Positions 1 to 64,000 of a DNA stretch of 64,000 bases are shown piece after piece (position 1 is the stretch's first letter; every line of letters starts with the position of its first letter). The position numbers and the translations under genes were made by a program. Origin of the DNA: Alphaproteobacteria bacterium. Lineage in GTDB: Bacteria; Pseudomonadota; Alphaproteobacteria; Caulobacterales; Parvularculaceae. The stretch lies in assembly GCA_016125455.1 (NCBI GenBank), contig WGLS01000027.1, positions 9,954 through 73,953 on the forward strand, written 5' to 3'. The notes under the pieces were generated by a model. That model was not told the origin of the DNA. It saw only the letters and a program-made list of their open reading frames with translations, and searched no databases.

Positions 1-458
1 CCGACTTCGACCATCACGTCAAGCACTGTCATGCCGGACTGATAGGGCAGCGCGATCGGCCGCTGCGCCTCGCCAAGGACGCGGACCTGTTGTTCCGGCG
101 TCGAGGTGAAGTTCGAAACGATCACCGTCACCTGCGGCGTCTTCACGTACTTCGCAAGGCTGCGTTCGAGATCCTTCGCCAGGACCGTTGGCGTCTTGCC
201 GGCGGCGACCATGTCCTCCACGAGCGGCGTTGAAATCCGTCCATCCGGGCGAACCGTCACCTTCGTCGAGAGCTCGGGCGCCCGCCAGACGAACACTTCA
301 AGCTGATCGAGCGGGCCGACCAGATACTCCGGCGCCGAAGCGGCGGCGGCCTCGAGGTCAGCGCCGTTCGCCTGCAGTTCACGCGCGTCGCGCAGATTGC
401 CTGAGGCGCACGCCGCCAGCGTCGCCGCAAGAATTCCAATTAGTAGTCGAACCATCAT
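1..458 (-). CDS. Polysaccharide export protein (Wza/GumB/ExoF-type, Poly_export domain), N-terminal part; gene runs past the window start
   Basis: Absent from the ORF track because it has no stop in the window. My own minus-strand translation from ATG at 458 gives MMVRLLIGILAATLAACASGNLRD...EYLVGPLDQLEVFVWRAPELSTKVTVRPDGRISTPLVEDMVAAGKTPTVLAKDLERSLAKYVKTPQVTVIV. It has a lipobox (LAAC) and the conserved Poly_export core, and stays open to position 1. Confidence 0.8.
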   Translation of the reverse strand, partial: MMVRLLIGILAATLAACASGNLRDARELQANGADLEAAAASAPEYLVGPLDQLEVFVWRAPELSTKVTVRPDGRISTPLVEDMVAAGKTPTVLAKDLERSLAKYVKTPQVTVIVSNFTSTPEQQVRVLGEAQRPIALPYQSGMTVLDVMVEV

Positions 459-648
459 GCCATCAGGCCCCTTTTTCGCGTCTTTAGCCCACGTTACGCC
501 CGCATGGCGGACGTGGCGCATTCACCATTTGCGCCCCGCGCCGGACGGTCCAGACAACCGTACCGTCAGGGCAAGAAGCTTGCCACCGCAACGCAGCGAA
601 AAGCCCCTTTCGTTTCCGTAACGGCATACACCAGCCGTCCGCCCGCGG

Positions 649-2799
649 TCACCAAGCGCGGACACGGCCTGTCTGGGCCGAGTCTCGATGATTGCCGCTA
701 TCCGTTTCGAGCGACGCTTCGCCGTCCGCCTGCCCGCGCAATTCGGGCGGATCATAAGGCGAAGGCGTTACCATTCCTTCCAATCGGCCGCCATTCGCGG
801 GCGACCGCGCGGGCGCAAGCCGCGACAGGAACCGTTCCGCCGCCTTGCGTCGGCCAAGAGCCGTCATTGCCGACAGATAACCGGCCGCCGCAGCGCCGTC
901 GCCGGGATTGCGTCCGAGCGCGGCGCGATAGGCGTTCGCAGCCAATTCCGGCGCGCCCCCCGCCGCAAATCCCGTCGCCGCGAGCATCGGATCGCCGGAA
1001 AGGTCGACCGCACGGGCAAAGTCCACTAGCGCTGCCGATTTACCGGCGGCTGCGAGGAGCTCGATATACGTCGCCGCGGCGTCCGGGCGCTGCGCGACGT
1101 CCGCCGCCACTGGCGACAGCGCGAGAACGGCGCCGTCGATGTCCGACAGCGCTTCAAGCGCCGATGCAAGATCAAGCCGGACGTCGACGTTCGCAGGATT
1201 TAGCCGCGCCGCCCGCCGCAGGGCGGGCAACGCCGCCTCTGGCTGGCCCGCGGCGCTTGCCGCCCGCCAGACGCCACGGGCCGCCGATGCGGCGCCCGGA
1301 TCCCGGTCGGCGCTGAGACTGAAGAGCCTGACCGCTGCGGCGGCCTTGCCGGCGCGTAACAAGGCTTCCGCTCGAATCGCGAGATCCACCGCAGACCCGA
1401 CGATTTCGCCTGCCAATGCAGTCGGTTCAATCCGTGCCGCCGCCTCGCCGGCGTCGACGAGGCGACGTACCGCGGCCAGGTCTTCAGCCTTCGGCCACAG
1501 CGGATCATCGATGCCCTGCGGGGCGCCTTCGCCCAGCAGAAACGCGATGGCCGTTTCCGGCGCATCGACGCTTGGCCCCTCGCCAGTTTCGGCGTCCGCC
1601 GCTGCCCGCATCCATTCGAAAGCGGCCCAGTCATCGCCTTCGGCGCGCGCGAGCGCGATGCGTCGCGTTGCGCCAAGGCGTGGCGCGACGGCCGACAGGG
1701 CGGTCAGTGTTTCTTCGAGCGGCGTGCGGCCCGCGGCGGGGTCGGACAGCCATCGCGCAGCGGCAAGGAGGACCGCCACGTCCCGTGCAACCCAGTCGGC
1801 TGGCGCGCGGCGCAAGGAATTGTCCAGAAGACGCGCCGCAGTTGCCCGGTCCGACCCGGCAAGCTTTGCCAGGGCGCGCAGAAGATCGCCCCTCGGCGTC
1901 TGTTCAAGCGCAAAAGCGATGGAATCGAACGCCTGCGCCGCGTCGCGCGGGCGCCCCTGTTTCAACGCGACAAGGCCCGAGAGCCGCCGCGCATCAATGT
2001 CGATATCGCCGGCCGCGCCTGTTCGCTGGCCAAGCATGGAGAGGGCGGCGTCGAGACGTCCGGCGCGAATGTCCGCTTCGATGGCGATGGCGTCGACACG
2101 CGCCTCGCTGGCCCCGGCGTCTTTCGCCCGGCGCGCAGCAGCGCGAGCAAAGTCTTCTTCACCTTCATCAAGAGCGATCCGCGCACGCAGCAGCCACGCT
2201 TCCCGCTCGACGGCGGCGCCGCCGCCGAACGCTGGTCGCAGCCGTTCCGCCGCCGCCGCGCCTTGCCCGGCGTCCGCTGCATAGATCAGTCGCGCATCGA
2301 CAAGCGCCGCATAGGCCGCATAGGGCCCTTCGGCGAGTGCCGCGGCCCGCGCCTTCGCGGCGGCGACATCGCCGATGCGGAACTCCGCCTCAAGCATCAG
2401 CGCCTCGCGGGCCCCGTCATCGAGGACGGCGCTTCTTTCGGCCGTCAGGAAGCGCCGGACATCGTCGTTCCGCCCCGCCGCCATAAGCGCGTTCGCATAG
2501 GCAAGCGCCGTGCGTTCCCCAGGAGCGGCCTCGTAGGCCGCCTCCGCGCGAAACAACGCGAGACGACGCGCCTCCATGCTTTCATCAATTGATGGCGCGA
2601 CGCGGGCGCCGCCCTGCGCGGTCGAAGTTTCGCGCTGGCCGTTGGCAGCGGCGCGCAGGCCGACAATGGTTGCAGCGCCGAGGCATGCGCCAATCGCCGC
2701 AACGGCCAGCGGCCATCGCAGGTTGCGGGTCCATCGCAGGCGAGGCCCCTGCGCCGGTGGTGGCGATTTGGTCGACATTTCAGCCTTGCGTCGTCGCAT
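649..2799 (-). CDS. Ala-rich TPR-like helical-repeat protein with N-terminal membrane anchor (EPS-locus associated)
   Basis: 716-aa ORF. It has an N-terminal hydrophobic segment (WPLAVAAIGACLGAATIVGL) followed by repeated helical A/L/R-rich units typical of TPR proteins. It lies between the sugar transferase and export genes on the same strand. Confidence 0.6.
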   Translation of the reverse strand: MRRRKAEMSTKSPPPAQGPRLRWTRNLRWPLAVAAIGACLGAATIVGLRAAANGQRETSTAQGGARVAPSIDESMEARRLALFRAEAAYEAAPGERTALAYANALMAAGRNDDVRRFLTAERSAVLDDGAREALMLEAEFRIGDVAAAKARAAALAEGPYAAYAALVDARLIYAADAGQGAAAAERLRPAFGGGAAVEREAWLLRARIALDEGEEDFARAAARRAKDAGASEARVDAIAIEADIRAGRLDAALSMLGQRTGAAGDIDIDARRLSGLVALKQGRPRDAAQAFDSIAFALEQTPRGDLLRALAKLAGSDRATAARLLDNSLRRAPADWVARDVAVLLAAARWLSDPAAGRTPLEETLTALSAVAPRLGATRRIALARAEGDDWAAFEWMRAAADAETGEGPSVDAPETAIAFLLGEGAPQGIDDPLWPKAEDLAAVRRLVDAGEAAARIEPTALAGEIVGSAVDLAIRAEALLRAGKAAAAVRLFSLSADRDPGAASAARGVWRAASAAGQPEAALPALRRAARLNPANVDVRLDLASALEALSDIDGAVLALSPVAADVAQRPDAAATYIELLAAAGKSAALVDFARAVDLSGDPMLAATGFAAGGAPELAANAYRAALGRNPGDGAAAAGYLSAMTALGRRKAAERFLSRLAPARSPANGGRLEGMVTPSPYDPPELRGQADGEASLETDSGNHRDSAQTGRVRAW

Positions 2800-2866
2800 C
2801 CCTGTCCCCGGACGCCAATCCGGGCCGGTCGGGAAACGTCCGGCGACCGCTGCGCCGCGCCCGATG

Positions 2867-3652
2867 CTAGCGGGCTCCGAGCCCGAACAGGGCGACCCGG
2901 ACGGTCAGCAACACGATCCCCAGGTCCATGAGTGGCCCATTATTCTTAAGATAAAAGAGATCAAAGCGATGCTTTTCGACTGCATCTTCTATGGAAGCGC
3001 CATACTGGTGCTTGACCTGCGCCCAGCCCGTGATTCCCGGTTTCACGCTGTGGCGAAGGTCATAGTGCGGGATCGCTTCGCGCAGAAGACCGACAAACTC
3101 CGGACGCTCCGGGCGCGGCCCAACAAAGCTCATGTCGCCGGCGAGGACGTTAAAGGCCTGCGGGATTTCATCAATCCGGAAGTGCCTGATCAACCGCCCG
3201 ATCCGCGTGACGCGGTCGTCGTTGACCGCCGCCCATCGCGCGCCGCCGGCTTCGGCATCCTGTCGCATCGACCGAAACTTCACGATCCGGAACACCCGGC
3301 CGCCGGCGCCGACCCGTTCTTGTCGGTAGAAAACCGGACCGGCGGATTCGAGCGGAACAAGGATGGCGACAACCGCCAGCAATGGCGCCGACGCCAGCAA
3401 AAGCAACGACGCAAGCATGATGTCGAAGAAGCGTTTGGCCATCCGGAAGGCCGGGCTTGACGCCCTGGCAAGTCCGGCGCTCAGGTCGGCCGGCGCGAAT
3501 GCGGCGAGGTCAATCCGGTCCGACTGCGGCGGCGAAAGCCACCGCCCGCCCCGCGAACCGCCGCGGCGACCTGCGGGCTGGAGCAGCCCATAGGTAACGG
3601 CGCCGAACAGCGCGGCCGCGCCGCCAACAGCCGTGGGCAACATGACTTCCAT
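2867..3652 (-). CDS. Bacterial sugar transferase (polyprenyl-phosphate hexose-1-phosphate transferase, ExoY/WbaP C-terminal type)
   Basis: KRFFDIMLASLLLLASAPLLAVVAILV...GPVFYRQERVGAGGRVFRIVKFRSM...DDRVTRIGRLIRHFRIDEIPQAFNVLAGDMSFVGPRPERPEFV is the hallmark motif set. GGGGGA SD lies upstream of the ATG at 3652. Confidence 0.9.
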   Translation of the reverse strand: MEVMLPTAVGGAAALFGAVTYGLLQPAGRRGGSRGGRWLSPPQSDRIDLAAFAPADLSAGLARASSPAFRMAKRFFDIMLASLLLLASAPLLAVVAILVPLESAGPVFYRQERVGAGGRVFRIVKFRSMRQDAEAGGARWAAVNDDRVTRIGRLIRHFRIDEIPQAFNVLAGDMSFVGPRPERPEFVGLLREAIPHYDLRHSVKPGITGWAQVKHQYGASIEDAVEKHRFDLFYLKNNGPLMDLGIVLLTVRVALFGLGAR

Positions 3653-3777
3653 TCCGGTCCCCCAAACTCACCGTCGCGCGCGGCGTGTCCCGCACTTGCG
3701 ATGTCCCGCACTGGCGATCCTCCGGCACGAGCGAGCAAGAAGCGCGCCGCTCTCGGGAAAGGCGAATGCGAGACACG

Positions 3778-3801
3778 AATGATTAATTCATCTTAATCAT
3801 T
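3778..3801. promoter_or_regulatory. Inverted repeat AATGATTAA-N6-TTAATCATT in an AT-rich island of the divergent EPS intergenic region; candidate regulator binding site
   Basis: Perfect 9-bp arms read directly from the sequence (3778-3786 and 3793-3801). Local sequence gaatgattaattcatcttaatcatttcgatgaaaaaaatatgg is strikingly A/T-rich in a G+C-rich genome. Confidence 0.35.
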
Positions 3802-3910
3802 TCGATGAAAAAAATATGGAGCGTCAGCAGCGATCGCGGGAAAAGTGAGCCATGGATGCAACAAATGCCCGTCTGACGCACCTTCCTAACGGGATTGCAA
3901 CCAGGGATTG

Positions 3911-3925
3911 GCAAGATAGCTGCCA
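3911..3925 (-). promoter_or_regulatory. Candidate sigma-54 (-24/-12) promoter, TGGCAG-N5-TTGC, reading toward the sugar-transferase/TPR/export genes
   Basis: Minus strand reads GATTGGCAGCTATCTTGCCAA, with GG and GC spaced as in the TGGCAC-N5-TTGCW consensus. The site is part of an 8-bp palindrome (GATTGGCA-N7-TGCCAATC, 3906-3928), so it could instead be a dimeric regulator site. Confidence 0.3.
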
Positions 3926-4045
3926 ATCGGGTTGCTGGCCGGGCGGACGGAAACCGCGATTTAACGGCGGATTAAACCGGGGCGGCGATCCTCGATCCTC
4001 GGCGCGCGACGTCACCGGCGAGCGAGACTCAAAAGAACGGGCGCG

Positions 4046-6292
4046 ATGCGCATCCTGACAATCACGACCCTGTTTCCCAACGCGGCCGCGCCGAACCATG
4101 GCGTGTTCGTCGAAAGCCGGCTTGCCGACCTGCGCGCGCGCCATGACGTCGATCTTCGGGTCATCGCGCCTGTGCCCTGGTTCCCGTTCGACCACGCCGC
4201 GTTCGGCAAGTACGCCGAATTCGCAAGGGCCCCGGCTCAGGAAGTCCGCCGCGGCGTCACCGTGCGCCATCCGCGCTATGCGATCCCGCCAAAGATCGGG
4301 ATGACCTACGCCGCCTTCAGCCTTGAGCGGCGATTGCGCCGGGCCATCGCGGAGGTCTGCGCCGACGGCTGGGACTTCGACCTCATTGACGCCCACTACC
4401 TTTATCCCGACGGCGTCGCGGCGACGCGCGTAGCGGCGGATATTGGCAAGCCGATCATCCTGACGGCGCGCGGCTCGGACGTCAGCGAGATTCCCGCTCA
4501 CCCTCTCCAGCGGCGGATGATCTTGTCTTCGGTCGCGCTTGCGGACTGCGTCGTATGCGTCGCCGACGCCTTGCGCGAGGAACTGATCTCCATCGGCGCC
4601 CCCGCAGAAAAACTACGTACATTGCGAAATGGCGTTGACCTCGATCGTTTCAGGCCCGTCGACGGTTCGACCGTACGCAAACGCTTTGGGCTCAGCGGCG
4701 ACCTGATCGTCAGCGTCGGTCACCTGATCCCGCGCAAGGGACACGACCTCGTCATTGACGCTGTTGCGGCCCTCGCCCATCGCGGGGCAGACGTATCGCT
4801 TCTGATAATCGGGGACGGTCCGGAGCGACAGCCGCTCGAGGCCAAGGCGCGGCAGGCGAACCTCGCCGACCGCGTCAGGTTCGCCGGCGCCGTGCCAAAT
4901 GAAGAGCTGTCCGAGTATTATTCCGCGGCGGACGTTCTGGCGCTCGGATCGACGCGGGAAGGCTGGCCCAACGTTCTCCTTGAAGCCATGGCCTGCGGCG
5001 TCCCCGCCGTGGCGCCGCCTGTATGGGGGTGCGCAGAGGTTATCGCTGCGCCGGAAGCCGGCCGGATTGCCGCCGAGCGCTCGGCGCCGGCTCTCGCCGA
5101 AGCCTTGAGCGATATACTGACGAATGAACCGGACCGTGCGGCGACCCGCGCCTATGCGGAGCGCTTTTCATGGGAAGAGACGTCGGACGCGCTCTTTGAC
5201 ATATTCTCGACGGCGATCGCCCGCGCCGACCTTGCCAGCCGCACGGCGATCAGTCCGACGGCCACGCCCCTGCCGGCGATCGCAGCGCAACGTCCCCAGC
5301 CGAGGCTTCTCATCACGGTCGATACGGAGGAAATATTCGACTGGCTGACGTTTGAGCCCGACGCGTTCCGCATTGCCGATCCCGCCGACCTCAACCCCTT
5401 TCAGGCTCTGTGCGCCGACCGCGGCGCGCGCCCGCTCTATTTCCTCAGCTACCCAATCATCGAGGACGCGCGTTCTGTCGCCTATTTCAGCGAACTGAGG
5501 CAGCGGAATGCCGCAGACCTTGGCCTGCACCTGCATCAGTGGGTAACGCCGCGCGACCATTCCTACAAGAGCGAGTTCCATTCGTGGCAGATGAACCTGC
5601 CCGATGAAGTCCATCGCGAAAAACTTGAAGTGATGGCGAGCGCGTTCGAAGCCGCGTTCGGCGCGCGAGCGACTGCGCACCGGGCGGGACGGTACGGCAT
5701 TGCGCCTCACTGCTACCCCGCCCTCGCCGATATCGGCGTCACCCACGACTTCAGCCCGTCGCCCGCTTTCGACAAGAGCGACAAAGGCGGGCCGGATTTC
5801 TCGGCAATGTCGAACCGGCCCTTTGCGCTCACGATCGATGGCGAACGGACAATGTGGGTGACGCCCGTTTCCGGCGCCCATGGCCGCCGCGGCGGCGCGA
5901 TTTTCGCCGGCGCCGCCGGACCAGCCGGCTTTCAGCGGCGGCGCATCGGCGCAAAGCCGCTTCTGTCGTCGGCCCTGAGGCTCTCGCCAGAGGGGCCGAA
6001 CCTCGCCGAAATGATCGCGCTTGCGCGCCACCTGATCGCAAACGACATTTCAATCCTGACGTTCAGCATTCACTCAACGTCGTTTACGCCGGGCGCCAAC
6101 CAGTACGCCGCCCGTCAATCGGATATCGATGCGACGCTGGAAAAGACGGACGCCTTCCTCGCCGCCTTCGCTGCCGACTTCGGGGGCGCGTTCATCGGCC
6201 TCGATGAGCTCGCCCGCATCTATCGAGACGCGGAGAGACCCGACGCCAGCGCCGGCGTCGCGGTTAATCGCCCATTAAGCGTCCAAGGATAA
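4046..6292 (+). CDS. Fusion protein: GT4-family glycosyltransferase (N-terminal ~410 aa) plus polysaccharide-deacetylase-like (WalW-like) C-terminal domain
   Basis: N-terminus MRILTITTLFPNAAAPNHGVFV...GSTREGWPNVLLEAMACGVPAVAP carries the GT4 EX7E-type region. C-terminus LLITVDTEEIFDW...LGLHLHQWVTP...AHRAGRYG resembles deacetylase/WalW-type domains. This is a single 748-aa ORF. Confidence 0.75.
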   Translation: MRILTITTLFPNAAAPNHGVFVESRLADLRARHDVDLRVIAPVPWFPFDHAAFGKYAEFARAPAQEVRRGVTVRHPRYAIPPKIGMTYAAFSLERRLRRAIAEVCADGWDFDLIDAHYLYPDGVAATRVAADIGKPIILTARGSDVSEIPAHPLQRRMILSSVALADCVVCVADALREELISIGAPAEKLRTLRNGVDLDRFRPVDGSTVRKRFGLSGDLIVSVGHLIPRKGHDLVIDAVAALAHRGADVSLLIIGDGPERQPLEAKARQANLADRVRFAGAVPNEELSEYYSAADVLALGSTREGWPNVLLEAMACGVPAVAPPVWGCAEVIAAPEAGRIAAERSAPALAEALSDILTNEPDRAATRAYAERFSWEETSDALFDIFSTAIARADLASRTAISPTATPLPAIAAQRPQPRLLITVDTEEIFDWLTFEPDAFRIADPADLNPFQALCADRGARPLYFLSYPIIEDARSVAYFSELRQRNAADLGLHLHQWVTPRDHSYKSEFHSWQMNLPDEVHREKLEVMASAFEAAFGARATAHRAGRYGIAPHCYPALADIGVTHDFSPSPAFDKSDKGGPDFSAMSNRPFALTIDGERTMWVTPVSGAHGRRGGAIFAGAAGPAGFQRRRIGAKPLLSSALRLSPEGPNLAEMIALARHLIANDISILTFSIHSTSFTPGANQYAARQSDIDATLEKTDAFLAAFAADFGGAFIGLDELARIYRDAERPDASAGVAVNRPLSVQG

Positions 6293-6320
6293 TTCGAAGG
6301 GCGTCATTAAGGAGACGCCC

Positions 6321-7082
6321 ATGGCCGCCGCAGAAATCGCCCGCATCGTTTTCGCGCTGTCCACCGTATTGCTGATGATCAGCATCGGAGCCTATGCGGC
6401 GAAGAAGCTTGGACTTGCCCAAGGCGGGCCACTCGCCCGCCGCAAGCGCCTCTCCCTGGTCGAAACGCTGCCCATCGATCAGAAGCGCCGCGCCGCGATC
6501 ATCTCGTGCGACGGGCGCGAGCACCTCGTCGTCATCAATCCGAACAGCGTGACGGTCGTTGCGCGCGACGTCTCGTCGCCGGATGCGCCCGGATCAGCGA
6601 CGTCAAAGCCTGACGCGTCAGGATCGGCAAACTCGACAGCGCCGCGCGCCGCGTCATCCGCAGCGGCCGCGCCAGAGCCCGAGACCGCAGCCGACGCAGA
6701 TGTCGAAGCTGATCTGACCTGGCCAGTCAAGCGCCCGACCGCAGCGCAGGAGTCGACCAGCGCCGTTGGCGGCGCGTTTTCGACCGTCTACAAATTATCG
6801 GCGATTCCGATGCAAACGCCGCAATCCCGCCCGGCGCAATCGCTCAATCCCGCACAGGCCCCCGCACAGGCCCCCGCACAGGCCCCCGCACAGGCCAATG
6901 CGTCGGCCGCCAATCCATTCGTCCGGGCGCGGCCTTCCGTCCCGGCGCCAGCGCCCTCGACGGAGAAACCCGTCGCCCAGCAAGACAGGCCGACCTCAGC
7001 CGCCGCCCAGGCTGGGCGACCCATGGAAACCCTGTTGAAAGCGCGCGAGGCGTTTCTCGCGGCGTACCGCAAAGTCGCCTAG
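6321..7082 (+). CDS. FliO-like single-pass membrane protein with long Ala/Pro/Ser-rich tail
   Basis: AAGGAG SD lies 7 nt upstream of the ATG. TM segment IVFALSTVLLMISIGAYAA is followed by RKRLSLVETLPIDQKRRAAIISCDGREHLVVINPNSVTVV. This matches the alphaproteobacterial FliO pattern (RL-x-V-x...RRRL-x-LV-x-D..EHL...). Confidence 0.5.
   Translation: MAAAEIARIVFALSTVLLMISIGAYAAKKLGLAQGGPLARRKRLSLVETLPIDQKRRAAIISCDGREHLVVINPNSVTVVARDVSSPDAPGSATSKPDASGSANSTAPRAASSAAAAPEPETAADADVEADLTWPVKRPTAAQESTSAVGGAFSTVYKLSAIPMQTPQSRPAQSLNPAQAPAQAPAQAPAQANASAANPFVRARPSVPAPAPSTEKPVAQQDRPTSAAAQAGRPMETLLKAREAFLAAYRKVA
6851..6896 (+). repeat. 12-bp tandem repeat CGCACAGGCCCC, about 3.8 copies, in frame (AQAP repeats)
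   Basis: Read directly: cgcacaggcccc cgcacaggcccc cgcacaggcccc cgcacaggcc. It lies inside the FliO-like CDS. Confidence 0.9.
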
Positions 7083-7184
7083 AACATTCCCGGGCGCGTC
7101 CCGGTTACGCGTTGGGATCCGCGGCCGCCAAAGGATCCCCAGCAAGTTCGCGGGTCAGGTTGAGTCGTTGAAATCGAACGCGCT

Positions 7185-7640
7185 CTAGCTCGACCTGGCG
7201 GCTTTTCGCCTGACTGTTCGGCGCCTGACTATTGGGCGCTTGACGGCCTTTTGCGCCGAAGTCGCCGGCGCCTTCGTGTTCTTTCCGCTTACTGATTTCT
7301 TCTTCGGTTTCGGACCACGGGTCGCGGCGGCAAGGGCGAGGCCCGTCCAGCGTCGCAACGCTTCGGCATCGTCAAGAATGTCGTCCGGCGGGGCGTAGTA
7401 ATTCATGACGCCCTTCTCGCCGTCTTTTGTTTCGTAGGTGAAGGGCGGCAGGCCCGCCGCGAGGAATGCGCTGCGCGTCTCCTCGTCAGTCTTGAACCAG
7501 AGGTCGTCGTCGCCGATAATCGCAAAAATCCGGCCGTCGCAGTATACGCCGGCGCCGCCGAACATCCGCCGGACCGTGATCTCTCCGAACGGCGCGAAGA
7601 GGTCCTTAACGAAGTCGATATAGCCGGCGGAGACCGTCAC
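7185..7640 (-). CDS. TfoX/Sxy N-terminal-domain protein with Lys/Arg-rich tail
   Basis: RRMFGGAGVYCDGRIFAIIGDDDLWFKTDEE is the TfoX_N signature. The GTG start lies 7 nt after the sufA stop codon on the same strand. Confidence 0.75.
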   Translation of the reverse strand: MTVSAGYIDFVKDLFAPFGEITVRRMFGGAGVYCDGRIFAIIGDDDLWFKTDEETRSAFLAAGLPPFTYETKDGEKGVMNYYAPPDDILDDAEALRRWTGLALAAATRGPKPKKKSVSGKNTKAPATSAQKAVKRPIVRRRTVRRKAARSS

Positions 7641-7647
7641 CCGGCCC

Positions 7648-8013
7648 CTATGCGTCCGCCGCCGCCGGGACGATCGTCACGCTTTCGCCGCAGCCGCAGG
7701 CGTCGGTCTGGTTCGGGTTGTTGAACACGAACCGCTGCGACAGCTTCTCGGTGACGAAATCGATCTGCGTCCCAAGAAGAAAGAGGATCGCTTTCGGATC
7801 GATCAGCACCTTGACGCCGTTCTCCTCTACGACCTCGTCCAGGGGCGCGGCTTCGGTCGCGTACTCCATCGCGTATTCCATGCCGGCGCAGCCGCCATTC
7901 TTCACGCCGATCCTGACGCCGATGTAACCGGCCTCCGCATCGGACATGATCTCCTGCATGCGGGCCGCGGCGGCGTCGGTGAGAGTCACTACTTTCGGTC
8001 TTGGTCTCGGCAT
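7648..8013 (-). CDS. sufA: Fe-S cluster insertion/carrier protein (HesB/IscA/SufA family)
   Basis: GVKNGGCAGMEY...NPNQTDACGCGESV has the three conserved Cys. Start trimmed to the ATG at 8013. Confidence 0.9.
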   Translation of the reverse strand: MPRPRPKVVTLTDAAAARMQEIMSDAEAGYIGVRIGVKNGGCAGMEYAMEYATEAAPLDEVVEENGVKVLIDPKAILFLLGTQIDFVTEKLSQRFVFNNPNQTDACGCGESVTIVPAAADA

Positions 8014-8026
8014 AGCCAAACAGCCT

Positions 8027-8443
8027 CTACTCGCCTTTCACTTCCGCCCACGGATCATAGCTCCCGAAATTCCAGAGATGGCCTTCGGGGTCTATGCAGC
8101 CGAACGACCGCCCGCCATGGGGCGGGCTTTCGGGCCCGTAGGCGATTTTCGCGTCGGCGGCCGTCGCCCGATCGGCGAGGCCGTCGACATCGTCGACGAT
8201 GATATAGGCGCTCTGCGTCGTCCCGCCGAGGGCCATCGGCGTCCTCTGCAGGACGCCGAAACCATCGTCCCGCGCCGAGCCTAGCATGATCATCACCGGG
8301 CCAAGCGTCAGCTGCGCGTGCCTGACGCCGCCGTCGCCGTCGTCGACGACGAGATGCGGCTCGAACCCGAAGGCTTCGCCGAGCCAGCGGATCATCGCCG
8401 GCGCGTCTTCGTAGGTCATGGTGGGGATGATCCTGCCGCCCAT
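8027..8443 (-). CDS. VOC (glyoxalase/bleomycin-resistance) family protein
   Basis: IIPTMTYEDAPAMIRWLGEAFGFE...GCIDPEGHLWNFGSYDPW is typical of the VOC/PhnB-like fold. The ATG at 8443 overlaps the stop of the upstream DUF59 gene (TGATG). Confidence 0.8.
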   Translation of the reverse strand: MGGRIIPTMTYEDAPAMIRWLGEAFGFEPHLVVDDGDGGVRHAQLTLGPVMIMLGSARDDGFGVLQRTPMALGGTTQSAYIIVDDVDGLADRATAADAKIAYGPESPPHGGRSFGCIDPEGHLWNFGSYDPWAEVKGE

Positions 8444-8997
8444 CACATCCACCCTAGTTCGAGTTTCGCTTCATCGCTCATGCGGTCCGGCGTCCAGGGC
8501 GGCTCGAACACCATGTTCACCTTCACGTCGTCGACGCCGTCGACGCCGCGCACTGCGCCCTCCACCCAGCCGGGCATTTCGCCAGCGACGGGACAGCCGG
8601 GCGCCGTCAGGGTCATGTCGACAGTGAGCAGGCGGTCGTCTGAAAGATCGACCTTGTAGATCAGCCCGAGCTCATAAATATCGACCGGAATTTCCGGGTC
8701 ATAAACTGACTTCAGGCCTTTCACGACATCTGCGGTGATGCGGTCGAGTTCGGCCTGCGGGATCGCGCCTTCGTCCGTCTTTGCAGATGCATCAGCGCCG
8801 CCGTCAGCCGCTTCTTGGGCCGCGTGCGAGACAGGCGCGGCCGCGTCATCAAGCGCAGGAGACGTTAACGCGCCGGTCGCCAGGCCGTTTGCGCCGGACG
8901 GCGGCGTTGCAGCGGCGGCGTCGAGGCGCGCGGGGGCTCGCTCCGTTCGTCCGAGATCGATTACGTCACGCACTTTTTCCATGAACCGTTCCAGCAT
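8443..8997 (-). CDS. SUF-system Fe-S assembly protein, DUF59/MIP18 (SufT-like), with Ala-rich N-terminal extension
   Basis: VYDPEIPVDIYELGLIYKV...DMTLTAPGCPVAGEMP...VNMVFEPPWTPDRMSDEAK. Start trimmed to the ATG at 8997, just after the sufS stop. Confidence 0.8.
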   Translation of the reverse strand: MLERFMEKVRDVIDLGRTERAPARLDAAAATPPSGANGLATGALTSPALDDAAAPVSHAAQEAADGGADASAKTDEGAIPQAELDRITADVVKGLKSVYDPEIPVDIYELGLIYKVDLSDDRLLTVDMTLTAPGCPVAGEMPGWVEGAVRGVDGVDDVKVNMVFEPPWTPDRMSDEAKLELGWM

Positions 8998-9001
8998 CCT
9001 G

Positions 9002-10249
9002 TCACCCGAGAAGATCGTGGGTCTTTTGCAGTCCTTCAACCAGCGCAGCGACGTCGTCTTCGCTGTTGTAGGCGCCGAACGACGCCCGACACGTCGCCGT
9101 CACGCCAAGTCGCTTCATCAGGGGCTGGGCGCAATGGTGACCAGCCCGGATTGCAACGCCCGCGCGATCGACGATTGATGAAACGTCATGGGGGTGCGCG
9201 CCGGCGACATTGAAGCAGATTATTGGGGCCTTGTTCGCTGCACGGCCATAGATCGTCACGAAGTCGAGAGCGCCAAGCTCGACCAGAGCTTTCTCCGCCA
9301 GGATCGCCTCATGGGCAGCGATCGCTTCAACGCCGACGTTCATCATCCACTCAACCGCTGCGCCGAAACCGATCGCCTCGACAATCGGCGGCGTGCCGGC
9401 TTCGAACCGGTGCGGCGGATCATTGTACGTTACCCTGTCCTTTTCGACGATGTCGATCATCTCGCCGCCGCCGCGAAAAGGCGGCATGGCCGCGAGGGCG
9501 TCACTCTTGCCGTAGAGCGCGCCGACCCCGGAGGGGCCATAGAGCTTGTGCGCCGTCAAAACGTAAAAATCGGCGTCAATCGCCTGCACGTCGATCTTGC
9601 CGTGCACGCCTGCCTGGCAGCCGTCAAACAGGATTTTCGCGCCGTGCGCATGGGCGATTCGGGCAAGTTCCCTTGCGTCCGTTGGCGCGCCCATGACGTT
9701 CGACATGTGCGTGACGGCGGCGAGCTTCGTGCGCGGCGAAAACGCCGCTTCAAACGCATCCGGGTCAATGAGGCCGTCATCCGTGGCGTCAATCCACCTC
9801 AGGACGACACCCATCCGTTCACGGAGAATATGCCAGGGCACGATATTTGAATGGTGTTCCATCACCGACAGCACAATCTCGTCGCCCGGACCAATGCCGG
9901 CGGCGCCAAGCGAATAGGCGACAAGGTTGAACGCGTCGGTGCCGCCGGACGTGAAGACAATCTCGTCCGGGCTTGGCGCATTAACGAACCGCGCAACGGA
10001 CCGGCGCGCCTCTTCGAACGCCGCCGTCGCCTCGTTCGACAGGCAATGCAGCCCACGGTGCACATTTGCATAGGATCGCGTCATCGCGTCCGTCATGCGG
10101 TCGATCACGGCGCGGGGTTTCTGCGCGGACGCCGCATTGTCCAGATAGACAAGCGGCTTGCCGTAAACCCGCCGCCGCAGGATCGGAAACTGTTCCCTGA
10201 TCGCGTCCACATCGTACGCTGGCGAAGCATTCATTGCAGCCGCGTTCAT
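9002..10249 (-). CDS. sufS: Cysteine desulfurase SufS (class V aminotransferase, group II)
   Basis: YLDNAASAQKP...ANVHRGLH...TAHKLYGPSGVGALYGK...RAGHHCAQPL. The ATG at 10249 overlaps the sufD stop (ATGA). Confidence 0.9.
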   Translation of the reverse strand: MNAAAMNASPAYDVDAIREQFPILRRRVYGKPLVYLDNAASAQKPRAVIDRMTDAMTRSYANVHRGLHCLSNEATAAFEEARRSVARFVNAPSPDEIVFTSGGTDAFNLVAYSLGAAGIGPGDEIVLSVMEHHSNIVPWHILRERMGVVLRWIDATDDGLIDPDAFEAAFSPRTKLAAVTHMSNVMGAPTDARELARIAHAHGAKILFDGCQAGVHGKIDVQAIDADFYVLTAHKLYGPSGVGALYGKSDALAAMPPFRGGGEMIDIVEKDRVTYNDPPHRFEAGTPPIVEAIGFGAAVEWMMNVGVEAIAAHEAILAEKALVELGALDFVTIYGRAANKAPIICFNVAGAHPHDVSSIVDRAGVAIRAGHHCAQPLMKRLGVTATCRASFGAYNSEDDVAALVEGLQKTHDLLG

Positions 10250-11466
10250 GCCGTCCTCTCGCGAAGCCACTCGCCGACGAGCTCCGCCGCCGCCGGCCGG
10301 GCGGCCGCGTCCATATCGCCGATCAATTCCCCAACAAACGCCTCAATCAACAGCGCCCTCGCCGCCCCCTCGTCGAGGCCGCGCTGGCGCAGATAGAACA
10401 GCGCGTCGTCGTCAAGCGCGCCCGATGTCGATCCGTGAGCGCATTGAACGTCATCGGCGTAGATTTCCAGCTCAGGTTTGTGATTCGCCTGCGCTCGATC
10501 AGACAACAGAAGCGCATTCGCCTGCATTTCCGCGTCAGTTTTCTGTGCGCTTCGACCGACAAGAAACTTGCCCTGGAACACGGCGCGACCGTTGCCGTCG
10601 ACGACGCCCTTGTGCCGCTGGCGCGTTATGGCGCGCGCCTCGTCATGCGCGACGTGGCTCGTAAAGTCGGCGTGCCTGTCGCGATCGACCAACGCGACGG
10701 AATCGATGCGCACCCTTGCGTCCTCATCAACCAGCCAGGGAACAGTCTCGTGTCGCGCAAACCTCCCGCCCAACGACACCGACGACTGCTCGAATGCGCC
10801 GCCGACGCCAATGATCGCCCCGAAACTGCTGTGCAGCACGACCGACTGCTCAGTCGACTGCAACATCGTCCGCGCAATCGACGCGTTCTTGCCTGTTCGC
10901 GCAATCGCCGCATGGGAAACAAACGGCGCGCGCCCCTCGAAGGTCTCGATGACATTCAGGGTCGCGCAATTCCCGACCCGCATTGCAATGGACACAAAGA
11001 CGTCCTCGCGGCTGTCAAATATGTGCCGCAACCAGACAGCCCCGGCCGCGCCGTCGATCATTTCCACACGGATCTGTCGAACCGCCGCAGCGGTGTTGAG
11101 GTCGACAAGGCCCGAAAACCGGTCCCGCCAGTCGCATGGGTCGAGCGTATCATCCCACTCGTCCACTTCGACGACGCCAAGCGCCGCCGCAGCCTGCGCA
11201 TCCGCAATCCGGCCATTCACGATATTGACGCTCGGCGCGCCGATCTGGTCGAAGGCCGCTGAGCGCCCGGACGAAGCGGCGCCATTCGCCGCGCGCAGCG
11301 CCGCCGGCAGGTCGGACCATCGCCAACCCTCCACTCGACGATGCGGCGGGCCAACCTTCGAAAATCGCGCGAATGCCGCGCGTTTTTCATCGTTCGCCGG
11401 CAGGCTCTCAGCCGCCGGACGAAACCGCTCCACCAGATCATCGGCTATTTTTTGGTACACGGACAT
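10246..11466 (-). CDS. sufD: Fe-S cluster assembly protein SufD
   Basis: Sits between sufC and sufS. C-terminal ELEIYADDVQCAHGSTSGALDDDALFYLRQRGLDEGAARALLIEAF is the SufB/D signature. Confidence 0.85.
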   Translation of the reverse strand: MSVYQKIADDLVERFRPAAESLPANDEKRAAFARFSKVGPPHRRVEGWRWSDLPAALRAANGAASSGRSAAFDQIGAPSVNIVNGRIADAQAAAALGVVEVDEWDDTLDPCDWRDRFSGLVDLNTAAAVRQIRVEMIDGAAGAVWLRHIFDSREDVFVSIAMRVGNCATLNVIETFEGRAPFVSHAAIARTGKNASIARTMLQSTEQSVVLHSSFGAIIGVGGAFEQSSVSLGGRFARHETVPWLVDEDARVRIDSVALVDRDRHADFTSHVAHDEARAITRQRHKGVVDGNGRAVFQGKFLVGRSAQKTDAEMQANALLLSDRAQANHKPELEIYADDVQCAHGSTSGALDDDALFYLRQRGLDEGAARALLIEAFVGELIGDMDAAARPAAAELVGEWLRERTA

Positions 11467-11472
11467 TATCGC

Positions 11473-12231
11473 TTACGCCGCCTCGATAAACTGGTCGTAC
11501 CCGGACGCCTCGAGCTCCGCGGCAAGCTCAGGCCCGCCTGACTTAACGATCCGTCCGCCGGCGAGCACATGCACGCGATCCGGCCGGATATGCTCCAGCA
11601 AGCGCTGGTAGTGGGTAATGACCAAAAAGCCGCGCGATCCGTCGCGCAGGGCGTTGACCACTTCGCCGACCATTTTCAGCGCATCAATGTCAAGACCGGA
11701 GTCGGTCTCGTCCATTATGCAGAAGCGCGGCTCGAAAGTGGCCATCTGCAACATTTCCATGCGCTTTTTTTCGCCGCCCGAAAAGCCGACGTTGAACGGA
11801 CGCTTCAGCTTTTCATCGGAAAGGCCGACCAGCTTCGCCTTCCCGCGGATCGCCTTGAGAAAGTCAGCGGCAGAGATCTCGCCTTCACCCCGCGCCTTTT
11901 TCTGCGCATTCAGCGCGGTGCGGATGAAGTTCATCGTCGCAACGCCCGGAATCTCCATCGGGTTCTGGAAGGACAGGAAGATTCCTTTCGCGGCGCGTTC
12001 TTCCGGCGCGAGCCCGAGCAGGTCCTCGCCGTCAAACGTCACCGTGCCGCTCGTCACCGTATAGTCCTCCCGGCCGGCAATGACATGAGAGAGCGTCGAC
12101 TTGCCGGAGCCGTTCGGGCCCATGATGACGTGCACCTCTCCGGCGGGCGCGTCGAGCGTAACGCCCTTCAGGATGTCCGCGCCGCCATCCTCGCCTGAAA
12201 CCGACGCGTGGAGGTTCTGAATCTTCAGCAT
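11473..12231 (-). CDS. sufC: Fe-S cluster assembly ATPase SufC
   Basis: MLKIQNLHASV...GPNGSGKSTL...FSGGEKKRMEMLQ...CIMDETDSGLDIDAL. Start trimmed to the ATG at 12231, 2 nt after the RidA stop. Confidence 0.95.
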   Translation of the reverse strand: MLKIQNLHASVSGEDGGADILKGVTLDAPAGEVHVIMGPNGSGKSTLSHVIAGREDYTVTSGTVTFDGEDLLGLAPEERAAKGIFLSFQNPMEIPGVATMNFIRTALNAQKKARGEGEISAADFLKAIRGKAKLVGLSDEKLKRPFNVGFSGGEKKRMEMLQMATFEPRFCIMDETDSGLDIDALKMVGEVVNALRDGSRGFLVITHYQRLLEHIRPDRVHVLAGGRIVKSGGPELAAELEASGYDQFIEAA

Positions 12232-12233
12232 GC

Positions 12234-12722
12234 CTATTCTTCCTTCGCTCGCCTGACAGCGAGGCATTCGATCTCGAGCGCCGCGCCGAGCGCGAGCCCG
12301 TCGACGCCGAATGTCGAGCGGGCCGGCTTCTCATTTGGGAAAAACGTCACATAGGCGGCGTTCATTTCAGAGAACTTCGCCATGTCGTCGAGAAACACCG
12401 TGCACTTTACGATGTCGTCGAGGCTCGCGCCGTGACGTGCGAGCGTCGCCTTGTAGTTCTCGAAAATCTGCCGCGTTTCGGCGCCGACGCCGCCTTCGAC
12501 GAGCCTGGTCGTGCCGGGCTCGCGACCAATCTCGCCAGAAAGAAAAATCATGTCGCCGACGATGACCGCCGATGAAAACGGCAAATTGCCGAGCGACGGA
12601 TCGCGATCGTAAGCGCGCGGCGCCGGTTCAGCCCCCGTCCCGGCCCAAGCCCCCGCGATCCCGAAGGCGGTCGCCGCGAGGATAGCGCAAAGCCCCCGCC
12701 GGTGCATTTCCAGGATTTTCAT
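12234..12722 (-). CDS. RidA/YjgF/Endoribonuclease L-PSP family protein with predicted signal peptide
   Basis: N-terminus [27 protein letters not shown], then GDMIFLSGEIG...IVKCTVFLDDMAKFSEMNAAY...PARSTFGV..LALGAALEIECLA. The ATG overlaps the cupin stop (ATGA). Confidence 0.8.
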   Translation of the reverse strand: MKILEMHRRGLCAILAATAFGIAGAWAGTGAEPAPRAYDRDPSLGNLPFSSAVIVGDMIFLSGEIGREPGTTRLVEGGVGAETRQIFENYKATLARHGASLDDIVKCTVFLDDMAKFSEMNAAYVTFFPNEKPARSTFGVDGLALGAALEIECLAVRRAKEE

Positions 12723-13171
12723 TGCCTCGCCCCTTTTGGTTCTATGATGACGTAGCTCGTCGTTGTCGCGCCGATATTGACAGCCTCGTGCCAGTTAACG
12801 CCGTCGGACGACCAGCTCGCGCCGGCAGGCGTCTCCTGTTCCCGCACGCCCGTTTCGTCCGTGATGCGCATGACGCCGCCTTCGATAATGTAGCCGACGT
12901 GGGGCGGATGATAGTGCCGCTCATGCCCCTCGCCGGGCGCGAAGACGCATTTGAACATGCGCATCTCCTCCGTGCCCTGAAGGAGCTCGCAAGTCTTCTC
13001 GCCGTTCCATCCGGCGTCGAGAGCATGCGGCAGTATTTCCACGTCGTCGGGCTCCGCGTAGCGGATGGCGCCGCCAAACGTCGCGACGGCATCGCCATTC
13101 CCGGCGACGGATCCGGGCGGTTGCGCGACCTGAGCGAGAATACCTGCTGCGCCGGCGAGCATCAAAATCAC
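12719..13171 (-). CDS. Cupin-domain protein with hydrophobic N-terminus
   Basis: [23 protein letters not shown]...[19 protein letters not shown] is a cupin His cluster. The GTG start overlaps the sufB stop (GTGA); an alternative ATG lies at 13162. Confidence 0.7.
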
Positions 13172-14691
13172 CCGACGCTCCCTTCAAGGCTCACCGCGAC
13201 GAGCTTCTGCGCTTCGACGGCGAACTCCATCGGCAGCTCCTGAAGGACTTCCTTGCAGAAACCATTGACGAGAAGCGCGACGGCCGCCTCCTCATCGAGC
13301 CCGCGCTGGCGACAATAGAATAGCTGGTCCTCCGAAAGGCGCGATGTCGTCGCTTCGTGCTCGAGGACCGCGCCTGGGTTCGCGCTCTCGATATAGGGCA
13401 CGGTATGGGCGCCGCACTCGCTCCCGATCAGCAATGAATCGCACTGCGTGAAATTCCGCGCGCCCGTCGCGTTGCGATGCACGCTGACAAGCCCGCGATA
13501 GGTCGAGTTTGACTTCCCCGCAGAGATGCCCTTGGCGATGATGCGGGACTTCGTGTTCTTGCCAAGATGAATCATCTTGGTGCCAGTATCCGCCTGCTGA
13601 TGATTATTGGTTATGGCGATTGAGTAGAACTCGCCCTGCGACCCCTCGCCTTTGAGCACGCATGACGGATACTTCCACGTGACGGCCGAACCGGTCTCGA
13701 CCTGCGTCCATGAAACTTTCGAATTGCGGCCGCGGCAGTCCGCCCGCTTGGTCACAAAATTGTAGATCCCGCCCTTGCCGTTCTTGTCGCCGGGGTACCA
13801 GTTCTGGACGGTCGAGTACTTAATCTCCGCCTCGTCCTCGACGACGAGCTCAACCACCGCCGCATGCAGCTGGTTCTCGTCTCGCATCGGCGCGGTGCAA
13901 CCTTCGAGGTAGGAAACGTACGCGCCCGGCGCCGCGACGATCAGCGTTCGTTCGAACTGGCCGGTGTTCGCCTCGTTGATCCTGAAATACGTCGACAGCT
14001 CCATCGGGCAGCGCACTCCCGCCGGCACGTAAACGAACGTGCCATCGGAGAAAACAGCTGAATTCAGCGTCGCAAAGAAATTATCCGATGACGGGACGAC
14101 GCTGCCGAGATACTTCCTGACCAGTTCGGGATGTTCTCGCACCGCCTCCGAAATTGACATGAAGATGACGCCCGACTTTTCGAGCTCCTTCTTGAACGTC
14201 GTCGCCACAGAGACGCTGTCGAACACGGCGTCGACGGCCACCTTTGACCGATCGGCGTTTCGCCCTTCGGCGGCGGAATCGGCTGCGCCCTTGACGCCGA
14301 GCAGCACCTCCGCCTCGCGCAACGGTATGCCGAGCTTTTCGAAATCGGCGAGAATCTCCGGCGGCACGTCATCGATCGACTCGTACTTCGCGCCCGCCTT
14401 GGGTTCCGAATAATAATAGTGATCCTGATAATCGATGCTTGGATAATGCACCATCGCCCAGGTCGGCTCGTCCATTGTCAGCCATCGGCGAAACGCCGCC
14501 AGCCGCCATTCGAGCAGCCACTCCGGTTCGCCCTTCTTGGCGGAAATGAAGCGGACGGTATCTTCGTTGAGGCCTTTCGGGGCCTTGACGGACTCAATGT
14601 CGGTGGTGAAGCCGTATTTGTACGTCTCAAGCGAGCGGGCCGCATCCACGGTCGCCTGATCGATGCCTTGCTTGTAGGCGGTCTCTGACAT
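13168..14691 (-). CDS. sufB: Fe-S cluster assembly scaffold SufB
   Basis: Highly conserved SufB sequence ([11 protein letters not shown]...[20 protein letters not shown]...[16 protein letters not shown]...[11 protein letters not shown]). Start trimmed to the ATG at 14691, preceded by GGAAGG. Confidence 0.95.
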
Positions 14692-14724
14692 ATCGCCTTC
14701 CAATCCTGGTGAACGTCCTGGGCC

Positions 14725-15852
14725 TTACGCCGCCTGGCTTTTGGCCCGCTCATACGCCGCCGGCCATTCGCGGCAGAACGCATCCGCATCTTCTTCGGTC
14801 GACGACCAGCCGAGGGAAATCCGTACGCCACATTTCGCTTCGGCCTCGTCGCAGCCCATTGCGCCCAGCACGTGGCTTGGCTTGGCCTTTCCCGACGAGC
14901 AGGCCGATCCGGACGAGATCGCGATGCCGGCGAGGTCCATCGCCATCAACTGGGTTTCGCCAGTGAACCCCGGCGCGGTAAGGCAAAGCGTCCCGGGCAG
15001 CCGGTCGACCTCCGCGCCCCACGCCCGCGCGCCGGCTGCGACCGCAGCCGCCTGCATCCTGTCCCGCAAGGTCGCAATCTCGCGCGCCCGTTCAAGCGAC
15101 CGCGCTGCGAGGTCGCAGGCAACGCCAAGGCCGACAATCGCCGGCACGTTGTGCGTGCCGGCCCGGCGGTTCATTTCGTGGCCGCCCCCGCGCATCACGG
15201 GCGCAAGCGGCAGGTTCGGACCTACGATGAGCGCGCCGACGCCGACCGGACCGCCGAACTTGTGGCCCGTCATCGCCATGAAGTCCGCGCCCAACATGAC
15301 GTAGTTCGTCGGGATCTTGCCGACCGCCTGCGCCGCATCGACGAAGACAAAGCCGCCGGCGTCGTGGACGATGTCCGCCGCTTCGCGCACCGGCTGTATG
15401 GCCCCTGTCTCGTTGTTGGCGAGCATCAGGCAAAACAGGAACGGCTCTGTTTCCTTTGCAGCCATCGATTTCAGCGCTTCCAGGTCGACGAGCCCGTTCG
15501 GCCGTGCCGGGACCTTTTCGACGGGCAACCCGGTCGTTGACGCGTTCGCCGGCACCGCCGCATGCTCGATTGTCGATACAAAGATCTTTTTTACCGCGCC
15601 ATTGAGGGCGGCGCCGTGGAGCGCGTAATGGATCGCCTCGGTGCCGCCGCTTGTAAAGATCACGCCGTTCACCGGGGCGTTGACCAGCCGCCGCACCTTT
15701 TCCCGAGCGTCTTCAACCCGGGCGCGGGCGGCGCGTCCTTCTTCGTGTACGGAGGATGAATTTCCGTCGTATCGCATTGCATCGGCCACGGCCTCGACGA
15801 CTTCGGGTCGGACCGGCGAAGTTGCATTGTGATCAAGATAGTGTCGCGTCAT
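14725..15852 (-). CDS. Cysteine desulfurase, NifS/IscS-like (class V aminotransferase, group I)
   Basis: YLDHNATSP...FTSGGTEA...MTGHKFGGPVGVGAL...SSGSACSSG (active-site Cys loop). Confidence 0.9.
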   Translation of the reverse strand: MTRHYLDHNATSPVRPEVVEAVADAMRYDGNSSSVHEEGRAARARVEDAREKVRRLVNAPVNGVIFTSGGTEAIHYALHGAALNGAVKKIFVSTIEHAAVPANASTTGLPVEKVPARPNGLVDLEALKSMAAKETEPFLFCLMLANNETGAIQPVREAADIVHDAGGFVFVDAAQAVGKIPTNYVMLGADFMAMTGHKFGGPVGVGALIVGPNLPLAPVMRGGGHEMNRRAGTHNVPAIVGLGVACDLAARSLERAREIATLRDRMQAAAVAAGARAWGAEVDRLPGTLCLTAPGFTGETQLMAMDLAGIAISSGSACSSGKAKPSHVLGAMGCDEAEAKCGVRISLGWSSTEEDADAFCREWPAAYERAKSQAA

Positions 15853-15948
15853 TTCCGTTCAGTATGCCCCGTCTTATTTCGTTTCAGTCGGCTCGGTTCG
15901 TTAGGCCTTTTTTGGCTCTGCGACGCTGCGTCGTCGACGTCCAAGGCT

Positions 15949-16425
15949 TCAGTCGGCGAGCGCAGCAAGCGACTTTCCTTCCGTTACCGGACGGTTTACC
16001 GACGCCGATCCCAGTACGCGCCGCTCCACGACGTCCTCAAGGCTGATGGCGTTCAGGAAAATTTCGATCTGGCGGCCGAGCTCATCCCACAGATCGTGGG
16101 TGATGCACCGCGCCGACACGCCGCGACAACCGACCTCCGCGCCCGGAGCGCAGGCGGTCGTCTTGATTTCCTCGTCAACCGCCGCAACGACATCGGCGAT
16201 GCGAATGTCGCGCGGCGCCAGGGCAAGCGCATAGCCGCCGCCGGCCCCACGGACGGCGACGACCAGACCGGCGCGGCGAAGCTTGGACAGGATCTGGTCC
16301 AGGTAGTCCGGAGATATGCCCTGGCGCAGCGCTATTTCGTGGGCGGGCGTCGGCGACGCGCCGCCGAACGCGGCGATGTCCGCCATCGCCTGCACCGCAT
16401 ATCGTCCTCGCGTCGTGAGCTTCAT
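15949..16425 (-). CDS. Rrf2-family transcriptional regulator (IscR/SufR-like) heading the Fe-S cluster
   Basis: MKLTTRGRYAVQAMADIA...LSKLRRAGLVVAVRGAGGGYALA, with Cys cluster TTACAPGAEVGCRGVSARC. Start trimmed from 16581 to the ATG at 16425 (MKLTTRGRYA is the canonical Rrf2 N-terminus). Confidence 0.85.
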   Translation of the reverse strand: MKLTTRGRYAVQAMADIAAFGGASPTPAHEIALRQGISPDYLDQILSKLRRAGLVVAVRGAGGGYALALAPRDIRIADVVAAVDEEIKTTACAPGAEVGCRGVSARCITHDLWDELGRQIEIFLNAISLEDVVERRVLGSASVNRPVTEGKSLAALAD

Positions 16426-16651
16426 CGGACCTCGCCGCCATAGCGAATGTTGCTGAAATGGCACGGTCAGGGGAAACCCCGTCGCGCCCCGCTCAGGACG
16501 TGCTATCGCCCCGGCAACTGCATTTCCTGTCGATCTATGAAAACTGACCTTCCTAGTCAACTTTAATCGAACCGCCGCCACGGAACGCCTTGCACGTGGC
16601 GAAATCGCCGATTTGCTAGCTGACGTAGCTGGTCAGGAATGAGGTGTTGCA

Positions 16652-17323
16652 ATGCCAGAAGTCGTATTCGCCGGCCCGGAAGGCCGCCTTGAGGGCCACT
16701 ACCAGAAGGGCCGCGGCGACAACCCGCCGGTCGCTCTTGTCCTGCATCCGCATCCGCTGTTTGGCGGCACGATGAACAATCGCATCTGCTATGAGATGTA
16801 TAACCTCTTCGCGCGGCGCGGATTTTCCGTGATGCGGTTCAATTTCCGCGGCGTCGGGCGCAGCCAGGGCGAATACGACCAGGGACAGGGCGAACTCGCC
16901 GACGCCGCGACCGCGCTCGATTACGTCCAGCAGCTTAATCCGAACGCGCCGTTCGCCTGGGTCGGCGGGTTTTCATTCGGATCGTGGATCGGGATGCAGC
17001 TCCTGATGCGTCGGCCCGAGATCGTCGGGTTCATTTGCGCGTCGACGGCGGCAAACCTTTACGACTTCACGTTTCTGGCGCCGTGCCCGTCTTCCGGGGT
17101 GATTATTCACGGCGCTAACGACCGGATATGTCCGCCGGACGAAACCCGGCTGATGGTCGATCGCACCCGGACCCAGAAGGGGCGAAAAATCGAGTTCCAG
17201 ATCCTCGAGGGCGCGGATCATTTCATGGAAGGCAATGTCGATGGCTTTCTGGCGATGGCGGAAGCGTATCTCGAAGAACGCCTCGCCTATCCCGCGCCCG
17301 AAGGACCGCACATCCAGAGCTGA
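16652..17323 (+). CDS. Alpha/beta-fold hydrolase
   Basis: ALVLHPHPLFGGTMNN...FNFRGVGRSQG...VGGFSFGSWI (GxSxG-like nucleophile elbow)...HGANDRICP. Confidence 0.75.
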   Translation: MPEVVFAGPEGRLEGHYQKGRGDNPPVALVLHPHPLFGGTMNNRICYEMYNLFARRGFSVMRFNFRGVGRSQGEYDQGQGELADAATALDYVQQLNPNAPFAWVGGFSFGSWIGMQLLMRRPEIVGFICASTAANLYDFTFLAPCPSSGVIIHGANDRICPPDETRLMVDRTRTQKGRKIEFQILEGADHFMEGNVDGFLAMAEAYLEERLAYPAPEGPHIQS

Positions 17324-17368
17324 GCTCGCCCGGCATTGGCGCCGCGGGAGCGCCACTGGGAGATGGCG

Positions 17369-18316
17369 TCAGGCCGGCTCGACGACGAGGCGTCGATAGA
17401 TGATCGCCCCGAAAGCGGCCTGGGCGCCAAAGGCGAAAAACTGAAGGCCAGCCTGCGCCAAGGCCGAGATCGCGTTCAGCAAAACGCCGGCCCCGCCAAG
17501 CGTCTGGCCGACAAGGTCCAGAATGCCGAACGCCATGCCGAGGACGAGACTGAGCAGCCCCAGAGCTGCGCTGAGGAGTAGCAGCGCCGCTAGGATTGAC
17601 CACGCGTGGCCCCTTGTGACCCGGAAAGACTTCAGCGGAATGAGTCGATCTTCAACGGCAGTTCCTGCCGGAAATGGCGCTAGCTTGGTTGAGAGGTAGA
17701 GGCCGGGAACCACGGACAACAACGCCGTCGTCAGGAAAAGGCTGACAGAGGCGACGACGCCATCGACGATCTCCACCGGCGGCTGGCCGGCCGCGCCGCC
17801 CGCGGCGGCGGTCCACCGGATGAGCTTGAAATAGTTGCTGATCGCCTCGCCCACGCCGACCCCCGTAACCGACTGCGCGACAAGCGCCGCGACAACGGTC
17901 AAGACAAGGTTCAGCAGGATCATCATCGTGAAGGCGGCGGCGGTCCGGAAAGCCGGTCCGTCAAGCCTTACGTTGACAAACCTGCCGGCGTCCTCGCCGG
18001 TCGCCACAAGACGAAAAATATCCGTGTAGACGCCGCCCAGAACGATGCACCACAGCGCCGAAAGGACGAGGCCCGCGATGCCGACAATCCAGCCCGGCGC
18101 CCGCATGACCGACCAGGGGTCGCCGACGGCAACGCCATCCACAGCGCCCTCCGCCGCAACGCCCGCCGGGTCGAAAAGGACGCCTAATGCGCCGACAGTG
18201 ACCATCGAGGCGAACAGCATCGGCGCCCATGCGAAACGCAGGACCGCGGGCAGGCGTCGCCAGCCAAATTCTACGGCTTCAGCGACGACCGCGCCCGCCT
18301 TGATGCTAACAGACAT
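17369..18316 (-). CDS. Multi-pass membrane protein of unknown function (paralogue of next gene)
   Basis: 315-aa ORF with at least 6 hydrophobic helices. It shares local motifs with 18360-19640, for example IFRLVATGE..RFVNVRLDGPAFR versus LIRYAGLGE..GLVRAPFGPDQAR, and APFPAG..SFRVTRGHAWSILA versus APYAGL..LFGLSRGWNLFRLA. Confidence 0.6.
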   Translation of the reverse strand: MSVSIKAGAVVAEAVEFGWRRLPAVLRFAWAPMLFASMVTVGALGVLFDPAGVAAEGAVDGVAVGDPWSVMRAPGWIVGIAGLVLSALWCIVLGGVYTDIFRLVATGEDAGRFVNVRLDGPAFRTAAAFTMMILLNLVLTVVAALVAQSVTGVGVGEAISNYFKLIRWTAAAGGAAGQPPVEIVDGVVASVSLFLTTALLSVVPGLYLSTKLAPFPAGTAVEDRLIPLKSFRVTRGHAWSILAALLLLSAALGLLSLVLGMAFGILDLVGQTLGGAGVLLNAISALAQAGLQFFAFGAQAAFGAIIYRRLVVEPA

Positions 18317-18359
18317 CTAGAGTTCCTCCGGCGTCCTGTGGCCCGCGCGCCAGCGCGCC

Positions 18360-19640
18360 TTAGGACGTTTCGACGCTCTGTCGATATAGGCGGCCGAAAA
18401 AGCCTGCCCAGACGCCATAGGTGAAAAACAGCCACAAAAACTTGTAGCCGATCAGGATGGCCGTCCAGATCCACACGAAAGCGACCAGGATTCCACTGTC
18501 CGCTTCGCCGCCGTTTTGGAGTTTCGAAAGGGACTCGCTCGCCTGGAAGAGCGAGACCACGGTCGCGGACAAGACCGGCAGGATAAGCCCCTCGACCGCG
18601 ATCTGCACAAGCAGAATCACCAGCGCGACGAGCGCGAATGCGCCAGCGAGCCGAAACAGGTTCCAACCCCGGCTGAGACCGAACAGGCCGCCAAGGCCCA
18701 TCGATCGGCTGCAGACCGCGAGGCCCGCATAGGGCGCGAACCGGAGGCTGACATAGATCAGCATCACATAGAACGTCGCCAGGAACGCCGAAAGCGCGAG
18801 CCGGCCGCCGCTGACAGCGCCTGAGACCCGCCCGAGAAGCAACCAGGCAATCGCCGCGAGCAGAACCGCCGTCAGGATCGCGAGGACGCTTGTGCGCGCG
18901 ATGGCGTTGCCGGCGCCAGCCGCCGGACGGTTCCGCGGATGGAAATGAAAAAGGCCGAGGAGAAAAACAACGGCGACGCCAGCCGCCGCGAGCGCGCCGA
19001 GATAACCGTACGAAAACAGCCAGAGTTCGCCGCGCAAGGCGAGCGCCTCCTGAGCCGGCACAAGATCGATCGTGTGCAGACTGTCGGCATTTGGAAAGCT
19101 GGCGTAGGTCTTGCTGAGCGCCGCGTCGATCGCCCTGGCGATGAATGCGAACGCCGCCCAGGCCGGCGCGACGGCCACTGCAGCCAGGACAATCAGGCTG
19201 AGGCCTTGCGCCGCCACGTATCGGGCCTGATCCGGCCCGAACGGCGCGCGCACGAGACCCGGCGCGGGCTTCTCGCCAAGCCCGGCGTACCGGATCAACG
19301 GCGCCATGAACGACGCGACCAGAATGACGTTCACCGCAACAGAGGCGGCCGCAATGGCAAGGATGGGAATGTGGCCCTCAACCAGCGCCTGGCCGACGAA
19401 CCGATGGGCGACGCTCGCCGCCGTCGCAAAGGTTGCGCCCTTCGGCAGGTCGGCAAAGCTGATCAGGCCGCCATTCGCCGTCGACAAGACGCCGAAAACG
19501 GCGGCCATGTCCAGGGTCAGCATGAGGGCGATAGGCACGACGCAGACGCGCGCAATGGTCTCGAGACGCTGGGCGGCGAAGCCGAGACCGCCGCCGGCGA
19601 CGCCAAAGACGTCAAGCCTGGAATACCTGTTGACGGCCAT
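18360..19640 (-). CDS. Multi-pass membrane protein of unknown function (paralogue of previous gene)
   Basis: 426-aa ORF with many hydrophobic helices. See the motif matches listed for 17369-18316. Confidence 0.6.
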   Translation of the reverse strand: MAVNRYSRLDVFGVAGGGLGFAAQRLETIARVCVVPIALMLTLDMAAVFGVLSTANGGLISFADLPKGATFATAASVAHRFVGQALVEGHIPILAIAAASVAVNVILVASFMAPLIRYAGLGEKPAPGLVRAPFGPDQARYVAAQGLSLIVLAAVAVAPAWAAFAFIARAIDAALSKTYASFPNADSLHTIDLVPAQEALALRGELWLFSYGYLGALAAAGVAVVFLLGLFHFHPRNRPAAGAGNAIARTSVLAILTAVLLAAIAWLLLGRVSGAVSGGRLALSAFLATFYVMLIYVSLRFAPYAGLAVCSRSMGLGGLFGLSRGWNLFRLAGAFALVALVILLVQIAVEGLILPVLSATVVSLFQASESLSKLQNGGEADSGILVAFVWIWTAILIGYKFLWLFFTYGVWAGFFGRLYRQSVETS

Positions 19641-19761
19641 TACGCGCCCCTGCCCGAACCCCGGATCGCAGCATGGCGGCGGCCCCGGATGAAGGCAAGG
19701 CGGCGGTTCGCGCGCGTCGGCTGCGCCGCCCGGAAGTCAGCATGGACGCCTCAACAGTCCC

Positions 19762-22116
19762 TCAGGATAGGTTCGCCAGAAACCGCTTCGCGTCAGGGTC
19801 GGCGAGAAAGTCGCTCGTCGGGGTCAGTCCATGCCGCGCGATGAGCAGCGCGGCGAGGTGCAGGACAAACTTTTCCGACTGGAAATAGGCGTTGTGTATG
19901 AGCTCCGATTTCTCGAACTTCATCGCCGTCGACAGCGGGTCCGCGCCGCCGAGGGTCGACAGGTCCGCGTCGGCGAGCAGCATCCGGAGCCGCGTGATCG
20001 CCGCCGGGGCGTCCGCCTCGGAGTTCGCGACCATCTCCGCCTCGACTTCCGGCGGGATCGTGCCAACCTTGTCGACCGCGAAATCCAGGCTTGGGCGCAC
20101 GTCACTGACTTGCTCCCCGAACCCGTCATTTCCGTACGCGGTGGATTTCAGCGTGCCGGTAAGCACGCCCTGGAAAATTGGCGTGAGGATGAATCCGAGC
20201 GCCGTCGCGGCGATGGCGGAAAAAACCAAGAAAATCACGACAAACACCAGTTTGCCGACCAGCGACCTGTCCATTTCGTCGAAAAACTCGACCGACATTC
20301 GGTCAATGTTCACTGAAGGGTCCAGCCACGAGATCAACAGAATCGGGACCTGCGCCGCCTGGCGCAGCCAGTCACTCGACGATTCGATGAAAAGGACGCG
20401 CCACTTGTAGATTGAAAAGTTCAGGAAATACTCCTTGAACGGTTCATCCACTTTCATCACGATGCTGCACGCTGGCAGCGTATCAAACGTTTCGCCAATT
20501 CCCTGCCAGTTCGGATTGCACAGTTTCGCGGTCAGGCCGTCCAGCCGTCGCAAATAGAGCGGCGACATGACGGAAAGCGGGCGCGCAGCGCCAGGATCTG
20601 CGGCATTGCCCCTATCCGTTGCGCCGCGATCGATGATCCAGGTGCGAACTGCCGCCGTGGGCCGCGGCATGCCTTCAAATACCTGCGGCGAAACGATGCC
20701 TTCGAGCGTGCCGGCGCCGAAAAGGTAGTAAGGGTCGGCGATGTCCTGGTCGCGGAACGACTCCTCCTCAAAGCTCAAGAACAAGTCTTCATACCGGGCC
20801 CCCGTTTCCCTCATGTAAGCCGACAGGGGCGCGAAGAGCTCAAGATAGGCGGCGAGGTCCGCGCCGATCCGCTCCACCATCTCGTCGTCCGCGACGCCGG
20901 GCCCGCCGCCGTTTTCAGCGGGTGCGTAGAGGATCGTCCCCTTCGCGCGGTACTCGAACATCTGCATCCACCAGTTGTCGGGACGCCGGATCACTTCCTC
21001 GACCGCCCTCGTCCGCCAAACGTCGTAGAAATTTGCGGCCACAAACGACGACGACGTCCGCACCTTCCCGGCAAGCAGGTAGTGGTGAGCGGGACGGCGG
21101 CGCGAAGCTTCCGAGTCGAGGAGCGCGGCGCTCGGGTCTGCGGCCGCGAACATGATCGGCAGGGGCGGCCCGATGACCCGATCCTCGCCATAGAAATGCC
21201 GGTCAGAAACGACAGCGCCGGTGGTCTGGCTGAACAGCTCCATGAAGATAAACCCGAACGCGAACAGCGAGAACAGCCCGCCGAACAGCGTGCGGAACTG
21301 CACCACTTTCGGTTTGAGGTCCTTGCCGCGGGACAGCGCACGGATCGCCTCGTCCTGCGTGTGGCTCAGCGCCTCGTACCTGCCGTCAAAGATGCGCGAC
21401 AGGCGCCTGGAGCGGAACAGCTTCTGGCGCAGGCCATTCCTTCGTCCGTACCAGTACAAAAGGCCCATGGCGCCAAGCGCGACCCAGGGCTGCGCTGAGC
21501 GGAAGAAATACGCGACATGGTTCACGACATTGTGCGGAAAGGGCTGGCGGAACTGCTTGGGGTCGAAGATCGTCGCCAGCGCCTCGACCGTATAGACGGC
21601 GCCGATCCCGATCGCGAGCAGCAGGAGAATGCGTCCGTAGAGATTGTACCGCGTGAACGGATTGCGGTTCGACCGGAACAGGATCATCGGCGTACCGATT
21701 GTCACGAATGCCCGGATCGCCTCCGCCGCGGCGTCCCTGCGGCGCAGGACCATCAGGGCGAGCGCATGGATGCCAACGCTCCCGCCATGGCTGTGGCCGA
21801 TAACGATTGGCCGCTCGGCCCCGCCGATTGCGGCCGCAAGTCTTGTCGCCGCCCGCCGGCGGTCAGTTTCGGAATTTTTGCCGGACCAGTGGAAAGGCCG
21901 GATGCGAAGCGGCTCCTCGACGCAGGCCTGCAACCGCTCGAGGAATTCCGACCCCCGCTGCCACCATTTCTCGCCTGCATCCGCGGCGTCGCCGGCGAAC
22001 GTGCCGTGAACGGTGATGAGATCCACCGGCTCATTCTTCATTGGACAAGGCCCCCGCCCCCGATGGCCGCCCCGACGGCCTGGCGCGATTGTGCCGCCAT
22101 GGGGCGGCAATGTCAT
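19762..22116 (-). CDS. Large membrane protein with N-terminal lipase-like alpha/beta-hydrolase module, function unknown
   Basis: VDLITVHGTFAGD...WWQRGSEF...FHWSGKNSE...RPIVIGHSHGGSVG (GxSxG) is followed by about 4 hydrophobic helices and a loop of roughly 300 aa. The start is uncertain (ATG 22116 or ATG 22041, MKNEPVDL). Confidence 0.6.
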   Translation of the reverse strand: MTLPPHGGTIAPGRRGGHRGRGPCPMKNEPVDLITVHGTFAGDAADAGEKWWQRGSEFLERLQACVEEPLRIRPFHWSGKNSETDRRRAATRLAAAIGGAERPIVIGHSHGGSVGIHALALMVLRRRDAAAEAIRAFVTIGTPMILFRSNRNPFTRYNLYGRILLLLAIGIGAVYTVEALATIFDPKQFRQPFPHNVVNHVAYFFRSAQPWVALGAMGLLYWYGRRNGLRQKLFRSRRLSRIFDGRYEALSHTQDEAIRALSRGKDLKPKVVQFRTLFGGLFSLFAFGFIFMELFSQTTGAVVSDRHFYGEDRVIGPPLPIMFAAADPSAALLDSEASRRRPAHHYLLAGKVRTSSSFVAANFYDVWRTRAVEEVIRRPDNWWMQMFEYRAKGTILYAPAENGGGPGVADDEMVERIGADLAAYLELFAPLSAYMRETGARYEDLFLSFEEESFRDQDIADPYYLFGAGTLEGIVSPQVFEGMPRPTAAVRTWIIDRGATDRGNAADPGAARPLSVMSPLYLRRLDGLTAKLCNPNWQGIGETFDTLPACSIVMKVDEPFKEYFLNFSIYKWRVLFIESSSDWLRQAAQVPILLISWLDPSVNIDRMSVEFFDEMDRSLVGKLVFVVIFLVFSAIAATALGFILTPIFQGVLTGTLKSTAYGNDGFGEQVSDVRPSLDFAVDKVGTIPPEVEAEMVANSEADAPAAITRLRMLLADADLSTLGGADPLSTAMKFEKSELIHNAYFQSEKFVLHLAALLIARHGLTPTSDFLADPDAKRFLANLS

Positions 22117-22177
22117 CCCGGCAGGGGGCGCCGACCCGGCTTAACAAGTCTGTCGCAGCGTCCTAAACCGGCGCGCT

Positions 22178-23593
22178 ATGACATCCGAACCGATTCACAT
22201 CATCGGCGGCGGCCTCGCTGGCTCCGAAGCGGCATGGCAAGCCGCCGAAGCCGGCGCACAGGTCGTCCTGCACGAAATGCGGCCCGTACGCGGCACGGAC
22301 GCCCACCAGACCGACGGTCTCGCCGAGCTTGTCTGTTCCAACTCGTTCCGGTCCGACGACCCCTACGGCAATGCGGTCGGGCTCCTGCACGAGGAAATGC
22401 GGCGCGCCGGCTCGCTCATTTTAAGGTCGGGCGACGCTCACAAGTTGCCTGCCGGCGGGGCGCTCGCCGTCGATCGCGACGCCTTCTCCGCCGAGGTCAC
22501 CAAGGCGATCGAAGGCCACGCGCGCATCGAAATCCGGCGGGAGGAAATTGCCGGTCTCCCGCCCGCCGACTGGTCGAACGTCGTCATTGCTACCGGGCCA
22601 CTGACATCGCCTGCCCTCGCTGAGGCGATCCGAACGGAGACAGGCGAGGACGCCCTCGCCTTCTTCGATGCGATCGCGCCGATCGTCACCAGGGAGTCCA
22701 TCGACTTCGACGTCGCGTGGATGCAATCGCGCTATGACAAGGCCGGTCCTGGCGGCGACGGCGCCGACTACGTCAACTGCCCGATGGATGAGGCACAGTA
22801 CAATGCCTTCTTCGACGCGCTGCTCGGCGGCGAGATGACCGAGTTCAAGGAGTGGGAGAAATCGACGCCCTATTTTGAGGGCTGCCTGCCGATCGAGGTC
22901 ATGGCCTCGCGCGGCCGCGAGACCCTTCGCTTCGGGCCGATGAAGCCTGTCGGCCTTACCGACCCGCGCACCGGCAGGCGCCCTCACGCCGTAGTTCAGT
23001 TGCGCCAGGACAACGCCCTCGGCACGCTCTACAACATGGTCGGCTTCCAGACGAAGCTTAAGTATGGTGCTCAGAAGTCTGTTTTTTCAATGATTCCTGG
23101 TCTTGAGCAGGCAGACTTCGTAAGACTGGGCGGCATCCACCGGAACACGTTCATCAATTCCCCGAAACTTCTGGATCAAAGTCTTCGACTTAAAGTCCGC
23201 CCGGCGCTTCGCTTCGCCGGCCAGGTCACCGGGGTCGAAGGTTATGTGGAAAGCGCCGCCATCGGCTTGCTGGCGGGCCGCGCAGCCGCCGCGGACGCTC
23301 TGGGCGCGACTTTCGCGCCGCCGCCGGCGACAACGGCCCTTGGCGCGCTCCTCGCCCACGTCACGGGCGGCCATTTGTCTGACGGCGCCGGCGCAAAAGG
23401 CGCGTTCCAGCCGATGAACGTGAATTTCGGCCTATTTCCCGACATCAGCGGCCCGTTCAAGGGACCGAACGGAGAGCGGCTGCGCGGCAAGGACAAGGGA
23501 CGCGCCAAAAAGCGCGCCGTAGCCGAACGGGCGCTCAATGACCTGGGCCGATGGATCACAGCGGCCTGTGAGCCTATGCAGGCTGCGGAATGA
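22178..23593 (+). CDS. trmFO: Methylenetetrahydrofolate--tRNA-(uracil54-C5)-methyltransferase TrmFO
   Basis: [16 protein letters not shown]...[11 protein letters not shown]...[16 protein letters not shown]...[12 protein letters not shown]. Confidence 0.95.
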
Positions 23594-23811
23594 GGATGCA
23601 AGAAAATGTAAGGCCGCGACGACCGAAGCCGCCGCGGCCTCCCTTGCGTGCTTGCTGGGGGAGAATAGCCGCACGGTCGGGACCTGAATGCAATCAAGGG
23701 TTTAAGTTGACAGCGACGACCACTTACAGCCGAGGGGCGCGGCATGCCGCCGGGTGTGTCGAGGATATGACAACGACCGGTGTCTTGGTCAACAGTCCTA
23801 GAATGAAGATT

Positions 23812-23824
23812 GTGATAATATCAC
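23812..23824. promoter_or_regulatory. Palindrome GTGATA-A-TATCAC; candidate TetR operator
   Basis: Perfect 6-bp arms read directly. It sits 24 nt upstream of the tetR GTG start and next to its SD (GAGGGGGA), inside an A/T-rich patch. Confidence 0.4.
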
Positions 23825-23847
23825 TTTTGACCGAGGGGGACGTCTGA

Positions 23848-24531
23848 GTGGATGCGACAGAGGACCGGCTCAAGGCGGTCGACGAACATCTGCGGGCGCT
23901 CAGTCGGATGCGCCCAAGCCATGGCTATGCCGGCACCCATTCGGCGAAGGGCGCGCGGACTGTCCAGACAATACTCAAAGCCGCCGAAGAGGTCTTCACC
24001 GAAGTCGGCCATGCCGGCCTTTCCCTGCGTCAGGTTGCGTCGCGGTCAGGCGTGACCGTCGGCAACCTGAACTACTATTTCCCTTCAAAGCGCGCCCTAC
24101 TCGACGCCATGCTGCGGGAGTCCCTCGCCGACTATGTCGACGCACATATCGCGCCGGTCCTGGCGGAGGATATTACCCCGATGGAGGCGTTCCTGAGGGT
24201 CGTCGAATTCTACGTCACCAACGGACGCGAGCGGCACCGGCTCTTCTTCCAGATATGGGGGTTTGCGGCGTCGGACGATGACGCCAAGGATCTTGTCGCC
24301 GAACTTTATCGCGCCGTCGGCCGCTTCATGAGGCGACTGATCAAGGCCGCGAACCCGAACCTTTCTGATGACGAGGCGCGGCGCGCAGTCGTCTCGATTT
24401 TCTCAATCGAGGAAGGCATGAAGCTGTTCATTGGCCTTGGGCCGGAAGGCGACCAGTCCCTTCACTACGCCGAAGAGGAGATCAGGCGACTGGCGCAGCG
24501 TATCGTGTCGGGCGACATCGCACGAGCCTGA
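23848..24531 (+). CDS. TetR/AcrR-family transcriptional regulator
   Basis: ILKAAEEVFTEVGHAGLSLRQVASRSGVTVGNLNYYFPSKRALL is the TetR HTH. GTG start with a good SD. Confidence 0.85.
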   Translation: MDATEDRLKAVDEHLRALSRMRPSHGYAGTHSAKGARTVQTILKAAEEVFTEVGHAGLSLRQVASRSGVTVGNLNYYFPSKRALLDAMLRESLADYVDAHIAPVLAEDITPMEAFLRVVEFYVTNGRERHRLFFQIWGFAASDDDAKDLVAELYRAVGRFMRRLIKAANPNLSDDEARRAVVSIFSIEEGMKLFIGLGPEGDQSLHYAEEEIRRLAQRIVSGDIARA

Positions 24532-24583
24532 CCGCAGCCGCCGCATTAACGCCGATCGAACTGGCAAGGGAGCGTCGACAAGC

Positions 24584-25501
24584 ATGAATGACCGCACCGG
24601 ACTGCCCGATAGCGTCGACCTGTTGATCGAGCCACGCTCCCGCGATCTTGGCGGCTTTACCGTGGGACGGGTCCTCCCGTACGCCAAACGCCGGCTTGTC
24701 GGCCCGTTCATTTTTTTCGACGTGATGGGCCCATCGCGCTTTGCGCCCGGCGAAGGCGTCGACGTTCGGCCACACCCTCACATCGGCCTTGCAACCGTCA
24801 CCTACCTTTTCGAGGGCGAACTACGGCATCGGGACAATCTCGGCTGCGATCAGGTGATCCGGCCGGGCGACGTCAACTGGATGACCGCGGGACGCGGCAT
24901 CGTTCATTCCGAGCGAACTGATGATGCGCCGCGGGCGGCCGGGCAGAGGCTTTATGGCATCCAGACCTGGGTGGCGCTTCCGGCCTCGGACGAGGAAACA
25001 GCGCCATCGTTCCACCATCATCCCGCGGCCGACCTGCCGACGATCGAACGCGACGGCGCGACGTATACGCTTATCGCCGGCGCGGCGTTCGGCGCCGTCT
25101 CGCCCGTCCGAACGTTCTCGCCAATATACTACGCGGCAGTCGACGCCGACGCCGGCGCGCCGATCGATCCCGTCGCGGAGCATGTGGAACGCGCGATCTA
25201 CGTGGTTGACGGCCCCGTCGAAATCGACGGGACGCGCATTCCCGAAAATACGATGGCGGTCCTGAAATCCGGCGCCTCGCCGAAGATTCGCGCGACGGAG
25301 ATGAGCCGCCTGATGTTGCTTGGCGGCGCGAATATTGGTGAACGGAAAATATGGTGGAACCTTGTCGCGACGGATGAGGCTAAAATCAACGCCGCCCGAA
25401 AACGCTGGGCTGACGCGGCAGCCTCAGGCTTCGAGGAAGCCGGCGATTTCGCCCTGCCGCCGGGCGAGACCGAGCATATTCCGCTGCCTGACGGCCCGTA
25501 G
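24584..25501 (+). CDS. Pirin-family protein
   Basis: RDLGGFTVGRVLP...VGPFIFFD...RPHPHIGLATVTYLFEGE..HRD...GDVNWMTAGRGIVHSE. Start trimmed to the ATG at 24584. Confidence 0.9.
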   Translation: MNDRTGLPDSVDLLIEPRSRDLGGFTVGRVLPYAKRRLVGPFIFFDVMGPSRFAPGEGVDVRPHPHIGLATVTYLFEGELRHRDNLGCDQVIRPGDVNWMTAGRGIVHSERTDDAPRAAGQRLYGIQTWVALPASDEETAPSFHHHPAADLPTIERDGATYTLIAGAAFGAVSPVRTFSPIYYAAVDADAGAPIDPVAEHVERAIYVVDGPVEIDGTRIPENTMAVLKSGASPKIRATEMSRLMLLGGANIGERKIWWNLVATDEAKINAARKRWADAAASGFEEAGDFALPPGETEHIPLPDGP

Positions 25502-25552
25502 ACTGACGGTCCATAGTTCGCCGGTCCATAGTCCGCCGGCCCATAGAAGGAA
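25493..25552. repeat. Four tandem 15-bp units GGYCCRTAG-N6 in the pirin/SDR intergenic region
   Basis: Read directly: ggcccgtagactgac ggtccatagttcgcc ggtccatagtccgcc ggcccatagaaggaa. The first unit contains the pirin stop codon. Confidence 0.85.
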
Positions 25553-25569
25553 AGCAATCCTTGCCACGC

Positions 25570-26328
25570 ATGGCGATCTATCCCGCCCCTGATGCGCCGA
25601 CGCCGCAACTTGACGGCGCCTATGCCCTCGTCACCGGCGCTTCTCGCGGCATCGGCCAGGCGATGGCGATTGCGCTCGCCGGCGCCGGCGCTCATGTACT
25701 CGCCCTCGCCCGCACCGTCGGCGGGCTGGAGGAACTCGACGACAAGATAAGGGCCCGCAAGGGCAAATGCTCACTCATTCCGGGAGACGTCACGGATCCC
25801 GAAGCAATCGAACGCCTTGGCGCGGTGATCCTCGAGCGCTTCGGCCGGCTCGACATCCTGCTCGCAAACGCCGGCGACCTTGGCGAACTCGCGCCCCTGC
25901 CCGACGTCGATCCGAAAATCTGGAGCCGCACATTCGACGTCAATGTTCATGCAAACTGGCGGCTACTGAAGGCGCTTGACCCTGCGCTCAGGGCGAGCGC
26001 GGCCGGCCGCGCAATATTCCTGACATCACGCGTCGGCGGCCAGGAGGCGCGGGCGTTCTGGGGAGCCTACGCCGCCTCGAAAGCGGCGCTGGAAATGCTC
26101 GCAAAGACGTATGCGGAAGAAACTGCATCGACCGAGGTGCGCGTTGCGCTGATCGACCCTGGCGCCATGCGCACGAAGATGCGCGCGCAGGCGATGCCTG
26201 GCGAAGACGCCGCGACGCTGCCCAACCCTTCCGAGCTTGCGCCGCTGGTTCTTTATGCGGCTTCGGAGGACTATGACGGCCGCGCCGAACGGCTGTCCTT
26301 CAGGGAATGGAAGGCGGCGCACGCATGA
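25570..26328 (+). CDS. SDR-family oxidoreductase
   Basis: ALVTGASRGIGQAMA...NAG...YAASKAALE (TGxxxGxG and YxxxK). Start trimmed to the ATG at 25570. Confidence 0.85.
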   Translation: MAIYPAPDAPTPQLDGAYALVTGASRGIGQAMAIALAGAGAHVLALARTVGGLEELDDKIRARKGKCSLIPGDVTDPEAIERLGAVILERFGRLDILLANAGDLGELAPLPDVDPKIWSRTFDVNVHANWRLLKALDPALRASAAGRAIFLTSRVGGQEARAFWGAYAASKAALEMLAKTYAEETASTEVRVALIDPGAMRTKMRAQAMPGEDAATLPNPSELAPLVLYAASEDYDGRAERLSFREWKAAHA

Positions 26329-27374
26329 AAGCCTCATTGCAATTCCTGATCGCCGCGGTCGCGTTGGCTGCCTCAGGCGCTGGCGCGGCGGCGCGGACGG
26401 AGCAACTCGCATCGCAACAAGGCGCATCGCAATACGACACATCCGAAGACCTCACATTGACCGACGGCGTGGCGACGGCCGGCCCGACGTCCAACGCGGC
26501 GACTTCGACCGGATGGCCCGAGCCGGACCCGCGTGAGTTGCCGGACGGTCCGGACAAGGAGCAAATTCTGTACGGTGAGCGGCTGATCCGTGAGACGTAT
26601 GGCGTCATCGGCCCCGAAGTCGCGAACTCATCCATGCGCTACGCCGGCAACAACCTTGCGTGCGGCGCTTGTCATCTCGACGGCGGCAGACGTCAGGGCG
26701 GACTGTCGTTGATTGGCGTCCATGACGCCTATCCGGCGAACATGGCTCGCGAGAATGAACTGCGCAGCCTGACGCAACGCATAAATGGCTGCATGGAGCG
26801 GAGCATGAACGGCCGGGCATTGCCCGAAGACTCCAACGAAATCGCCGCCATGATCGCGTACATTCGTTTCCTGAGCGACGCCGCGCCGGCTAATCTCGAT
26901 GGCAGGGGCGCGCCGGGACTTGAGTATCTTGAGCGCGCCGCGGATCCGGCCAAAGGCGCGGTCGTTTTCGAGTCCCACTGCGCGTCGTGCCACGGCGCCG
27001 ATGGGCTAGGCGTCCGCAATGGCGAGATCGGGGACGCCGCAGGCTATCTTTATCCGCCCTTGTGGGGTCCCGACAGCTTCAATGACGGCGCGGGAATGCA
27101 CCGCATCACCAAGGCCGCCGCATTCATACGCTCGAACATGCCCTTTGGCGTAACCTTCGATGCGCCGATCCTGACGCCGGAAGAAGCATACGACGTCGCA
27201 GCGTATATCAACGTTCAGAACCGTCCCCACAAGGATGGGCTTGATCGCGATTACCCCGATCGGTCAAGAAAGCCTGTCGACGCGCCTTTCGAGCCCTTCG
27301 CCGACGATTTTCCGCTTGCGCAACACAAGTTCGGTCCGTGGAAGCCGATCGCGGAAGCCCGCAAGAAAAACTAG
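26325..27374 (+). CDS. Dihaem c-type cytochrome, TsdA (thiosulfate dehydrogenase)-like, exported
   Basis: Signal peptide MKASLQFLIAAVALAASGAGAAA. Two CxxCH motifs (CGACH, CASCH). RINGCMERSMNG resembles the Cys-ligand region of TsdA-type cytochromes. The ATG overlaps the SDR stop (ATGA). Confidence 0.6.
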   Translation: MKASLQFLIAAVALAASGAGAAARTEQLASQQGASQYDTSEDLTLTDGVATAGPTSNAATSTGWPEPDPRELPDGPDKEQILYGERLIRETYGVIGPEVANSSMRYAGNNLACGACHLDGGRRQGGLSLIGVHDAYPANMARENELRSLTQRINGCMERSMNGRALPEDSNEIAAMIAYIRFLSDAAPANLDGRGAPGLEYLERAADPAKGAVVFESHCASCHGADGLGVRNGEIGDAAGYLYPPLWGPDSFNDGAGMHRITKAAAFIRSNMPFGVTFDAPILTPEEAYDVAAYINVQNRPHKDGLDRDYPDRSRKPVDAPFEPFADDFPLAQHKFGPWKPIAEARKKN

Positions 27375-27419
27375 TGCGGTCCATTCTCGTCGGCGGCTGG
27401 CGCGGACGCCGACGCAACG

Positions 27420-28799
27420 TCAATCCTTATCCGCAAACGGATTTTCGGGCCGCTCCAGCAACAGCCGGATCGGCACAGCCGGCAAGTCGAACGCTGCCCG
27501 CAGGGAATTGACGAGATACCGCTTGTAGCTCTCCGGCACATCCTCCGCCCTCGTGCATTTCGCGACGAAGGTAGGCGGCCGCGTCTTCACCTGAGCGATG
27601 TAACGCAGCTTGATGCGCTGGCCGGAAACCGCTGGCGGCGGGTGCCGCGCAATCGCGTCCTGAAGCCACCTATTGAGGTCCGGCGTCTTGATGCGCGCAT
27701 TCCAGTCGACATAGACCTTCGTCACCGCGGGCATCAGCTTCTCGACGGAGCGCCCGGTAAGGCCTGACAGGAAGACGAGCGGCGCGTCCGGCGCCTGGGG
27801 CAGGAGACGCGCAGCCATTTCCTTCAGTCGCGGGGCCTCTGCATTCTTGTCCTCGACAAGGTCCCACTTATTGACGCCGATGACGAGCGCCCGCCCTTCT
27901 CGCAGCGCGAAATCGGCGATCTGGAGGTCCTGCTTCTCAAACGGCGTCTCTGCGTCAATCAACAGCACGACGACTTCTGCGAATCGAACGGCCCGCAATG
28001 CGTCGAACACGGACATCTTTTCCAGTTTCGACTGAACCTTGGCCTTCTTGCGCATGCCCGCCGTGTCGAAGAGCTTGATCGGCCAGTCGCGATCGGGCCC
28101 CTGCCAGCGAAGCTCGACAGAGATTGAGTCGCGCGTGATGCCAGCCTCCGGGCCGGTGAGAAGCCGATCCTTGCCGATCAGTCGGTTTGCAAGGGTCGAC
28201 TTGCCGGCATTTGGCCGGCCAACGATCGCGACGCGCAGGGGCTTGCGCGGGTCGTCCCAGTCGATCTCTTCCTCAGAATCAGCGGCGGCCTCATGGGCGG
28301 CGATGATCGGCTCCAGCGCCGTGAACAGTTCGGCGAGCCCTTGCCCGTGTTCAGCGGAGAAGGCGATCGGTTCGCCAAGGCCAAGCTCCCACGCCTCGGT
28401 GAGGCCGGGGTCGGCGGCCGAGCTTTCAGCCTTGTTGCCAAGCAACAGGACAGGCTTGCCGCTCGCCCGGGCCAGCGTCGCAAATGACCGGTCGAGGCTG
28501 GTCAGGCCCGCCCGGGCATCAATGACGAAGATGATCGCAGTCGCTTCGGCAATGGCCGCTTCGGACTGGGCGCGCATCCGACCTTCGAGCGCGCCGGCGG
28601 GTGCGTCTTCGAGGCCCGGCGTGTCGACAGCCACGAATCTCAGGTCGCCCACGCTCGCATCGCCTTCGCGTCGGTCGCGCGTGACCCCCGGCGTATCGTC
28701 GACGATGGCAAGCTTGCGGCCGACGAGCCGGTTGAAGAGCGTCGACTTGCCCACATTTGGCCGTCCGACGATGGCAATTTTCGCCAGGCCCGGTTCCAC
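27420..28799 (-). CDS. der: Ribosome-biogenesis GTPase Der (EngA)
   Basis: Two GTPase domains ([16 protein letters not shown] and [16 protein letters not shown]), DTAG/NKxD motifs and a KH-like C-terminus. Confidence 0.95.
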
Positions 28800-28878
28800 C
28801 GTCCCGCTCCAGAAATAAGACGCATGCGGCCTACCGCAGGGGCGGGCGACGCCGCCCTGAAGCTCAAGGCCGCCGGGG

Positions 28879-30315
28879 TCAGTTGAATGCGTAGAGTTTG
28901 CCCTCTTCGCTCAGCACGAAGAATTTCTCGTCAGCAACGATCGGCGGCACAATCGAACCGCCGTCAAATTTTTTGGTTTCGACAATCTCGCCGTCGCGCG
29001 CCTGCACCTTGGCGATCTCGCCCTCGGTCGACACGAGCATCAGATGGTCGCCGGCGAGCACTGGCCCAGCCCAGGCGATCCGCCCCTTCTTCTTTTTTTC
29101 GTTCTGGTATCGCTGCAGCTGGGTGATCCAGATAATCGCGCCCTCGGTGCGCGAAAGGCAAACGAGTTCGCCGTCAATCGAGACGACAAACAGGTACTCG
29201 CCGGCGACCCAGGGCATCTGAAGGCCGGCGATCGGCGATTCCCATACCCGGCCGCCAGTGCGGATATCGATGGCGGTCAGCCTGCCTGCGTGGCTAACGA
29301 CGTAGACAAGCCCGCGGTCGATCACCGGGCTGCCGGCAATATCGTTCAGCGTCGCCAGCGCGGTCAGGTTCGCCGAACGCGACAACGTGTCGTTCCACAC
29401 CGGACGCCCTGAATTCGACAGGAAAGCGACGACCTCTCCGGAGGAGAATGGCGCAACGACAAGATCGCCGGCCGCCGCCGGGCTCGCCGAAGAAAGAATT
29501 CGCGCCGTTTCCTCAAATGACTGGAAGCCCCAGAGACGCTCGCCGGTCGCTTCGTCCAGCGCAAGCAGCTCATTGGTGATCGTGACGAGAAACACCGCGC
29601 CGCGGTGAGCCGTTGGAGGCGTGCGGACCGGCGCCGTTGTTTCGTATTTCCAGGCGAGCTCGCCCGTTTCGGCGTCCAGCGCGGCAACAAATCCAAACCC
29701 GGACGTTACAAAGACCCGACCATTGTCATAGGCGACGCCGCCGCCGAAACCGATCTCGGCGGGATTTGGCCGCGACAGAATATCCCTGATACGGAATTTC
29801 TCGTTGATCTCTGGCGTCAGCTCGTTTTCCCAGAGTCTTTCGCCTGTATTGATGTCGAGCGCCGATACGACCGCTTCGGCGTCGGTGACGAAAATCCGTC
29901 CGTCAGCTGCGACCGGCGGCGAGGTAAGGCGCGCGCGCCGCGGCGAAGCTTCCCCAATGTCGGCAGTCCACAGGCGCTTCATCGTCAGGCCGGCGCTGAG
30001 ATGGTGCAGCGTGTGGTCCGCCTCGCCGCCGGGTTGCGGCCAGGAAAGGTTTGTGTACGACGGCGGCACCTCGACCGTTAGGCCGGCGTAGCGGGGATCG
30101 GCCTGCAATGTTTCCTCGAAGGTCAGGATCGAAAGCCGGTCCTCGTCCTTCGCCGCTTCTTCGGTCTGTTCCTCATCGTCGTCGCCATCGCCGCCGAACA
30201 CCCCGGCGACAGCGCCGAGCGGTCCTGATGAACAGGCGCCAAGGCCAAGCGCCGCAACCGCGACCGTCCCGGCGCGAATGCCGACGAACCAATTCAAGAC
30301 GTCGCTTAGGCGCAT
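28879..30315 (-). CDS. bamB: Outer-membrane protein assembly factor BamB (PQQ-like beta-propeller lipoprotein)
   Basis: Start trimmed to the ATG at 30315 ([10 protein letters not shown]...ALGLGACSS lipobox). Repeated beta-propeller blades (G..W.....). Conserved position upstream of der. Confidence 0.8.
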
Positions 30316-30319
30316 GGGA

Positions 30320-31267
30320 CTATCGCTCCTCTTCGGCCGGCGCATCTTCGCCCGGCGCTTCGTCGCTTTCGCCCCCGGTATCGTCCGAGTCCACGGCCGC
30401 CGCCCCATCTTCGCCCGTCATTGCGTCAGCAGGGGCGTCATCGCCCCCCTGATCGGCGCTTTCATGTGCGTCGGCGTCATCCTCAGCGTGATCGTGGCCT
30501 TCATGGTCCTGTTCGGTTGCCGGCGCATCGTCGAAAGCGGACGTAAGATCCGCTCCGATCGACCGGACGACGTCGGCGGCGGACTGAGGCGCGGGCCATG
30601 TCAGGCCTTCGCCTGCCGCCGCCGCGTTGGCGAGCGCCCCGAATTCGCGCGCGCGCGTGCGCACCCCTTCGGGCGTTCGCGGGTTCGTCACCGCATCGGC
30701 AAACAGCGACCCGGCCGTCTGATAATCCCCGTCCTTCAGGGCAGCGAGCGCCAGGGCCTCGCGCGCGAAAAATCCAAGCGGCGTTTCATCCGTTTCCAGT
30801 TCGCCGACTTCTGCGATGACTGCATCGCGGCCGTCATCGAGCGCCAGGTGGGCGGCTCGGATCCGCGCAAGGTCGCGCAACCGCGCCGGCACGGCGCGAT
30901 CCGCGTAGATGTCGCTATACAGCTTGCGCGCGGCGTCGCTCTGGCCTGAAGACGCTAGCCCCGCGGCGATTCGGAACTGGGCGAGCCCGGCATAGCCGTC
31001 AGGCGCGTCTTCGGCGAACCGCTGAAGGCGGACCGTGCGTTCGGCCGGCGACGCCGCTTCATCCGACAGCACATCCTGATAGCGACGCGACGCGTCGTTC
31101 GCCGCGTTCTGACGGTTCGTGTCGTAGAACTGATACCCGGCGACCCCAAGGACGATCGCTGCGGCGCCGCCAAGGATCAGCGGCATCCGCTTCTCTATGG
31201 ATCGCCGGAAATCGTCTTCGGCGAGCCCTTCATCGACCTCTCTCAGCAAGCCTTCGTCGTTCGACAC
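30320..31267 (-). CDS. YfgM-like TPR membrane protein with acidic C-terminal tail
   Basis: One TM segment (MPLILGGAAAIVLGVAGYQFY) followed by a TPR-like region. Conserved position upstream of bamB-der. GTG start. Confidence 0.55.
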   Translation of the reverse strand: MSNDEGLLREVDEGLAEDDFRRSIEKRMPLILGGAAAIVLGVAGYQFYDTNRQNAANDASRRYQDVLSDEAASPAERTVRLQRFAEDAPDGYAGLAQFRIAAGLASSGQSDAARKLYSDIYADRAVPARLRDLARIRAAHLALDDGRDAVIAEVGELETDETPLGFFAREALALAALKDGDYQTAGSLFADAVTNPRTPEGVRTRAREFGALANAAAAGEGLTWPAPQSAADVVRSIGADLTSAFDDAPATEQDHEGHDHAEDDADAHESADQGGDDAPADAMTGEDGAAAVDSDDTGGESDEAPGEDAPAEEER

Positions 31268-31387
31268 TGGTCTATCGTCTCTTGTTGTCTTTCGCCGACT
31301 AATGACGGCGCGCGGATCACGGGAAACCGCGTGGTACCGGCCTTTAAGCCGTGGCGCAACGATCCGTAATCATCGCGCGGCGCAGGA

Positions 31388-32272
31388 TCAGCCCGCTTGC
31401 TTGGCGGCATCGAACCGGTAGAGCTGCGCCGCGCCAGGAAAGCGCCTTGCGCGAACGTCGTCAGCATAGGCCGCGACCGCCCGGTCGATGTCCGCGCGCA
31501 GGTCGGCGTACCGCTTGACGAATTTGGGCGTCCATTCGAACAGGCCGAGCATATCTTCGGTGACAAGTATCTGGCCGTCGCAATGGGGCGACGCGCCAAT
31601 GCCGATGGTCGGCGGTGCGATCCGGTCAGTAATCTCCCGCGCCAGCTCTTCGGCGACGCCCTCCACCACAACGGCGAACGCGCCGGCTTCGGCAGTCGCG
31701 ACCGCCTCGGCGATGATCGCTGAGCGCTCTTCTTCGGTCCGACCCTTCGCCTTGAAGCCTGACAGGTGCACGGCCTGCGGCCTGAGGCCGACATGGCCCA
31801 TGACCGGGACGCCGCGCTGAACCAGGAACGCTACGGCCGCCGCCGCGTGCACCCCGCTTTCCAGCTTGACCGCCTGGGCGCCGGTTTCCTGCAGGACGCG
31901 TGAGGCCGTTTCAAATGCCTGCTGGGGACTAGCTTCATATGATCCGAACGGCAGGTCGACGACGACCAGCGCCGACCGCGCGGTCCGCATGACCGCCTTG
32001 CCATGCATGATCATCATGTCCACCGTCACTCCGACTGTTGACGGCAGACCGTGGACCACCATGCCGACGGAGTCCCCGACCAGCAGGAGGTCGCAGTGGT
32101 GGTCGAGGATCGCCGCCATTGGCGCGTCGTACGCCGTCAGGCAGACGACCGGGTCCCCGCCCTTGCGCGCAGCTATGTCGGCCGCCGTAACGCGTCCCTG
32201 ACGCTTGGGCGGCGAGGCGGGCGCAGGGTTTGGGTCGCCTGCCGGCAAGTTGGCGGGTTCCTGGCGCGACAT
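31388..32272 (-). CDS. panB: 3-methyl-2-oxobutanoate hydroxymethyltransferase
   Basis: CLTAYDAPMAAILD...LLVGDSVGMVVHG...GAQAVKLE...GHVGLRPQ. Confidence 0.9.
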   Translation of the reverse strand: MSRQEPANLPAGDPNPAPASPPKRQGRVTAADIAARKGGDPVVCLTAYDAPMAAILDHHCDLLLVGDSVGMVVHGLPSTVGVTVDMMIMHGKAVMRTARSALVVVDLPFGSYEASPQQAFETASRVLQETGAQAVKLESGVHAAAAVAFLVQRGVPVMGHVGLRPQAVHLSGFKAKGRTEEERSAIIAEAVATAEAGAFAVVVEGVAEELAREITDRIAPPTIGIGASPHCDGQILVTEDMLGLFEWTPKFVKRYADLRADIDRAVAAYADDVRARRFPGAAQLYRFDAAKQAG

Positions 32273-32377
32273 TGGCGGCTCCCGTTTGCGGACCTGAGGC
32301 GTGGATATAGGGGTTAGGAGGCCCCGACGCCAGCGCCGGCAAAACCTCGGGCGGCCGCTCTTCCTAGCCCCCGCGCG

Positions 32378-32935
32378 TCAGCGCAGCGCGACGCCGGCAA
32401 TATAGGGATGAAGGAACATGTAGACGGCAAACCAGCCGACAACGCCGACAATGACCGCAATTGCGTCATTCCTGAACGGCCCGGCCGCCGGCGTCGGCTC
32501 GCCGCGCCGCTTTACCGCAATCCGGTCGGCGACGGCGTAGGCGAGGAATGCCCCGAAAAGCAGGACAGACCGTACGTCGCCGTTCGCCAGAAGGTGGCCA
32601 AAGGCCCAAAGCTTCACGCCGGCAAGCATGGGATGCTTCAGCGCCGCCTTGATGCGGCCAGCCGGCAAATAAGCCGAAGCAAGGCTGATGAACGCGAGCA
32701 GGACCAGCAGATAGGCGACATGGCGCAGCCAGTAGGGCGGCGAATAAAGCGGCGTCGTCGGCGCGGCGGACCAGCCGATGACGATCAACGCAAAGCCGGC
32801 GAGCGACGCAAGCGAGTAAATCCCCTTGTAGCCAGCTTCGCCGAACCGCTTGAGGAGACCCGCCCGCGCGCCCCGGGCGAAAGCGGTAAGGCCGTGAACG
32901 CCGAAGAATATAATCAGTCCAAGGATAAAAATCAT
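32378..32935 (-). CDS. NnrU-family membrane protein
   Basis: MIFILGLIIFFGVHG...KHPMLAGVKLWAFGHLLANGD..SVLLFGAFLAYA. Start trimmed to the ATG at 32935 to avoid overlap with apt. Confidence 0.8.
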   Translation of the reverse strand: MIFILGLIIFFGVHGLTAFARGARAGLLKRFGEAGYKGIYSLASLAGFALIVIGWSAAPTTPLYSPPYWLRHVAYLLVLLAFISLASAYLPAGRIKAALKHPMLAGVKLWAFGHLLANGDVRSVLLFGAFLAYAVADRIAVKRRGEPTPAAGPFRNDAIAVIVGVVGWFAVYMFLHPYIAGVALR

Positions 32936-32963
32936 GGGGGACGGCTCCGGTCGTGATGCGCCC

Positions 32964-33491
32964 TCAGGCGCCTTCAAAGGCCATCAGGGAGGCGACCGAA
33001 TGCCCGAGACCGCGCAGCAAGTCGGCGCCGCCAAGGTCCGGCAGGTCGATCACGAACGAACACAGGACGATCTCGCCGCCCACTTTCTCAATAAGCCGGA
33101 CGCCTGCAGCGGCGGTGCCGCCTGTTGCAATCAGGTCGTCAACAAGAAGAACCTTGTCGCCCGCCTCGATTGCATCGACGTGGATTTCAACCTCGTCCTC
33201 GCCATATTCCAGGATATACTTCTCTCCGATCGTCGCGGAGGGCAACTTGCCTTTCTTCCGCATGGGAACAAAGCCGACGGAAAGCTGGTGGGCGACCGCG
33301 CCGCCGAGGATAAAGCCTCGCGCTTCGATGCCGACGACCTTGTCGATCTTCTCGCCCGCGAGAGGCTGCACCATTTCGTCAACCACGCGCCGGAATGCGC
33401 GCGCATCCGCCAGCAAGGTGGTAATATCGCGGAACATGATCCCCTTCTTGGGGTAGTCTGGGATCGTCCGTACAGTTGCTTTAAGGTCCAT
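32964..33491 (-). CDS. apt: Adenine phosphoribosyltransferase
   Basis: [27 protein letters not shown]...[14 protein letters not shown]. Start trimmed to the ATG at 33491. Confidence 0.95.
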
Positions 33492-33563
33492 GGGCCTCGC
33501 CGATCGGTCGGTCGCGAGACCATCGCCCATTCGCGCGGACCGCACAAGCCGGCGCCGAACGGC

Positions 33564-35048
33564 CTACTTGGTCAACGAGATTTCCTGAAGGTACATGGTG
33601 ATGCTGGCAAATGCATCGGCCAGGCGGTCGGCGTCTGTCGCATCGAAATAGCTGTCGGCGTTGGCGGCGCAGCGCCGCAGCATGTCGCGCGTAGCAGTAT
33701 CGGAGACCTCGAACGCGATCGTGAAGAGCATGATGCCCTCTTTCTTGATGTTGTCGCACGCTTCGTCGACCAGATCGTTGGACAGCGAGGCGTTAGACCC
33801 CCGGTGTTCAGGGTAGTCTGGCGATCTCGTGTTCTCGCCGTCGGTCATCAGGACGATCGCCTTGACGCCACGCGCGCTTAGGCCTGTGCCGAAATCTTCG
33901 CCCTCGCTGAAGGGCGCCTGCATTGAAACAAGGCGGTGGCCCCAGGCGAGGCCAGCGGGAATATAGGTGCTGCCGTCCGCGGACAGGTTGCTTATGGCGG
34001 ATTGCACCTGGCCGTGGTTGGCGGTCAGCGGCGTAAGCTCCGGGCCGCAGGTAACGTTCATGAGGCCCGGCGCCGGCGTCACGTCGAAATCCTTGTCCTC
34101 GACATTCAGGGGATGGTCGCGCGATCCGACGCAGCCATGGAACTTGAAGTCGGTATAGGCGATCTCGCATTGCTCAACCGGCGCGCCGCGATTTTCGTCG
34201 CAAACTTCCCGTTGGCATTGGTACTCGCGAGTGGACTCGTCGCAGACGCGCGTGGTGCAGGAATAGCTCGAAGTTACGCCGTCAGTCGTGCGCGAGCATG
34301 TTCGCGTCTGATTCCGGCAGTTGGTGCGTTCGGTCTCGGTGCACGTATCCGTCACTGTCCGACAGTTCGTGCGCGTCGCGTTCGGATAGGTCGTGCGGCA
34401 GACGTTGCGCGGCTCGCGGTAGTCGGCCGGCACGTTCATCCAAGGTTCGTTGCGCCGGGAAACGCCGACATTGACGTACTGGGCGAAGGGCACGACGCCG
34501 ACCTTGGCGTTGGCGTTCGGGCCGGTCATGAGATCGCGGGCCATATCCCTCGCCGCATCCTTGAGGGCGGATAGCTTGGCGCCTTCCATCGAACCGGTGG
34601 TGTCGAGAACGAGCGCAACCTCCAGCGGACGCGGCGGCTGGGCGTTTGCTTCCGAGTAGGTATTGATGGGCAAGGTCTTCTTGCCGATCACACCAAGGAA
34701 CATGGTCGGCATGTCGGCGCCCGCGGTAACGGAGAACTTTGATTGCCCGCCATCGAGCTGGAAATCGAACGAGACAACAGCAACGCCATAGTCGTCGCCG
34801 AGGTGGGCGTCGAAGTATCGACGCGCGATCGCTTCCGCTTCCGTTTCGGTCAGGGATGGGTCAACCATCATGGCGCGCCCGCCGGCAAGGACGGCGGCGT
34901 CGGCCGCTTCATTCATCATGGTGCGGGCGAAGTAGGCCCGGCCGCCGTCGATCGCCATGCCGGTCACCAGCAAAAGGGGCACAAGCGCGATCGCGAACAT
35001 CATCGCAACGTTGCCTTCACGGCTGCAGCAGAATTGGCCTACCACCAC
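33564..35048 (-). CDS. TadE/TadG-like N-terminus plus von Willebrand factor A domain protein with a Cys/Thr-rich insert
   Basis: GNVAMMFAIALVPLLLVTGMAIDGGRAY is TadE/G-like. LEVALVLDTTGSMEG is a VWA MIDAS motif (DxTxS). The insert has 11 Cys at residues 217-306. GTG start with AAAGGA SD. Confidence 0.75.
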   Translation of the reverse strand: MVVGQFCCSREGNVAMMFAIALVPLLLVTGMAIDGGRAYFARTMMNEAADAAVLAGGRAMMVDPSLTETEAEAIARRYFDAHLGDDYGVAVVSFDFQLDGGQSKFSVTAGADMPTMFLGVIGKKTLPINTYSEANAQPPRPLEVALVLDTTGSMEGAKLSALKDAARDMARDLMTGPNANAKVGVVPFAQYVNVGVSRRNEPWMNVPADYREPRNVCRTTYPNATRTNCRTVTDTCTETERTNCRNQTRTCSRTTDGVTSSYSCTTRVCDESTREYQCQREVCDENRGAPVEQCEIAYTDFKFHGCVGSRDHPLNVEDKDFDVTPAPGLMNVTCGPELTPLTANHGQVQSAISNLSADGSTYIPAGLAWGHRLVSMQAPFSEGEDFGTGLSARGVKAIVLMTDGENTRSPDYPEHRGSNASLSNDLVDEACDNIKKEGIMLFTIAFEVSDTATRDMLRRCAANADSYFDATDADRLADAFASITMYLQEISLTK

Positions 35049-35085
35049 GGCATCCTTTCACGCGTTTTTCCGAAATTGCTCGCAA

Positions 35086-37113
35086 ATGTTTAAGAACAAA
35101 CAAAATCAATCAGTTAAGATAGCATTTACCATCGGCGCGATGGTCCTGTTGGCCGGCTGCGGCGATGCCCCGACCGAGGGGCGCGATGCCGACAACGCCG
35201 ATGGCGTGACATTGGCGGCTGGCCGGACGCCCGGCATTGATGTCGGAACAATCAATCGCGCCATCCGGCCCGGCGAGGATTTTGCCGCCCATGCAAATGG
35301 CCGGCGCGCGGCCGGCCCGTCGCCATTCGGGATGGCGCGCCAGGCGGCGGTCGCAACGACAATCAGTTCGCTCGAAGAAGCGGCCGGCGGCGATGCGACA
35401 ACGCCTGCGGCCGTCGCGGCGGCGAGAGTCAGCGCGTGCATGGCGTTGGCTGCGATCGACGCAAGCGGATTCGCGCCATTCGCCGCGCCGCTGGCCGAAT
35501 TGCGCGCCATCTCAACAATGGAAGACCTCGCGCGGGTATTTGCGGATCCTGGACTCGCGCCCCTCGCGCCATTCGCATTCTACATCGCGGACGCGCCAGC
35601 TTCGGGCCCGGAGGCGGCGATCGCCCCGCGGCTCCATATCGCCCAGAACGGTCTCGGCCTCTCGGATCGCATGGCGTATCTCGATCCGGCTCGCTTTGAG
35701 GAACGAACGCGTTACGGCGACTATCTGACGACGCTACTCGAAATGGCGGCTGCGCCTGACGCGGCCGCCGCCGCAGAGGCAGTGCTTGATCTCGAGACCG
35801 CGATCGCAACGCGGCACTGGACCGAAGCAAAGGCTGCGTCCCGAGACCTGTCGCATCGACCGGCGACGCTGGCGTCGTTGGCAGCGATTGCGCCGGGGTT
35901 CGCCTGGCGGGCGTGGACGGACGCGCTCGGCGTGTCAGAAGTCAACGACGTCGTACTGCGCGAGGACACCGCCCTTGCCGCGCTCGCAATGCTGGTCGCT
36001 GAAACGCCGGTTGAAACATGGCGCGCGTACCTGGTCGCCCATTTTCTTGACGCCTATGCAGGCATCGGACCCCAGGCCCTGCGCGCGGCGAGCGCCGAAT
36101 TCGCAGGCCGGTCCCTGGATGACCTTGAAGCGCCGGCGGCGCGGGCCGACGCCTGCCTTGAACGCAACCGTGATCTCGTTGTCGCCACGGCTGGCGATTT
36201 GATCAGTTGGCGGATCGCTCCAACGGACGTGCGCGCCGCGTCGGATACTCTTGCCTGGGACGTGCGCGCGGCCGTCGAAGACCGGCTGTCCGCGTCCGAC
36301 CAGCTGACGGAAACCGCCAGGGTCGAAGCGACGAGAAAACTTGCGGCGCTTACGATACTGGTTGGCGACATGCCAGAACCAGGTCAGGGCGGCCCACGGT
36401 CGACGCTGGCCAGCGCGCCAGGCCAGAGCCTGCTCGTGGACGCAATCGAAACCAGTCGCTGGGCATGGCGACAGGCCGCAACGCGGCTGGAAGCGAGCGG
36501 CGACCGGCGAGCGCCGGCGTGGCGCCCGGCCCCGTGGGAACCGACGGCGGTCTACGACCCTGCAAGCAATACGGTTATGATCAGCGCGGCGCTGTTGCAG
36601 CCACCGTTCTTTGACCCGAACGCGACGCCGGCGGCGAACTTCGGCGCGCTCGGCGCGATCATCGGCCACGAAGTCGCCCACGCCTTCGATGCGCAAGGCC
36701 GTCTGGTCGATGCGGAAGGGCGAATGAATGCGTGGTGGTCGGAGGAAGACTCATCCCGATGGGCCCACGCGGCAGCGCTGATCGCGGCGTCGTCCGGCGA
36801 CGCTGGCGAAGCGGTCTCGACGGAAAGCTTCAACGGCGCGAGCGAGGATTTAGCCGACCTCGCCGGACTTGCGGCGGCCCATGACGCCTGGCGGGCGCGC
36901 AGCGCCCGGGATGGCGGGCCGGACGCCGTAGCGGGCATCGACGGCGCGCAGGTCTTTTTCCTGGCGTGGGCCCAACTCTGGCGCGGTGGCGGCGATCAGT
37001 TTACTCGCGCGTCGCTGGCGCCGCGTCACCTTTCGGCATGGTATGACGCCTTCAGCATAGACGATTCCGACGGTGAGTACGTTCCGCCGACTGAACGGGC
37101 AAAGGCTTGGTAG
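35086..37113 (+). CDS. M13-family zinc metallopeptidase (PepO/endothelin-converting-enzyme-like) lipoprotein
   Basis: Start trimmed to the ATG at 35086 (MFKNKQNQSVKIAFTIGAMVLLAGCGD lipobox). GAIIGHEVAHAFD carries HExxH. NGASEDLADLAG corresponds to the ExxxD zinc-ligand region. Confidence 0.85.
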   Translation: MFKNKQNQSVKIAFTIGAMVLLAGCGDAPTEGRDADNADGVTLAAGRTPGIDVGTINRAIRPGEDFAAHANGRRAAGPSPFGMARQAAVATTISSLEEAAGGDATTPAAVAAARVSACMALAAIDASGFAPFAAPLAELRAISTMEDLARVFADPGLAPLAPFAFYIADAPASGPEAAIAPRLHIAQNGLGLSDRMAYLDPARFEERTRYGDYLTTLLEMAAAPDAAAAAEAVLDLETAIATRHWTEAKAASRDLSHRPATLASLAAIAPGFAWRAWTDALGVSEVNDVVLREDTALAALAMLVAETPVETWRAYLVAHFLDAYAGIGPQALRAASAEFAGRSLDDLEAPAARADACLERNRDLVVATAGDLISWRIAPTDVRAASDTLAWDVRAAVEDRLSASDQLTETARVEATRKLAALTILVGDMPEPGQGGPRSTLASAPGQSLLVDAIETSRWAWRQAATRLEASGDRRAPAWRPAPWEPTAVYDPASNTVMISAALLQPPFFDPNATPAANFGALGAIIGHEVAHAFDAQGRLVDAEGRMNAWWSEEDSSRWAHAAALIAASSGDAGEAVSTESFNGASEDLADLAGLAAAHDAWRARSARDGGPDAVAGIDGAQVFFLAWAQLWRGGGDQFTRASLAPRHLSAWYDAFSIDDSDGEYVPPTERAKAW

Positions 37114-37507
37114 AGGCGGCAAAAAGTGCGCAATTTACGGGCAATGTGTGGCGAATTGGTCCCATCCGCCGCGATTTCCGTTTGAACCCATGGCAGCGGC
37201 CCTGCGTTCGTTTGACTTGACAATTCGATCGGCCTACCCCGCCGTCGATCGAGCGCGTTCGCTCGATCTGCTTTCGCACGTCGCCACGGCAATCTTCCCG
37301 GCGATCGAGGAGCAACCGCTGCGTAAGGCCATTGCCCGGACGCGGCGCGATACGAACACGAGATGACGGCGCCGGAACGAATGGCGCTGACAATGCCTCG
37401 ACCGAGGGCGGTCGGGGCGCGCGCGGCGGGCGACCTTCGCGCACTGTACGCCAATCGTAAGCAGACGTCGGCGCCGCGAAGCCGACATGAAACCGGCCAG
37501 GAACCGA

Positions 37508-39073
37508 ATGAAGTTCAGCGATCTCGGACTCGATCCGAAAGTACTCCAAGCCCTCACCGACGCGGGCTATGACACGCCAACGCCGATTCAGGAAAAAGCT
37601 ATTCCGGAAGCCCTGCAGGGCCGGGACGTCCTTGGGATCGCGCAGACCGGCACCGGCAAGACGGCGTCATTCACCCTGCCGATGATCCACCGACTTGCCC
37701 GAGGACGCGCCCGCGCCCGGATGCCTCGATCGCTCGTCCTTGCGCCAACGCGGGAGCTGGCCGCGCAGGTGGCGGACAGCTTCGAGAAGTATGGCAAGAA
37801 CCACAAGCTTTCGATGGCGCTGCTGATCGGCGGCGTTTCGTTTGCCGATCAGGATGCGAAGCTGACCCGCGGCGTCGATGTGTTGATCGCGACTCCCGGC
37901 CGCCTGCTCGACCACTTCGAGCGCGGACGACTTCTGCTGAATGGCATTGAGGTCATGGTCGTCGACGAAGCTGACCGGATGCTCGACATGGGCTTCATTC
38001 CGGACATCGAGCGCATCTTCAAACTCACGCCGATCACCCGGCAAACGCTGTTCTTTTCTGCGACGATGCCGCCGGAGATCAAGCGCATTACCGATCAGTT
38101 TCTGAGCGCGCCGGCGCGGATCGAGGTTGCAAAGCCAGCGACGACGGCGGAAACCATCAAGCAGCGGCTTGTACGCGTGCCGAAGTCGGACGACGCGCTG
38201 AAACGACATACCCTTCGGTCCCTGCTATCCCGTGACGACGTCAAGAACGGCATCGTGTTCTGCAATCGGAAATCGTCCGTAGACGTTGTAGCGAAGTCGC
38301 TGCAAAAGCATGGCTTCAATGCCAGGCCGATTCACGGCGACCTTGCGCAAGCGTTTAGGACCGAGACGCTAGACAAGTTTCGTTCGGGCGAACTCCAGTT
38401 CCTGATCGCTTCCGACGTCGCCGCCCGCGGCCTCGACATTCCGGCCGTCAGCCACGTGTTCAACTATGACGTCCCGATCAATGCCGACGATTACGTCCAC
38501 CGGATCGGCCGCACCGGACGAGCAGGCCGTCAGGGCGCGACGTTCATGCTGGTGACGCCTAAGGACGAAAAGGCGCTGCAGGCGATCCTCAAGGCGACCA
38601 GCATTGAGAAAATCGCGGATGAGGAGCTGGCGCCCGACTTTTTTGACGACGCCCCGGAATCCGCCAAGCGGCGGGATGCGGGCGGCCGAGGACGGCGCGG
38701 ATCGGAATCCCGGGAGAAGTCCTCAAGAGGCCGAGACGATCGAAAACGCCAGGACCGGCCCCGCCGCGGTCACGAGGCCGAAAACGAGCCACGGGACGAA
38801 GCGTCGGCAATCGCCGATGCGCCGGCGGACACCGCGTCGCCAGGGACAAACGAAAACTCGCGGCAGCGGCCGCGGCGCGACGCGGGGCAGCCTTCAACCG
38901 AAACGACCTCTCCGGCACGCGGCGCTGACGGTAGTTCCGGGAGCAATCCCGGCAACGGTCCTGACAGGGGCGGAGAACGTCGCCGGCGGCCGTCGCGAAG
39001 CCGCGACGCACATGACGAGGGGCACGCGCCGCTGGGTTTCGGCGACTCGCCGCCTGCTTTCATTCTTCGTTAA
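37508..39073 (+). CDS. rhlE: DEAD-box ATP-dependent RNA helicase (RhlE-like) with Arg/Asp/Gly-rich tail
   Basis: F..LGL Q-motif, AQTGTGKTA, PTRELA, VVDEADRM (DEAD), SAT and HRIGRTGRAG motifs are present. Start trimmed to the ATG at 37508. Confidence 0.9.
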   Translation: MKFSDLGLDPKVLQALTDAGYDTPTPIQEKAIPEALQGRDVLGIAQTGTGKTASFTLPMIHRLARGRARARMPRSLVLAPTRELAAQVADSFEKYGKNHKLSMALLIGGVSFADQDAKLTRGVDVLIATPGRLLDHFERGRLLLNGIEVMVVDEADRMLDMGFIPDIERIFKLTPITRQTLFFSATMPPEIKRITDQFLSAPARIEVAKPATTAETIKQRLVRVPKSDDALKRHTLRSLLSRDDVKNGIVFCNRKSSVDVVAKSLQKHGFNARPIHGDLAQAFRTETLDKFRSGELQFLIASDVAARGLDIPAVSHVFNYDVPINADDYVHRIGRTGRAGRQGATFMLVTPKDEKALQAILKATSIEKIADEELAPDFFDDAPESAKRRDAGGRGRRGSESREKSSRGRDDRKRQDRPRRGHEAENEPRDEASAIADAPADTASPGTNENSRQRPRRDAGQPSTETTSPARGADGSSGSNPGNGPDRGGERRRRPSRSRDAHDEGHAPLGFGDSPPAFILR

Positions 39074-39185
39074 GCGTCCCTGCGGCCACTGTCCTTAACG
39101 CGGTTAGCGTCCGGTTATCCATTCCTTTACGCCCGAGGCGTACGGTTTTCGGTGAACATCCGACCGCGCACGAGAGTTGACCACA

Positions 39186-40262
39186 ATGACGGAAGATCTG
39201 GATCGCTCATATGGCGTCGCCGAAGAAGCGTTGAAAGCCTTGAGGGCTCTGCATCTTGCGGCGACTCCCAGAAACCTCGAGCTTCTGATTTTCCACCTGG
39301 GTCGTTCCAACGGTGAACTGTCCCGCGACCTGAAAGCCAGCATCGGCCCCGACGGCGCTATGAGCCAGGAACAGGCCGACCGCCTCTACGAAGTCCATAT
39401 TCTGCGCGTCGACCTTGCTTCAGAAATCGCTGAAATGCTGCAGCGGTTTGAAACGGAAGTCGGAAAGGTCGCCGGGGCGGTGGCCGAGAGCGGCCGCGAT
39501 TCGAAAGACCACGCCGAAGCGCTCAGCAATTTGTCCGGCGCCCTGACCGACAAGCTTGGGACCTCGAACGCCGACGTCTCCCGACTGGTCGATGGCGTCC
39601 TTACTGTCGTCAAGGCGGTCACCGAAACAAACAGTCGTCTTGAGACGCAACTTGCGGACTCGTCCGAGGAGATCACGTTCCTCAAGGAGAGCATTGCGGT
39701 CATCCAGCTTGAAGCGATGACCGATCCCCTCACCGGCGTAAAGAACCGCAAGACCTTCGATGACGCCATCGAACGGACGGTCGACAAATCCCGCCAGGAC
39801 CATGTCCCGATGTCGCTAATTCTGGCGGACGTCGACCACTTCAAGCGCTTCAACGATCGCTGGGGCCATCAGACCGGCGACCAGGTGCTGCGCCTCGTTG
39901 CGGACATGATGAAAGCGAACGTAAAGGGCCAGGACGTATTGGCGCGCTATGGCGGCGAGGAGTTCGCGATCATCCTGCCACAGACGACCCGCGACAATGG
40001 GATCCTGCTGGCCGACAGGATCCGGGAAGCCGTCGGCGCGCGCGCGTTGAAGAAGCGCCGCACCAACGAAAACATGGGCAATGTTACTCTTTCGATGGGC
40101 GTTGCGACGCTTCGGGAAGACGATACTGTCGAAACAATCATTGAACGCGCCGACCGTTGCCTGTACGCGGCGAAAGCCAATGGGCGAAATCAGGTGGTCT
40201 GCGATGCGACCGAACCCGCAGCGCTGTCAGGCAAAGCGTCAGCGGACGGCGCTGCGGCCTGA
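39186..40262 (+). CDS. Diguanylate cyclase (GGDEF domain) with coiled-coil N-terminal region
   Basis: DPLTGVKNRKTF...ILADVDHFKRFNDRWGHQTGDQVL...ARYGGEEFAIIL. ATG at 39186 with a GAGAG SD; the upstream TTG at 39177 is also possible. Confidence 0.9.
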   Translation: MTEDLDRSYGVAEEALKALRALHLAATPRNLELLIFHLGRSNGELSRDLKASIGPDGAMSQEQADRLYEVHILRVDLASEIAEMLQRFETEVGKVAGAVAESGRDSKDHAEALSNLSGALTDKLGTSNADVSRLVDGVLTVVKAVTETNSRLETQLADSSEEITFLKESIAVIQLEAMTDPLTGVKNRKTFDDAIERTVDKSRQDHVPMSLILADVDHFKRFNDRWGHQTGDQVLRLVADMMKANVKGQDVLARYGGEEFAIILPQTTRDNGILLADRIREAVGARALKKRRTNENMGNVTLSMGVATLREDDTVETIIERADRCLYAAKANGRNQVVCDATEPAALSGKASADGAAA

Positions 40263-40748
40263 CGGCCCGCATCCTGGGCGGCCCGCAACCTGGGCAGCGC
40301 CGGCCGGCCGCGCCTCGCACGCGCCGTTTTCGCATGCTTCGTCCCGGAAGATAAGACGCGCGGTATGGTGAACAACCGGCCGCATGACCAGAAATGCGCG
40401 ATAGGCCACTTCCGCGATCCCAAGCAAAGGTTGTCGACCGAACAGGCGCCCTAGCCAGAAGAGCCCCGGCGTTTGGCGCCACAGCGCGGCGAACGCCGCC
40501 GCGCCATCGATCATCACGCCAGAAGCGGTGCGAACGTGAAATCGCGCGAGAGCGTTTTCATGCGACAGTCCACTGACCGATTGCAGGTCGGCCGTCGAGA
40601 CGTCAATGAATTCTACGCCGCGGCTTCTGTTGCGATAAAAACTGATTTCCCGTCGGCAAAGCGGACACGCGCCGTCGAAGAAGACGGTCAAGGCCGCGGG
40701 CGGGCGCCCTTCCCCCTCGGCGATATCTGCGATGGATAAACTTGACAT
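40239..40748 (-). CDS. Thiol-disulfide oxidoreductase DCC-family protein (DUF393)
   Basis: VFFDGACPLCRREISFYR is the DCC motif. Start trimmed to the ATG at 40748. The 3' end overlaps the convergent GGDEF gene by 24 nt. Confidence 0.75.
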   Translation of the reverse strand: MSSLSIADIAEGEGRPPAALTVFFDGACPLCRREISFYRNRSRGVEFIDVSTADLQSVSGLSHENALARFHVRTASGVMIDGAAAFAALWRQTPGLFWLGRLFGRQPLLGIAEVAYRAFLVMRPVVHHTARLIFRDEACENGACEARPAGAAQVAGRPGCGPSGRSAVR

Positions 40749-40875
40749 GCTGGGTCTACGCACGGCGTAGGCCGCACCGATCAGTCCGGCCGGCAAGAGT
40801 TGCGGCGCTCAGGGTCGAATCTGGCCGCACAGGGCGTTTCGTGCCGGGTAACTCAAGGAGGGCAAACGCGCGAGA

Positions 40876-41292
40876 TCAGTCGTCGCGGTGAACCCGCTCG
40901 TCGCGCTCATGACGCTCCTGCGCTTCCAGCGACAGGGTTGCGATCGGCCGGGCCTCGAGCCGCCTCAGGCCAATCGGCTCGCCTGTTTCCTCGCAGTAGC
41001 CGTATTCGCCGGTTTCGATCCGCCGTAGCGCCGCTTCTATCTTGGAGATAAGCTTGCGCTGGCGATCCCGGGTGCGCAGTTCAAGGGCCTTGTCGGTCTC
41101 GCTTGACGCCCGGTCCGCAATGTCCGCCAGGTGGAGGCTTTCAGCCTGGAGCCCGTCGAGCGTGCCCTTGCTTTCGCGCAGGATCTCGTTCTTCCAGTCG
41201 AGAAGCTTCTTTTTGAAGTACTCTTTCTGCCGATCGCACATAAACGGCTCATCATCGGCTGGCCGATAGTCTTCAAGTTCAATCGCTGACAT
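40876..41292 (-). CDS. dksA: RNA polymerase-binding transcription factor DksA
   Basis: Coiled-coil with the acidic tip (ADRASSETD) and C-terminal zinc-finger region YGYCEETGEPIGLRRLEARP. Confidence 0.95.
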   Translation of the reverse strand: MSAIELEDYRPADDEPFMCDRQKEYFKKKLLDWKNEILRESKGTLDGLQAESLHLADIADRASSETDKALELRTRDRQRKLISKIEAALRRIETGEYGYCEETGEPIGLRRLEARPIATLSLEAQERHERDERVHRDD

Positions 41293-41598
41293 CGGTTCGC
41301 TCCCAACAACCTACTGACGCGCTAGCCCGAACGTTCTTGCGACGCTCTTTACAAAGCGCTGGCTCTATAGCGACGCCCCCCGGCCCGCTCAAGTCGTAAA
41401 GCGAGCCTGCGACGACAGACATCGGATGCCGATAGACGATGATTCTGACAATTTTGTTGCCGAGGCCGACGGAATTCGCGGTCTCTTGCATCGAACTTTG
41501 TCGCGACGCCCGATAGACCTGGATTGCTGCAGCGCAACAACACGTCCCGGACCGCATTCGCCGGTCGAATGGCCGTGTTTTCGTCAGCTAGCGGACGC

Positions 41599-42357
41599 TT
41601 AGTCGAGGGGGGAATTCGCGAAATCGAAGGACACGCCGGTTGCGTTATCGATCGCAATTTCGATTTCCAGATCCCGGGCCGCTTTGGCGCCAACCGCCAC
41701 GATCGCTGATGATTCGTCCGAAGATGACGCGCCAACCGCGCTGTCGATCTTCCCCTTGAGCGACGGCGTGCGGTTGAATGAAACGGCGATGCCCGCGGCG
41801 GACCGTGAGGAAACGAACTTTCCCATGTCGTGCAGGAACAGCGCCACCTGCAACTTGAAATTGTCTCGACCGACGCCGCCTGGCATGACGATATTCCGCC
41901 CAAAGATTAAAAGCTGCTGGGAGGCGTCATAAACAACGCGGGTGACCGTCGACTCGCCGTTAAATCGATTGAGATCGTCATAGGCGACGCCGGAGCTTGA
42001 CTGGGCCGTGGTGATCGTCGCCTGGCTGCAACCCGCCGCCTGGGCAGGATTGGCGCATTTCAGGAAACTCACCAGAAAACGCCCGCCTCCGCCGGTTTCC
42101 GCCAGCAGGACAGGCGTCGCGGCGCCGGAAGGCGCTGCGCGCATTTCGCTCGAGATCTCGAACTCCGTCAGCATCTGCGCGACGTCCGCGGCGCTGATCG
42201 TCTGAAGGTTGGCGTTCAGAGCATTCGCCGTCTGCGCAGCCGCCCCGGACAGTCCAAAACCGATCCCGAGGCCGACTGCGGCGGCCGCGCAAGCCGCCAT
42301 GCCGGCTATTGGTTTCTTGGCTATTGGTTTCTTGATTAGGCCCTTCGCGAACGCCAT
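41599..42357 (-). CDS. Exported hypothetical protein
   Basis: 252-aa ORF with signal peptide (KKPIAGMAACAAAAVGLGIGFGLSGAAAQTANA). The central part (RFLVSFLKC...GVAYDDLNRFNGES..TRVVYD) is vaguely YbjN-like, which is not verified. Confidence 0.45.
   Translation of the reverse strand: MAFAKGLIKKPIAKKPIAGMAACAAAAVGLGIGFGLSGAAAQTANALNANLQTISAADVAQMLTEFEISSEMRAAPSGAATPVLLAETGGGGRFLVSFLKCANPAQAAGCSQATITTAQSSSGVAYDDLNRFNGESTVTRVVYDASQQLLIFGRNIVMPGGVGRDNFKLQVALFLHDMGKFVSSRSAAGIAVSFNRTPSLKGKIDSAVGASSSDESSAIVAVGAKAARDLEIEIAIDNATGVSFDFANSPLD
42304..42333. repeat. Perfect 15-bp tandem duplication GGCTATTGGTTTCTT x2 (encodes KKPIA-KKPIA in the signal-peptide n-region)
   Basis: Read directly from the sequence at 42304-42318 and 42319-42333. 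Confidence 0.9.
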
Positions 42358-42427
42358 GCCAGCACCCCTAGTCTTTTCCGGCGAACCCCGCCTGATCGCA
42401 AAACACTAACACAACGGCGTCGCGCGC

Positions 42428-43894
42428 CTAGACCGGCTGCGCTGAATTCTCGACCCAAAGTGGCCTCGTTCGCCGGTAGAGGCGCCACGACAACAGGGCC
42501 GCCGCAACGCCAAGCGACGTCAGAAGCCCCCACCAGACGCCTTCGGCGCCGACTGGCGTGCCAAGGCCCAGATACGCGGCAAGCGGGAATCCGACGCCCC
42601 AATACGCCACTCCGGTGATCACCATCGGCGCGCGCACGTCCTTGAGCCCTCGCAGCGCCTGATGCGCGGCGACCTGTATCGCATCAAAGATCATGAAGAG
42701 GGCGGCAATGCGCAGGAACGACGCCACGAGCGGCAGGACGGCCGCATTTTGGGGGTCTTCGACTCTCAGATAGAGCGCTCCGATCGCAGCCGGGGCGAAA
42801 AACACGACGCCAGCGAAACCGGCGATCGCCACAACGGAGAAAGCGACCGAGAGCGCCGCTGCGCGGCGAACCCCGTCGCGATCCCCCGCGCCTTCATGCA
42901 GGCCGACACGAACGCCGCCGGCAATGGCGAAGCCGAACGCCGACATGAACGCCATCGCCGCAACATTCAGCGCCACCTGGTAGGCCGCCATCTCGTCAAC
43001 GCCGATCCGGCCCATCAGCAAGATGCACGCGTTGAACAGAAGGCCCTCAAATGCGGTCGCAACCGCAATCGGCCAGCCGAGCGCGACGACGACCTTGAGT
43101 CGCGCCCAGTCCGGCAAGAAAGCTTCCTGCAAAATTCCATAGGGTCGGGCGCGTTCATCAACCCGGCAAAAAAGCGCGAGCGCGGCAAACCCCGCAATGT
43201 TCGAAAGGGACGAAGCTATGCCTGCGCCGAGCAGGCCGAGTTTCGGCGCGCCAAACGCCCCGAAGATCAGCAGCCAGTTCAGGAATGCGTTCAGCAACGT
43301 CGTGCAGACGACAACGAACAACGGAAAGCGCGTCCGTTCGATCGCTGCCAGAAAATTTCGCAGGATCAGGATGCCGACAGCGAAGGGCCAACCCGGCGCA
43401 AGCGCGATGATGTATGGCCCCGCCATGTCGGCAAGTTCAGCCGGTTGACCAAGCGCGCGGCACAATTGCGGCGCAACCGCATAGGCGGCGAACACGAACG
43501 GAAAGAGCATCGCCACGGACCAAAGGCCCATCCTCACGGACCGGCGCACGTCATCCGCGGTCGCTTCATCCGCGCCGCCCTTGCCCGCCGCAGCGCCGAT
43601 CGACTGCGAGACGAGGGGCGAAATCGCCATCGCCGGCCCAAAACCGACAAGCCAGGCCGAAAAAAAGAACAATAGACCGAGCGACGCCGCCGCCAGGGCG
43701 TCGGGCCCCAACCGACCGATCATAAGGACGTCGATCGCGTTGATTGAAAACTGGACGATCTGGGTCAGCGCCATCGGCGCGCCAAGCAGAAAAAGTGCGC
43801 GCGCCTCCGCGCCCCACGATCCGTCTACGGATGGCGTGAACCGCCGCCGCGGCCGGGCCGCGACCCCTTGGGATACTTGTCCATCGTTGGCCAT
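42428..43894 (-). CDS. MATE-family efflux transporter
   Basis: 12-TM profile. LFLLGAPMALTQIVQFSINAIDVLMIGRLG is the typical MATE N-terminus. Start trimmed from 44140 to the ATG at 43894. Confidence 0.9.
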   Translation of the reverse strand: MANDGQVSQGVAARPRRRFTPSVDGSWGAEARALFLLGAPMALTQIVQFSINAIDVLMIGRLGPDALAAASLGLLFFFSAWLVGFGPAMAISPLVSQSIGAAAGKGGADEATADDVRRSVRMGLWSVAMLFPFVFAAYAVAPQLCRALGQPAELADMAGPYIIALAPGWPFAVGILILRNFLAAIERTRFPLFVVVCTTLLNAFLNWLLIFGAFGAPKLGLLGAGIASSLSNIAGFAALALFCRVDERARPYGILQEAFLPDWARLKVVVALGWPIAVATAFEGLLFNACILLMGRIGVDEMAAYQVALNVAAMAFMSAFGFAIAGGVRVGLHEGAGDRDGVRRAAALSVAFSVVAIAGFAGVVFFAPAAIGALYLRVEDPQNAAVLPLVASFLRIAALFMIFDAIQVAAHQALRGLKDVRAPMVITGVAYWGVGFPLAAYLGLGTPVGAEGVWWGLLTSLGVAAALLSWRLYRRTRPLWVENSAQPV

Positions 43895-44003
43895 CGAAAC
43901 GCGTCGGCGCCCTTCTCCGCCACCGGTCCCCGGACAGGACCCCGAAGCGGCCGTCGGCGCTAGCACGAAAGAACCGCGACGGCGATGGCGGAACGCTGAA
44001 AAT

Positions 44004-44864
44004 TCACTGCCGGACCAGATCCGCCACCCGGCCGCGGATTTCGGGCAACAATTCTTCCGCGAACCATGGGTTTTTCCGTAGCCAGGCATTGTTGCGCCAG
44101 GACGGATGCGGCAACGGCACAAATAGCGGACCGACATCACGCCACTGCCGGACCCGTTCCGTCATCGTTCGCGCGGCTGTCCGCCCGAGATGCCATTCCT
44201 GCGCGTAGGACCCGACCAAAAGCGCCAGCTTGAGCCCCGGCAGCGCCGCCAGAAGGCGCCGGCGCCAAGTCTTCGCGCAAATCCGGGGCGGCGGCTTGTC
44301 GCCGCCCTTCGCGTCATAGCCCGGAAAGCAGAACGCCATCGGCGCAATCGCGAATGCTTGAGGATCGTAGAATATGGCTTCATCGACGCCCAACCACTCG
44401 CGAAGCCGCACGCCCGAAGGGTCCTGGAACGGCCGTCCCTTCTGGTGGGCGAGGTTGCCGGGCGCCTGACTGTAAATCGCGATGCGCGGACTGGGCCCGA
44501 CCTGCAGAATCGGCTTCGGCTCATGGTCGAACTGCGCTGCGCAGATCCGGCAGGCGCGAATCGCGGCGGCGACGTCTTCGACAGTCTCGACGCCACCTGT
44601 CGGCGATCGCCGCGCCAGCCGGACCGGTCCGACCGCCGCCTTCGGATCGACGGGCTTGCCGCGCTGGCGCATCTCGATTTCGCCTTTGTCGACGAGTTCC
44701 TCCGCGACGGAGCGGACCAGCGGCATCAGCCGGCGCCAGTCCTCGCCGCCAATCCGGCGCGCGGCCTCTGACGGGCAGATGGACTTGCCGGCCCCGCGTC
44801 GCGAGACAAGATCCATGATCGCCGCGGTCGCCGCCGGTTTGCCCTTATGGTCGAAATCCGTCAT
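44004..44864 (-). CDS. Fusion: DUF3253-like N-terminal domain plus uracil-DNA glycosylase superfamily domain
   Basis: KSICPSEAARRIGGEDWRRLMPLVRSVAEELVDKGEIEMRQRGKPVDP..GPVRL is DUF3253-like. IAIYSQAPGNLAHQKGRPFQDPSGVRLREWL...LPHPSWRN are UDG-like motifs A and B. ATG at 44864 with a GAGGA SD; alternative ATG at 44888. Confidence 0.7.
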   Translation of the reverse strand: MTDFDHKGKPAATAAIMDLVSRRGAGKSICPSEAARRIGGEDWRRLMPLVRSVAEELVDKGEIEMRQRGKPVDPKAAVGPVRLARRSPTGGVETVEDVAAAIRACRICAAQFDHEPKPILQVGPSPRIAIYSQAPGNLAHQKGRPFQDPSGVRLREWLGVDEAIFYDPQAFAIAPMAFCFPGYDAKGGDKPPPRICAKTWRRRLLAALPGLKLALLVGSYAQEWHLGRTAARTMTERVRQWRDVGPLFVPLPHPSWRNNAWLRKNPWFAEELLPEIRGRVADLVRQ

Positions 44865-44922
44865 TTCCTCTTCACGCTTTGCGGGCATGGCTCGCCGGCG
44901 TCACTATAGGAAAAGGTCGCCA

Positions 44923-46431
44923 ATGTCGCATATCCTGCCGCGCCCCGCCCCCGATCTTCTGGCGAACACGATCGACTACGAGACAACGCCTCTCGTAAAG
45001 CCGACCGGCTTTCGCGAGTACGACGCCCGCTGGCTCTTCCGCAAGGAGATCAACCTCCTTGGCGTGCAGGCGCTTGGGCAAGGACTCGGCACGTTGATCC
45101 GCGAGATGGACGTCGCGCCGCGGATCGTCGTCGGGCACGACTTCCGGGAGTACTCGATCTCGATCAAGCAGGCGCTCACGGTCGGCCTCATGACGGCGGG
45201 CATCGAAGTGAACGACATTGGCCTCGCCCTGTCGCCGGTCGCCTATTTCGCGCAGTTCGAGCTCGATATTCCCTGCGTCGCCATGGTGACGGCAAGCCAT
45301 AACGAAAACGGCTGGACCGGCGTGAAAATGGGCGCGGGACGCCCGCTCACCTTCGGGCCTGACGAAATGGGCCGCCTCAAGGACATTGTCCTTGCCGGCG
45401 CCTACCGGTCATTCGAAGGCGGGTCATACCGGGCCGTATCCGGCCTAAGGGAGCGATACCTCGCGGACCTTGTCAAAGACGTCAGAATTGACCGCAAGCT
45501 GAAGGTAATTGCGGCGTGCGGCAACGGCACGGCGGGCGCATTCGCGCCGGAGGCTCTTTCACGCCTTGGCGTCGAGGTTATCCCGATGGATGCGGAACTC
45601 GACTTCACGTTTCCGAAATACAATCCTAACCCGGAAGACATGGAGATGCTCCACGCGATGCGCGACGCCGTTCAGATGCACGGCGCCGACCTCGCCCTCG
45701 GGTTCGATGGAGACGGCGACCGATGCGGCGTCGTCGACGATGAGGGCGAAGAGATTTTCGCCGACAAGATCGGCGTCATGCTGGCGCGCGACCTGTCGTC
45801 AATCAACGCGAACGCCAGATTTGTCGTCGACGTGAAGTCAACCGGCCTTTTCATGACGGACCCTGTACTGATCGAAAACGGGGCCGAGACGACCTACTGG
45901 AAAACAGGCCATTCCTACATCAAGCGCAAGAGCCATGAAATGAACGCTCTCGCCGGCTTTGAAAAATCCGGGCACTTCTTTTTCCGCGGCGATGTCGGGC
46001 GCGGTTACGACGACGGACTTGTGGCGGCGATCGCCATCCTGAAAATGCTCGACCGTAGTCCAGGCAAGAAGCTTTCCGATTTGCGCAAGGCCCTGCCGCG
46101 AACCTGGCAGTCGCCGACAATGTCGCCAAAGTGCGCCGACGAAGTGAAGTACGATGTCGTCAAAAGGGTCGTGAAAGCGATTGAATCCAGGGCCGCCAGC
46201 GGCGAAAAGATCATTGGCCAGACGATCCGTGACGTCGTCACGGTGAATGGCGTACGGGTAACTGTCGAGGACGGCACCTGGGGTCTTGTGCGAGCCTCAT
46301 CCAACAAGCCGGAACTCGTCGTCGTCGTCGAAAGTCCGTCGTCTGAGCAGGCGATGAAGGCGATGTTCGGGGAGCTCGACGCAATTCTTTCCGCGCAGCC
46401 GGAAGTCGGCGCCTACAACCAGAAGATCTAA
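44923..46431 (+). CDS. Phosphomannomutase/phosphoglucomutase (alpha-D-phosphohexomutase)
   Basis: MVTASHNENGWTGVKM (active-site Ser), GFDGDGDRCGVVD (metal loop), FEKSGHFFF. Start trimmed from 44482 to the ATG at 44923. Confidence 0.9.
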   Translation: MSHILPRPAPDLLANTIDYETTPLVKPTGFREYDARWLFRKEINLLGVQALGQGLGTLIREMDVAPRIVVGHDFREYSISIKQALTVGLMTAGIEVNDIGLALSPVAYFAQFELDIPCVAMVTASHNENGWTGVKMGAGRPLTFGPDEMGRLKDIVLAGAYRSFEGGSYRAVSGLRERYLADLVKDVRIDRKLKVIAACGNGTAGAFAPEALSRLGVEVIPMDAELDFTFPKYNPNPEDMEMLHAMRDAVQMHGADLALGFDGDGDRCGVVDDEGEEIFADKIGVMLARDLSSINANARFVVDVKSTGLFMTDPVLIENGAETTYWKTGHSYIKRKSHEMNALAGFEKSGHFFFRGDVGRGYDDGLVAAIAILKMLDRSPGKKLSDLRKALPRTWQSPTMSPKCADEVKYDVVKRVVKAIESRAASGEKIIGQTIRDVVTVNGVRVTVEDGTWGLVRASSNKPELVVVVESPSSEQAMKAMFGELDAILSAQPEVGAYNQKI

Positions 46432-46435
46432 GCTG

Positions 46436-47404
46436 ATGGAACGCCTATCCGCCAAGACGCTTGCCGCCGCCCTTCTTGCCGGCGGCTTAGCCCTTTTCGC
46501 GACAGTTTCTCTCGCACAGGACAGCGGCACGATCCGCTTCAGGCCAACCGACCAGATCGTCCAGGATCGAACCGGCGCGCCGCCGCGACGGAACGCGCCC
46601 GCGCTCTGGCGCGTCAGCCGGAACGAAGGAACGAACGTTTACCTCTTCGGCACGCTCCACGTATTGCCCGAGGGCGTCGCCTGGCGAACGCCTGTCTATG
46701 ATGCGGCGATGGCGGACGCTGAGGTAACCGCAATTGAAACGGACTCCGAAAGCCCCGCGGCCCAGGAGCGCCTTCAGGCGCTGGTCCAGCGCTACGGCGT
46801 CCGCAAGAAGGGGCTTCTATCTGATCTTCTGGGTCCGGAACGCTGGCGCGCCTTCGAAGACCGCGCCCGAGCGGTCGGCGTCGACCCGGACGGCCTGCAA
46901 CGCGCCGAGCCATGGCTCGCCATCCTCAGCGTCACGATGGCGGCCTTCGAGAAGGAGGGCTTTGGTGGAGGCGAAGGCGTCGACGACGCCGTGCTCGACC
47001 AGGCGCGCCTGGAGGCGGACGTGATCGCCTTCCTCGAACCGGTCGATGCCCAGATCAAGGCGATGGCGAGCCTTGACGCAGATGGCGACCTCGCCAGCTT
47101 CGACGCCTCGCTTGAGGAACTGACGAATTTTCGTCAGCAGACGGAGACGATGCTGACGGCATGGTCGAGCGGCGACCTTGAGGGCCTTGAGGCGGTCGCC
47201 CTGACCGACCTGCGCCGGATTGCGCCGGCCGCTTATGAGGCGCTGTTCGTTGACCGCAATGCGGCGTGGCTTGGAAAGATCGACGCATACCTTGGCGGCG
47301 ACCAGGACGTCTTCGTAGCGGTCGGCGCCGGGCACCTGGTGGGACCGGACGGACTGGTGGCGAAATTGAAAGCCCGCGGCGTCAGCGTCGAGAGGCTGCA
47401 ATAG
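46436..47404 (+). CDS. TraB/GumN-family protein, exported
   Basis: Signal peptide, LFGTLHVLPEGVAW (GTxH motif) and VAVGAGHLVGPDGL. Confidence 0.8.
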   Translation: MERLSAKTLAAALLAGGLALFATVSLAQDSGTIRFRPTDQIVQDRTGAPPRRNAPALWRVSRNEGTNVYLFGTLHVLPEGVAWRTPVYDAAMADAEVTAIETDSESPAAQERLQALVQRYGVRKKGLLSDLLGPERWRAFEDRARAVGVDPDGLQRAEPWLAILSVTMAAFEKEGFGGGEGVDDAVLDQARLEADVIAFLEPVDAQIKAMASLDADGDLASFDASLEELTNFRQQTETMLTAWSSGDLEGLEAVALTDLRRIAPAAYEALFVDRNAAWLGKIDAYLGGDQDVFVAVGAGHLVGPDGLVAKLKARGVSVERLQ

Positions 47405-47412
47405 GTTGGCGA

Positions 47413-48438
47413 CTAGCAGGCGGCAACAAGCCGCTCATCAAGCGCCGCCGCCGTCGAGGACGCCGCTTCAATCGCCGCACGGAGCGAGGCATGAGCGCGC
47501 GCCAGCGCGCCGACGTCCGTGGCGGCGCCCTTTTCCGTCAGCATGCGTCGCCACGCGCGCGCGCCTGGCAGCCCGTGGGCCAGGCCTTGCATATGTCGCA
47601 AGACATGGTGCGGCCTGACGCCGTCGCTCGAAACGCGCCGAATGTAGGCCTCCATCTCAACGACGATTTCTTCGATCCGCCGCGCTGGCCCCTCGTCGCC
47701 GAAAATCTCGCGATCGACGTCAAGGAGGAGCCGAGGCGTCTGGTATGCGGCCCGGCCGAGCATGGCGCCGTCGACCGCGCCAAGATGCGACTTCGCTTCC
47801 TCGACTGTCTTCAGTCCGCCGTTCAGGATAACGCGCAGGCGCGGCCGTTCCTCCTTAAGCCGCTTCACGAGGCCGTAGTCGAGCGGCGGCACATCCCGGT
47901 TCTGCTTCGGACTAAGCCCTTGCAGCCAGGCTTTTCGGGCGTGGACGATGAACGTCTCCACGCCCGCCGCAGCGCAATTGTCGACGAGGGAAAACAGGCT
48001 TTCCTCCGGATCCTGATCGTCGACGCCGATGCGGCACTTTACCGTAATGGGAACCGATGCCGCGCGCGCCATGGCCGCGACGCATTCGGCGACCAGTTCC
48101 GGGGTTCGCATCAGGCAGGCCCCAAAGGTTCCCGATTGCACCCTGTCGGATGGGCATCCGACATTGAGATTGATTTCGTCATAACCAAACCCTTCGCCGA
48201 TCCGCGCGGCTTCGGCCAGCTTGCCGGGTTCCGCGCCGCCGAGTTGCAGCGCAACAGGCCCCTCCGACGGGTCAGAACCCATCAGCATGTTGCGATCCCC
48301 GTGGATCGCCGCGTCGGCGACGACCATTTCAGTATAGAGACGGGCGCGCGCCGTCATTCGCCGGTGAAAGTACCGACAGTGACGGTCCGTCCAGTCCATC
48401 ATTGGCGCGACGGAAAAGGCGTGGTCGTTCAGCATCAT
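47413..48438 (-). CDS. dusA: tRNA dihydrouridine(20/20a) synthase DusA
   Basis: FSVAPMMDWTDRHCRYFHR...EINLNVGCPSDRVQ...TVKCRIG...HARKAWLQGLSPKQNR. Start trimmed to the ATG at 48438. Confidence 0.9.
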   Translation of the reverse strand: MMLNDHAFSVAPMMDWTDRHCRYFHRRMTARARLYTEMVVADAAIHGDRNMLMGSDPSEGPVALQLGGAEPGKLAEAARIGEGFGYDEINLNVGCPSDRVQSGTFGACLMRTPELVAECVAAMARAASVPITVKCRIGVDDQDPEESLFSLVDNCAAAGVETFIVHARKAWLQGLSPKQNRDVPPLDYGLVKRLKEERPRLRVILNGGLKTVEEAKSHLGAVDGAMLGRAAYQTPRLLLDVDREIFGDEGPARRIEEIVVEMEAYIRRVSSDGVRPHHVLRHMQGLAHGLPGARAWRRMLTEKGAATDVGALARAHASLRAAIEAASSTAAALDERLVAAC

Positions 48439-48493
48439 CGCGCCGAGCCTATAGCCGCCGCCGCTAAAAAGCGCAAAACCCGCCGAAGTCGGA

Positions 48494-49465
48494 TCAAAGA
48501 ACGCCAATGCGCTGGAAAACGAGCGCGCCAAGGAAAATGAGAGCGCCTTCGGCGAATACCAGCGGGCCAACCTTGTTCAACATGAATCGGGACAGCCCGG
48601 CGACCCTATCCCTGTCGCGCTCAAGGCGATCCTGGCGATTGCGGCTCGCTTTCGGGAAGAAGAACATCGCGATGACAACCGCGGACTGCAGCACCATCGT
48701 GTCGAATACGACAAGATAAACACTGAGACTCATTGCGGCGGCCGCGATCGGCCCGATCCAGGATGCCCCCTCAGGGATGCGCCGTCGGGGTTTTGCCCCG
48801 TCCCCATCATGCGGGCCACTGACAAGGTCAATCAGCGTTCGCCGGAAGCAACGGTCTGCGCGGCCAATGTCCTTCGGACGCAGGCAGACCAATGCGAGCA
48901 ACGCTGCGAACGCCGTCATGTCGCCCACGTGCCTGTCCGCCAGCGCCTGGATCGCGCCCTGTTCGAACGATGGCACGCACGCCGCCAGCGTCGCTAAGGC
49001 CGCCGCAAAATGCCAATGCGCGACGGCGGCGGCTTCCCCAAGTGGCGACGTTGCTCCGGCGGCTTCCGCTACGCGGAAAAGAAAGATCATTGCCAGGGCG
49101 TTGATTGTCGCGAGGGTCACGACGCCGACCTGCCGCGTCCGCGCAACAATCGTGGGCGTCGGCGAGCGACGCCGGCGAAAACGTCGTGATCTTTCCGCCC
49201 CGAAAAAGGCCGTCATGCCCTGCGCGCCGCAGGTCGGGCAGATTGCTTCCGCTTCGATTGCGCTCAGCGTGGCCGCGCGCTCGGCCAGCCGGTCCAGTTC
49301 CGCCCGCGAGATTGGCGTTTCGGAGCCGCAGGATCGGCACGACAGCACAAGCGCGCTGTTTGTCGACAACAAGTCGCGGGCGGTAAGGCGTTCAGCGACG
49401 ATCCGGATCGGTCGCCACAAGACCGGTCGGCAATCCGCATCGGAGAATGAGCACGTGAGCGACAT
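48494..49465 (-). CDS. Hypothetical membrane protein with N-terminal CxxC...CxxC zinc-ribbon-like module
   Basis: 323-aa ORF with G/C-rich third codon positions. SCRSCGSETPI...ICPTCGAQG is followed by about 6 hydrophobic helices. Confidence 0.5.
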   Translation of the reverse strand: MSLTCSFSDADCRPVLWRPIRIVAERLTARDLLSTNSALVLSCRSCGSETPISRAELDRLAERAATLSAIEAEAICPTCGAQGMTAFFGAERSRRFRRRRSPTPTIVARTRQVGVVTLATINALAMIFLFRVAEAAGATSPLGEAAAVAHWHFAAALATLAACVPSFEQGAIQALADRHVGDMTAFAALLALVCLRPKDIGRADRCFRRTLIDLVSGPHDGDGAKPRRRIPEGASWIGPIAAAAMSLSVYLVVFDTMVLQSAVVIAMFFFPKASRNRQDRLERDRDRVAGLSRFMLNKVGPLVFAEGALIFLGALVFQRIGVL

Positions 49466-49762
49466 CGCTCAGCATGTCCCCCGAATCCGTGAAATTCGTC
49501 TAAAATTGTTCAGTTAACGGCGGACTTACGTTTACGAAGTTGCCGGTTACAGATCGTCAGGGACGCATGCGAGCGCTTGCCGCGATTTGTCTCCGGGACT
49601 GTAGACTTTGGCCGCTCCCGCGCCGTCATTGCCTGCTCGGATGCTGCCGACCCGGAGATCCGGAGATTCCGAATGAGGCGTTCGCCTGCCGGGCGACGTC
49701 CCTTGCTGCCCCGCCTCGCCGGCCACCGGCATCGAACAATTCTTTATCGGTCATTGAAAAAT

Positions 49763-49839
<77 letters not shown>

Positions 49840-49889
49840 ACGCCGATCAAAAAGGGCGTCCTTTGGGCCGCCGCCGTTCGAAGACCGCG

Positions 49890-49918
49890 GTTATAGCGAC
49901 CCTTAACTGGGGTTGCAA
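49890..49918 (-). promoter_or_regulatory. Candidate sigma-70 promoter for tRNA-fMet: TTGCAA-N17-TATAAC
   Basis: Minus strand reads TTGCAAccccagttaagggtcgcTATAAC. The -10 ends about 50 nt upstream of the tRNA 5' end. Confidence 0.4.
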
Positions 49919-49921
49919 GCC

Positions 49922-50665
49922 TTATTCGCCGCGTTTTTGGGGTTTGCGAAACTCGATCATGAAAAAATCGTCGAGCCCCTCGACTTCCAGTTCCTGTTCG
50001 AAACGGAATCCGAAACTCTCGATCTCACTGATCATTTGCTCCTTGCCAAAGCGGATATGATCACGGGACGGATCATTGGCGCGGGCTGGGTCGTACTTGT
50101 GGTCGAGAACGTAAAAGCGGCCATCGTCCGCCAGCGCATCGCGGATGCTGCCGACGGTCGCTTCGGGATCCGCGAAATAATGGTAGGTGTCCGCCACGAA
50201 GGCGACGTCGGCGCTATTGCGCGGCAAAGTCACGTCATCTTCCCGGCTCAGGACGGCGATGACGTTGTCGATATCGGCGTCCGCGACGCGCTGTGTCACC
50301 AGCGACAGGAAACGCGGTTCGATATCGACCGCGTAGACGACGCCGTCCGGACCGACCGCAGGCGCGAAAAGCAGCGAATAAAGGCCTGTGCCGGCGCCGA
50401 TATCCGCGATCCTCTCGCCTGGGCGCAATCTGAGCGCATCGATCACCGCGTCGCGCGCGGCGTAAAGTTCCCGGCTGGAAATCTCCATCGTGTCGAGCCA
50501 CAGATCGACATTCGCGTTTTCGTCCTCGCCATAGGGCGGCGGGGGCAAAGGATCGGCCTGGTCATCGTCCCCGCCAGCGCAGGCCGCGAGGGCGAGAACC
50601 GCCGCGCAGGCCGCGCCCCGGCGACGCGCGCGCCGCGCTGTCCTTCGCCACAAGTCTATTCTCAT
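49922..50665 (-). CDS. Class I SAM-dependent methyltransferase with Arg-rich lipoprotein-type signal peptide
   Basis: Start trimmed to the ATG at 50665: MRIDLWRRTARRARRRGAACAAVLALAACAGG. SAM motif I is RIADIGAGTGLYS, followed by VYAVDIE. Confidence 0.8.
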   Translation of the reverse strand: MRIDLWRRTARRARRRGAACAAVLALAACAGGDDDQADPLPPPPYGEDENANVDLWLDTMEISSRELYAARDAVIDALRLRPGERIADIGAGTGLYSLLFAPAVGPDGVVYAVDIEPRFLSLVTQRVADADIDNVIAVLSREDDVTLPRNSADVAFVADTYHYFADPEATVGSIRDALADDGRFYVLDHKYDPARANDPSRDHIRFGKEQMISEIESFGFRFEQELEVEGLDDFFMIEFRKPQKRGE

Positions 50666-50972
50666 GTCGCGCCTGTCGCCCCGTTCCTCGCGCCAATTCC
50701 CCCGGTTGGCGGCGCACCCTAGGGCGCCAGCTTCGTCTCGCCAATCCTGGCAAAGCGCCATTTCGCGCCGCTTCCGATTGGCCGCGGGCCAAATTCGCGG
50801 TTTCGCTTGCAACGGGAAGACGCCGCCTCGCCTTCGCCCGTCGCGGTACGGTGATTGCAACAGCGTCGTCGCAAAGAACGTGGGCAACCGTCGATTTTCG
50901 TCGACGAGCCAATATGGGACAGTCGGAGCGCGTCGGGACTGGCCCCCGACGCGAGGAGATCCAGAGCAGCCA

Positions 50973-52325
50973 ATGCGCGACCTACTCATTCTGCTGGTCG
51001 TATTCGCAAGCGTCGCCGCCACGCTGCGGTATCCGTTCGTCGGCATTCTGGCCTGGGCGTGGTTTACGCTGATGACGCCGAACCAGCTTGGCTATGGCGC
51101 CTTTGGCGTGCCGCTCAACCTCGTGATCGCCGCGGCGACCATGGGCTCCATCGTCATCAATGGCGGCCTGAAGAACTTCAGAGCCGATCCGGTGACGCTT
51201 GCGCTGGTCTTGTTCGCCGGCTGGCTGACAATCAGCCAGTGGTTCTCGCTCGACGCAGATCAGTCCGCACAATATTATGATCGCTTTATCAAGACGATCG
51301 TCTTTATACTGCTCGCCATCCAGATGACGACCACGCGCCTGCGCGCCCATGCCTTGCTCTGGATGCTGGTGATCAGTGTCGGTTATTTTGGCGCAAAAGG
51401 CGGCCTCTTCACGCTGGCGACGCTCGGCCAGTATCGGGTTCAGGGAATCGAAGACACGGTTTTGGCCGACAACAACCATCTCGGCATCGCGATGGCGACG
51501 ATGCTGCCGCTTGTCGCGTATCTGCGCGAGCAATCGGCGCGCGCGATCGTCCGTCGGGGACTTGAAGGCCTGTTCGTCCTGATGCTGATCGCCGTCATCG
51601 GCACCCAGTCGCGCGGAGCGTTCATTTCCCTAGTGGTGTTCGCGGCGTTCTACTGGCTCTATTCGAAGCACAAGCTGGCCATTATCGCCGCTTTCGTCGC
51701 AATCGCGACGCCGACGCTTTTCATGATGCCGTCAAAATGGTTCGATCGCATGGCGACCATCGGCACGGCGACCGAAGACGAATCGTTCATGGGCAGGGTG
51801 AACGCCTGGCGGATAAATTTCCGCTTCGCTCAGGAAAATCCGGTGACCGGTGCGGGCCTTCGCGTCCCTTACGACGCCGACATGGTGCGAACGATCGAGC
51901 CTGGCCTCGCGGAAGGCGCCAAGGCGGCCCACAGCATCTATTTTGAAATGTTGGGCGGGACCGGTTTTGTCGGCCTGCTCATCTTTCTCACGACGCTGGC
52001 CGTCGCCATTCTGACGGCGATGGCGACCGCTCGTCGCGACAAGGGCGCTAATCCTGACGTCGCGACCTGGAAAGGTCGATTTGCCTATTATGCGCAGATC
52101 TCGCTGATCACTTTTTGCGTCGGCGGCGCTTCGGTCTCGCTTGAAATGTGGGACGGATACTGGATCGTTATTGCCCTGATCGCGGCGGCCGCTCGCGCCC
52201 CCGCTGAAGGGGCGGCGGAGTCCCGCGCAAAAGGCCAACAGCGTGCGCCCTACGCCGGCGAAACCTTTCGGCGCGCGCGGCTCGCGGACCGAAAGCGCGT
52301 CCTGCCGCCTGTCGTCGACGCCTGA
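50973..52325 (+). CDS. O-antigen ligase/polymerase-family (Wzy_C) membrane protein, resembling the exosortase-associated O-glycosylation ligase type
   Basis: Start trimmed to the ATG at 50973: MRDLLILLVVFASVAATLRYPFVGILAWAWFTLMTPNQL. Multi-TM. QSRGAFISLVV...AHSIYFEMLGGTGFVG is the Wzy_C core. Confidence 0.75.
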   Translation: MRDLLILLVVFASVAATLRYPFVGILAWAWFTLMTPNQLGYGAFGVPLNLVIAAATMGSIVINGGLKNFRADPVTLALVLFAGWLTISQWFSLDADQSAQYYDRFIKTIVFILLAIQMTTTRLRAHALLWMLVISVGYFGAKGGLFTLATLGQYRVQGIEDTVLADNNHLGIAMATMLPLVAYLREQSARAIVRRGLEGLFVLMLIAVIGTQSRGAFISLVVFAAFYWLYSKHKLAIIAAFVAIATPTLFMMPSKWFDRMATIGTATEDESFMGRVNAWRINFRFAQENPVTGAGLRVPYDADMVRTIEPGLAEGAKAAHSIYFEMLGGTGFVGLLIFLTTLAVAILTAMATARRDKGANPDVATWKGRFAYYAQISLITFCVGGASVSLEMWDGYWIVIALIAAAARAPAEGAAESRAKGQQRAPYAGETFRRARLADRKRVLPPVVDA

Positions 52326-52377
52326 GACCGCCATGGGCCGCCCCTTGCCAGAGGGGGGAAGCCCAGGGCAAAGGGCG

Positions 52378-52722
52378 TTAGTCGAGCATCCGTTTCACGA
52401 GCATCCGTCGTTTGTAGGCAAGATTGTCGCGGGCGACATTCAGGTCGCTTCTGGCCTTCGACAACTCTTTCATCGCGCTCTCGATGTCGCTGCCCCTGAT
52501 CCAGGCAGCAAGGACGTCAAGGTCGTCGACATTATCAGACGCCAGATTGGCGCGCTCGCCTTCCAGGATATCGAAGCGATGGCCGCAGAATTCGCCGCGC
52601 CGCGCTTGCCCGCAGGTGCATGACGCCTTCAGATTGCTGGAATTGTTTGCGTCCCGACTGATCGTAACCTCAAATACGTCATCGTTTTCGCCAATGACGG
52701 AAAATTTCAGGCTTTGAACCAT
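52378..52722 (-). CDS. Small SWIM-type zinc-finger protein with coiled-coil tail
   Basis: Start trimmed to the ATG at 52722, preceded by GGAGGGAG. CTCGQARRGEFCGH fits CxC-x(n)-CxH. Hand counts of G+C in lines 52381, 52441 and 52621 are 33/60, 35/60 and 29/60, against 45/60 in line 52201 of the neighbouring gene. Confidence 0.55.
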   Translation of the reverse strand: MVQSLKFSVIGENDDVFEVTISRDANNSSNLKASCTCGQARRGEFCGHRFDILEGERANLASDNVDDLDVLAAWIRGSDIESAMKELSKARSDLNVARDNLAYKRRMLVKRMLD

Positions 52723-52837
52723 TTCAGCTCCCTCCACTCCGGCGCGCCATTCCTCGCCGCCGCCCTGCGCCATCGCTGCGATACACGACTATTGGGCGCG
52801 GCGCTAAACGCAATCATCAGCGGGACGCAATAGCCCC

Positions 52838-55303
52838 GTGTTCGGCATCAGCGGCCCCATCAGACGGCTTATCGGCCTCGTCGCAATCTTTCTTGCCTTT
52901 GTGGCGTCCGGCGTCGCGTCGTTCCAGGTCCTGGGCGGCAGTTTCGGCTCGCCGGCCTTTGACGCCTATAAGGTTCTCCAACTTTTCGTGTTGAGCGGCG
53001 ACTGGGTCTTTGGACCGAACTCGAACTGGTTTGTGCGGCGACAGGCGTTCATTGCGCCCGTCTTCACGGTCATCGGGATCATCGAGATCTTCACGGCCCA
53101 GTTCTTTTTTCGAATCTGGCAGGCCTCGAAGCTCGCGCGAATGGACAATCACGCCGTCATCGCCGGCCTGACGCGCGAAACGATGTTCCTTCTCGCGTCC
53201 CTGCGGCACGCGAAGGAACGGGTGGACGTGGCGATTGTCGACGCCCGTTTCGACGATGACATGAGGGCGATGGCGAGACGACTTGGCGCCGTGACTATTG
53301 AAGGCGACGCCGCGTCGCCCGCGGCGCTAAAGGTCGCCCGCATCGACCGGGCGCAGATTGCGATTTCATTTCTGCCCGAAGCGGTCGACAGCCTTCAGTT
53401 CGTGCTCTCCGCCAACAGCCTTATTGAGGACAGCCGAAAGGCTGGCGCGCCTCGGAACCCGGGCGGCGACGCGCGCAGCGTTGATCTCTGGGTCCGGTTG
53501 CAGGACGCGGGCCTTGGCAGCCGGCTCGGCACCTATTTCAAGTTCGCCGGACTGTCCGCCGCCGCGCATCCGCGATTCTTCAGCATTGACGAGATCGCCG
53601 CCCGCAGGCTGATCCGCGCGCACCCGCCGGACCTTTACGCCGACGCGCTCGGCCAGACACGGGTTCACCTGGTCCTGTTCGGCCACAACGCACTGTCAAT
53701 CCAGGTCATCGCGGAGTGCCTTCGCCAGACGACCGTGGCCGGAGACGCTAACGTGACGGTCCTGACAGCCGACCCTGAAGTCGCCGAACGCGAGCTGCGG
53801 GCTATCTTTCCTTCGATCGACGACATGGTGAACCTTGAGGTCCGCCTGCTGACAGTTCATGCGAGCGGCATATCGCAGGCGGACTATCTTTCGCTGCCGA
53901 CCGACGCGTCCATGAACGTGATCTGCTTCGAAAAGCCCGAAGCCTCCGTGAACGCGGCCCTGTCGCTTCGGCGAATGCTGCTTGTGCCTCCTGACATTGG
54001 CGATGCAACGGTCGAACGGCGCACCAATGCGCCAATCCTCGTCCGCCTTTCGAATACGCGCGGGATTGGCGAACTGCTTCGCTCGAACGTCGACAAGAAA
54101 ACCCAGCGCGGCGCGGGCGCAAGCGACGCCGAGAGCGAAATTCCCGACGGCATATTTGCGTTTGGCGCAATAGAAGACCTGCTGACCGGCGATGCCGAAG
54201 ACCTGTTCGTGCCGACGCTGATCGATCCGATGCGCGAACGGCTCGCCCGCGCGCTGCACGAATCCTATGTCGAGAACCGCAGCGCGAATGACGCCGCAGC
54301 GGCCGGCGTCCGGACTGCGCCGTCGTGGGAAGTTCTCTCCCAGGATTTCCGGGAATCAAGTCGGCAGGCCGCGGATCATATCTGGGCGAAGGCGCGCGCT
54401 CTTCGCCTGAGGCTTGTCGACGGCGTCGCCGGCGCGTCGAGCCTGAACCTGTCAGATGAGGAAAATCAGAGGCTGGCCGAGCTGGAACACAATCGCTGGG
54501 TGAATGAACGGCTGCTCAATGGCTGGTCGAGAGGGGCGAAAAGAGTTGACGCCGCAAGAAGGCACAATCTCCTGCGACCGTGGTCGGAACTATCCGCAAG
54601 CGAACGAATGGTCGATGAGCGCCTTGCCGGACGGCTTGAAGCGACCGTACGCTCCGTCGGCAAGACGCTGCAGCGCGAGCTTGTTGTCGGCGTTGTCGGA
54701 CATCGGCCGACGCCGGGACGCGAGTTCGACGAGCGCCACGTGGCGCTGACCATCAGGGCGAAGCTCGAAAAACTGGTTCGCGATCACCCCGATCGGGCGG
54801 TCGTGCTTGTCACCTGCCTTGCTGAAGGCGCGGACACCATCGCCGCGGAAGTCGCGATCGGTCTCGGCATTCCCTACTGGGTGCCATTGCCGATGCCGTA
54901 CGAGGCCTACAGTCAGGATTTCATGGCGGGGCGGACGGTCAGCGACGCCGATGGGGGCGCTGCGCTGAGACGCTTCCGGCGCCTCGTTGCATTGAGTGAA
55001 CGGTACCTAGAGCTGCCGCTGAAATTCGGCGACCTTACTGAAATCAGCCTGTCCCAGGGCGACTATGTCTCGCCGAGGGCGCGCGACCATCAGTACGCCC
55101 TCGCGGGCGCCTACATCGTCGAAAGATCGGACGTCGTGCTGGCGGTCTGGGACGGACGCCCGAGCCAGGGCGTTGGCGGCACGGGCGACGTTGTTGCCTG
55201 GCGGGCCGCCGGGGAGGCGCCGCGGGAATTCGCGACGCCGGCGGCGTTTCGCATGCGTCCGGCGATCACGCCGGCCGTCATTATACGGCCGACCGCGGAC
55301 TAA
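52838..55303 (+). CDS. Multidomain membrane protein: 2-helix membrane module, two Rossmann/RCK(TrkA_N)-like modules, RyR-like repeats and a C-terminal SLOG/LOG-like domain
   Basis: 821-aa ORF with GTG start. Residues 8-95 have helices LIGLVAIFLAFVASGVASF and FIAPVFTVIGIIEIFTAQFFF. Residues ~105-180 and ~275-380 are Rossmann-like with degenerate Gly loops (AVIAGLTRE, LVLFGHNAL). Residues ~463-600 are RyR-like (LARALHESYV, ELEHNRWVNERLLNGWSRG...RRHNLLRPWSELSASERMVDE). Residues ~614-790 are SLOG-like (VVGVVGHRP, LAEGADTIAAEVAIGLGIPYWVPLP, VLAVWDGRPSQGVGGTGDVV). Domain calls are by eye. Confidence 0.7.
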   Translation: MFGISGPIRRLIGLVAIFLAFVASGVASFQVLGGSFGSPAFDAYKVLQLFVLSGDWVFGPNSNWFVRRQAFIAPVFTVIGIIEIFTAQFFFRIWQASKLARMDNHAVIAGLTRETMFLLASLRHAKERVDVAIVDARFDDDMRAMARRLGAVTIEGDAASPAALKVARIDRAQIAISFLPEAVDSLQFVLSANSLIEDSRKAGAPRNPGGDARSVDLWVRLQDAGLGSRLGTYFKFAGLSAAAHPRFFSIDEIAARRLIRAHPPDLYADALGQTRVHLVLFGHNALSIQVIAECLRQTTVAGDANVTVLTADPEVAERELRAIFPSIDDMVNLEVRLLTVHASGISQADYLSLPTDASMNVICFEKPEASVNAALSLRRMLLVPPDIGDATVERRTNAPILVRLSNTRGIGELLRSNVDKKTQRGAGASDAESEIPDGIFAFGAIEDLLTGDAEDLFVPTLIDPMRERLARALHESYVENRSANDAAAAGVRTAPSWEVLSQDFRESSRQAADHIWAKARALRLRLVDGVAGASSLNLSDEENQRLAELEHNRWVNERLLNGWSRGAKRVDAARRHNLLRPWSELSASERMVDERLAGRLEATVRSVGKTLQRELVVGVVGHRPTPGREFDERHVALTIRAKLEKLVRDHPDRAVVLVTCLAEGADTIAAEVAIGLGIPYWVPLPMPYEAYSQDFMAGRTVSDADGGAALRRFRRLVALSERYLELPLKFGDLTEISLSQGDYVSPRARDHQYALAGAYIVERSDVVLAVWDGRPSQGVGGTGDVVAWRAAGEAPREFATPAAFRMRPAITPAVIIRPTAD

Positions 55304-55348
55304 CGTGAAGCCAGATGCTTCCTTCGTCCACCGGCGCGAAGCTTTGCG

Positions 55349-56836
55349 TCAGCCGAGTTCGCGCACAATGCGGAAGCCTGTGTCGTAGTCGTGCGCTTTG
55401 GCGCCGGCGGGCTTTCGGTGGGCCGCTCTGGTCCGCCATGCGCCGCCGTTGAATGCGCCGCCCTTCAGGACCCGTTGGGCGCATGCGCCAGCAACCGGAC
55501 GTCCGTCGCCGGGATTGCCCGCATGATTCGCTCGCCAGCAATCTTCCGTCCACTCCCAGGTATTGCCGTGCACGTCATAAAGACCGAACCCATTCGCCTT
55601 GTAGCTGCCGACCGGCATCGTCTTGCCGGCGGACTTCTCCTTCGACGCGCCGGCGTAAGGGTACTGGCCATTGAAATTCGCCTGGCTGGTTGAAATCGCA
55701 TTCCCGAACCAGAAAGGCGTCTTTGCGCCAGCGCGGGCGGCGTACTCCCATTCGGCTTCCGTCGGCAGGCGGTAGCGCTTGCCGGTTTTGGCGGAGATCC
55801 ACGCGAGATAGGCCTGCGCGTCTTCATACGAAATGTTGATGGCCGGTCGCTTGCCGCCGCCCCAGCCCTGATTGTTCGGGTCGTAACCGTTGCAGCCGCC
55901 GTCCTTTCGGCACTTGGCCCAGTCGTCAAAGGTCACTTCGTAGCGACCGATCGCGAACGAATAGCCGATCTCCGTCGGCACCTGCGGGGTCTCGGCGACT
56001 TCGCGGCTGGCCTCATCGTCAGGCGCGCCGAGTAGAAAGCTCCCCGGCGCGACAACAACGAGTTCCGGACATTCCTCGCAATCCTTGATGACATCGCCCG
56101 GGGCATAGCCCGACGCGGCCAGGCCGTCCGCGGCGTTCGCAACGATCTCGCCGCCTTTCGCCACAAGATCGCCTCCCTTGGCGAACAGATCCTTGCCAGC
56201 CGGCGTGGCGAAAGCGACGTACGCCCCGCCGCCAATCAGCGCCGCAAGCGCGAGCACGGCGACCGCCGGGCCGAGGGCGCCTGCCCCCTTCCCGCCACTG
56301 CGGCCGGATGGCGCCGCGCTTGCCGCCGCCGTCGCGTTCTTCCCAGCGCCAGTCGCGCTCGACTTCGCGACCTTCACCTTTGATGGCGCCTTTGATGGCG
56401 CCTTTGACGGCCCCCTGGCGTGAGCAGATGCGCCCGCGCCCCTCGCGGGCGCAACAAGCCGCCGGATTTCATCGACAACCCGCCGCCATTCCGGCGCATT
56501 CCTGTCGCCGCGCCAGCTGGTCAGATCCGCCGTCTGAACCCGCTTGAATCCGCGAGGCAATTCGATCGGATCAATCATGACGGGTATCAGGCGCCCCGAC
56601 TGCATCCCGTCGTCGGCTTCCTCCTGCACCCAGTTTGATCGCACCGAGGACATCGACCATACGACGAGGACGCAGTCCGATTCCTTCAGCCGTGCGTCAA
56701 TCACTTCCGAAAACGTGCTGCCGGGCGGAATTTCGGTATCCCACCAGACATTGAAACCTTCGCCCGCCAGCGCGGCGGCCATTTTCGACACGATATCGCG
56801 ATCGTTGCGCGAATAGCTGATGAAGATATCGGTCAC
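55349..56836 (-). CDS. TIR-domain protein fused through one TM helix to an FGE-sulfatase (SUMF1/EgtB/PvdO-type) domain
   Basis: 495-aa ORF with GTG start and GGGAGAG SD. Residues 1-125 are TIR-like (DIFISYSRNDRD, GFNVWWD, CVLVVWSMSSVRSNWVQEE). Residues 189-210 form a TM segment (PAVAVLALAALIGGGAYVAFA). Residues ~250-493 are FGE-like (YRLPTEAEWEYAARAG, GLYDVHGNTWEWTEDCW, RVLKGGAF). Confidence 0.85.
   Translation of the reverse strand: MTDIFISYSRNDRDIVSKMAAALAGEGFNVWWDTEIPPGSTFSEVIDARLKESDCVLVVWSMSSVRSNWVQEEADDGMQSGRLIPVMIDPIELPRGFKRVQTADLTSWRGDRNAPEWRRVVDEIRRLVAPARGAGASAHARGPSKAPSKAPSKVKVAKSSATGAGKNATAAASAAPSGRSGGKGAGALGPAVAVLALAALIGGGAYVAFATPAGKDLFAKGGDLVAKGGEIVANAADGLAASGYAPGDVIKDCEECPELVVVAPGSFLLGAPDDEASREVAETPQVPTEIGYSFAIGRYEVTFDDWAKCRKDGGCNGYDPNNQGWGGGKRPAINISYEDAQAYLAWISAKTGKRYRLPTEAEWEYAARAGAKTPFWFGNAISTSQANFNGQYPYAGASKEKSAGKTMPVGSYKANGFGLYDVHGNTWEWTEDCWRANHAGNPGDGRPVAGACAQRVLKGGAFNGGAWRTRAAHRKPAGAKAHDYDTGFRIVRELG
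56377..56412. repeat. 12-bp tandem repeat CCTTTGATGGCG x3 (in frame; APSK repeats in the TIR-TM linker)
   Basis: Read directly: cctttgatggcg cctttgatggcg cctttgacggcc. Confidence 0.9.
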
Positions 56837-57056
56837 GTCTCTCTCCCACCCCGGATAGTCGAAACGCCAGTTATTTCCGAATATTAACCTTCTTCAAGCG
56901 AAATCGCCAGCGCCGCCGCAAGGCCGCCGCCGGAGACCACGGTCCGATTTGTTGAAGCCGGCAGTCGTCAGGAACGTCTGCGACGGGCGGGACCAAATTT
57001 TTGGAAGCTTGCATGACCGAGCCGGCCTGTCGTCGCGCGCACTGCGGCGTCGCACG

Positions 57057-57088
57057 AAAAAGGGCGCCGCTGGCCCGCAGCGGCGCCC
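57057..57088 (-). terminator. Rho-independent terminator (11-bp perfect stem, 5-nt loop, T5 tract)
   Basis: Minus strand reads GGGCGCCGCTG-CGGGC-CAGCGGCGCCC-TTTTTC. It lies about 20 nt downstream of the small ORF stop at 57110 and insulates the TIR gene from upstream transcription. Confidence 0.7.
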
Positions 57089-57109
57089 CTCTCAATTCAA
57101 TGTCAGCCT

Positions 57110-57247
57110 TCAGCCGACGAGGCTGGCATACCCGTAAACCGGCGCGGCGAAGGACAGGGCGATGCCCGTCAGTATCGTCAGTACGGGCATGACCCGTTGC
57201 GACAGGCCAATCGTCCGCTGGCTGAACAGTGAAAAATGCGATTGCAT
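57110..57247 (-). CDS. Small (45-aa) hydrophobic protein, unknown function
   Basis: MQSHFSLFSQRTIGLSQRVMPVLTILTGIALSFAAPVYGYASLVG. GGGAGAG SD lies 6 nt upstream of the ATG at 57247, a strong terminator follows, and there is one predicted TM helix. Confidence 0.45.
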   Translation of the reverse strand: MQSHFSLFSQRTIGLSQRVMPVLTILTGIALSFAAPVYGYASLVG

Positions 57248-57746
57248 GATATCTCTCCCAATCTCGTTACAATCATCATGTAGGCGCGCGCGACGACGAC
57301 AGGAGATGTGGCGAAACCGGACTGGCGATGGCGGGCAACCGTTCGTCGCATTTCGGCGCCCCCGGGGGCCGGCCACGACCAAGCGGCCTGCGCCGCCCGG
57401 GCTTGGAGACACAGCCCCCCGGAGAAAAGCAGCCACTTAACAGCGACTTGCATTACCCGCCGGCGGGCGTCGCTTTCACGGCGCGAACTGCCGAGGGCCG
57501 GAAGCTCAATGCCCATCGCCGCGGTCCTTGGCGGTCAATTTGTCCGGCGCTGAACGCCGGCGCCGGACGGCGTTCTCTGGTTGGGGCTTCTGGCGACGCG
57601 TGGCGCGGATGGCATTCCTCTTGGCCGCGCAAACGTCAGAGAAACTGCGCCTATCTCTTTCGAGCATGCCGGCGAGCTCTGAAGGGCGGCGGCGTCCTGT
57701 CCCACCGGCGGCGTAGGCCAAGCGACCTGCAAGGAGAATTTGAAAA

Positions 57747-57832
57747 TGGTGGAGGGGGGTGGATTCGAACCACCGTACGCCGAAGCGGGCAGATTTACAG
57801 TCTGCTGGATTTAACCACTCTCCCACCCCTCC
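57747..57832 (-). tRNA. tRNA-Tyr (anticodon GTA), long variable arm
   Basis: Reverse complement: GGAGGGGTGGGAGAGTGGTTAAATCCAGCAGACTGTAAATCTGCCCGCTTCGGCGTACGGTGGTTCGAATCCACCCCCCTCCACCA (86 nt). The cloverleaf folds by eye. Confidence 0.95.
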
Positions 57833-58070
57833 AAACCGGACGGTAGATGACAAGCCAGTCTGCTCGCCAAACCAACCGTGGACGACGAGCCATGAAAGGA
57901 CCGTCGCCAATGGGAGCGAGCCCTATAGCGACCCCGCTGCGGGCTCGCAACAGCATCCGCGGCGCGAACTTCCGAATTCTGCGCCAGTCAATCTCGCTGG
58001 GGACGGATGCTGCCAACTGGGCGTGAATTGTCCGTGCGCGCGACGCGAAGTCGCGCTAAAGCCAGCGGCG

Positions 58071-58964
58071 ATGGATCGAATGACCAAGTCCCAGGGCAAG
58101 CCAAGGAACGACGCGCGTGCGCGGCAGCCCGCCTCGACTGCCGCGCACGCGTCTCGCAAGCCAGCGGCGAGCGGCGGCGGCTACAAGCCTCAACGCAGCA
58201 AGCCGGCCGAAGACGAAAACGCGCCCGTCTGGATTTATGGTCGCCATGCCGTCGCGGCGGCGCTCGCAAACCCGCAGCGGCGCTTGATCCGCCTTCTGGC
58301 CACGAAGAATGCCGCCGACTGGCTCGTCACGCTTGGCGGCCCGGCCAAGGCCGCCATTGGCAAGGCAGAAGATGCGCGGCCCGAACATATCGACAAGGCG
58401 TTGCCGCCAGGCGCCGTCCATCAGGGACTTGCTACGCTCGTTGGGCCCCTGCCACGCGTGCGCCTGAAGGACGCCTGCGCGGACGCGACGCCGTCTCGGC
58501 CCGTGATCGTACTCGACCAGGTGACAGATCCTCAGAACATCGGCGCCATCATGCGGTCGGGCGCAGCGCTCGGCGCGTGCGCCATTGTCGTGCAGGACAG
58601 ACGCACCCCACCCCTTTCCGGCGCTCTGGCGAAGGCGGCAGCGGGCGCCGTCGAGCTTCTGCCCTGCGTCCGGGTCGTCAACATTGCGCGCTCGCTGGAG
58701 GCGCTGGGCGAGTTGGGATATTTCAGGGCGGCGCTTGCCGGCGAGGGCGCTGCGCCGATTGACGACCTGCCGAAGGACCGGCCGATCGCGCTGGTTCTCG
58801 GCGCAGAGGGGACCGGCCTCCGGCCGCTTGTCGCCGCAACGTGCGACGGACGGTTTCGCATTGAAATCGGATCGGCCATGGAAAGCCTGAATGTTTCGAC
58901 GGCAGCCGCAATCGCGCTTTACGAAGCGACCCGTCGCTCATCGGCAAACCGCATGGACGCTTAA
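58071..58964 (+). CDS. rlmB: 23S rRNA (guanosine-2'-O-)-methyltransferase RlmB (SpoU/TrmH family)
   Basis: IYGRHAVAAAL...VLDQVTDPQNIGAIMRSGAALG...LVLGAEGTGLR...ESLNVSTAAAIALYE. Start trimmed to the ATG at 58071 because the track ORF start overlaps tRNA-Tyr. Confidence 0.85.
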   Translation: MDRMTKSQGKPRNDARARQPASTAAHASRKPAASGGGYKPQRSKPAEDENAPVWIYGRHAVAAALANPQRRLIRLLATKNAADWLVTLGGPAKAAIGKAEDARPEHIDKALPPGAVHQGLATLVGPLPRVRLKDACADATPSRPVIVLDQVTDPQNIGAIMRSGAALGACAIVVQDRRTPPLSGALAKAAAGAVELLPCVRVVNIARSLEALGELGYFRAALAGEGAAPIDDLPKDRPIALVLGAEGTGLRPLVAATCDGRFRIEIGSAMESLNVSTAAAIALYEATRRSSANRMDA

Positions 58965-59002
58965 TGACGGCAGCCGCCAATTGGCGATCGGTGGAGATAA
59001 AG

Positions 59003-59629
59003 ATGACCGACCTTACGCTTTACCACTGTCCGCATACTCGATCGGCCACCGCGTTCTGGATGAACGAGGAAGTCGGCGCGCCCGCGCGGATCGAAGTCGT
59101 CAATCTAAAGACGGGCGCGCATAAATCACCCGCTCACCTCGCGCGGAATCCGATGGGCAAGGTGCCGGCCTTGCTCGACGGCGAAACAATAATAACGGAA
59201 ACGGCGGCGATCTGCGCTCACCTCGCCGACCGATTCCCGTCGGCCGGATTGGCGCCGGCGCCCGGCACGCCCGCCCGCGGCGCCTATTATCGGTGGCTCT
59301 TCTTTGCGCCTTCGGTCATTGAACCGATGATGCTCGACCGGCTGAGCGGCGCCGAGCGCCAGAACCCGGGCTCTGCCGGTCACGGCTCGCCGGACTCGGT
59401 GCTGTCGACCCTGCGCGGCGCTCTTGCTGACCGCGACTATCTCATAGACGACAGTTTCACCGCTGCCGACCTTGTCCTCGGGTCGACCCTGCGCTTCGCC
59501 ATGATGTTCGGGGCGATTGAAAAAGAACCCGCATTCGAAGCTTACGTGAACAGGCTTGCCGCACGCCCGGCCGCCGAAGCAGCGTCGAAGAAGGACGCGG
59601 AACTCGCCGAGCGGCTCGCCTCCGCGTAA
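59003..59629 (+). CDS. Glutathione S-transferase family protein
   Basis: LTLYHCPHTRS...NPMGKVPALLDGE..ITETAAICAHLAD is a GST N-terminal thioredoxin-like fold. ATG at 59003 with a GGTGGAG SD. Confidence 0.85.
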   Translation: MTDLTLYHCPHTRSATAFWMNEEVGAPARIEVVNLKTGAHKSPAHLARNPMGKVPALLDGETIITETAAICAHLADRFPSAGLAPAPGTPARGAYYRWLFFAPSVIEPMMLDRLSGAERQNPGSAGHGSPDSVLSTLRGALADRDYLIDDSFTAADLVLGSTLRFAMMFGAIEKEPAFEAYVNRLAARPAAEAASKKDAELAERLASA

Positions 59630-59728
59630 GTTTTTCGTTGCCTTCGCGCAAGACGCGGACTGATCCGCAGCCTCCCGCGCTCGTATCAGGGTCACCCGTC
59701 CATCCCCAACCGAAAGCGCCCCTGCAAC

Positions 59729-60610
59729 ATGAATGACGTCTCCAGAGCCCGCGTCGCGGTCGTTACCGGCGCATCAAGCGGCATCGGCCGCGCGATCGCC
59801 AAGCGCCTGATCGACGCCGACTGGCGCGTGTTCGGCAGCGTACGGAAGGAAGACGACGCCGAGGCGGCGCGCGTAGCGCTGGGCCCCGGCTTTACGCCGC
59901 TGATTTTTGATGTCACAAACGACGCCGCCGTTCGAGACGCCGCGCGCGCCGTGGGCGACGAATTGGGCGGCCGCACGCTCTCCGCGCTTGTAAACAATGC
60001 CGGAATCGCCGTCTCAGGGCCGGCGCGCTACGTGCCCCTGGAAGATGTCCAGCGACAGTTCGACGTGAATGTGTTTGGCGTCCTTCGGGTGACCCAGGCG
60101 TTCCTGCCGCTGCTCGGCGCGTCCCCTGACGTCAAGGGCCGTCCTGGCAAGATCGTCAACATGAGCTCCGTCGCCGGACAGATCGCGACGCCGTTCTTTG
60201 CGCCCTATGCAATGTCGAAGCACGCCCTAGAAGCCCTGTCGGCGGCGTTGCGGCGGGAGCTGATGGCGCATGGCATTGACGTACTCGTCGTCGGGCCCGG
60301 CGCAGTCAGGACGCCCATCTGGGAAAAAGGCGAAAAAGCCGACTATTCTGCATACGAAGCGACGGAGTATGGCCCGGCCCTGCGGGGCGTCATTGACCAT
60401 CTGTCGGGCCTCGGCGAATCCGGAATCGCTCCCGAAGCGGTAGGCGACCTTGTGCACGACATGCTGACGGGGTCCGGCGGCGCGCCGCGACGGGCGATCC
60501 TCAACAACCGGCTTGTCAATTGGGTCCTCCCCCGCCTGATGCCGACCCGCCTCCTCGACCGGATCCTCGCGAACCGGTTTGGCGTCGGAAAAAAAGCGGA
60601 GCGCAGCTGA
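59729..60610 (+). CDS. SDR-family oxidoreductase
   Basis: VAVVTGASSGIGRAIA...NNAG...YAMSKHALE. Confidence 0.85.
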   Translation: MNDVSRARVAVVTGASSGIGRAIAKRLIDADWRVFGSVRKEDDAEAARVALGPGFTPLIFDVTNDAAVRDAARAVGDELGGRTLSALVNNAGIAVSGPARYVPLEDVQRQFDVNVFGVLRVTQAFLPLLGASPDVKGRPGKIVNMSSVAGQIATPFFAPYAMSKHALEALSAALRRELMAHGIDVLVVGPGAVRTPIWEKGEKADYSAYEATEYGPALRGVIDHLSGLGESGIAPEAVGDLVHDMLTGSGGAPRRAILNNRLVNWVLPRLMPTRLLDRILANRFGVGKKAERS

Positions 60611-60611
60611 C

Positions 60612-61268
60612 ATGACCCCCGAAGCTGTGATCTTTGACTTTGGCGGGGTCTTCACCACATCCCCCGTCGAAAACTTCGCGGCGTATGAACGCGACAATCG
60701 GCTGCCGGACCGGTTCATAGGATCCGTCATTAAACGGAACATCAATGGCAACGCCTGGGCGCGGTACGAGCGCGGCGAAATCGACCTTGACGCCTTTGAT
60801 AGCCTGTTTGCGGACGAAACCCGCGACGCGGGGCGCGAAATTTCCGGTCGCACGCTAGTCGGTCTTTTGTCGCTGACATTCCGTCCGGCGATGATCGATG
60901 CGCTCGTCGCCATCAAGACCGCCGGCTTCAAGACGGGCTGCATCACCAACAATCTGCCGGAGTTCGATTCAAAGGCTATGTTGGCTGACCCGCGAGACGC
61001 GGCGACAGTGGAAAAGATTTACGCCCACTTTGACCATGTGATCGAGTCCTCCAAGGCGGGCGTCAGGAAACCCGAACCGCGAATCTATGAGATGATGTGC
61101 GAAGCGCTTGGCGTCGCGCCTGCGGCCTGCGTCTTTGTCGACGACCTTGGCGTCAACCTTAAGCCAGCGCGGGAAATGGGGATGCGGACGATCAAGGCGC
61201 CATTTGGCGACCCCGCGCCAGCGATCGCCGAGCTTGCCGATGCGACAGGGCTTCCATTGCGCGCCTGA
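60612..61268 (+). CDS. HAD-superfamily hydrolase (epoxide-hydrolase N-terminal-like phosphatase subfamily)
   Basis: VIFDFGGVFT (DxD-type motif I)...TNN...KPEPRIYE...VFVDDLGVNL. The ATG at 60612 lies directly after the SDR stop. Confidence 0.8.
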   Translation: MTPEAVIFDFGGVFTTSPVENFAAYERDNRLPDRFIGSVIKRNINGNAWARYERGEIDLDAFDSLFADETRDAGREISGRTLVGLLSLTFRPAMIDALVAIKTAGFKTGCITNNLPEFDSKAMLADPRDAATVEKIYAHFDHVIESSKAGVRKPEPRIYEMMCEALGVAPAACVFVDDLGVNLKPAREMGMRTIKAPFGDPAPAIAELADATGLPLRA

Positions 61269-61448
61269 CGGCGGCCGGTCGGTCGCCGCAGCGTCTGGGG
61301 ACAGGCAGGCGGAAACGGGCGCGCCGCGAGTGCGAGGGCCAAAATTCCACTTGAAATTCGTCGCGACCTGACGATTTGATTTTTTTGCCGGCGAGCTGGT
61401 CGCCGAGCGGGGCCGCCGTCCCGTCTTCGGCGCTGGAATCGCATCCCG

Positions 61449-61880
61449 ATGCTTCTCGTTCATACCTATGCCGGCCCGAGCCTTGTCGAAGGCGTTGGCG
61501 TCTTCGCCGCTGAGCCCATTGCCAAAGGCGCCCTTATCTGGCGCTTTGAGCCGACGTTTGACCGCCTCGCACCGGCGGAGCTCATGGAAACTGGCGAACC
61601 AGCCGTTCAGGAGTTCCTTAGGAAGTACGCCTACCCCGCCGCGCATGCGCCCGGCATGCTGATCGTCGAACTGGACAACGGTCGGCTGATGAACCACTCG
61701 GACGAGCCGAACACAGACTTTTCCTCGCCCCTCGGCGGCTATGCCTTGCGGGACATCGCCGCTGGCGAGGAGCTGTTGTGCAACTACGGCGAGTTCGCGC
61801 CGGAGTTTGAGCTCCTGCCCTCCCTTGCGGCGGCCCATTCCATTGGCGACGTCCGACCGAACGGCGCGGCGGCGGAATAG
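61449..61880 (+). CDS. SET-domain protein (putative protein-lysine methyltransferase)
   Basis: GVGVFAAEPIAKGALIW...RLMNHSDEPNT...ALRDIAAGEELLCNYGEF carries the SET NHS/ELxxxY-type motifs. Confidence 0.8.
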   Translation: MLLVHTYAGPSLVEGVGVFAAEPIAKGALIWRFEPTFDRLAPAELMETGEPAVQEFLRKYAYPAAHAPGMLIVELDNGRLMNHSDEPNTDFSSPLGGYALRDIAAGEELLCNYGEFAPEFELLPSLAAAHSIGDVRPNGAAAE

Positions 61881-61886
61881 GACGAC

Positions 61887-63014
61887 CTAGTCCGTCTCGT
61901 CGGGGTCGCGCACCTCCGCGACCGCGAAGTCGTAGCACGTCGGTCCGGCGCCGATCGGCAGTTCGATTGATCGTTCGCCTTGAAGGCTGCCCCTCCAGTC
62001 GCGCAATTCCATGCGTTGGCTGTCGTCGGGACCGCGTCCGCGCGGCCAGCCTCTCTCGAACGTCGCGCAGACCTCGAAGGTCTGCGCGCCGGTGGACCTG
62101 AAAACATAGGGCTCGCCCGTGACCGGGTCTTCGGGCGGCGACAGGGCGCAGTTAGGCGCAATCGGCTGGGACGAGGCGCGCTCGCCAAGCCGATCGGCTG
62201 CCGCCTGGAGTGTTTCCGGCGCCCCGCCGAAATAGCTCGCATGGCAGTCGACAAGGCGAACGATCGACTGAATGTCCGCAAGACGGCGTTCGTCGGCGCG
62301 CTCCGCCCGAGCGGCTGACGGCGAGCGGACGATCGTGAACGCCCAGGCGACCAGCAATGCAACGATGACGCTTGTTGCGATTGCTATCACCCGGCCGAGA
62401 TAGTCAACGCCGGCGACGCGTCGTTCCGCGTCGCGGGAGTAGACGAACAGAATCGCGCCGGCGATGGCGGCGACCACCCCGGCCTTAGACAGGAAGCGGG
62501 CCGAAAGCTCCCCGTCGAGAAACTGGAACACCACCGCCACGAAGTCGCCGATCAGGGCGAGCGCCGCGAATACAAGCGTAACGTAGGTCAACCACGCCTT
62601 GACGCGGGATGCGCGGCGGTTCGGGTCCTTGCGTCGCGCGGCGGCGAGGCGGGCGCCGGAAAAGATGAAGATCGGATAGCCGACGATCAGCCACGCGACC
62701 TGCCACCTCAGCCCGGACGCCGACCGCGATGACGCCGAAAGGGCGTCCGACAACGCAAGGTCGACCGCTGCGAAGGCGATCGCCCCGACGCTCGTTGCGA
62801 CGGCGCCAAGCAGCGCGAAATGAACGATGTACAAAAACGCTTCGCGGGCGGAGCCATCGGCCTGCGGCCTTGGTACAGGAATGGGAAAGTCGGCCTCCGC
62901 GAAACGCGCGAGCGCGTCGTCCGCCTGGTCATCTGGCCAGCCGGCGCCGATCAATACCTTGCGGATATCCGCCCGCGACGCGCCAGCCGATAGCGACTCG
63001 CGCACGAACTGCAT
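61887..63014 (-). CDS. Hypothetical membrane protein (small helical N-domain, about 5 TM helices, Cys-containing C-terminal domain)
   Basis: The ORF is open from 63179. I prefer the ATG at 63014 (MQFVRESLSAGASRADIRKVLIGAGWPDDQADDALARF), which resembles N-termini of DUF5671-type proteins. The start is uncertain. Confidence 0.5.
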   Translation of the reverse strand: MQFVRESLSAGASRADIRKVLIGAGWPDDQADDALARFAEADFPIPVPRPQADGSAREAFLYIVHFALLGAVATSVGAIAFAAVDLALSDALSASSRSASGLRWQVAWLIVGYPIFIFSGARLAAARRKDPNRRASRVKAWLTYVTLVFAALALIGDFVAVVFQFLDGELSARFLSKAGVVAAIAGAILFVYSRDAERRVAGVDYLGRVIAIATSVIVALLVAWAFTIVRSPSAARAERADERRLADIQSIVRLVDCHASYFGGAPETLQAAADRLGERASSQPIAPNCALSPPEDPVTGEPYVFRSTGAQTFEVCATFERGWPRGRGPDDSQRMELRDWRGSLQGERSIELPIGAGPTCYDFAVAEVRDPDETD

Positions 63015-63234
63015 CAGTGTTGGGTCCGCCAAGACGTCAAACTCCCCTCTGGCGCGCGATCGCCGGCGCGAAATGCCCGTTTCGCCCGATCCGGCGCGCA
63101 ATATCCGGACTGGCGAACACTCTATAACGCGGGCGACCTCGCATGCGAGGCCTGTCGATGCCATCGACTGGCGCTTCATCCGCAGTCGCGAACAGCGTTA
63201 GTATGTGAGTCGGATATTTCAGGAGCGACCGCCC

Positions 63235-64000
63235 ATGCCATCGCACAACCCGCGCGCCGCGCTTCAAACTCACGACGTGACGAACCAGCCGCCGCCGTTC
63301 GTGGACGTAAACGCATTCGCCAACGACGCCGCGCTGATTGACGCGATCGAGCGCAATGGCGGCGCGGCCCATGCCAACCGTCTCAGCGACTTCGGCGACC
63401 GGGTCGGTTCCGCCGAGGCGCAGGAGTGGGCCGACCAGGCAAACAGAAACCCGCCAAAACTGAAATCATTCGACCGCTACGGCCACCGCCTCGACGAAGT
63501 GGAGTTCCATCCAGCTTACCACATGCTGATGGACCTCGGCCTGTCAGGCGGCGTCGCGGCTGCGGCATGGCGGACCGACATTGCCGGGCATGTACTCCAC
63601 TCGGGCCTGTTGTTCCTGATGGGACAGGCCGATGGCGGCGTATGTTGCCCAATGTCGATGACATATGCGGCCGTCCCGGCGCTTCGGCACGCCCCCGACG
63701 TCGCGGAAACATGGGTTCCCCGCGCGACCACTGAAGACTACGACGCGCGATTTCTGCCCGCCGAAATGAAACGCGCGGCGACCATCGGCATGGCGATGAC
63801 CGAAAAACAGGGTGGGTCCGACGTCCGCGCAAACACAACGCGTGCGGAACAAACCACTGACGGGTGGGCGCTGACCGGACACAAATGGTTCTGCTCCGCG
63901 CCAATGTGCGACGCGTTCCTGACGCTCGCCCAGACCGAGGAAGGCGTTACGTGTTTTCTCGTCCCGCGCTGGAAACCCGATGGGTCGAGAAATGCGATCC
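63235..64000 (+). CDS. AidB-like acyl-CoA dehydrogenase family protein, N-terminal part (continues past the window end)
   Basis: Absent from the track because it has no stop in the window. My own translation from the ATG at 63235 (AGGAG SD) gives MPSHNPRAALQTHDVTNQPPPF...EFHPAYHMLM...CCPMSMTYAAVPAL...GMAMTEKQGGSDVRANTT...GHKWFCSAPMCDAFLTLAQ. Confidence 0.85.
   Translation, partial: MPSHNPRAALQTHDVTNQPPPFVDVNAFANDAALIDAIERNGGAAHANRLSDFGDRVGSAEAQEWADQANRNPPKLKSFDRYGHRLDEVEFHPAYHMLMDLGLSGGVAAAAWRTDIAGHVLHSGLLFLMGQADGGVCCPMSMTYAAVPALRHAPDVAETWVPRATTEDYDARFLPAEMKRAATIGMAMTEKQGGSDVRANTTRAEQTTDGWALTGHKWFCSAPMCDAFLTLAQTEEGVTCFLVPRWKPDGSRNAI

Follow-up and report, generated by a model that had tools for sequence, protein, structure and literature searches.

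A TIR protein gene linked to a gene for a channel-like protein with RyR and SLOG domains: a candidate Thoeris-type signalling module of marine bacteria

The window analysed here, a stretch of 64,000 nucleotides from an Alphaproteobacteria bacterium (WGS accession number WGLS01000027.1; coordinates 9954 to 73953), includes a gene for a TIR protein beside a gene for a large protein with features of a gated channel. This raises the question of whether the two constitute a Thoeris-type signalling module and, if so, which domain of the channel-like protein would receive the signal. An earlier note, made from the sequence alone, had proposed a Thoeris-like signalling or defence module with an unrecognised effector. 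The ORF call placed the gene for the channel-like protein, hereafter the effector, at 52838 to 55303 on the forward strand (821 aa, GTG start; also recognised from Pfam TrkA_N, RyR and YAcAr and from full-length relatives) and the TIR gene at 55349 to 56836 on the reverse strand (495 aa, GTG start; ORF call and Pfam). The genes are convergent, as had been described, and 45 bp separates their stop codons.

The effector and TIR genes were found to be a conserved, portable two-gene pair that moves as a unit among marine bacteria. A TIR gene was adjacent in all seven distinct loci of the clade of the effector (identity of at least 44%), namely the window and loci L001, L003, L013, L007, L014 and L028, and the two genes were kept as neighbours between unrelated flanks. 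DNA similarity among the clade loci ends at the borders of the two genes, and the flanks of L003 and L013 are unrelated despite 81% protein identity. The partners also diverge together, with TIR protein identities of 63% and 51–52% where the effectors share 64% and 57%. Convergent genes with no common promoter might be unrelated neighbours brought together by chance, but retention of the pair in seven of seven independent contexts, and the presence of the same parts in a split operon (L027, see below), effectively refute this explanation, which the synteny data leave with almost no weight.

In a more distant effector clade (28–34% identity), a TIR gene was nearby in one of six loci, four of the other five being contigs of only 4–9 kb. 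The family at first appeared to be rare, as word-indexed homologue searches returned seven matches for the full effector and four for an N-terminal profile. This was overturned by an exhaustive HMMER search, which found 1824 relatives at E ≤1e-30, with ~45 full-length clusters among the best 150 matches. A scan of metagenomes yielded five loci.

The surroundings of the pair were also examined. A SWIM-like ORF (52378 to 52773, reverse strand), earlier considered as a possible part of the module, was rejected as a third component, as the Pfam SWIM match was poor (E 0.17) and tblastn detected no counterpart of it in the related loci L001–L008. No recognisable defence genes were present among the flanks seen in the window and related loci, which are housekeeping in nature, and the neighbourhood therefore gives no support for a defence role of the pair. 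PADLOC matches in the window to SspA/DndA, DpdF/BrxH and LeoA are probably housekeeping look-alikes, since the ORFs concerned are, by Pfam, cysteine desulfurases, a DEAD-box helicase and a ribosome-binding GTPase. Neither flanking repeats nor a GC shift mark the pair as an island, and promoter and terminator matches there were at chance level.

The 495-aa protein begins with a cytoplasmic TIR domain (residues 1–135; 56432 to 56836, reverse strand), matched by Pfam TIR_2 at residues 4–110 (E 1e-26). E73 was aligned with the WxxxE Glu of AbTIR (PDB 7uwg/8g83), the TIR-domain protein 7uxr and PdTIR (3h16), so that a Glu is found at the expected catalytic position, as the earlier note had claimed. 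The corresponding Glu in AbTIR is E208, which we take to be its catalytic residue. A low-complexity Ala/Ser/Lys linker precedes a single TM helix detected in a hydropathy scan (residues ~183–210; 56207 to 56290, reverse strand), and the remainder is a predicted periplasmic domain with the PvdO/FGE-sulfatase fold (residues 237–495; 55352 to 56128, reverse strand), assigned from Pfam, NCBIfam and PDB matches. Pfam FGE-sulfatase covered residues 256–492 (E 3e-47), the NCBIfam PvdO model matched with an E value of 4e-55, below its cut-off, and the closest match was PvdO (PDB 5hha, E 1e-42). An FGE enzyme role was rejected because the catalytic Cys pair is missing, the segment aligned to human FGE being KGGAFNGGAWRTRAAHR. 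The same TM layout was found by hydropathy scan in the TIR partners of L012, L013 and L015. Among the TIR partners in the clade, the TIR domain is constant and the sensor part alternates between TM-FGE and TM-WD40-TM arrangements, and in the distant locus L017 a polytopic-TM protein with a C-terminal TIR is encoded one gene away from the effector.

An effector N-terminal half built like an RCK-gated 2-TM channel is supported by modelling. AF2 and hydropathy predict TM1 at residues 6–31, a short re-entrant-type helix at 39–51 and TM2 at 64–101 (residues 1–101; 52838 to 53140, forward strand), followed by two Rossmann-type RCK-like lobes of the gating-ring type (residues 102–462; 53141 to 54223, forward strand). 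The lobes were identified by Pfam TrkA_N (residues 107–198, 29.6 bits against a cut-off of 23.8) and by Foldseek, in which residues 1–462 matched GsuK (PDB 4gx0, E 7e-9), TrkA (4j9v), CASTOR/DMI1 (6o7a for CASTOR), Slo1 and MthK. The AF2 model and the Foldseek matches support the two RCK-like modules and two-helix membrane module described earlier, the pLDDT for residues 1–462 being 76 overall and low (47–71) over residues 1–101.

The closest structural matches to residues 1–462, GsuK, MthK, BK and CASTOR, have 2-TM or 6-TM pores whose gates are tandem RCK rings, and share with the effector the order TM1, pore helix, TM2, RCK, RCK. However, unlike these channels, the effector has no TVGYG selectivity filter, the loop being FVLSGDWVFG, and no Pfam match to Ion_trans_2, which was also not matched in 46 relatives. 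The GxGxxG motif of RCK1 is degenerate (G110-L-T-R-E-T), and RyR and SLOG domains are appended. A motif census identified Y44..L47.L49F50.L52.G54D55W56 as the family motif of the pore region. In the split operon L027, whose genes follow one another as TIR, TIR, sensor, Ion_trans_2-TrkA_N-RyR and SLOG, a 593-aa channel protein aligned to residues 75–613 of the effector (E 1e-36) has Ion_trans_2 at the corresponding position, with the filter TVTGYGD. As profile alignment to this protein begins only at TM2, which starts at A73-P74 in the effector, the 'channel' label is based on where the region lies, on its topology and on the fold match.

The RyR-like repeats noticed earlier were recovered by a Pfam RyR match (PF02026) above its cut-off (residues 543–598, 42.3 bits against 27.4, E 9e-11) and by alignment of two repeats to relatives. 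Repeat 1 (residues 463–535; 54224 to 54442, forward strand) was defined from conserved columns in aligned RyR relatives (H474..Y477, W497, R509 and D513-H514), and repeat 2 (residues 536–606; 54443 to 54655, forward strand) from Pfam, PDB and conservation. PDB matches of this part were RyR R12 and a B. thetaiotaomicron RyR-domain protein, and nothing significant came from scanning the RyR and SLOG parts against PHROGs. Conservation of the repeat 2 residues H551, W554, R569, H576 and D593 extends over 58 family members, and each of the seven TIR-linked alpha-clade proteins has them.

In the phage proteins RyDEP (PMC13232231) and RyR-Tad (10.64898/2026.06.04.730250), H-W-H-D residues bind or cleave 2'/3'cADPR, the residues being H75/W78/H100/D117 in the former and H129/W132/K147/H154/D171 in the latter. 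Repeat 2 has H, W, (K/R), H and D at equal spacing (+3, +18, +25, +42), matching these ligand residues, and on this comparison appears to keep residues of the cADPR-isomer-binding type. The phage proteins, the animal RyR Repeat12 and the effector fall into a common Pfam family, PF02026. However, RyDEP and RyR-Tad are soluble, dimeric and directed against Thoeris, whereas the RyR part of the effector is host-encoded, a single-chain tandem and fused to a channel-like protein.

The C-terminal part of the effector (residues 607–821; 54656 to 55303, forward strand) is a SLOG domain of a YpsA/YAcAr-like family, identified from the AF2 model (pLDDT 92, pTM 0.90), Foldseek and a family profile. The best Foldseek match was YpsA (PDB 2nx2, E 2.5e-6), and ShosA, DprA, a Moco carrier protein and the LOG-type TM1055/TT1465 were also matched. 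With the motifs G621-H-R, A662-E-G-A-D666 and G780-G-T782, conserved as GHR, AxGxD and GGT in ~50 of 58 family members, and a Rossmannoid fold with Gly-rich loops following strand 1 and preceding the last helix, the earlier SLOG call stands. Of the outcomes that the earlier note had listed as refuting it, lack of a SLOG/LOG-like fold and lack of synteny were both checked, and neither was found. The Pfam YAcAr/SLOG match (residues 628–673, 20 bits) is below the cut-off of 28.2, and Pfam LSDAT_prok and LSDAT_euk did not match the effector at E values up to 1. The family has no Pfam model of its own, 14 of 81 members matching YAcAr and three DprA, and a search of its profile against PDB sequences gave nothing meaningful, the relatives being found by the fold search alone.

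A search for members of this SLOG family returned 1079 matches, and in six of nine sampled loci a TIR gene was found near the family member, often with a pore-type or caspase effector. Members of the family are also encoded by genes of their own, within operons of the TIR-caspase and TIR-SLATT kinds and beside an Ion_trans_2-TrkA_N-RyR gene (L025, L027, L032, L033, L034). L027 and L032 are split loci, with SLOG as a separate gene, and in L025 the SLOG gene is flanked by genes for TIR-TPR and SLATT_3 proteins, while in L026 and L019 it adjoins DUF4231. Free-standing SLOG genes are included in plasmid TIR-caspase operons, such as that of B. subtilis pBS72, and plasmids carry two of the type IV-like/type VII-like Thoeris operons with relatives of the SLOG module. 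The family seems to provide type IV-like and type VII-like Thoeris operons with an accessory gene that has escaped notice.

[quoted passage not shown] However, the window pair has no SIR2, its output is membrane pore-like and its genes are convergent. The TIR protein is anchored in the membrane and has a predicted periplasmic domain, and the SLOG is YpsA/YAcAr-like and not of the ThsA type, with no Pfam SLOG model above threshold. SIR2, ThsA and STALD models gave no match on the 821-aa protein (Pfam, PADLOC), nor did any PADLOC model match it, and as SIR2, Macro and CD-NTase are all absent, the earlier view that this is neither a canonical type I Thoeris nor a CBASS system was upheld.

Type X Thoeris pairs a TIR with an 'ion channel' effector, ThsK (IMG genes 8023446598, 643630790 and 2611628341; Yirmiya et al., bioRxiv 10.64898/2025.12.03.692087), and one Bacillus system of this type has been validated in defence. 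The same December 2025 preprint predicted a combination of TIR with 'SLOG and 4TM'. The effector is therefore only in part 'unrecognised', as the earlier note had called it: TIR with an ion channel and TIR with 'SLOG and 4TM' are already on record, but RyR, TrkA and sulfatase domains are not mentioned in that preprint or in the tables consulted. Type X and the window pair have in common a TIR paired with a predicted ion channel, the effectors being compared by description only, but comparison of the window TIR with the validated type X TIR, from Bacillus sp. BH32, detected no similarity. When type X TIRs served as tblastn queries against plasmids and phages, no type X locus emerged, and the two plasmid matches that were looked at encode TIR+Macro (type II).

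A precedent for the arrangement proposed below is given by Thoeris types II, V, VII and X, in which TIR signals trigger membrane or channel effectors. In TIR + SLATT (type VII) and TIR + Macro-TM (type II), a TIR nucleotide signal triggers a membrane-breaching effector, and the SLOG family of the window is found beside SLATT-type genes (cf. the Pfam name 'SMODS and SLOG-associating 2TM effector'). Unlike in types VII and II, the membrane part in the window is a P-loop-channel-like 2-TM unit with an RCK ring, not SLATT, and all is in one 821-aa chain. TRPM2-type channels have a SLOG-like MHR1/2 region and are gated by ADPR, and the analogy with them drawn in the first reading lies in a SLOG-superfamily domain on an ion channel with an ADP-ribose-type ligand. 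The effector differs from TRPM2 in having no LSDAT match, a 2-TM/RCK pore in place of a 6-TM TRP pore, and a C-terminal SLOG.

As a membrane TIR enzyme is linked to a channel-like protein with RyR and SLOG domains, which are of cADPR-binding kinds, we consider it somewhat better than even (probability of about 0.55) that the pair is a portable Thoeris-type TIR signalling module with a previously undescribed effector architecture. The 495-aa protein would be a sensor-enzyme anchored in the membrane, its periplasmic PvdO/FGE-like domain detecting a cue; in sister loci the position of this domain is held by a WD40 or polytopic membrane module. On receipt of the cue, the cytoplasmic TIR would become active and convert NAD+ to an ADP-ribose-derived nucleotide, probably a cADPR isomer. 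The 821-aa protein would be both receiver and executor, a GsuK/MthK-like assembly of a 2-TM pore and tandem RCK lobes, whose cytoplasmic end may carry two nucleotide-signal modules, the RyR R12-like tandem repeat and SLOG. Binding of the ligand would, by way of the RCK ring, cause opening of the pore, which is probably poorly selective as it has no K+ filter, and the resulting dissipation of ion gradients would lead to growth arrest, either as abortive infection or as a stress arrest. RyR repeat 2 is favoured as the gating receptor, with SLOG possibly a second, separable module that acts as a co-sensor or as an enzyme processing or turning over the signal. Against this reading, the genes are convergent and not co-transcribed, Ion_trans_2 is not matched in the pore region, where AF2 confidence is low, a TIR gene was nearby in only one of six loci in the distant clade, the GxGxxG motif of RCK1 is lost, and a periplasmic sensor domain is unusual for phage sensing.

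The role of sensor had been given to SLOG in the earlier note, where RyR was passed over as a candidate. The SLOG fold was confirmed but a sensor role was not established, since SLOG is a separate gene elsewhere and RyR offers an alternative. Because repeat 2 has the phage-type H-W-H-D residues, the RyR domain would be at least as good a candidate. Were SLOG the sole sensor, as in ThsA, relaying the signal to the pore with the RyR repeats as structural or regulatory extras, this would fit the confirmed fold, the motifs conserved in most family members, the frequent proximity of the family to TIR genes and the binding of 3'cADPR by SLOG in type I Thoeris. However, SLOG is encoded separately in L027 and L032, and is an extra gene in TIR-caspase and TIR-SLATT operons, whose effectors are of types for which direct sensing of the signal has been reported or proposed. 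Many channel-RCK-RyR relatives have no SLOG, in the TIR-linked L007 protein the SLOG motifs are degenerate and the RyR site is intact, and the affinity of RyR-domain proteins for cADPR isomers is in the nanomolar range, making SLOG distinctly unlikely to be the sole sensor. The more specific proposal that a cADPR isomer produced by the TIR is received by the host RyR R12-like repeat, and that this repeat gates an RCK-type channel, with SLOG as a built-in module for signal processing or turnover, is put forward tentatively, at somewhat less than even odds.

The same biochemistry could instead serve a physiological second-messenger circuit, in which a periplasmic envelope, redox or metal cue leads via a TIR nucleotide to ion flux through the RCK channel. 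GsuK-type channels are metabolite-gated, the flanks are all housekeeping with no mobile-element marks, the sensor domain is periplasmic and PvdO-like, and the distant relatives mostly have no adjacent TIR, suggesting a general nucleotide-gated role of the channel family. Nevertheless, the pair has been transplanted as a unit into unrelated contexts, the swapping of FGE, WD40 and multi-TM sensors is typical of immune sensors, and relatives of the SLOG module are found in Thoeris operons that resemble types IV and VII, of which two are plasmid-borne, so that a purely physiological circuit is considered unlikely. It is also conceivable that the TIR is itself an NAD+-depleting effector, or that the two proteins are independent, the channel protein sensing cellular NAD+ or ADPR with no dedicated signal. 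Many bacterial TIRs are NADase effectors, such TIRs were left out of the Thoeris survey, and RyR R12 domains bind ATP and ADP too. This arrangement is very improbable given the strict co-inheritance and co-variation of the two genes, and a dedicated ligand is suggested by the effector having domains of two kinds for which binding of cyclic ADPR signals made by TIRs is known.

Although knowledge of TIR-derived nucleotide signalling (Thoeris) is growing rapidly, no described effector joins an RCK-gated pore, RyR and SLOG, and the locus represents a host-side case in which a TIR gene is linked to a channel-like protein with the RyR ligand-contact residues kept. The two 2026 preprints on phage RyR-domain proteins leave open the role of cellular RyR domains with such ligands. 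The SLOG family, which has more than 1000 matches and is TIR-associated, is a second lead. If confirmed, the Thoeris-type module would represent a new effector class in which two cADPR-type binding modules cooperate in one protein, and would have a bearing on the long-debated link between cADPR and the ryanodine receptor. If the RyR repeat is indeed the receptor, there would be a bacterial axis from cADPR via an RyR domain to an ion channel. The phage proteins RyDEP and RyR-Tad would then be explained as sensor domains captured from host effectors, and the animal ryanodine-receptor Repeat12 domain would have a prokaryotic functional antecedent.

Both open reading frames of the proposed TIR/SLOG pair were confirmed by ORF calling at the positions first reported, with the effector gene at 52838–55303 on the forward strand (821 aa, GTG start) and the partner gene at 55349–56836 on the reverse strand (495 aa, GTG start). 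They are convergent, and 45 bp separate the stop codons. In the 495-aa protein, Pfam detected TIR_2 (residues 4–110; E 1e-26) and FGE-sulfatase (residues 256–492; E 3e-47), and the chain is predicted to run from a cytoplasmic TIR through a low-complexity linker and a single transmembrane (TM) helix to a periplasmic domain. In alignments with AbTIR, PdTIR and a TIR-domain protein (7uxr), E73 falls on the Glu of their WxxxE motif, which we take to be the catalytic residue (E208 in AbTIR); a TIR domain with Glu at the catalytic position, as previously described, is thus supported by both the Pfam score and the alignment to AbTIR and PdTIR. The periplasmic domain is nearest to PvdO (PDB 5hha, E 1e-42; NCBIfam PvdO match below cut-off) and more likely serves in binding or sensing than as a formylglycine-generating enzyme, a role disfavoured as the FGE Cys pair is missing. 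PADLOC gave only generic TIR matches for this protein, and none of its models covers the 821-aa protein, in which Pfam matches to TrkA_N (residues 107–198; 29.6 bits) and RyR (residues 543–598; 42.3 bits) were above cut-off and one to the SLOG family YAcAr (residues 628–673; E 6e-4) was sub-threshold.

An AF2 model of residues 1–462 (pLDDT 76, with the membrane part less confident) contains TM1 (6–31), a short helix (39–51), TM2 (64–101) and two Rossmann-type lobes, and its top Foldseek matches were GsuK (E 7e-9), the TrkA gating ring, the CASTOR/DMI1 rings, Slo1 and full-length MthK. The two RCK-like modules and two-helix membrane module described from sequence are borne out by this layout and by the matches to GsuK, TrkA and MthK. 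Ion_trans_2 was not matched in the window protein or in 46 relatives, and the canonical pore signature was not found in the 821-aa protein, where the loop at the pore position is FVLSGDWVFG, within the family motif Y..L.LF.L.G(D/E)W...AP. As this loop is atypical, Ion_trans_2 is unmatched and RCK1 has lost GxGxxG, we infer from topology, fold and position, rather than from a signature match, that the N-terminal half has the architecture of an RCK-gated channel.

The model of residues 607–821, built from the SLOG-family alignment (pLDDT 92, pTM 0.90), had its best PDB matches only in the SLOG superfamily, namely YpsA 2nx2 (E 2.5e-6), ShosA 8zva, several DprA structures, the Moco carrier protein and the LOG-type TM1055 and TT1465. 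The identification of this domain as SLOG therefore withstood the fold check, with YpsA, ShosA, DprA and LOG structures all matched. G621-H-R, A662-E-G-A-D666 and G780-G-T782 are near-invariant across the family. A profile search with the domain recovered 1079 proteins at E <= 0.01, the majority standalone, about 200–260 aa long and without Pfam annotation; among 81 scanned members, YAcAr touched 14 and DprA three.

One standalone SLOG protein (P0067) led to a split relative of the window module, L027 (JGI 3300039305, Ga0436437_00112; coordinates 1–5732). Its co-directional series starts with the end of an RyR-domain gene, followed by two TIR_2 genes (the second TIR_2-DUF8082), a Tll0287-like/HAMP sensor, a channel gene and a SLOG gene. 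The channel gene encodes a 593-aa Ion_trans_2-TrkA_N-RyR protein with the filter TVTGYGD, which aligns with window residues 75–613 (E 1e-36) and, in profile alignment, with residues 76–428 (probability 99.8%). Compared with the window, L027 is multi-gene, has a canonical K+ filter and encodes an additional haem/PAS-like sensor. Locus L032 is split likewise, its SLOG gene standing apart from a channel-RCK-RyR gene. An exhaustive HMMER search found 1824 relatives at E <= 1e-30; about 45 full-length fused clusters were among the best 150 of these, and many relatives of 570–630 aa cover the channel-RCK-RyR part alone. The window effector thus fuses two units that are also found separately.

Full-length relatives with at least 44% identity form a close clade of seven distinct loci, and a TIR gene is adjacent in all seven, so the synteny asked about in the earlier note holds for this clade. 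A convergent TIR-TM-FGE gene is present in the window, in a Parvularculaceae MAG (L001/L012), in a Caulobacterales MAG (L003/L015) and in L013, and a downstream co-directional TIR gene in L007, L014 and L028, that in L007 and L014 encoding TIR_2-TM-WD40. BLASTN similarity between close-clade loci is limited to the two genes, even for L003 and L013, though their effectors are 81% identical. Partner identity follows effector identity (63% with 64%; 51–52% with 57%). In the distant clade (28–34% identity), a gene for a polytopic membrane protein with TIR_2 at its end lies one gene away in L017 (Halieaceae). No TIR was found near the effector in five other distant-clade loci; four of these are on contigs of 4–9 kb, and the fifth, L021, lacks a TIR within its 10-kb flanks. 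In L021 (coordinates 2617–7374), a 1586-aa leucine-rich-repeat protein, which may be an alternative sensor partner, lies directly upstream of the 30%-identity fused homologue. On the short contig L008, a convergent gene for a 407-aa membrane protein with a weak SMP_2 match (2295–3518, reverse strand) adjoins a 32%-identity homologue, in the position of the window TIR gene.

The remainder of the window is housekeeping (SUF system, panB, dusA, BamB, a Der-type GTPase, O-antigen ligase, SpoU methylase, GST and SDR genes). PADLOC matches among the 43 large ORFs of the whole window, to SspA/DndA, DpdF/BrxH/HamB/Cas3 and LeoA, are best explained as look-alikes, namely cysteine desulfurases of the SUF cluster, a DEAD-box helicase and the Der-type GTPase, indicating that these models cross-hit housekeeping genes. 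An 8-kb stretch between tRNA-Met (49763–49839, reverse strand) and tRNA-Tyr (57747–57832, reverse strand) contains a methyltransferase, an O-antigen-ligase-like gene, a small ORF and the TIR/channel pair. Around the pair there was no GC shift, flanking repeat or informative promoter/terminator pattern, so this stretch is no clear island. The small ORF (52378–52773, reverse strand; 131 aa, or 114 aa in the gene caller's version), which had been linked to the pair as a SWIM gene, has a faint CxC...CxH pattern. As its Pfam SWIM match is weak (E 0.17) and no homologue was found in the related loci checked, it is not considered part of the unit and is probably lineage-specific or spurious. Given the housekeeping surroundings, we infer a defence role for the pair from its architecture and relatives, not from its neighbourhood.

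The text and available tables of Yirmiya et al. (bioRxiv 10.64898/2025.12.03.692087) list 29 putative Thoeris types, of which types V–XI are validated, including type X (TIR plus 'ion channel', signal unknown), and predict 'SLOG and 4TM' and 'SLOG Patatin' effectors; they make no mention of RyR, TrkA or sulfatase. No similarity was detected between the window TIR and the validated type X TIR. In phages, RyR-domain proteins (PF02026) either cleave 2'/3'cADPR or sequester it, making contact through H75/W78/H100/D117 in RyDEP and H129/W132, K147/H154 and K170/D171 in RyR-Tad (Lopez Rivera et al., PMC13232231; 10.64898/2026.06.04.730250). RyR repeat 2 of the window protein carries H551, W554, R569, H576 and D593 at spacings identical to these contact residues. 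Over 58 fused relatives, an aromatic at 554 and R/K569 are each conserved in all 58, H551 in 50, H576 in 49 and D593 in 45, and the full set is present in 7/7 TIR-linked alpha-clade proteins. A literature search found no paper linking a host RyR-domain protein to Thoeris.

Standalone SLOG genes bear on which domain would sense the TIR signal. In L025 (2725–6517), a three-gene operon like type VII Thoeris but with an added SLOG gene, SLOG (246 aa) lies between TIR_2-TPR (749 aa) and SLATT_3 (259 aa). SLOG-family genes also occur near large TIR proteins in L009 and L036, and in TIR-caspase operons of the Methylorubrum plasmid pB146-1 (L033:5163–7368; linked through a tblastn match, E 6e-8) and the B. 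subtilis plasmid pBS72 (L034:3635–5489; hhalign probability 99.6%, E 7e-24). These two operons resemble type IV Thoeris (TIR plus caspase-family protein) and carry in addition a small gene with a hypothetical-protein annotation, and the type IV Thoeris paper makes no mention of an extra SLOG-type gene. A TIR gene is nearby in six of nine sampled loci of the family. SLOG adjoins a following gene for a DUF4231/DUF2207_C-type membrane module in L026 (5001–6755), and is fused to such a module in an archaeal MAG (L019:101–1801); upstream in L026, a protein of >1949 aa drew no Pfam match. As direct sensing of the TIR signal is proposed for SLATT effectors, and a hypothesis assigns that task to the C-terminal domain of the caspase-like effector itself, SLOG looks like a separable accessory, either a co-sensor or a signal-processing/turnover enzyme. 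Within the fused family, eight proteins, including the TIR-linked L007, have degenerate SLOG motifs with the RyR H-W-R-H-D site kept, and SLOG is intact where the RyR site is altered (H576N, D593N/E; mostly the distant gammaproteobacterial clade). SLOG and RyR decay are thus complementary across the family.

The outline in the earlier note, a TIR protein paired with a SLOG-bearing channel-like protein, holds, and the fold matches agree with its SLOG, but as a sensor candidate the RyR repeat equals or surpasses SLOG. The module, in which a TIR protein has a channel-like RyR-SLOG partner, is real, conserved and portable and falls outside type I Thoeris; most plausibly, the pair would work in the manner of Thoeris systems whose effector is a membrane protein. 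The interest of the module lies in a host RyR domain adjacent to a TIR enzyme.

Follow-up and report, generated by a model that had tools for sequence, protein, structure and literature searches.

The gene pair described here probably encodes a Thoeris-like TIR module in which an NAD-derived nucleotide made by the TIR protein gates a channel effector. The channel gene lies at positions 52838..55303 on the forward strand of the window (the whole 64,000-nucleotide stretch of alphaproteobacterial DNA that was analyzed), begins with GTG, and encodes an 821-aa protein made of five modules, a two-transmembrane (2-TM) pore, two RCK domains, an RyR repeat pair, and a C-terminal SLOG fold, as established from the ORF call, Pfam, and full-length homologs. 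Its partner gene, convergent with it across a 45-bp gap, occupies 55349..56836 on the reverse strand and matches Pfam TIR_2 and FGE-sulfatase. The initial annotation had described the channel as a "ligand-gated pore or membrane-perturbing effector," which, judged from sequence, is still the best-supported reading, and had called any functional link to the TIR gene pure speculation. That link is now supported by the occurrence of both genes in 11 loci with four TIR-sensor fusions, by the co-varying divergence of the two proteins, and by the retention of 2'/3'cADPR-binding residues in the channel.

The identical 821-aa product is already present in the protein database (P0001), and the family to which it belongs is large. 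While a word-indexed homolog search returned six relatives only, an exhaustive search returned 1,802 representative proteins below an E of 1e-30 and 15,498 below 1e-3, with the SLOG domain absent from about half of the representative family. The architecture had been called unusual in the initial annotation; its domain order stood, as did all of the domain calls, but its rarity did not, and the same order sought in other proteins led to a large family rather than to a one-off. No description of a pore-RCK-RyR-SLOG architecture was found in the literature searched, NCBIfam gave no specific match for the channel, and no model in a PADLOC scan matched it, the TIR neighbor matching generic TIR models only.

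The pore module (52853..53122, forward strand) consists of TM1 (residues ~6-32), a pore helix with a degenerate filter, YKVLQLFVLSGDW (residues 44-56), and TM2 (residues ~64-95), as delimited by the MthK/GsuK profile match, AF2 helices, and hydropathy. A profile of residues 1-260 built from 16 sequences matched MthK (E 3.4e-13) and GsuK (E 8.7e-13) in the PDB across both pore and RCK, and in this alignment the family segment YkvLqLFvL(S/E)GDW pairs with MthK YWTFVTIATVGYGDY; because pore and RCK align together with MthK/GsuK, the segment is a genuine homologous P-loop. The 2-TM layout lacking TVGYG that had been noticed earlier is therefore upheld by the profile match (E 3e-13) and by the filter VLSGD. 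This filter segment, F-V-L-S-G-D (L-E-G-D in relatives), is two residues shorter than TVGYGD, and the K+ signature T-V-G-Y/F-G-D is not present in the channel P-loop in either the profile alignment or the alignment of relatives, so the channel is not filed as K+-selective. With VLSGD (VLEGD in relatives) in place of TVGYGD, the pore would probably pass cations with little selectivity. Across an alignment that includes distant relatives, Y44 and F50 never vary and G54 and D55 are nearly invariant, which argues for a functional pore. The AF2 monomer places helices at residues 6-32, 39-52 (short, then SGDW), and 64-101, with low confidence in the TM region (pLDDT 41-60 in this monomer prediction).

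Behind the pore lie RCK1 (residues 101-260; 53138..53617, forward strand) and RCK2 (residues 261-460; 53618..54217, forward strand), which form a tandem gating-ring unit. RCK1 was identified by Pfam TrkA_N (residues 107-198, E 9e-7, 29.6 bits against a cut-off of 23.8), by PDB profile matches to RCK domains, and by alignment, and RCK2 by Foldseek, in which the tandem pair aligned over ~390-470 columns with the gating rings of TrkA, CASTOR, GsuK, and Slo1 at a probability of 1.0. Two Rossmann units with degenerate glycine loops had been proposed here; both units are confirmed, and degeneracy does apply to this protein but is clade-specific, the RCK1 loop reading AGLTRET in the window clade and GLGxxG in gammaproteobacterial relatives. 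As in GsuK and MthK, outer helix, pore helix, filter, inner helix, and RCK follow one another in the same order, and each subunit carries a tandem RCK pair as in GsuK (Foldseek). The channel differs from both in its VL(S/E)GD filter in place of TVGYGD, in the degenerate RCK1 glycine loop of the window clade, in ~360 extra C-terminal residues that hold the RyR pair and SLOG, and in having a TIR gene partner.

The first of the two RyR Repeat12-like units (residues 461-610; 54218..54667, forward strand) is degenerate (~467-527), and the second (residues 538-610; nt 54449-54667) is intact. That this region is RyR-like, as first proposed, is borne out by Pfam RyR (PF02026; residues 543-598, E 9e-11, 42.3 bits against a cut-off of 27.4), by a profile search of the PDB (E 1.7e-25), and by Foldseek alignments of ~200 columns with RyR3 Repeat12. 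Repeat 2 bears the tetrad H551/W554/H576/D593 (spacing +3/+25/+17), which is missing from repeat 1, and HWHD is the commonest tetrad state in the channel family. In the phage proteins RyDEP (H75/W78/H100/D117; PMC13232231, a 2026 preprint) and RyR-Tad (H129/W132/H154/D171, 3'cADPR Kd 43 nM; 10.64898/2026.06.04.730250, a 2026 preprint), Repeat12-type domains bind 2'/3'cADPR via a tetrad of the same spacing. The affinities of both proteins for 2'cADPR, 3'cADPR, and cADPR lie in the nM to sub-µM range, and RyDEP cleaves the first two (PMC13232231; 10.64898/2026.06.04.730250). In RyR3, too, a His/Trp/His/Asp tetrad binds adenine-ADPR ligands. Repeat 2 of the channel thus has the Repeat12-type fold, the H-W-H-D tetrad, and the identical spacing in common with RyDEP and RyR-Tad. 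However, these are small, soluble, homodimeric phage anti-defense proteins, whereas two unequal repeats lie here within a host membrane channel, where their role is presumably that of a receptor and not of a sponge. As a candidate signal receptor, the RyR module is at least as good as the SLOG domain.

These residues would also suit a non-conducting, membrane-tethered regulator or enzyme, in which the RyR module (H551/D593 dyad) hydrolyzes or sponges gcADPR like RyDEP, and/or SLOG serves as a LOG-like nucleotide hydrolase, so that the protein sets the threshold for the TIR signal or ends it and the effector is encoded elsewhere or is NAD+ depletion itself. LOG-family SLOG domains are hydrolases, which speaks for such an activity, as do the degenerate filter without TVGYG and the poorly modeled TM region. 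The residues that RyDEP uses for catalysis (the dyad) and for binding are, moreover, all kept, but most RyDEP homologs that have these residues bind the signal without cleaving it (PMC13232231). The pore helix, the (S/E)GD motif, A73-P74 in TM2, and the tandem-RCK ring are all kept in very distant relatives, a degree of conservation not readily expected of a simple membrane anchor, and a gating ring would be superfluous in a pure sink. We regard a regulator or enzyme of this kind as improbable.

The C-terminal domain (residues 611-821; 54668..55300, forward strand) was assigned to SLOG by fold search and sub-threshold Pfam matches. The motifs GxxGHR, LAEGAD, RxxQY, PLPxPYE, WDG, and GGT are conserved in its alignment, and a model of the domain predicted from a 6-row alignment reached a pLDDT of 83.8 and a pTM of 0.84. 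The best Foldseek match of this model was YpsA (2nx2; E 1.2e-5, TM 0.49/0.59), and other top matches were ShosA, TM1055 (a LOG-family protein), DprA, the Moco carrier protein (MCP), and the TRPM8 N-terminus, all of which, YpsA included, we take to be SLOG-superfamily members. Pfam YAcAr matched channel residues 628-673 with an E of 6e-4 and 20 bits, under the cut-off of 28.2. Sub-threshold matches with E up to 0.1 were likewise obtained among 16 relatives for YAcAr (7/16, best E 1.8e-4), YpsA (3/16, best E 0.011), and DprA (2/16, best E 0.072), and the YAcAr scores of 20-21.6 bits did not reach the gathering threshold of 28.2. A search of the PDB with the SLOG sequence profile returned no meaningful relative. 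The domain, which the initial annotation had called a SLOG-like end, is on its predicted model a divergent member of the SLOG fold and not a member of a curated family.

On the partner side, the protein begins with the TIR domain (residues 1-125; nt 56462-56836, reverse strand; Pfam TIR_2 E 1e-26), continues through a K/R-rich linker into a single TM helix (residues ~186-210; nt ~56207-56281, reverse strand; from hydropathy and sequence), and ends in an FGE-sulfatase/C-type-lectin-like domain (residues 256-492; nt 55361-56071, reverse strand; Pfam FGE-sulfatase E 3e-47) that is predicted to be periplasmic. The catalytic Glu (WVQEE) is invariant in 10/10 partner TIR domains inside the DNA examined. 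A homolog search with the TIR domain gave two matches, one of them a solitary TIR in AbiU2/McrB surroundings. A sensor-fused TIR protein can also act alone as an NAD+-depleting effector, a counterpoint to its role in a two-gene module.

A TIR gene adjoins a SLOG-bearing channel gene, directly or across one small gene, in 11 independent loci whose channels are 33-64% identical, the TIR being fused to one of four sensor modules: FGE-sulfatase, WD40, TPR, or nSTAND1. TIR-TM-FGE genes are convergent with the channel (the window, L001, L003, and L012), TIR-TM-WD40 genes are co-directional with it (L007, L024, and L038), TIR-TM-TPR genes are separated from it by a gene for a ~150-aa protein (L031, L032, and L033), and TIR-nSTAND1 occurs in L036. 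In the FGE and TPR types, the single TM helix after TIR would place the sensor module in the periplasm. A metagenome scan added only five loci to the comparison. Because sensor module and gene orientation vary while TIR and channel persist, the pairing points to functional coupling rather than inherited synteny. Mere synteny was rejected as its explanation because of the differences in flanks, orientation, and TIR sensor domain between loci. Pairwise identities of TIR and channel also rise and fall together (Pearson 0.80 across 45 pairs, which are not independent). No TIR gene was found within the available flanks of nine gammaproteobacterial MAG relatives (L014-L021 and L026) of ~30% identity and the same architecture; because these loci are TIR-less and about half of the family is SLOG-less, the core channel can probably function with no TIR gene next to it as well.

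The surroundings of the pair in the window are of housekeeping type. Window neighbors are O-antigen ligase, methyltransferases, Dus, GST, SDR, and HAD genes, and the flanks, unrelated among the 11 loci, include FixS, beta-lactamase, and Trp synthase elsewhere, so that no defense-island enrichment was found at the window or the other loci. GC is flat over the window locus, its profile being without a distinctive feature, a promoter/terminator scan of the locus found nothing distinctive, and the channel and TIR genes, being convergent, are not co-transcribed. Such surroundings, together with the nine TIR-less gammaproteobacterial loci, would fit a GsuK-type housekeeping, multi-ligand-gated cation/K+ channel that senses ATP, ADP, NAD, or ADPR via RCK, RyR, and SLOG for ion homeostasis, the TIR-sensor neighbor being an independent NAD+-depleting defense protein. 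The family is large and mostly without a known partner, the structures closest to the channel are those of GsuK, TrkA, and MthK, and RyR3 Repeat12 binds ADP and AMP-PCP in structures that are among the Foldseek matches (PDB 9l9b and 9ls7). Stand-alone TIR-STAND and TIR-repeat effectors are also known, according to a preprint on Thoeris (10.64898/2025.12.03.692087). Nevertheless, TIR genes are rare, and 11 independent pairings with four fusions, both orientations, and unrelated flanks would not be expected by chance or synteny alone; the divergence of TIR and channel co-varies, and TIR products have been shown to bind to both the RyR and the SLOG fold. Two unconnected neighbors thus seem unlikely.

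The direction of signaling could also be reversed, with the channel as a sensor of ionic, membrane, or nucleotide perturbation and the TIR protein as the effector via NAD+ depletion. TIR does act as an NADase effector in CBASS, Pycsar, pAgo, and Avs systems, as stated in 10.64898/2025.12.03.692087. However, every TIR partner has an elaborate sensor of its own (FGE, WD40, TPR, or STAND), the channel bears nucleotide-receptor folds and not signal-generating ones, and no interaction domain is common to both proteins, which makes this direction highly improbable.

The analysis directly shows which domains are present, the homology of pore plus RCK to MthK/GsuK, the kept ligand residues, the membrane anchor of the TIR protein, and the conserved pairing of TIR and channel genes. 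In the favored reading, a TIR-made nucleotide that gates the channel, the partner protein would be anchored in the inner membrane with its TIR domain in the cytoplasm and its FGE/C-type-lectin-like domain in the periplasm. A cue on the periplasmic domain would cause TIR domains to associate and to convert NAD+ to a nucleotide derived from ADP-ribose (in all likelihood one of the cyclic ADPR isomers), which would then reach the cytoplasmic sensors of the channel, the RyR Repeat12-like pair and/or the C-terminal SLOG domain. The resulting conformational change would pass through the tandem-RCK gating ring, presumably built, like those of GsuK and Slo, from the eight RCK domains of a tetramer, and the 2-TM pore would open. 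Ion flux may then dissipate membrane potential or ion gradients and lead to growth arrest or abortive infection, or else to an envelope-stress response.

Thoeris types I-XI each combine a TIR protein, ThsB, with an effector that its signal activates (Yirmiya et al. 2025 preprint, 10.64898/2025.12.03.692087). In type I, ThsA senses 3'cADPR through SLOG, types III and IX also include effectors that contain SLOG, and the effectors of types II, V, VII, and X act on membranes, that of type X being annotated "ion channel" (10.64898/2025.12.03.692087). The loci described here resemble Thoeris in that a catalytic-Glu TIR gene adjoins an effector with a nucleotide-sensor fold in 11 loci, although not in the nine gammaproteobacterial ones. 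They differ in that the TIR protein is large, of the TIR_2 type (PF13676), and TM-linked to FGE, WD40, or TPR or fused to nSTAND1, whereas ThsB is short, in the frequent convergence of the channel and TIR genes, and in a window locus that is no defense island. An RCK channel with RyR and SLOG is not among the Thoeris effectors in the text and the part of the table covered in that preprint, whose untested "4TM SLOG" candidates lie outside the comparison. Identity with type X was rejected, as both the TIR type (PF13676 with sensors versus short ThsB, cluster 2598792572) and the effector (versus ThsK) differ. A probable type X effector (L030:3247-3987, taken for ThsK from its position) is a 246-aa protein that appears hydrophobic and multi-pass on inspection, has no Pfam match, and shows no similarity to the channel pore (hhalign probability 0.2%); the gene beside it encodes a TIR that shares 89% identity with its type X counterpart in B. 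cereus Q1. A plasmid search with the type X TIR found type II (Macro) systems only.

More tentatively, the pair may be a bacterial analog of two animal arrangements, a Toll-like-receptor-style transmembrane TIR receptor, with TIR on the cytoplasmic side and the ligand-binding domain on the other, and a cADPR-type product that directly gates a cation channel via RyR Repeat12 and a TRPM-like SLOG. TRPM2 is gated by ADPR. The channel unites RyR Repeat12 with SLOG, of which the N-terminal MHR1/2 of TRPM is a similar form, but its prokaryotic RCK-type pore and ring are unrelated to the 6-TM pores of ryanodine receptors and TRP channels, and no homology of whole proteins is implied. cADPR has been reported to activate RyR-family channels (PMC13232231; 10.64898/2025.12.03.692087). 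Should the animal comparison hold, this would be the first natural channel with an RyR repeat as cADPR-isomer receptor, and a tractable prokaryotic model of the long-disputed link between cADPR and the ryanodine receptor and of the origin of NAD-metabolite gating in eukaryotic channels.

Thoeris TIR-to-effector signaling (10.64898/2025.12.03.692087) and phage RyR-domain sponges of its signals (PMC13232231; 10.64898/2026.06.04.730250) are known already; new with respect to the literature searched is a host RCK channel that has both RyR Repeat12 and SLOG and is genetically tied to TIR proteins. If the proposed gating is correct, (i) the list of TIR effectors would gain a true ligand-gated ion channel whose ancestry is defined, (ii) bacterial TIR proteins could span the membrane as receptors whose FGE, TPR, or WD40 sensors face the periplasm, which would mean envelope rather than cytoplasmic sensing, (iii) the RyR repeat would gain a receptor role for cADPR-type ligands, making the old cADPR-RyR question testable in a small bacterial protein, and (iv) a probable ligand class would be available for the "RyR domain-containing" or "TrkA" membrane proteins, thousands in number, that lack annotation. 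Two smaller variations were seen among the loci: the ~150-aa intervening protein carries a lipoprotein signal in L031 and L033, and in L028, SLOG is encoded as a separate gene adjoining a SLOG-less channel.

The open reading frame proposed in the initial annotation exists: at 52838-55303(+), it has a GTG start and encodes 821 aa, and the protein database has an entry for an identical product (P0001). Pfam placed TrkA_N (residues 107-198, E 9e-7) and RyR (residues 543-598, E 9e-11) domains above cut-off and a YAcAr SLOG domain (residues 628-673, E 6e-4, 21.6 bits) below it (cut-off 28.2). In the AlphaFold2 model of this channel (pLDDT 72.6, pTM 0.75), helices at residues 6-32, 39-52, and 64-101 are followed, in that order, by two Rossmann-type units, a helical module, and an alpha/beta domain. 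Foldseek matched the model to the gating rings of TrkA, CASTOR/DMI1, GsuK, and Slo1, as well as to MthK and the RyR3 Repeat12 domain. The two Rossmann units read earlier from the sequence hold up.

The pore-like layout of two transmembrane (TM) helices without a TVGYG-type filter was also upheld. A profile of residues 1-260 (16 sequences) detected MthK (E 3.4e-13) and GsuK (E 8.7e-13), each as a single run from the first TM helix through into the RCK domain. In this alignment, Y-x-x-L-x-L-F-x-L-(S/E)-G-D-W pairs with Y-W-T-F-V-T-I-A-T-V-G-Y-G-D-Y of MthK with a two-residue deletion, the filter being VLSGD in the window protein and VLEGD in many relatives. Because this conserved motif aligns onto the MthK filter region, the short segment between the helices is, as judged from the alignment, a homologous P-loop. 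Y44 and F50 are invariant, and G54, D55, A73, and P74 invariant or almost so, even in relatives at 22-30% identity; this conservation is compatible with a functional pore, not with a K+-selective one. GsuK and MthK are the nearest structural relatives of the N-terminal two-thirds of the channel, but the window protein lacks the signature of K+ channels of this type and is therefore not termed a K+ channel here. The reported degeneracy of the glycine loops stands for RCK1 of the clade of the window protein (AGLTRET); the loop of gammaproteobacterial relatives is the canonical GLGxxG.

Residues 461-610 form two RyR repeats, the second of which matched PDB RyR repeats at E 1.7e-25 in a profile search; with the Pfam and Repeat12 matches, this agrees with the RyR-like repeats first annotated. 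The second repeat carries the tetrad H551, W554, H576, and D593 (spacing +3, +25, +17), a spacing shared by the RyR domain of B. thetaiotaomicron in the alignment from that search, and the tetrad is absent from repeat 1. HWHD is the most frequent tetrad state across the representative family, occurring in 40 of 86 RyR domains of SLOG-bearing proteins versus 25 of 103 of SLOG-less ones. Phage proteins of the RyR fold bind the signals of Thoeris, the TIR-based antiphage systems (PMC13232231; 10.64898/2026.06.04.730250; 2026 preprints). One of them, RyR-Tad, binds 3'cADPR with a Kd of 43 nM, and 2'cADPR and cADPR below 1 µM, its ligand residues being H129/W132, H154, and D171 (10.64898/2026.06.04.730250). 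The ligand-residue spacing of the second repeat of the window protein is the same as that of phage RyDEP and RyR-Tad. Among tested RyDEP homologues, 6/8 bound signals and 0/8 cleaved them (PMC13232231). We consider it quite improbable that the window protein conducts no ions and instead, tethered to the membrane, absorbs or hydrolyses the signal made by TIR.

The SLOG-like end was confidently modelled on its own (residues 606-821, pLDDT 83.8, pTM 0.84), with YpsA (E 1.2e-5), ShosA, TM1055, DprA, and the Moco carrier protein as the top PDB matches by Foldseek and TRPM8 N-termini lower among the matches. These support the domain as first annotated, with Pfam YAcAr remaining sub-threshold. A Pfam scan of 16 relatives at E <=0.1 returned YAcAr for seven (best E 1.8e-4), YpsA for three, and DprA for two, and a SLOG sequence profile found zero relatives in the PDB; by sequence, the C-terminal domain is divergent. 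Its conserved motifs (GxxGHR, LAEGAD, PLPxPYE, RxxQY, WDG, and GGT) suggest a ligand or catalytic pocket.

One correction concerns the architecture, which had been called unusual and is not rare. A word-indexed search gave six relatives, and an exhaustive profile search gave 15,498 representatives at E<1e-3, of which 1,802 passed E<1e-30; with thousands of representatives and SLOG variants among them, the architecture is common. Among the best 150 family representatives (155 proteins scored altogether), 38 are pore-RCK-RCK-RyR proteins without SLOG and 37 have this order plus SLOG, a count that rises if weakly scored N-termini are included; variants have a second RyR module or an N-terminal SLOG, or are free-standing RyR-SLOG proteins. 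At one locus (L028), a SLOG-less pore-RCK-RCK-RyR channel (391-2193(+)) is convergent with a separate 197-aa gene (2677-3270(-)) whose homology is to the C-terminal SLOG part of fused family members; this is the fusion in split form. A literature search found the architecture described in none of the papers retrieved.

The partner gene at 55349-56836(-), convergent with the channel, encodes TIR_2 and FGE-sulfatase domains. TIR genes lie beside the channel, or one small gene away, at 11 independent loci, window included: TIR-FGE genes convergent with the channel (L001, L003, L012, and the window), co-directional TIR-WD40 genes (L007, L024, L038), TIR-TPR genes in both orientations with a ~150-aa protein in between (L031, L032, L033), and a TIR-nSTAND1 gene of 1,808 aa (L036) adjoining a channel 33% identical to that of the window; a WD40 neighbour at L035 is truncated. 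The 11 loci have unrelated flanks, with Fix genes, beta-lactamase, Trp synthase, HrpB, or an O-antigen ligase, and the catalytic Glu is kept in all 10 readable partner TIR domains. TIR and channel pairwise identities co-vary (Pearson r 0.80), and since the 45 pairs are non-independent, no probability can be attached to this value. The TIR link, initially flagged as speculative, is supported by the recurrent pairing, the co-variation, and the conserved RyR ligand residues. It appears unlikely that the channel is a housekeeping nucleotide-gated channel and the adjoining TIR an unrelated stand-alone protein, set beside these 11 loci. At nine loci of gammaproteobacterial MAGs (the ~30%-identity clade), no TIR gene was found within the available DNA, several contigs being short. 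Next to the module, DUF4956, Metallophos, and polyphosphate-kinase genes recur at three loci (L001:14222-16409, L031:1-1840, L033:7916-9041). At L032, a LigT/2H-phosphoesterase gene (7626-8114) immediately follows the channel, with a LOG-family (Lysine_decarbox) gene (10318-11226) nearby; since nucleotides or ADPR-type compounds are substrates of both folds, both may process the TIR signal.

The TIR-FGE and TIR-TPR partners also have a membrane helix, a predicted feature beyond the initial annotation. In TIR-FGE proteins, a K/R-rich linker and a single, strongly hydrophobic helix separate TIR from FGE (helix at ~residues 186-210 in the TIR-FGE protein of the window). TIR-TPR proteins carry one such helix following TIR, and in TIR-WD40 proteins, one to three hydrophobic segments occupy this position. 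Because TIR needs cytoplasmic NAD+ and carries no signal peptide, we place the FGE and TPR domains, by inference, in the periplasm. FGE-type (FGS) domains are known to recognise ligands in conflict systems (PMC7159879). The ~150-aa protein between TIR-TPR and channel genes (L031:4462-4914, L032:4544-4990, L033:4099-4605) bears lipoprotein signals at two of these loci, L031 and L033 (LAAC, FMGC), and has no Pfam match in the pre-computed annotation; the three copies are scarcely alignable by BLAST, and the protein may be a periplasmic co-sensor. The predicted layout of the TIR partners recalls animal Toll-like receptors, with a ligand-binding domain outside, one TM helix, and TIR inside, by analogy and not homology. 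A reversed direction, with the channel as sensor, is most improbable beside these candidate sensor domains.

Thoeris is the closest known system to the TIR-channel pair, and on balance we favour a Thoeris-like system with the channel as effector. A membrane TIR receptor would sense a cue and make an NAD-derived nucleotide, which would bind the RyR module, the SLOG domain, or both; the tandem-RCK ring of a presumed tetramer would pass on the conformational change, and the pore would open, the ion flux arresting or killing the cell. Direct evidence covers the domain identities, the conserved ligand residues, the anchoring of TIR, and the pairing of the genes; the identity of the signal, its binding, tetramerisation, conduction, and the biological role are proposed. 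The initial observation is confirmed and its interpretation supported and extended, and the system bears directly on the cADPR-RyR question. TIR-based signalling is already known; the system is a new form of it, with an effector architecture not described in the papers searched and with membrane-anchored TIR sensors. A Thoeris survey describes 29 types of effector, one of which, type X, is a verified "ion channel" (Yirmiya et al., 10.64898/2025.12.03.692087). "RyR," "TrkA," "FGE," and "sulfatase" are absent from its main text, and "RyR" and "TrkA" from the part of its tables consulted; on this coverage, with the survey's "4TM SLOG" candidates outside the comparison, the effector architecture is undescribed. 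Identity with type X was rejected: type X has a short ThsB TIR (10.64898/2025.12.03.692087), unlike the sensor-fused TIR of the window, and its probable effector is a 246-aa protein encoded beside a TIR that shares 89% identity with the one of type X in B. cereus Q1. On inspection, the sequence of this effector is that of a hydrophobic, multi-pass membrane protein, with no Pfam match and no similarity to the pore of the window protein. At L029/L030:3247-5686, a convergent 380-aa gene beside a type X-like ThsB TIR has a faint nucleoside 2-deoxyribosyltransferase match. The nucleoside 2-deoxyribosyltransferase fold is a relative of those of TIR and SLOG.

No defence island was found around the window locus. 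A block of methyltransferase, O-antigen ligase, channel, and TIR genes is bracketed by tRNA-Met (49763-49839(-)) and tRNA-Tyr (57747-57832(-)), and as GC is flat (~0.63) across it, there is no clear island sign. The class-I methyltransferase frame (49922-51046(-)) matched PADLOC model mad2 (E 2e-19), a match most likely explained by its generic methyltransferase domain. This frame and that of the exosortase-A-associated O-antigen ligase (50664-52325(+)) overlap by ~380 nt, and therefore the start of one or the other has been called wrongly. Similarly, the SpoU frame called from 57759 overlaps tRNA-Tyr, and its true start therefore lies later.

Follow-up and report, generated by a model that had tools for sequence, protein, structure and literature searches.

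A TIR-TM-FGE protein and its convergent, channel-like RyR-SLOG partner: a candidate two-gene TIR signalling module in an alphaproteobacterium

Introduction

The closest described relatives of the locus considered here are the Thoeris systems, of which type I pairs the TIR protein ThsB with ThsA, a SIR2-SLOG effector whose SLOG domain binds 3'cADPR. The YpsA clade of SLOG domains includes further cADPR sensors (PMC9503650), while phage RyR-domain proteins have been shown to bind or cleave 2'cADPR and 3'cADPR by means of residues H75, W78, H100 and D117 (PMC13232231). A Thoeris type X with ion-channel effectors has also been reported, together with candidate "SLOG and 4TM" effectors (Yirmiya et al., bioRxiv 10.64898/2025.12.03.692087). 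Bacterial TIRs that are fused to sensors are often NAD+-depleting effectors.

Here, we describe a pair of convergent genes from a 64,000-nucleotide stretch of alphaproteobacterial DNA (the window). One encodes a TIR domain joined through a transmembrane (TM) helix to an FGE-fold domain, and the other a membrane protein with a channel-like pore and RCK, RyR and SLOG domains. Our proposal, for which we judge the chances to be about even, is that the two form a Thoeris-like membrane signalling module. A literature search found nothing on TIR joined to FGE-sulfatase (PF13676 plus PF03781), or on the combination of SLOG, RyR and TIR.

The TIR-TM-FGE protein

The gene and the parts of its product are as follows.

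55349..56836, minus strand: TIR-linker-TM-FGE gene, 495 aa, GTG start (ORF list, Pfam matches and homologue N-termini)
56462..56836, minus strand: TIR domain, aa 1-125, predicted cytoplasmic, with catalytic Glu E73 (Pfam TIR_2)
56279..56461, minus strand: low-complexity Ala/Gly/Ser/Lys/Pro linker, aa 126-186 (composition; unconserved in the alignment)
56207..56278, minus strand: single TM helix, aa 187-210 (hydropathy peak and charge bias)
55352..56107, minus strand: PvdO-like FGE-fold domain, aa 244-495, predicted periplasmic (match to PvdO 5hha in the PDB)

The N-termini of homologues open at the same MTDIFISYSR as the protein read from the GTG start, and a GGAG-type Shine-Dalgarno sequence lies 5' of that codon. 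From the N-terminus, the TIR domain is followed by a Lys/Ala/Ser/Pro linker, one TM helix and the FGE-fold domain, an architecture that had been predicted from the DNA alone and that is borne out by the Pfam matches to TIR_2 and FGE-sulfatase and by the one hydrophobic segment. The FGE-sulfatase match (PF03781) spans aa 256-492 with an E value of 3e-47 and 161.7 bits, covering profile positions 2-255 of 255, and the two peptide blocks originally quoted from this domain, RLPTEAEWEYAARAG and HGNTWEWTEDCW, are both found in the ORF translation. Homologues number in the thousands, and dozens have the TIR plus FGE architecture in common with it, so the features of the protein are no product of chance.

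The linker is, as had been claimed, of the Lys/Ala/Ser/Pro kind, with a composition rich in A, G, S, K and P. The exact threefold 12-bp repeat once described within it did not survive measurement: Tandem Repeats Finder (TRF) counts 2.9 copies, with a match of 95%, at positions 56377-56411, with a perfectly periodic stretch of 31 nt, encoding PSKA-PSKA-PSKV. A functional significance for this repeat was considered and rejected, given that the linker is unconserved among homologues.

The TM helix is the sole hydrophobic segment of the protein, with a Kyte-Doolittle maximum of 2.18, and a hydrophobic segment occupies the same place in all 26 aligned homologues. A single helix had been placed at 56207-56272; its presence there is confirmed, and its extent is now revised to 56207-56278. 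The protein has no signal peptide. The 30 residues that precede the helix include four Lys/Arg and no acidic ones, as against three and four, respectively, after it, and the FGE domain contains six cysteines versus one in the TIR domain. Together with the periplasmic location of the PvdO relative, these features predict that the TIR domain lies inside and the FGE domain outside the cytoplasm. The claim of a cytoplasmic TIR coupled to an extracytoplasmic FGE domain is, in this manner, supported at the level of sequence-based topology prediction.

Pfam TIR_2 (PF13676) matches aa 4-110 with an E value of 1e-26 and 94.3 bits, well above the gathering cutoff of 28. Residue E73 is invariant in the 26 aligned homologues, and it aligns with the glutamate of the W-x-x-x-E motif in structures of AbTir, PdTIR and the 7uxr chain. 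By these sequence features, the TIR domain is of the enzymatic class with the catalytic glutamate kept, and NAD+ cleavage or cyclase activity is predicted for it.

A PvdO-like domain with a degenerate FGE site

The closest solved relative of the C-terminal domain is PvdO (PDB 5hha), which matches across the entire FGE domain with an E value of 7e-43. At the positions of Cys336 and Cys341 of human FGE, the protein carries Gly and Ala, and none of the 26 aligned homologues has a cysteine at either catalytic position. An alignment of the catalytic Cys pair was among the checks proposed with the original prediction, and it returned a degenerate site. A second such check, a survey of the genes neighbouring TIR-FGE homologues, found no sulfatase genes in the flanks of the window or in the roughly 12 homologous loci inspected. 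The outcomes that would have counted against the earlier view of the domain as a sensor, rather than a maturation enzyme, were not seen: the FGE site is degenerate, sulfatase neighbours are absent from the loci inspected and the predicted topology is TIR-in and FGE-out.

We give very little credence to the reading in which the C-terminal domain works in the periplasm as an enzyme, be it an FGE serving sulfatases or a PvdO-type oxidase, with the TIR domain as an accessory. It does draw on the strong Pfam FGE-sulfatase match, on PvdO being the best match among both solved structures and NCBIfam models, and on public annotations that name the homologues "SUMF1/EgtB/PvdO family nonheme iron enzyme". 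Against it stand the missing pair of catalytic cysteines here and in 26 of 26 homologues, an NCBIfam PvdO score (NF051459, an equivalog model) of 186.9 bits, far under the cutoff of 500, and the lack of sulfatase or pyoverdine genes in any locus examined. The part of this reading that concerns FGE activity is already largely refuted, and a true FGE or sulfatase-maturation role was rejected on the absence of the Cys pair and of nearby sulfatases. Orthology to PvdO was likewise rejected, on the sub-cutoff score and the lack of pyoverdine context.

The convergent partner

Directly 3' of the TIR-FGE gene, and on the opposite strand, lies a gene that was overlooked in the original prediction. Its parts are given below.

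52838..55303, plus strand: partner gene, encoding an 821-aa pore-RCK-RCK-RyR-SLOG membrane protein, a putative effector (conserved adjacency, AF2 model and fold matches)
52853..53140, plus strand: K-channel-like pore domain, with TM1 at aa 6-32, pore helix at 39-50 and TM2 at 64-101 (AF2 secondary structure)
52991-53005, plus strand: filter-like L52-S53-G54-D55-W56 (alignment to MthK)
53153..54046, plus strand: two Rossmann/RCK-like domains, aa 106-200 and about 215-403, resembling a gating ring (Pfam TrkA_N; Foldseek)
54227..54652, plus strand: helical RyR (R12-type) domain, with the Pfam match at aa 543-598 and residues H551, W554, H576 and D593 (Pfam RyR; profile)
54662..55237, plus strand: C-terminal YpsA-like SLOG domain, aa 609-800, with motifs GVVGHR, LAEGAD, QYALAGAY and VWDG..GGT (AF2; Foldseek)

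An exhaustive search at E<=1e-30 recovered 112 cluster representatives related to the partner, as against only seven relatives by a word-indexed protein search. The AF2 model (pLDDT 86, pTM 0.84) finds fold matches in GsuK, MthK, TrkA and Slo, of which GsuK, MthK and TrkA are the top Foldseek hits. PADLOC has no model for the protein, and Pfam finds no SIR2 match in it that would place it with the SIR2-SLOG type of ThsA.

Its N-terminal half follows the order TM1, pore helix, TM2 and then RCK, as seen by profile, AF2 topology and Foldseek. A family profile matches GsuK (1.7e-10) and MthK (1e-8) over the pore and RCK regions; a single-sequence PDB search with the N-terminus did not detect the channel homology. 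Opposite the TVGYG filter of MthK stands LSGDW, within a family consensus of x-G-D/E/S-W (the aligned ranges agree with the MthK match in the PDB). Such a filter would not be K+-selective, and the protein is best viewed as a homologue of tetrameric RCK-gated cation channels with putative channel activity. Foldseek matches to the RCK region include the TrkA ring, GsuK, CASTOR and the Slo gating rings. RCK1 possesses no clear GxGxxG motif, and only G110 and L111 are invariant within it.

The RyR domain passes the Pfam gathering score (PF02026; E value 9e-11, 42.3 bits versus 27.4) and is matched in 27 of 30 members of the partner family, and the partner profile matches RyR repeats at 1e-26 as well as an RyR protein of Bacteroides thetaiotaomicron. 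The spacing of H551, W554, H576 and D593 is identical to that of H75, W78, H100 and D117 in RyDEP, the correspondence having been mapped by motif spacing, and the same spacing recurs in the B. thetaiotaomicron protein. This H/W/H/D tetrad is intact in all members of the TIR-linked clade.

Pfam YAcAr matches the C-terminus at 20 bits, under its cutoff of 28.2, and across the 30 family members YAcAr is found in four and YpsA in one, all weakly. Assignment of the SLOG domain needed the structure model, since a profile of the domain found nothing significant in the PDB. The modelled domain (pLDDT 91.4) has YpsA 2nx2 as its top Foldseek match (E value 5.6e-6, TM 0.49/0.57), followed by ShosA, TM1055, DprA and MCP, with a weak match to TRPM2 (E value 0.065). 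On the strength of this model, the C-terminus is a Rossmannoid SLOG fold of the YpsA-like kind. The SLOG motifs have been lost from one of the TIR-linked partners, P0125.

Linkage between TIR proteins and the partner

In five of the five loci whose TIR-FGE protein has 51% identity or more (the window, P0002, P0004, P0005 and P0006), the partner gene adjoins that of TIR-FGE. In each, the two genes are convergent, and so do not form an operon, and are separated by -16 to +67 bp, while the flanks vary from Wzy_C/tRNA-Tyr to Metallophos/beta-lactamase, FixS/HemolysinCabind and TPS. Viewed from the partner, a TIR gene is the immediate neighbour in each of the five clusters with 45% identity or more. 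In two of these clusters, of 45-46% identity, the neighbour is instead a TIR-TM-WD40 gene, whose TIR is 44-46% identical to that of the window and which is encoded on the same strand as the partner with a gap of 62-67 bp. This exchange of the FGE sensor for WD40 implies that the linkage follows the TIR domain and not the FGE domain. Unrelated (TIR)x3-TM-FGE proteins also adjoin SLOG+4TM proteins, and their SLOG is homologous to the partner's C-terminus (E value 1e-40). The recurring arrangement, a TIR gene conserved beside a putative effector with signal-binding domain types, is that of Thoeris-type systems.

The linkage has its bounds. At about 30% identity, one partner homologue is separated by a single gene from TIR-TPR or TIR-only genes, and no TIR is found near the other 10 of 11 clusters; a TIR next door is thus no strict requirement of the channel family. 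Likewise, TIR-FGE proteins of 50% identity or less are encoded by standalone genes, and the family therefore needs no partner in cis. A scan of a genome collection with the TIR-FGE alignment found the partner in none of 80 loci, a figure of little use for linkage statistics: most of the matches are FGE-only proteins because both search patterns fall within the FGE domain, with only two loci (L005 and L008) matching essentially the whole protein and another two (L035 and L006) most of it.

Transcription and chromosomal setting

One further feature lies upstream of the TIR-FGE gene.

57057..57090, minus strand: strong intrinsic terminator 5' of the TIR-FGE gene (terminator scan; fold)

The terminator, originally placed at 57057-57088, is a strong one: the region 57050-57100 on the minus strand folds into a 16-bp stem followed by U5, with a dG of -30.5 kcal/mol and a z of -4.2 (none of 200 shuffles equalled it). 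It insulates the TIR-FGE gene from tRNA-Tyr and a small ORF. A promoter of the gene's own within 56837-57056 is plausible; a sigma-70 scan of that interval found none.

The window shows no defence-island or mobile-element context, and the neighbouring genes are housekeeping ones both here and in most of the homologous loci. Hints of defence among the loci are limited to TerB genes in three, one weak SLATT_1 match and one adjacent toxin-antitoxin (TA) pair. Both SLOG and SLATT were reportedly defined by Burroughs and colleagues in 2015. The GC content of the gene pair, 0.64, is that of the window, and recent horizontal acquisition was rejected on these grounds. Viral contigs scanned with the partner and with the TIR, and plasmids searched with the partner, gave no matches save for one weak TIR-only match on viral contig L142 (32% over residues 3-63), and there is consequently no evidence of carriage by phages or plasmids.

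A proposed mechanism and its alternatives

The pair looks like an undescribed Thoeris-like system because the TIR-linked partner carries RyR and SLOG domains, types known for ADP-ribose signals. In the proposed mechanism, the periplasmic PvdO-like domain, non-catalytic as an FGE, would bind a cue on the envelope side, and the single TM helix would relay this binding to the TIR domain in the cytoplasm, probably by way of clustering. The TIR domain would then turn NAD+ into an ADP-ribose-derived signal, e.g., a cADPR isomer, which the partner could bind with its R12-type RyR domain, its YpsA-like SLOG domain or both. Opening of the partner channel would allow ion flux and depolarisation, leading to growth arrest or abortive infection in what may be a defence role. 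The RyR domain is presumably the receptor, although it could alternatively serve as a built-in module for clearing the signal.

Owing to the conserved convergent partner, the TIR-FGE protein is now read not as a self-contained sensor-effector but as the sensor side of a two-gene module of TIR signal and effector. The self-contained version, in which an outside ligand sets the TIR-TM-FGE protein to deplete NAD+ and the channel next to it has no part in this or simply senses a fall in NAD+ or a rise in ADPR through its RCK domains, strikes us as unlikely. Most TIR-FGE homologues (those of 50% identity or less) are standalone, which favours it, and NAD+ depletion is a common activity of sensor-fused TIRs; moreover, the RCK/KTN domains of GsuK and TrkA bind NAD+, ADP or ATP, and the matched structures include ADP-bound GsuK and ATP-gamma-S-bound TrkA. 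However, adjacency to the partner survives both changing flanks and the swap of FGE for WD40, the partner carries RyR and SLOG domains, two dedicated types for which (c)ADPR binding has precedent, and its RCK1 lacks a clear GxGxxG motif. A housekeeping role in envelope signalling, with a periplasmic PvdO-like sensor of a small molecule or of envelope state and a TIR messenger that tunes cation flux through the RCK channel, seems to us equally improbable. The chromosomal housekeeping context, the native GC content and the lack of mobile or defence neighbours would suit such a role, as would the synteny of related standalone genes in two genomes (Suv3-like helicase, the gene, rpmB), the many orphan channel homologues beside metabolic genes in marine bacteria, and the action of PvdO, by its NCBIfam name, on a periplasmic small molecule. 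Yet the cassette occurs in four different neighbourhoods with its sensors swapped among FGE, WD40 and TPR, as is typical of conflict systems; the characterised bacterial pairs of TIR signal and effector are all antiphage; and a TA module has inserted beside one homologue, with TerB genes near three loci.

Building on the two-gene module, a broader view is possible, though we hold it tentatively and doubt it more than the module itself. The pair may represent a complete bacterial axis from TIR through a cyclic ADP-ribose-type signal to an RyR/SLOG-gated cation channel, with a TIR-TM-FGE input in the style of Toll-like receptors. It would then be a prokaryotic counterpart, and possibly an evolutionary source of modules, for animal cADPR/RyR and ADPR/TRPM2 signalling, as well as the first bacterial TIR system to survey the envelope side. 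To our knowledge, the known bacterial TIR sensors, i.e., ThsB and its relatives, are cytoplasmic. If the broader view is correct, TIR immunity and signalling would extend to envelope-side cues, and bacteria would offer an analogue of the Toll-like-receptor topology. A 2026 preprint, in which phage RyR domains bind cADPR isomers, raises the same question for R12 of animal ryanodine receptors, and a small, TIR-tied bacterial RyR-domain channel would provide a tractable system in which to test the long-standing cADPR-RyR question.

Comparison with known systems

Neither PADLOC nor the published survey of Thoeris types includes the module. That survey covered defence-island-enriched TIRs only, and surveys of this kind may consequently miss chromosomally embedded TIR systems of environmental Alphaproteobacteria. 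With type I Thoeris, the pair shares a TIR protein with a catalytic glutamate beside a SLOG-bearing effector and, as proposed, the logic of sensor, NAD-derived signal and effector. It differs in a partner that has a channel-like pore, RCK and RyR rather than SIR2, in a membrane-anchored TIR protein with an extracytoplasmic domain, in convergent genes and in the lack of a defence island. For type X (ThsK), the paper and its supplements make no mention of RyR, TrkA or FGE; the TIRs in Table S1 of Yirmiya et al. are ThsB-like, unlike the TIR_2 domain here, and in contrast to type X and the "SLOG and 4TM" effectors, the channel, RyR and SLOG modules are here fused in one protein.

The individual parts have relatives of their own. 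PvdO resembles the FGE-fold domain over its whole length, including the DCxxCPE motif at the start, and both are without the FGE catalytic cysteines and are periplasmic (by prediction here), whereas the present domain scores below the NCBIfam equivalog cutoff, has no pyoverdine genes nearby and is joined via a TM helix to a TIR domain. RyDEP (PMC13232231) belongs to the same Pfam family, PF02026, as the partner's RyR domain and has the same H/W/H/D ligand-site residues by spacing, but is found in phages as a small, soluble enzyme or sponge directed against defence, in contrast to a domain within a host membrane channel. GsuK, MthK, Slo and CASTOR, which give the best profile and fold matches, have the same succession of TM1, pore helix and TM2 followed by tandem Rossmann/RCK domains; the partner departs from them in having LSGDW for TVGYG, additional RyR and SLOG domains and no canonical GxGxxG in RCK1.

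Among animal proteins, the ADPR-gated TRPM2, with its SLOG-like MHR1/2, and the cADPR-modulated ryanodine receptors, with R12, are likewise cation channels that combine SLOG- or RyR-type modules with a place downstream of NAD-consuming enzymes. Their TRP and RyR pores are unrelated to the 2TM K-channel pore, and the likeness is one of shared modules and not of orthology. Finally, Toll-like receptors join, as the TIR-FGE protein appears to, an extracellular domain for ligand binding to a TIR domain in the cytoplasm by means of one TM helix. This is an analogy only: the order is inverted here, with the TIR domain at the N-terminus in a type II topology, the fold of the sensor is FGE/C-type-lectin-like instead of LRR, and the TIR domain is predicted to be enzymatic, whereas that of Toll-like receptors is a scaffold.

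The TIR-FGE gene and its product

The proposed fusion of a TIR domain, through a single transmembrane (TM) helix, to an FGE-type domain is borne out by Pfam matches on either side of one hydrophobic segment, and both peptide blocks quoted in the original prediction are found in the protein. The features are as follows:

55349-56836, minus strand: TIR-FGE open reading frame (ORF), 495 aa, GTG start
aa 4-110: TIR_2 (Pfam, E 1e-26)
between the TIR and FGE domains: linker rich in Ala, Gly, Ser, Lys and Pro by composition
aa 187-210 (nt 56207-56278, minus strand): single hydrophobic segment between the TIR and FGE domains
aa 256-492: FGE-sulfatase (Pfam, E 3e-47, full profile length)

Good support for the start comes from the N-terminus MTDIFISYSR, shared by homologues in the alignment, and from a GGAG-type ribosome-binding site upstream of the GTG. 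The linker's 12-bp repeat, originally described as three exact copies, amounts to 2.9 copies at a 95% match (56377-56411), and it is given no functional weight because the linker carrying it varies among homologues. The strong terminator reported upstream was recovered (16-bp stem plus U5; dG -30.5 kcal/mol, z -4.2), and a separate promoter in the ~220-bp upstream gap is plausible; a consensus scan of that gap found none.

Between this terminator and tRNA-Tyr (57747-57832) lies a small ORF whose C-terminus is hydrophobic and which has no Pfam match (57110-57436, minus strand); if there is a gene here at all, it is probably far shorter than the 108 aa listed. A listed 401-aa ORF (57759-58964, plus strand) overlaps the tRNA-Tyr of the opposite strand, and since its SpoU methylase domains begin only at ~aa 158, its true start is probably well downstream of the listed one.

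This architecture is widespread in public sequence data, with PF13676 and PF03781 occurring together in dozens of the best 120 matches. Where a source organism is given, most are metagenome-assembled genomes (MAGs) of Alphaproteobacteria from marine or soil settings (Hyphomonadaceae, Parvularculaceae, Hyphococcus, Marinicaulis), with some Gammaproteobacteria. These matches carry the generic annotation 'SUMF1/EgtB/PvdO family nonheme iron enzyme', and a literature search found no paper discussing a TIR-FGE protein.

An alignment of 26 full-length homologues (37-64% identity) shows no variation at Glu73 of the S-x-x-S-x-W-V-x-x-E motif, and this residue aligns with the corresponding Glu of the solved NADase TIRs AbTir, PdTIR and 7uxr; from this conservation, the TIR is predicted to be catalytically competent. 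The FGE catalytic site is degenerate: Cys336 and Cys341 of human FGE, the pair singled out for checking, align to Gly and Ala, and none of the 26 homologues has cysteines at these positions. Among solved structures the domain is closest to periplasmic PvdO (5hha, E 7e-43, whole domain), and true FGEs match far less well (~1e-18). Orthology to PvdO was rejected because the NCBIfam PvdO model scores the protein at 187 bits against a cutoff of 500. In conflict systems, FGS (FGE-fold) domains have been described as modules at the C-terminus that serve binding and have no enzymatic role (Kaur et al. 2020, PMC7159879).

A hydrophobic segment occupies the matching place in all 26 homologues, as well as in larger (TIR)x3-FGE proteins. 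The TIR is predicted to lie inside and the FGE domain outside, as originally proposed, on the basis of the lack of a signal peptide, the charge bias around the helix (+4/0 in the 30 residues before, +3/-4 after), the cysteine distribution (six in the FGE domain versus one in the TIR) and the periplasmic nearest relative.

A channel-like partner

The convergent neighbour encodes a pore-RCK-RCK-RyR-SLOG membrane protein, hereafter the partner, whose parts were placed with an AlphaFold2 model:

52838-55303, plus strand: partner gene, 821 aa, convergent, ending 45 bp from the TIR-FGE stop codon
aa 6-32: TM1
aa 39-50: pore helix
aa 64-101: TM2
C-terminal to TM2, in order: two Rossmann domains, a helical RyR domain, an alpha/beta domain

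Pfam gave TrkA_N and RyR matches and a sub-threshold YAcAr (SLOG) match, and the model, for which 30 homologues were used, has high confidence (pLDDT 86, pTM 0.84). Profile comparison aligns the family with the K+ channels GsuK (1.7e-10) and MthK (1e-8) over both pore and RCK; by fold, Foldseek ranks GsuK, the TrkA ring, full-length MthK, CASTOR and Slo channels highest. The TVGYG filter of MthK aligns to L52-S53-G54-D55-W56, the family consensus being x-G-D/E/S-W. Given these matches and the replaced filter, the partner looks like an RCK-gated tetrameric channel, one unlikely to be K+-selective.

Modelled alone (pLDDT 91), the C-terminal domain best matches B. subtilis YpsA (Foldseek, E 5.6e-6), followed by ShosA, TM1055, DprA and MCP, all of the SLOG superfamily; YpsA-clade SLOG domains include cADPR sensors of prokaryotic immune systems (PMC9503650). 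The RyR domain matches RyR repeats at 1e-26 by profile. Its H551, W554, H576 and D593 are spaced identically to H75, W78, H100 and D117 of the phage RyR-domain proteins RyDEP, residues conserved across PF02026 through which RyDEP bind or cleave 2'cADPR and 3'cADPR (2026 preprint, PMC13232231). This tetrad is intact in every TIR-linked partner homologue, and the SLOG signature motifs are lost in one of them (P0125); both RyR and SLOG therefore stay candidates for the signal receiver.

Conserved linkage with exchange of the sensor

The partner is convergently adjacent to the TIR-FGE gene in the window and beside the homologues P0002 (63% identity), P0004, P0005 and P0006, in a set comprising every homologue at least 51% identical with an examined contig; the outer flanks vary from locus to locus. 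In L001, the closest homologous locus, the two ORFs share their last 17 bp (11424-11440), so that no terminator could fit between them.

At 80% identity, the full-length homologues of the partner that come from metagenome and assembly loci fall into 16 clusters, and a TIR gene lies within -16 to +67 bp in all five clusters at least 45% identical to the window partner. Two of these five have TIR-TM-WD40 instead of TIR-FGE, encoded on the partner's strand and with a TIR 44-46% identical to that of the window; the linkage is conserved while the sensor is swapped. One ~30%-identical homologue has TIR-TPR or TIR-only genes one gene away. An independent case comes from low-GC contigs, where (TIR)x3-TM-FGE proteins adjoin SLOG+4TM proteins whose SLOG domain is homologous to the partner C-terminus (E 1e-40). 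These and related loci are:

L121, 1984-3741 and 4903-7776, both plus strand: SLOG+4TM / (TIR)x3-TM-FGE pair
L126, 5016-7733 and 7875-9623, both plus strand: TIR-TM-FGE / SLOG+4TM pair
L128, 1-2697 and 2841-4475, both plus strand: ~900-aa RyR protein and SLOG+TM neighbour
L127, 2302-5034, plus strand: ~900-aa RyR protein

The large L121 and L126 proteins (905-957 aa, GC 41-42%, metagenome contigs) consist of a TIR region, one TM helix and an FGE domain, with three TIR_2 stretches in the L121 protein, which the Pfam scan covered; their SLOG+4TM neighbours have 582-585 aa. In the ~900-aa protein of L127 and L128, a weak P-loop (AAA/STAND-like) region accompanies two RyR stretches (PF02026, E 5e-20); the next gene downstream encodes an N-terminal SLOG domain and TM helices, so that RyR and this SLOG clade co-occur in trans as well as fused. 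At L085, a 339-aa gene (2197-3213, plus strand) just upstream of a partner/TIR-WD40 pair has a weak match (E 0.019) to SLATT_1; SLATT is the SMODS/SLOG-associated 2TM effector domain.

Genomic setting

Standalone TIR-FGE genes, at most 50% identical, occur in housekeeping settings (P0008, P0011, P0021 and P0091, also L005 and L008). In two different MAGs (L134, region 4819-9542; L140, region 2735-7599), such genes, ~50% identical to the window protein, sit at the same syntenic position, flanked by rpmB and by the gene for a Suv3-like helicase, which suggests vertical inheritance and not island-like mobility. The L134 gene has a RelE/HTH toxin-antitoxin pair inserted right next to it. In three loci that otherwise differ, a TerB-domain gene is found within 2-4 kb of the TIR or partner gene (L085 1493-1972, L134 3955-4404, L140 1863-2318).

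In the partner clade at ~30% identity, 10 of 11 clusters have no TIR gene nearby, and the TIR-less members neighbour FAD oxidase, DbpA helicase, amidohydrolase and DsbA genes. At this level of identity there is a large marine clade of pore-RCK-RyR-SLOG proteins of about 770 aa (L093-L119, e.g. L097 7887-10196) with no TIR gene nearby and with housekeeping neighbours (FAD oxidase, DbpA helicase, DsbA); several members carry substitutions in the RyDEP-like tetrad. The window's flanks are housekeeping (MatE, PGM, Dus, Wzy_C, tRNA-Tyr, SpoU, GST, SDR), and the pair shares the GC content of the window. Scanned viral contigs held no relatives of either protein beyond one weak TIR-only match, and a plasmid search gave no match for the partner. 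Of the pair, PADLOC detects just the TIR part, and it lacks a model for the partner.

Proposed mechanism and alternatives

The best-supported reading, to which we give roughly an even chance, is that the two proteins form a Thoeris-like two-component module, possibly defensive. The PvdO-like domain, predicted to be periplasmic, would bind a cue, the TIR on the cytoplasmic side would convert NAD+ into an ADPR-derived signal, and this signal would open the channel-like partner by binding its RyR domain, its SLOG domain or both. The analysis establishes the identities of the domains, the lost FGE catalytic residues, a linkage that persists when the sensor is exchanged, and the ligand-site residues; topology, enzymology, signal identity, gating and a role in defence are inferred.

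It is conceivable, if unlikely, that the TIR-FGE protein is a self-contained, NAD+-depleting sensor-effector and its neighbour a bystander or a sensor of NAD levels; the standalone genes would fit this, and the recurrent adjacency would fit a shared module. A non-immune envelope-signalling pathway is about equally improbable; the housekeeping surroundings are consistent with it, and the exchange of sensor domains across differing neighbourhoods, typical of conflict systems, speaks against it. A periplasmic enzyme, suggested by the FGE fold, is very improbable beside the lost catalytic cysteines.

Comparison with known systems

The pair joins a membrane TIR built in the style of a Toll-like receptor to a putative channel that has RyR-R12 as well as SLOG modules, and it bears on the long-standing cADPR-RyR question. 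A survey of Thoeris types retained only TIR clusters enriched in defence islands, which may explain why the module is missing from it; its 'SLOG and 4TM' candidates did not protect E. coli (Yirmiya et al., bioRxiv 10.64898/2025.12.03.692087). The pair's proposed way of working is similar to that of Thoeris, but it is outside every described type, in a comparison that covered the effector of type I and the TIRs of type X: the type I effector has SIR2, whereas the partner lacks it, and the TIRs of type X are of another kind than the window TIR.
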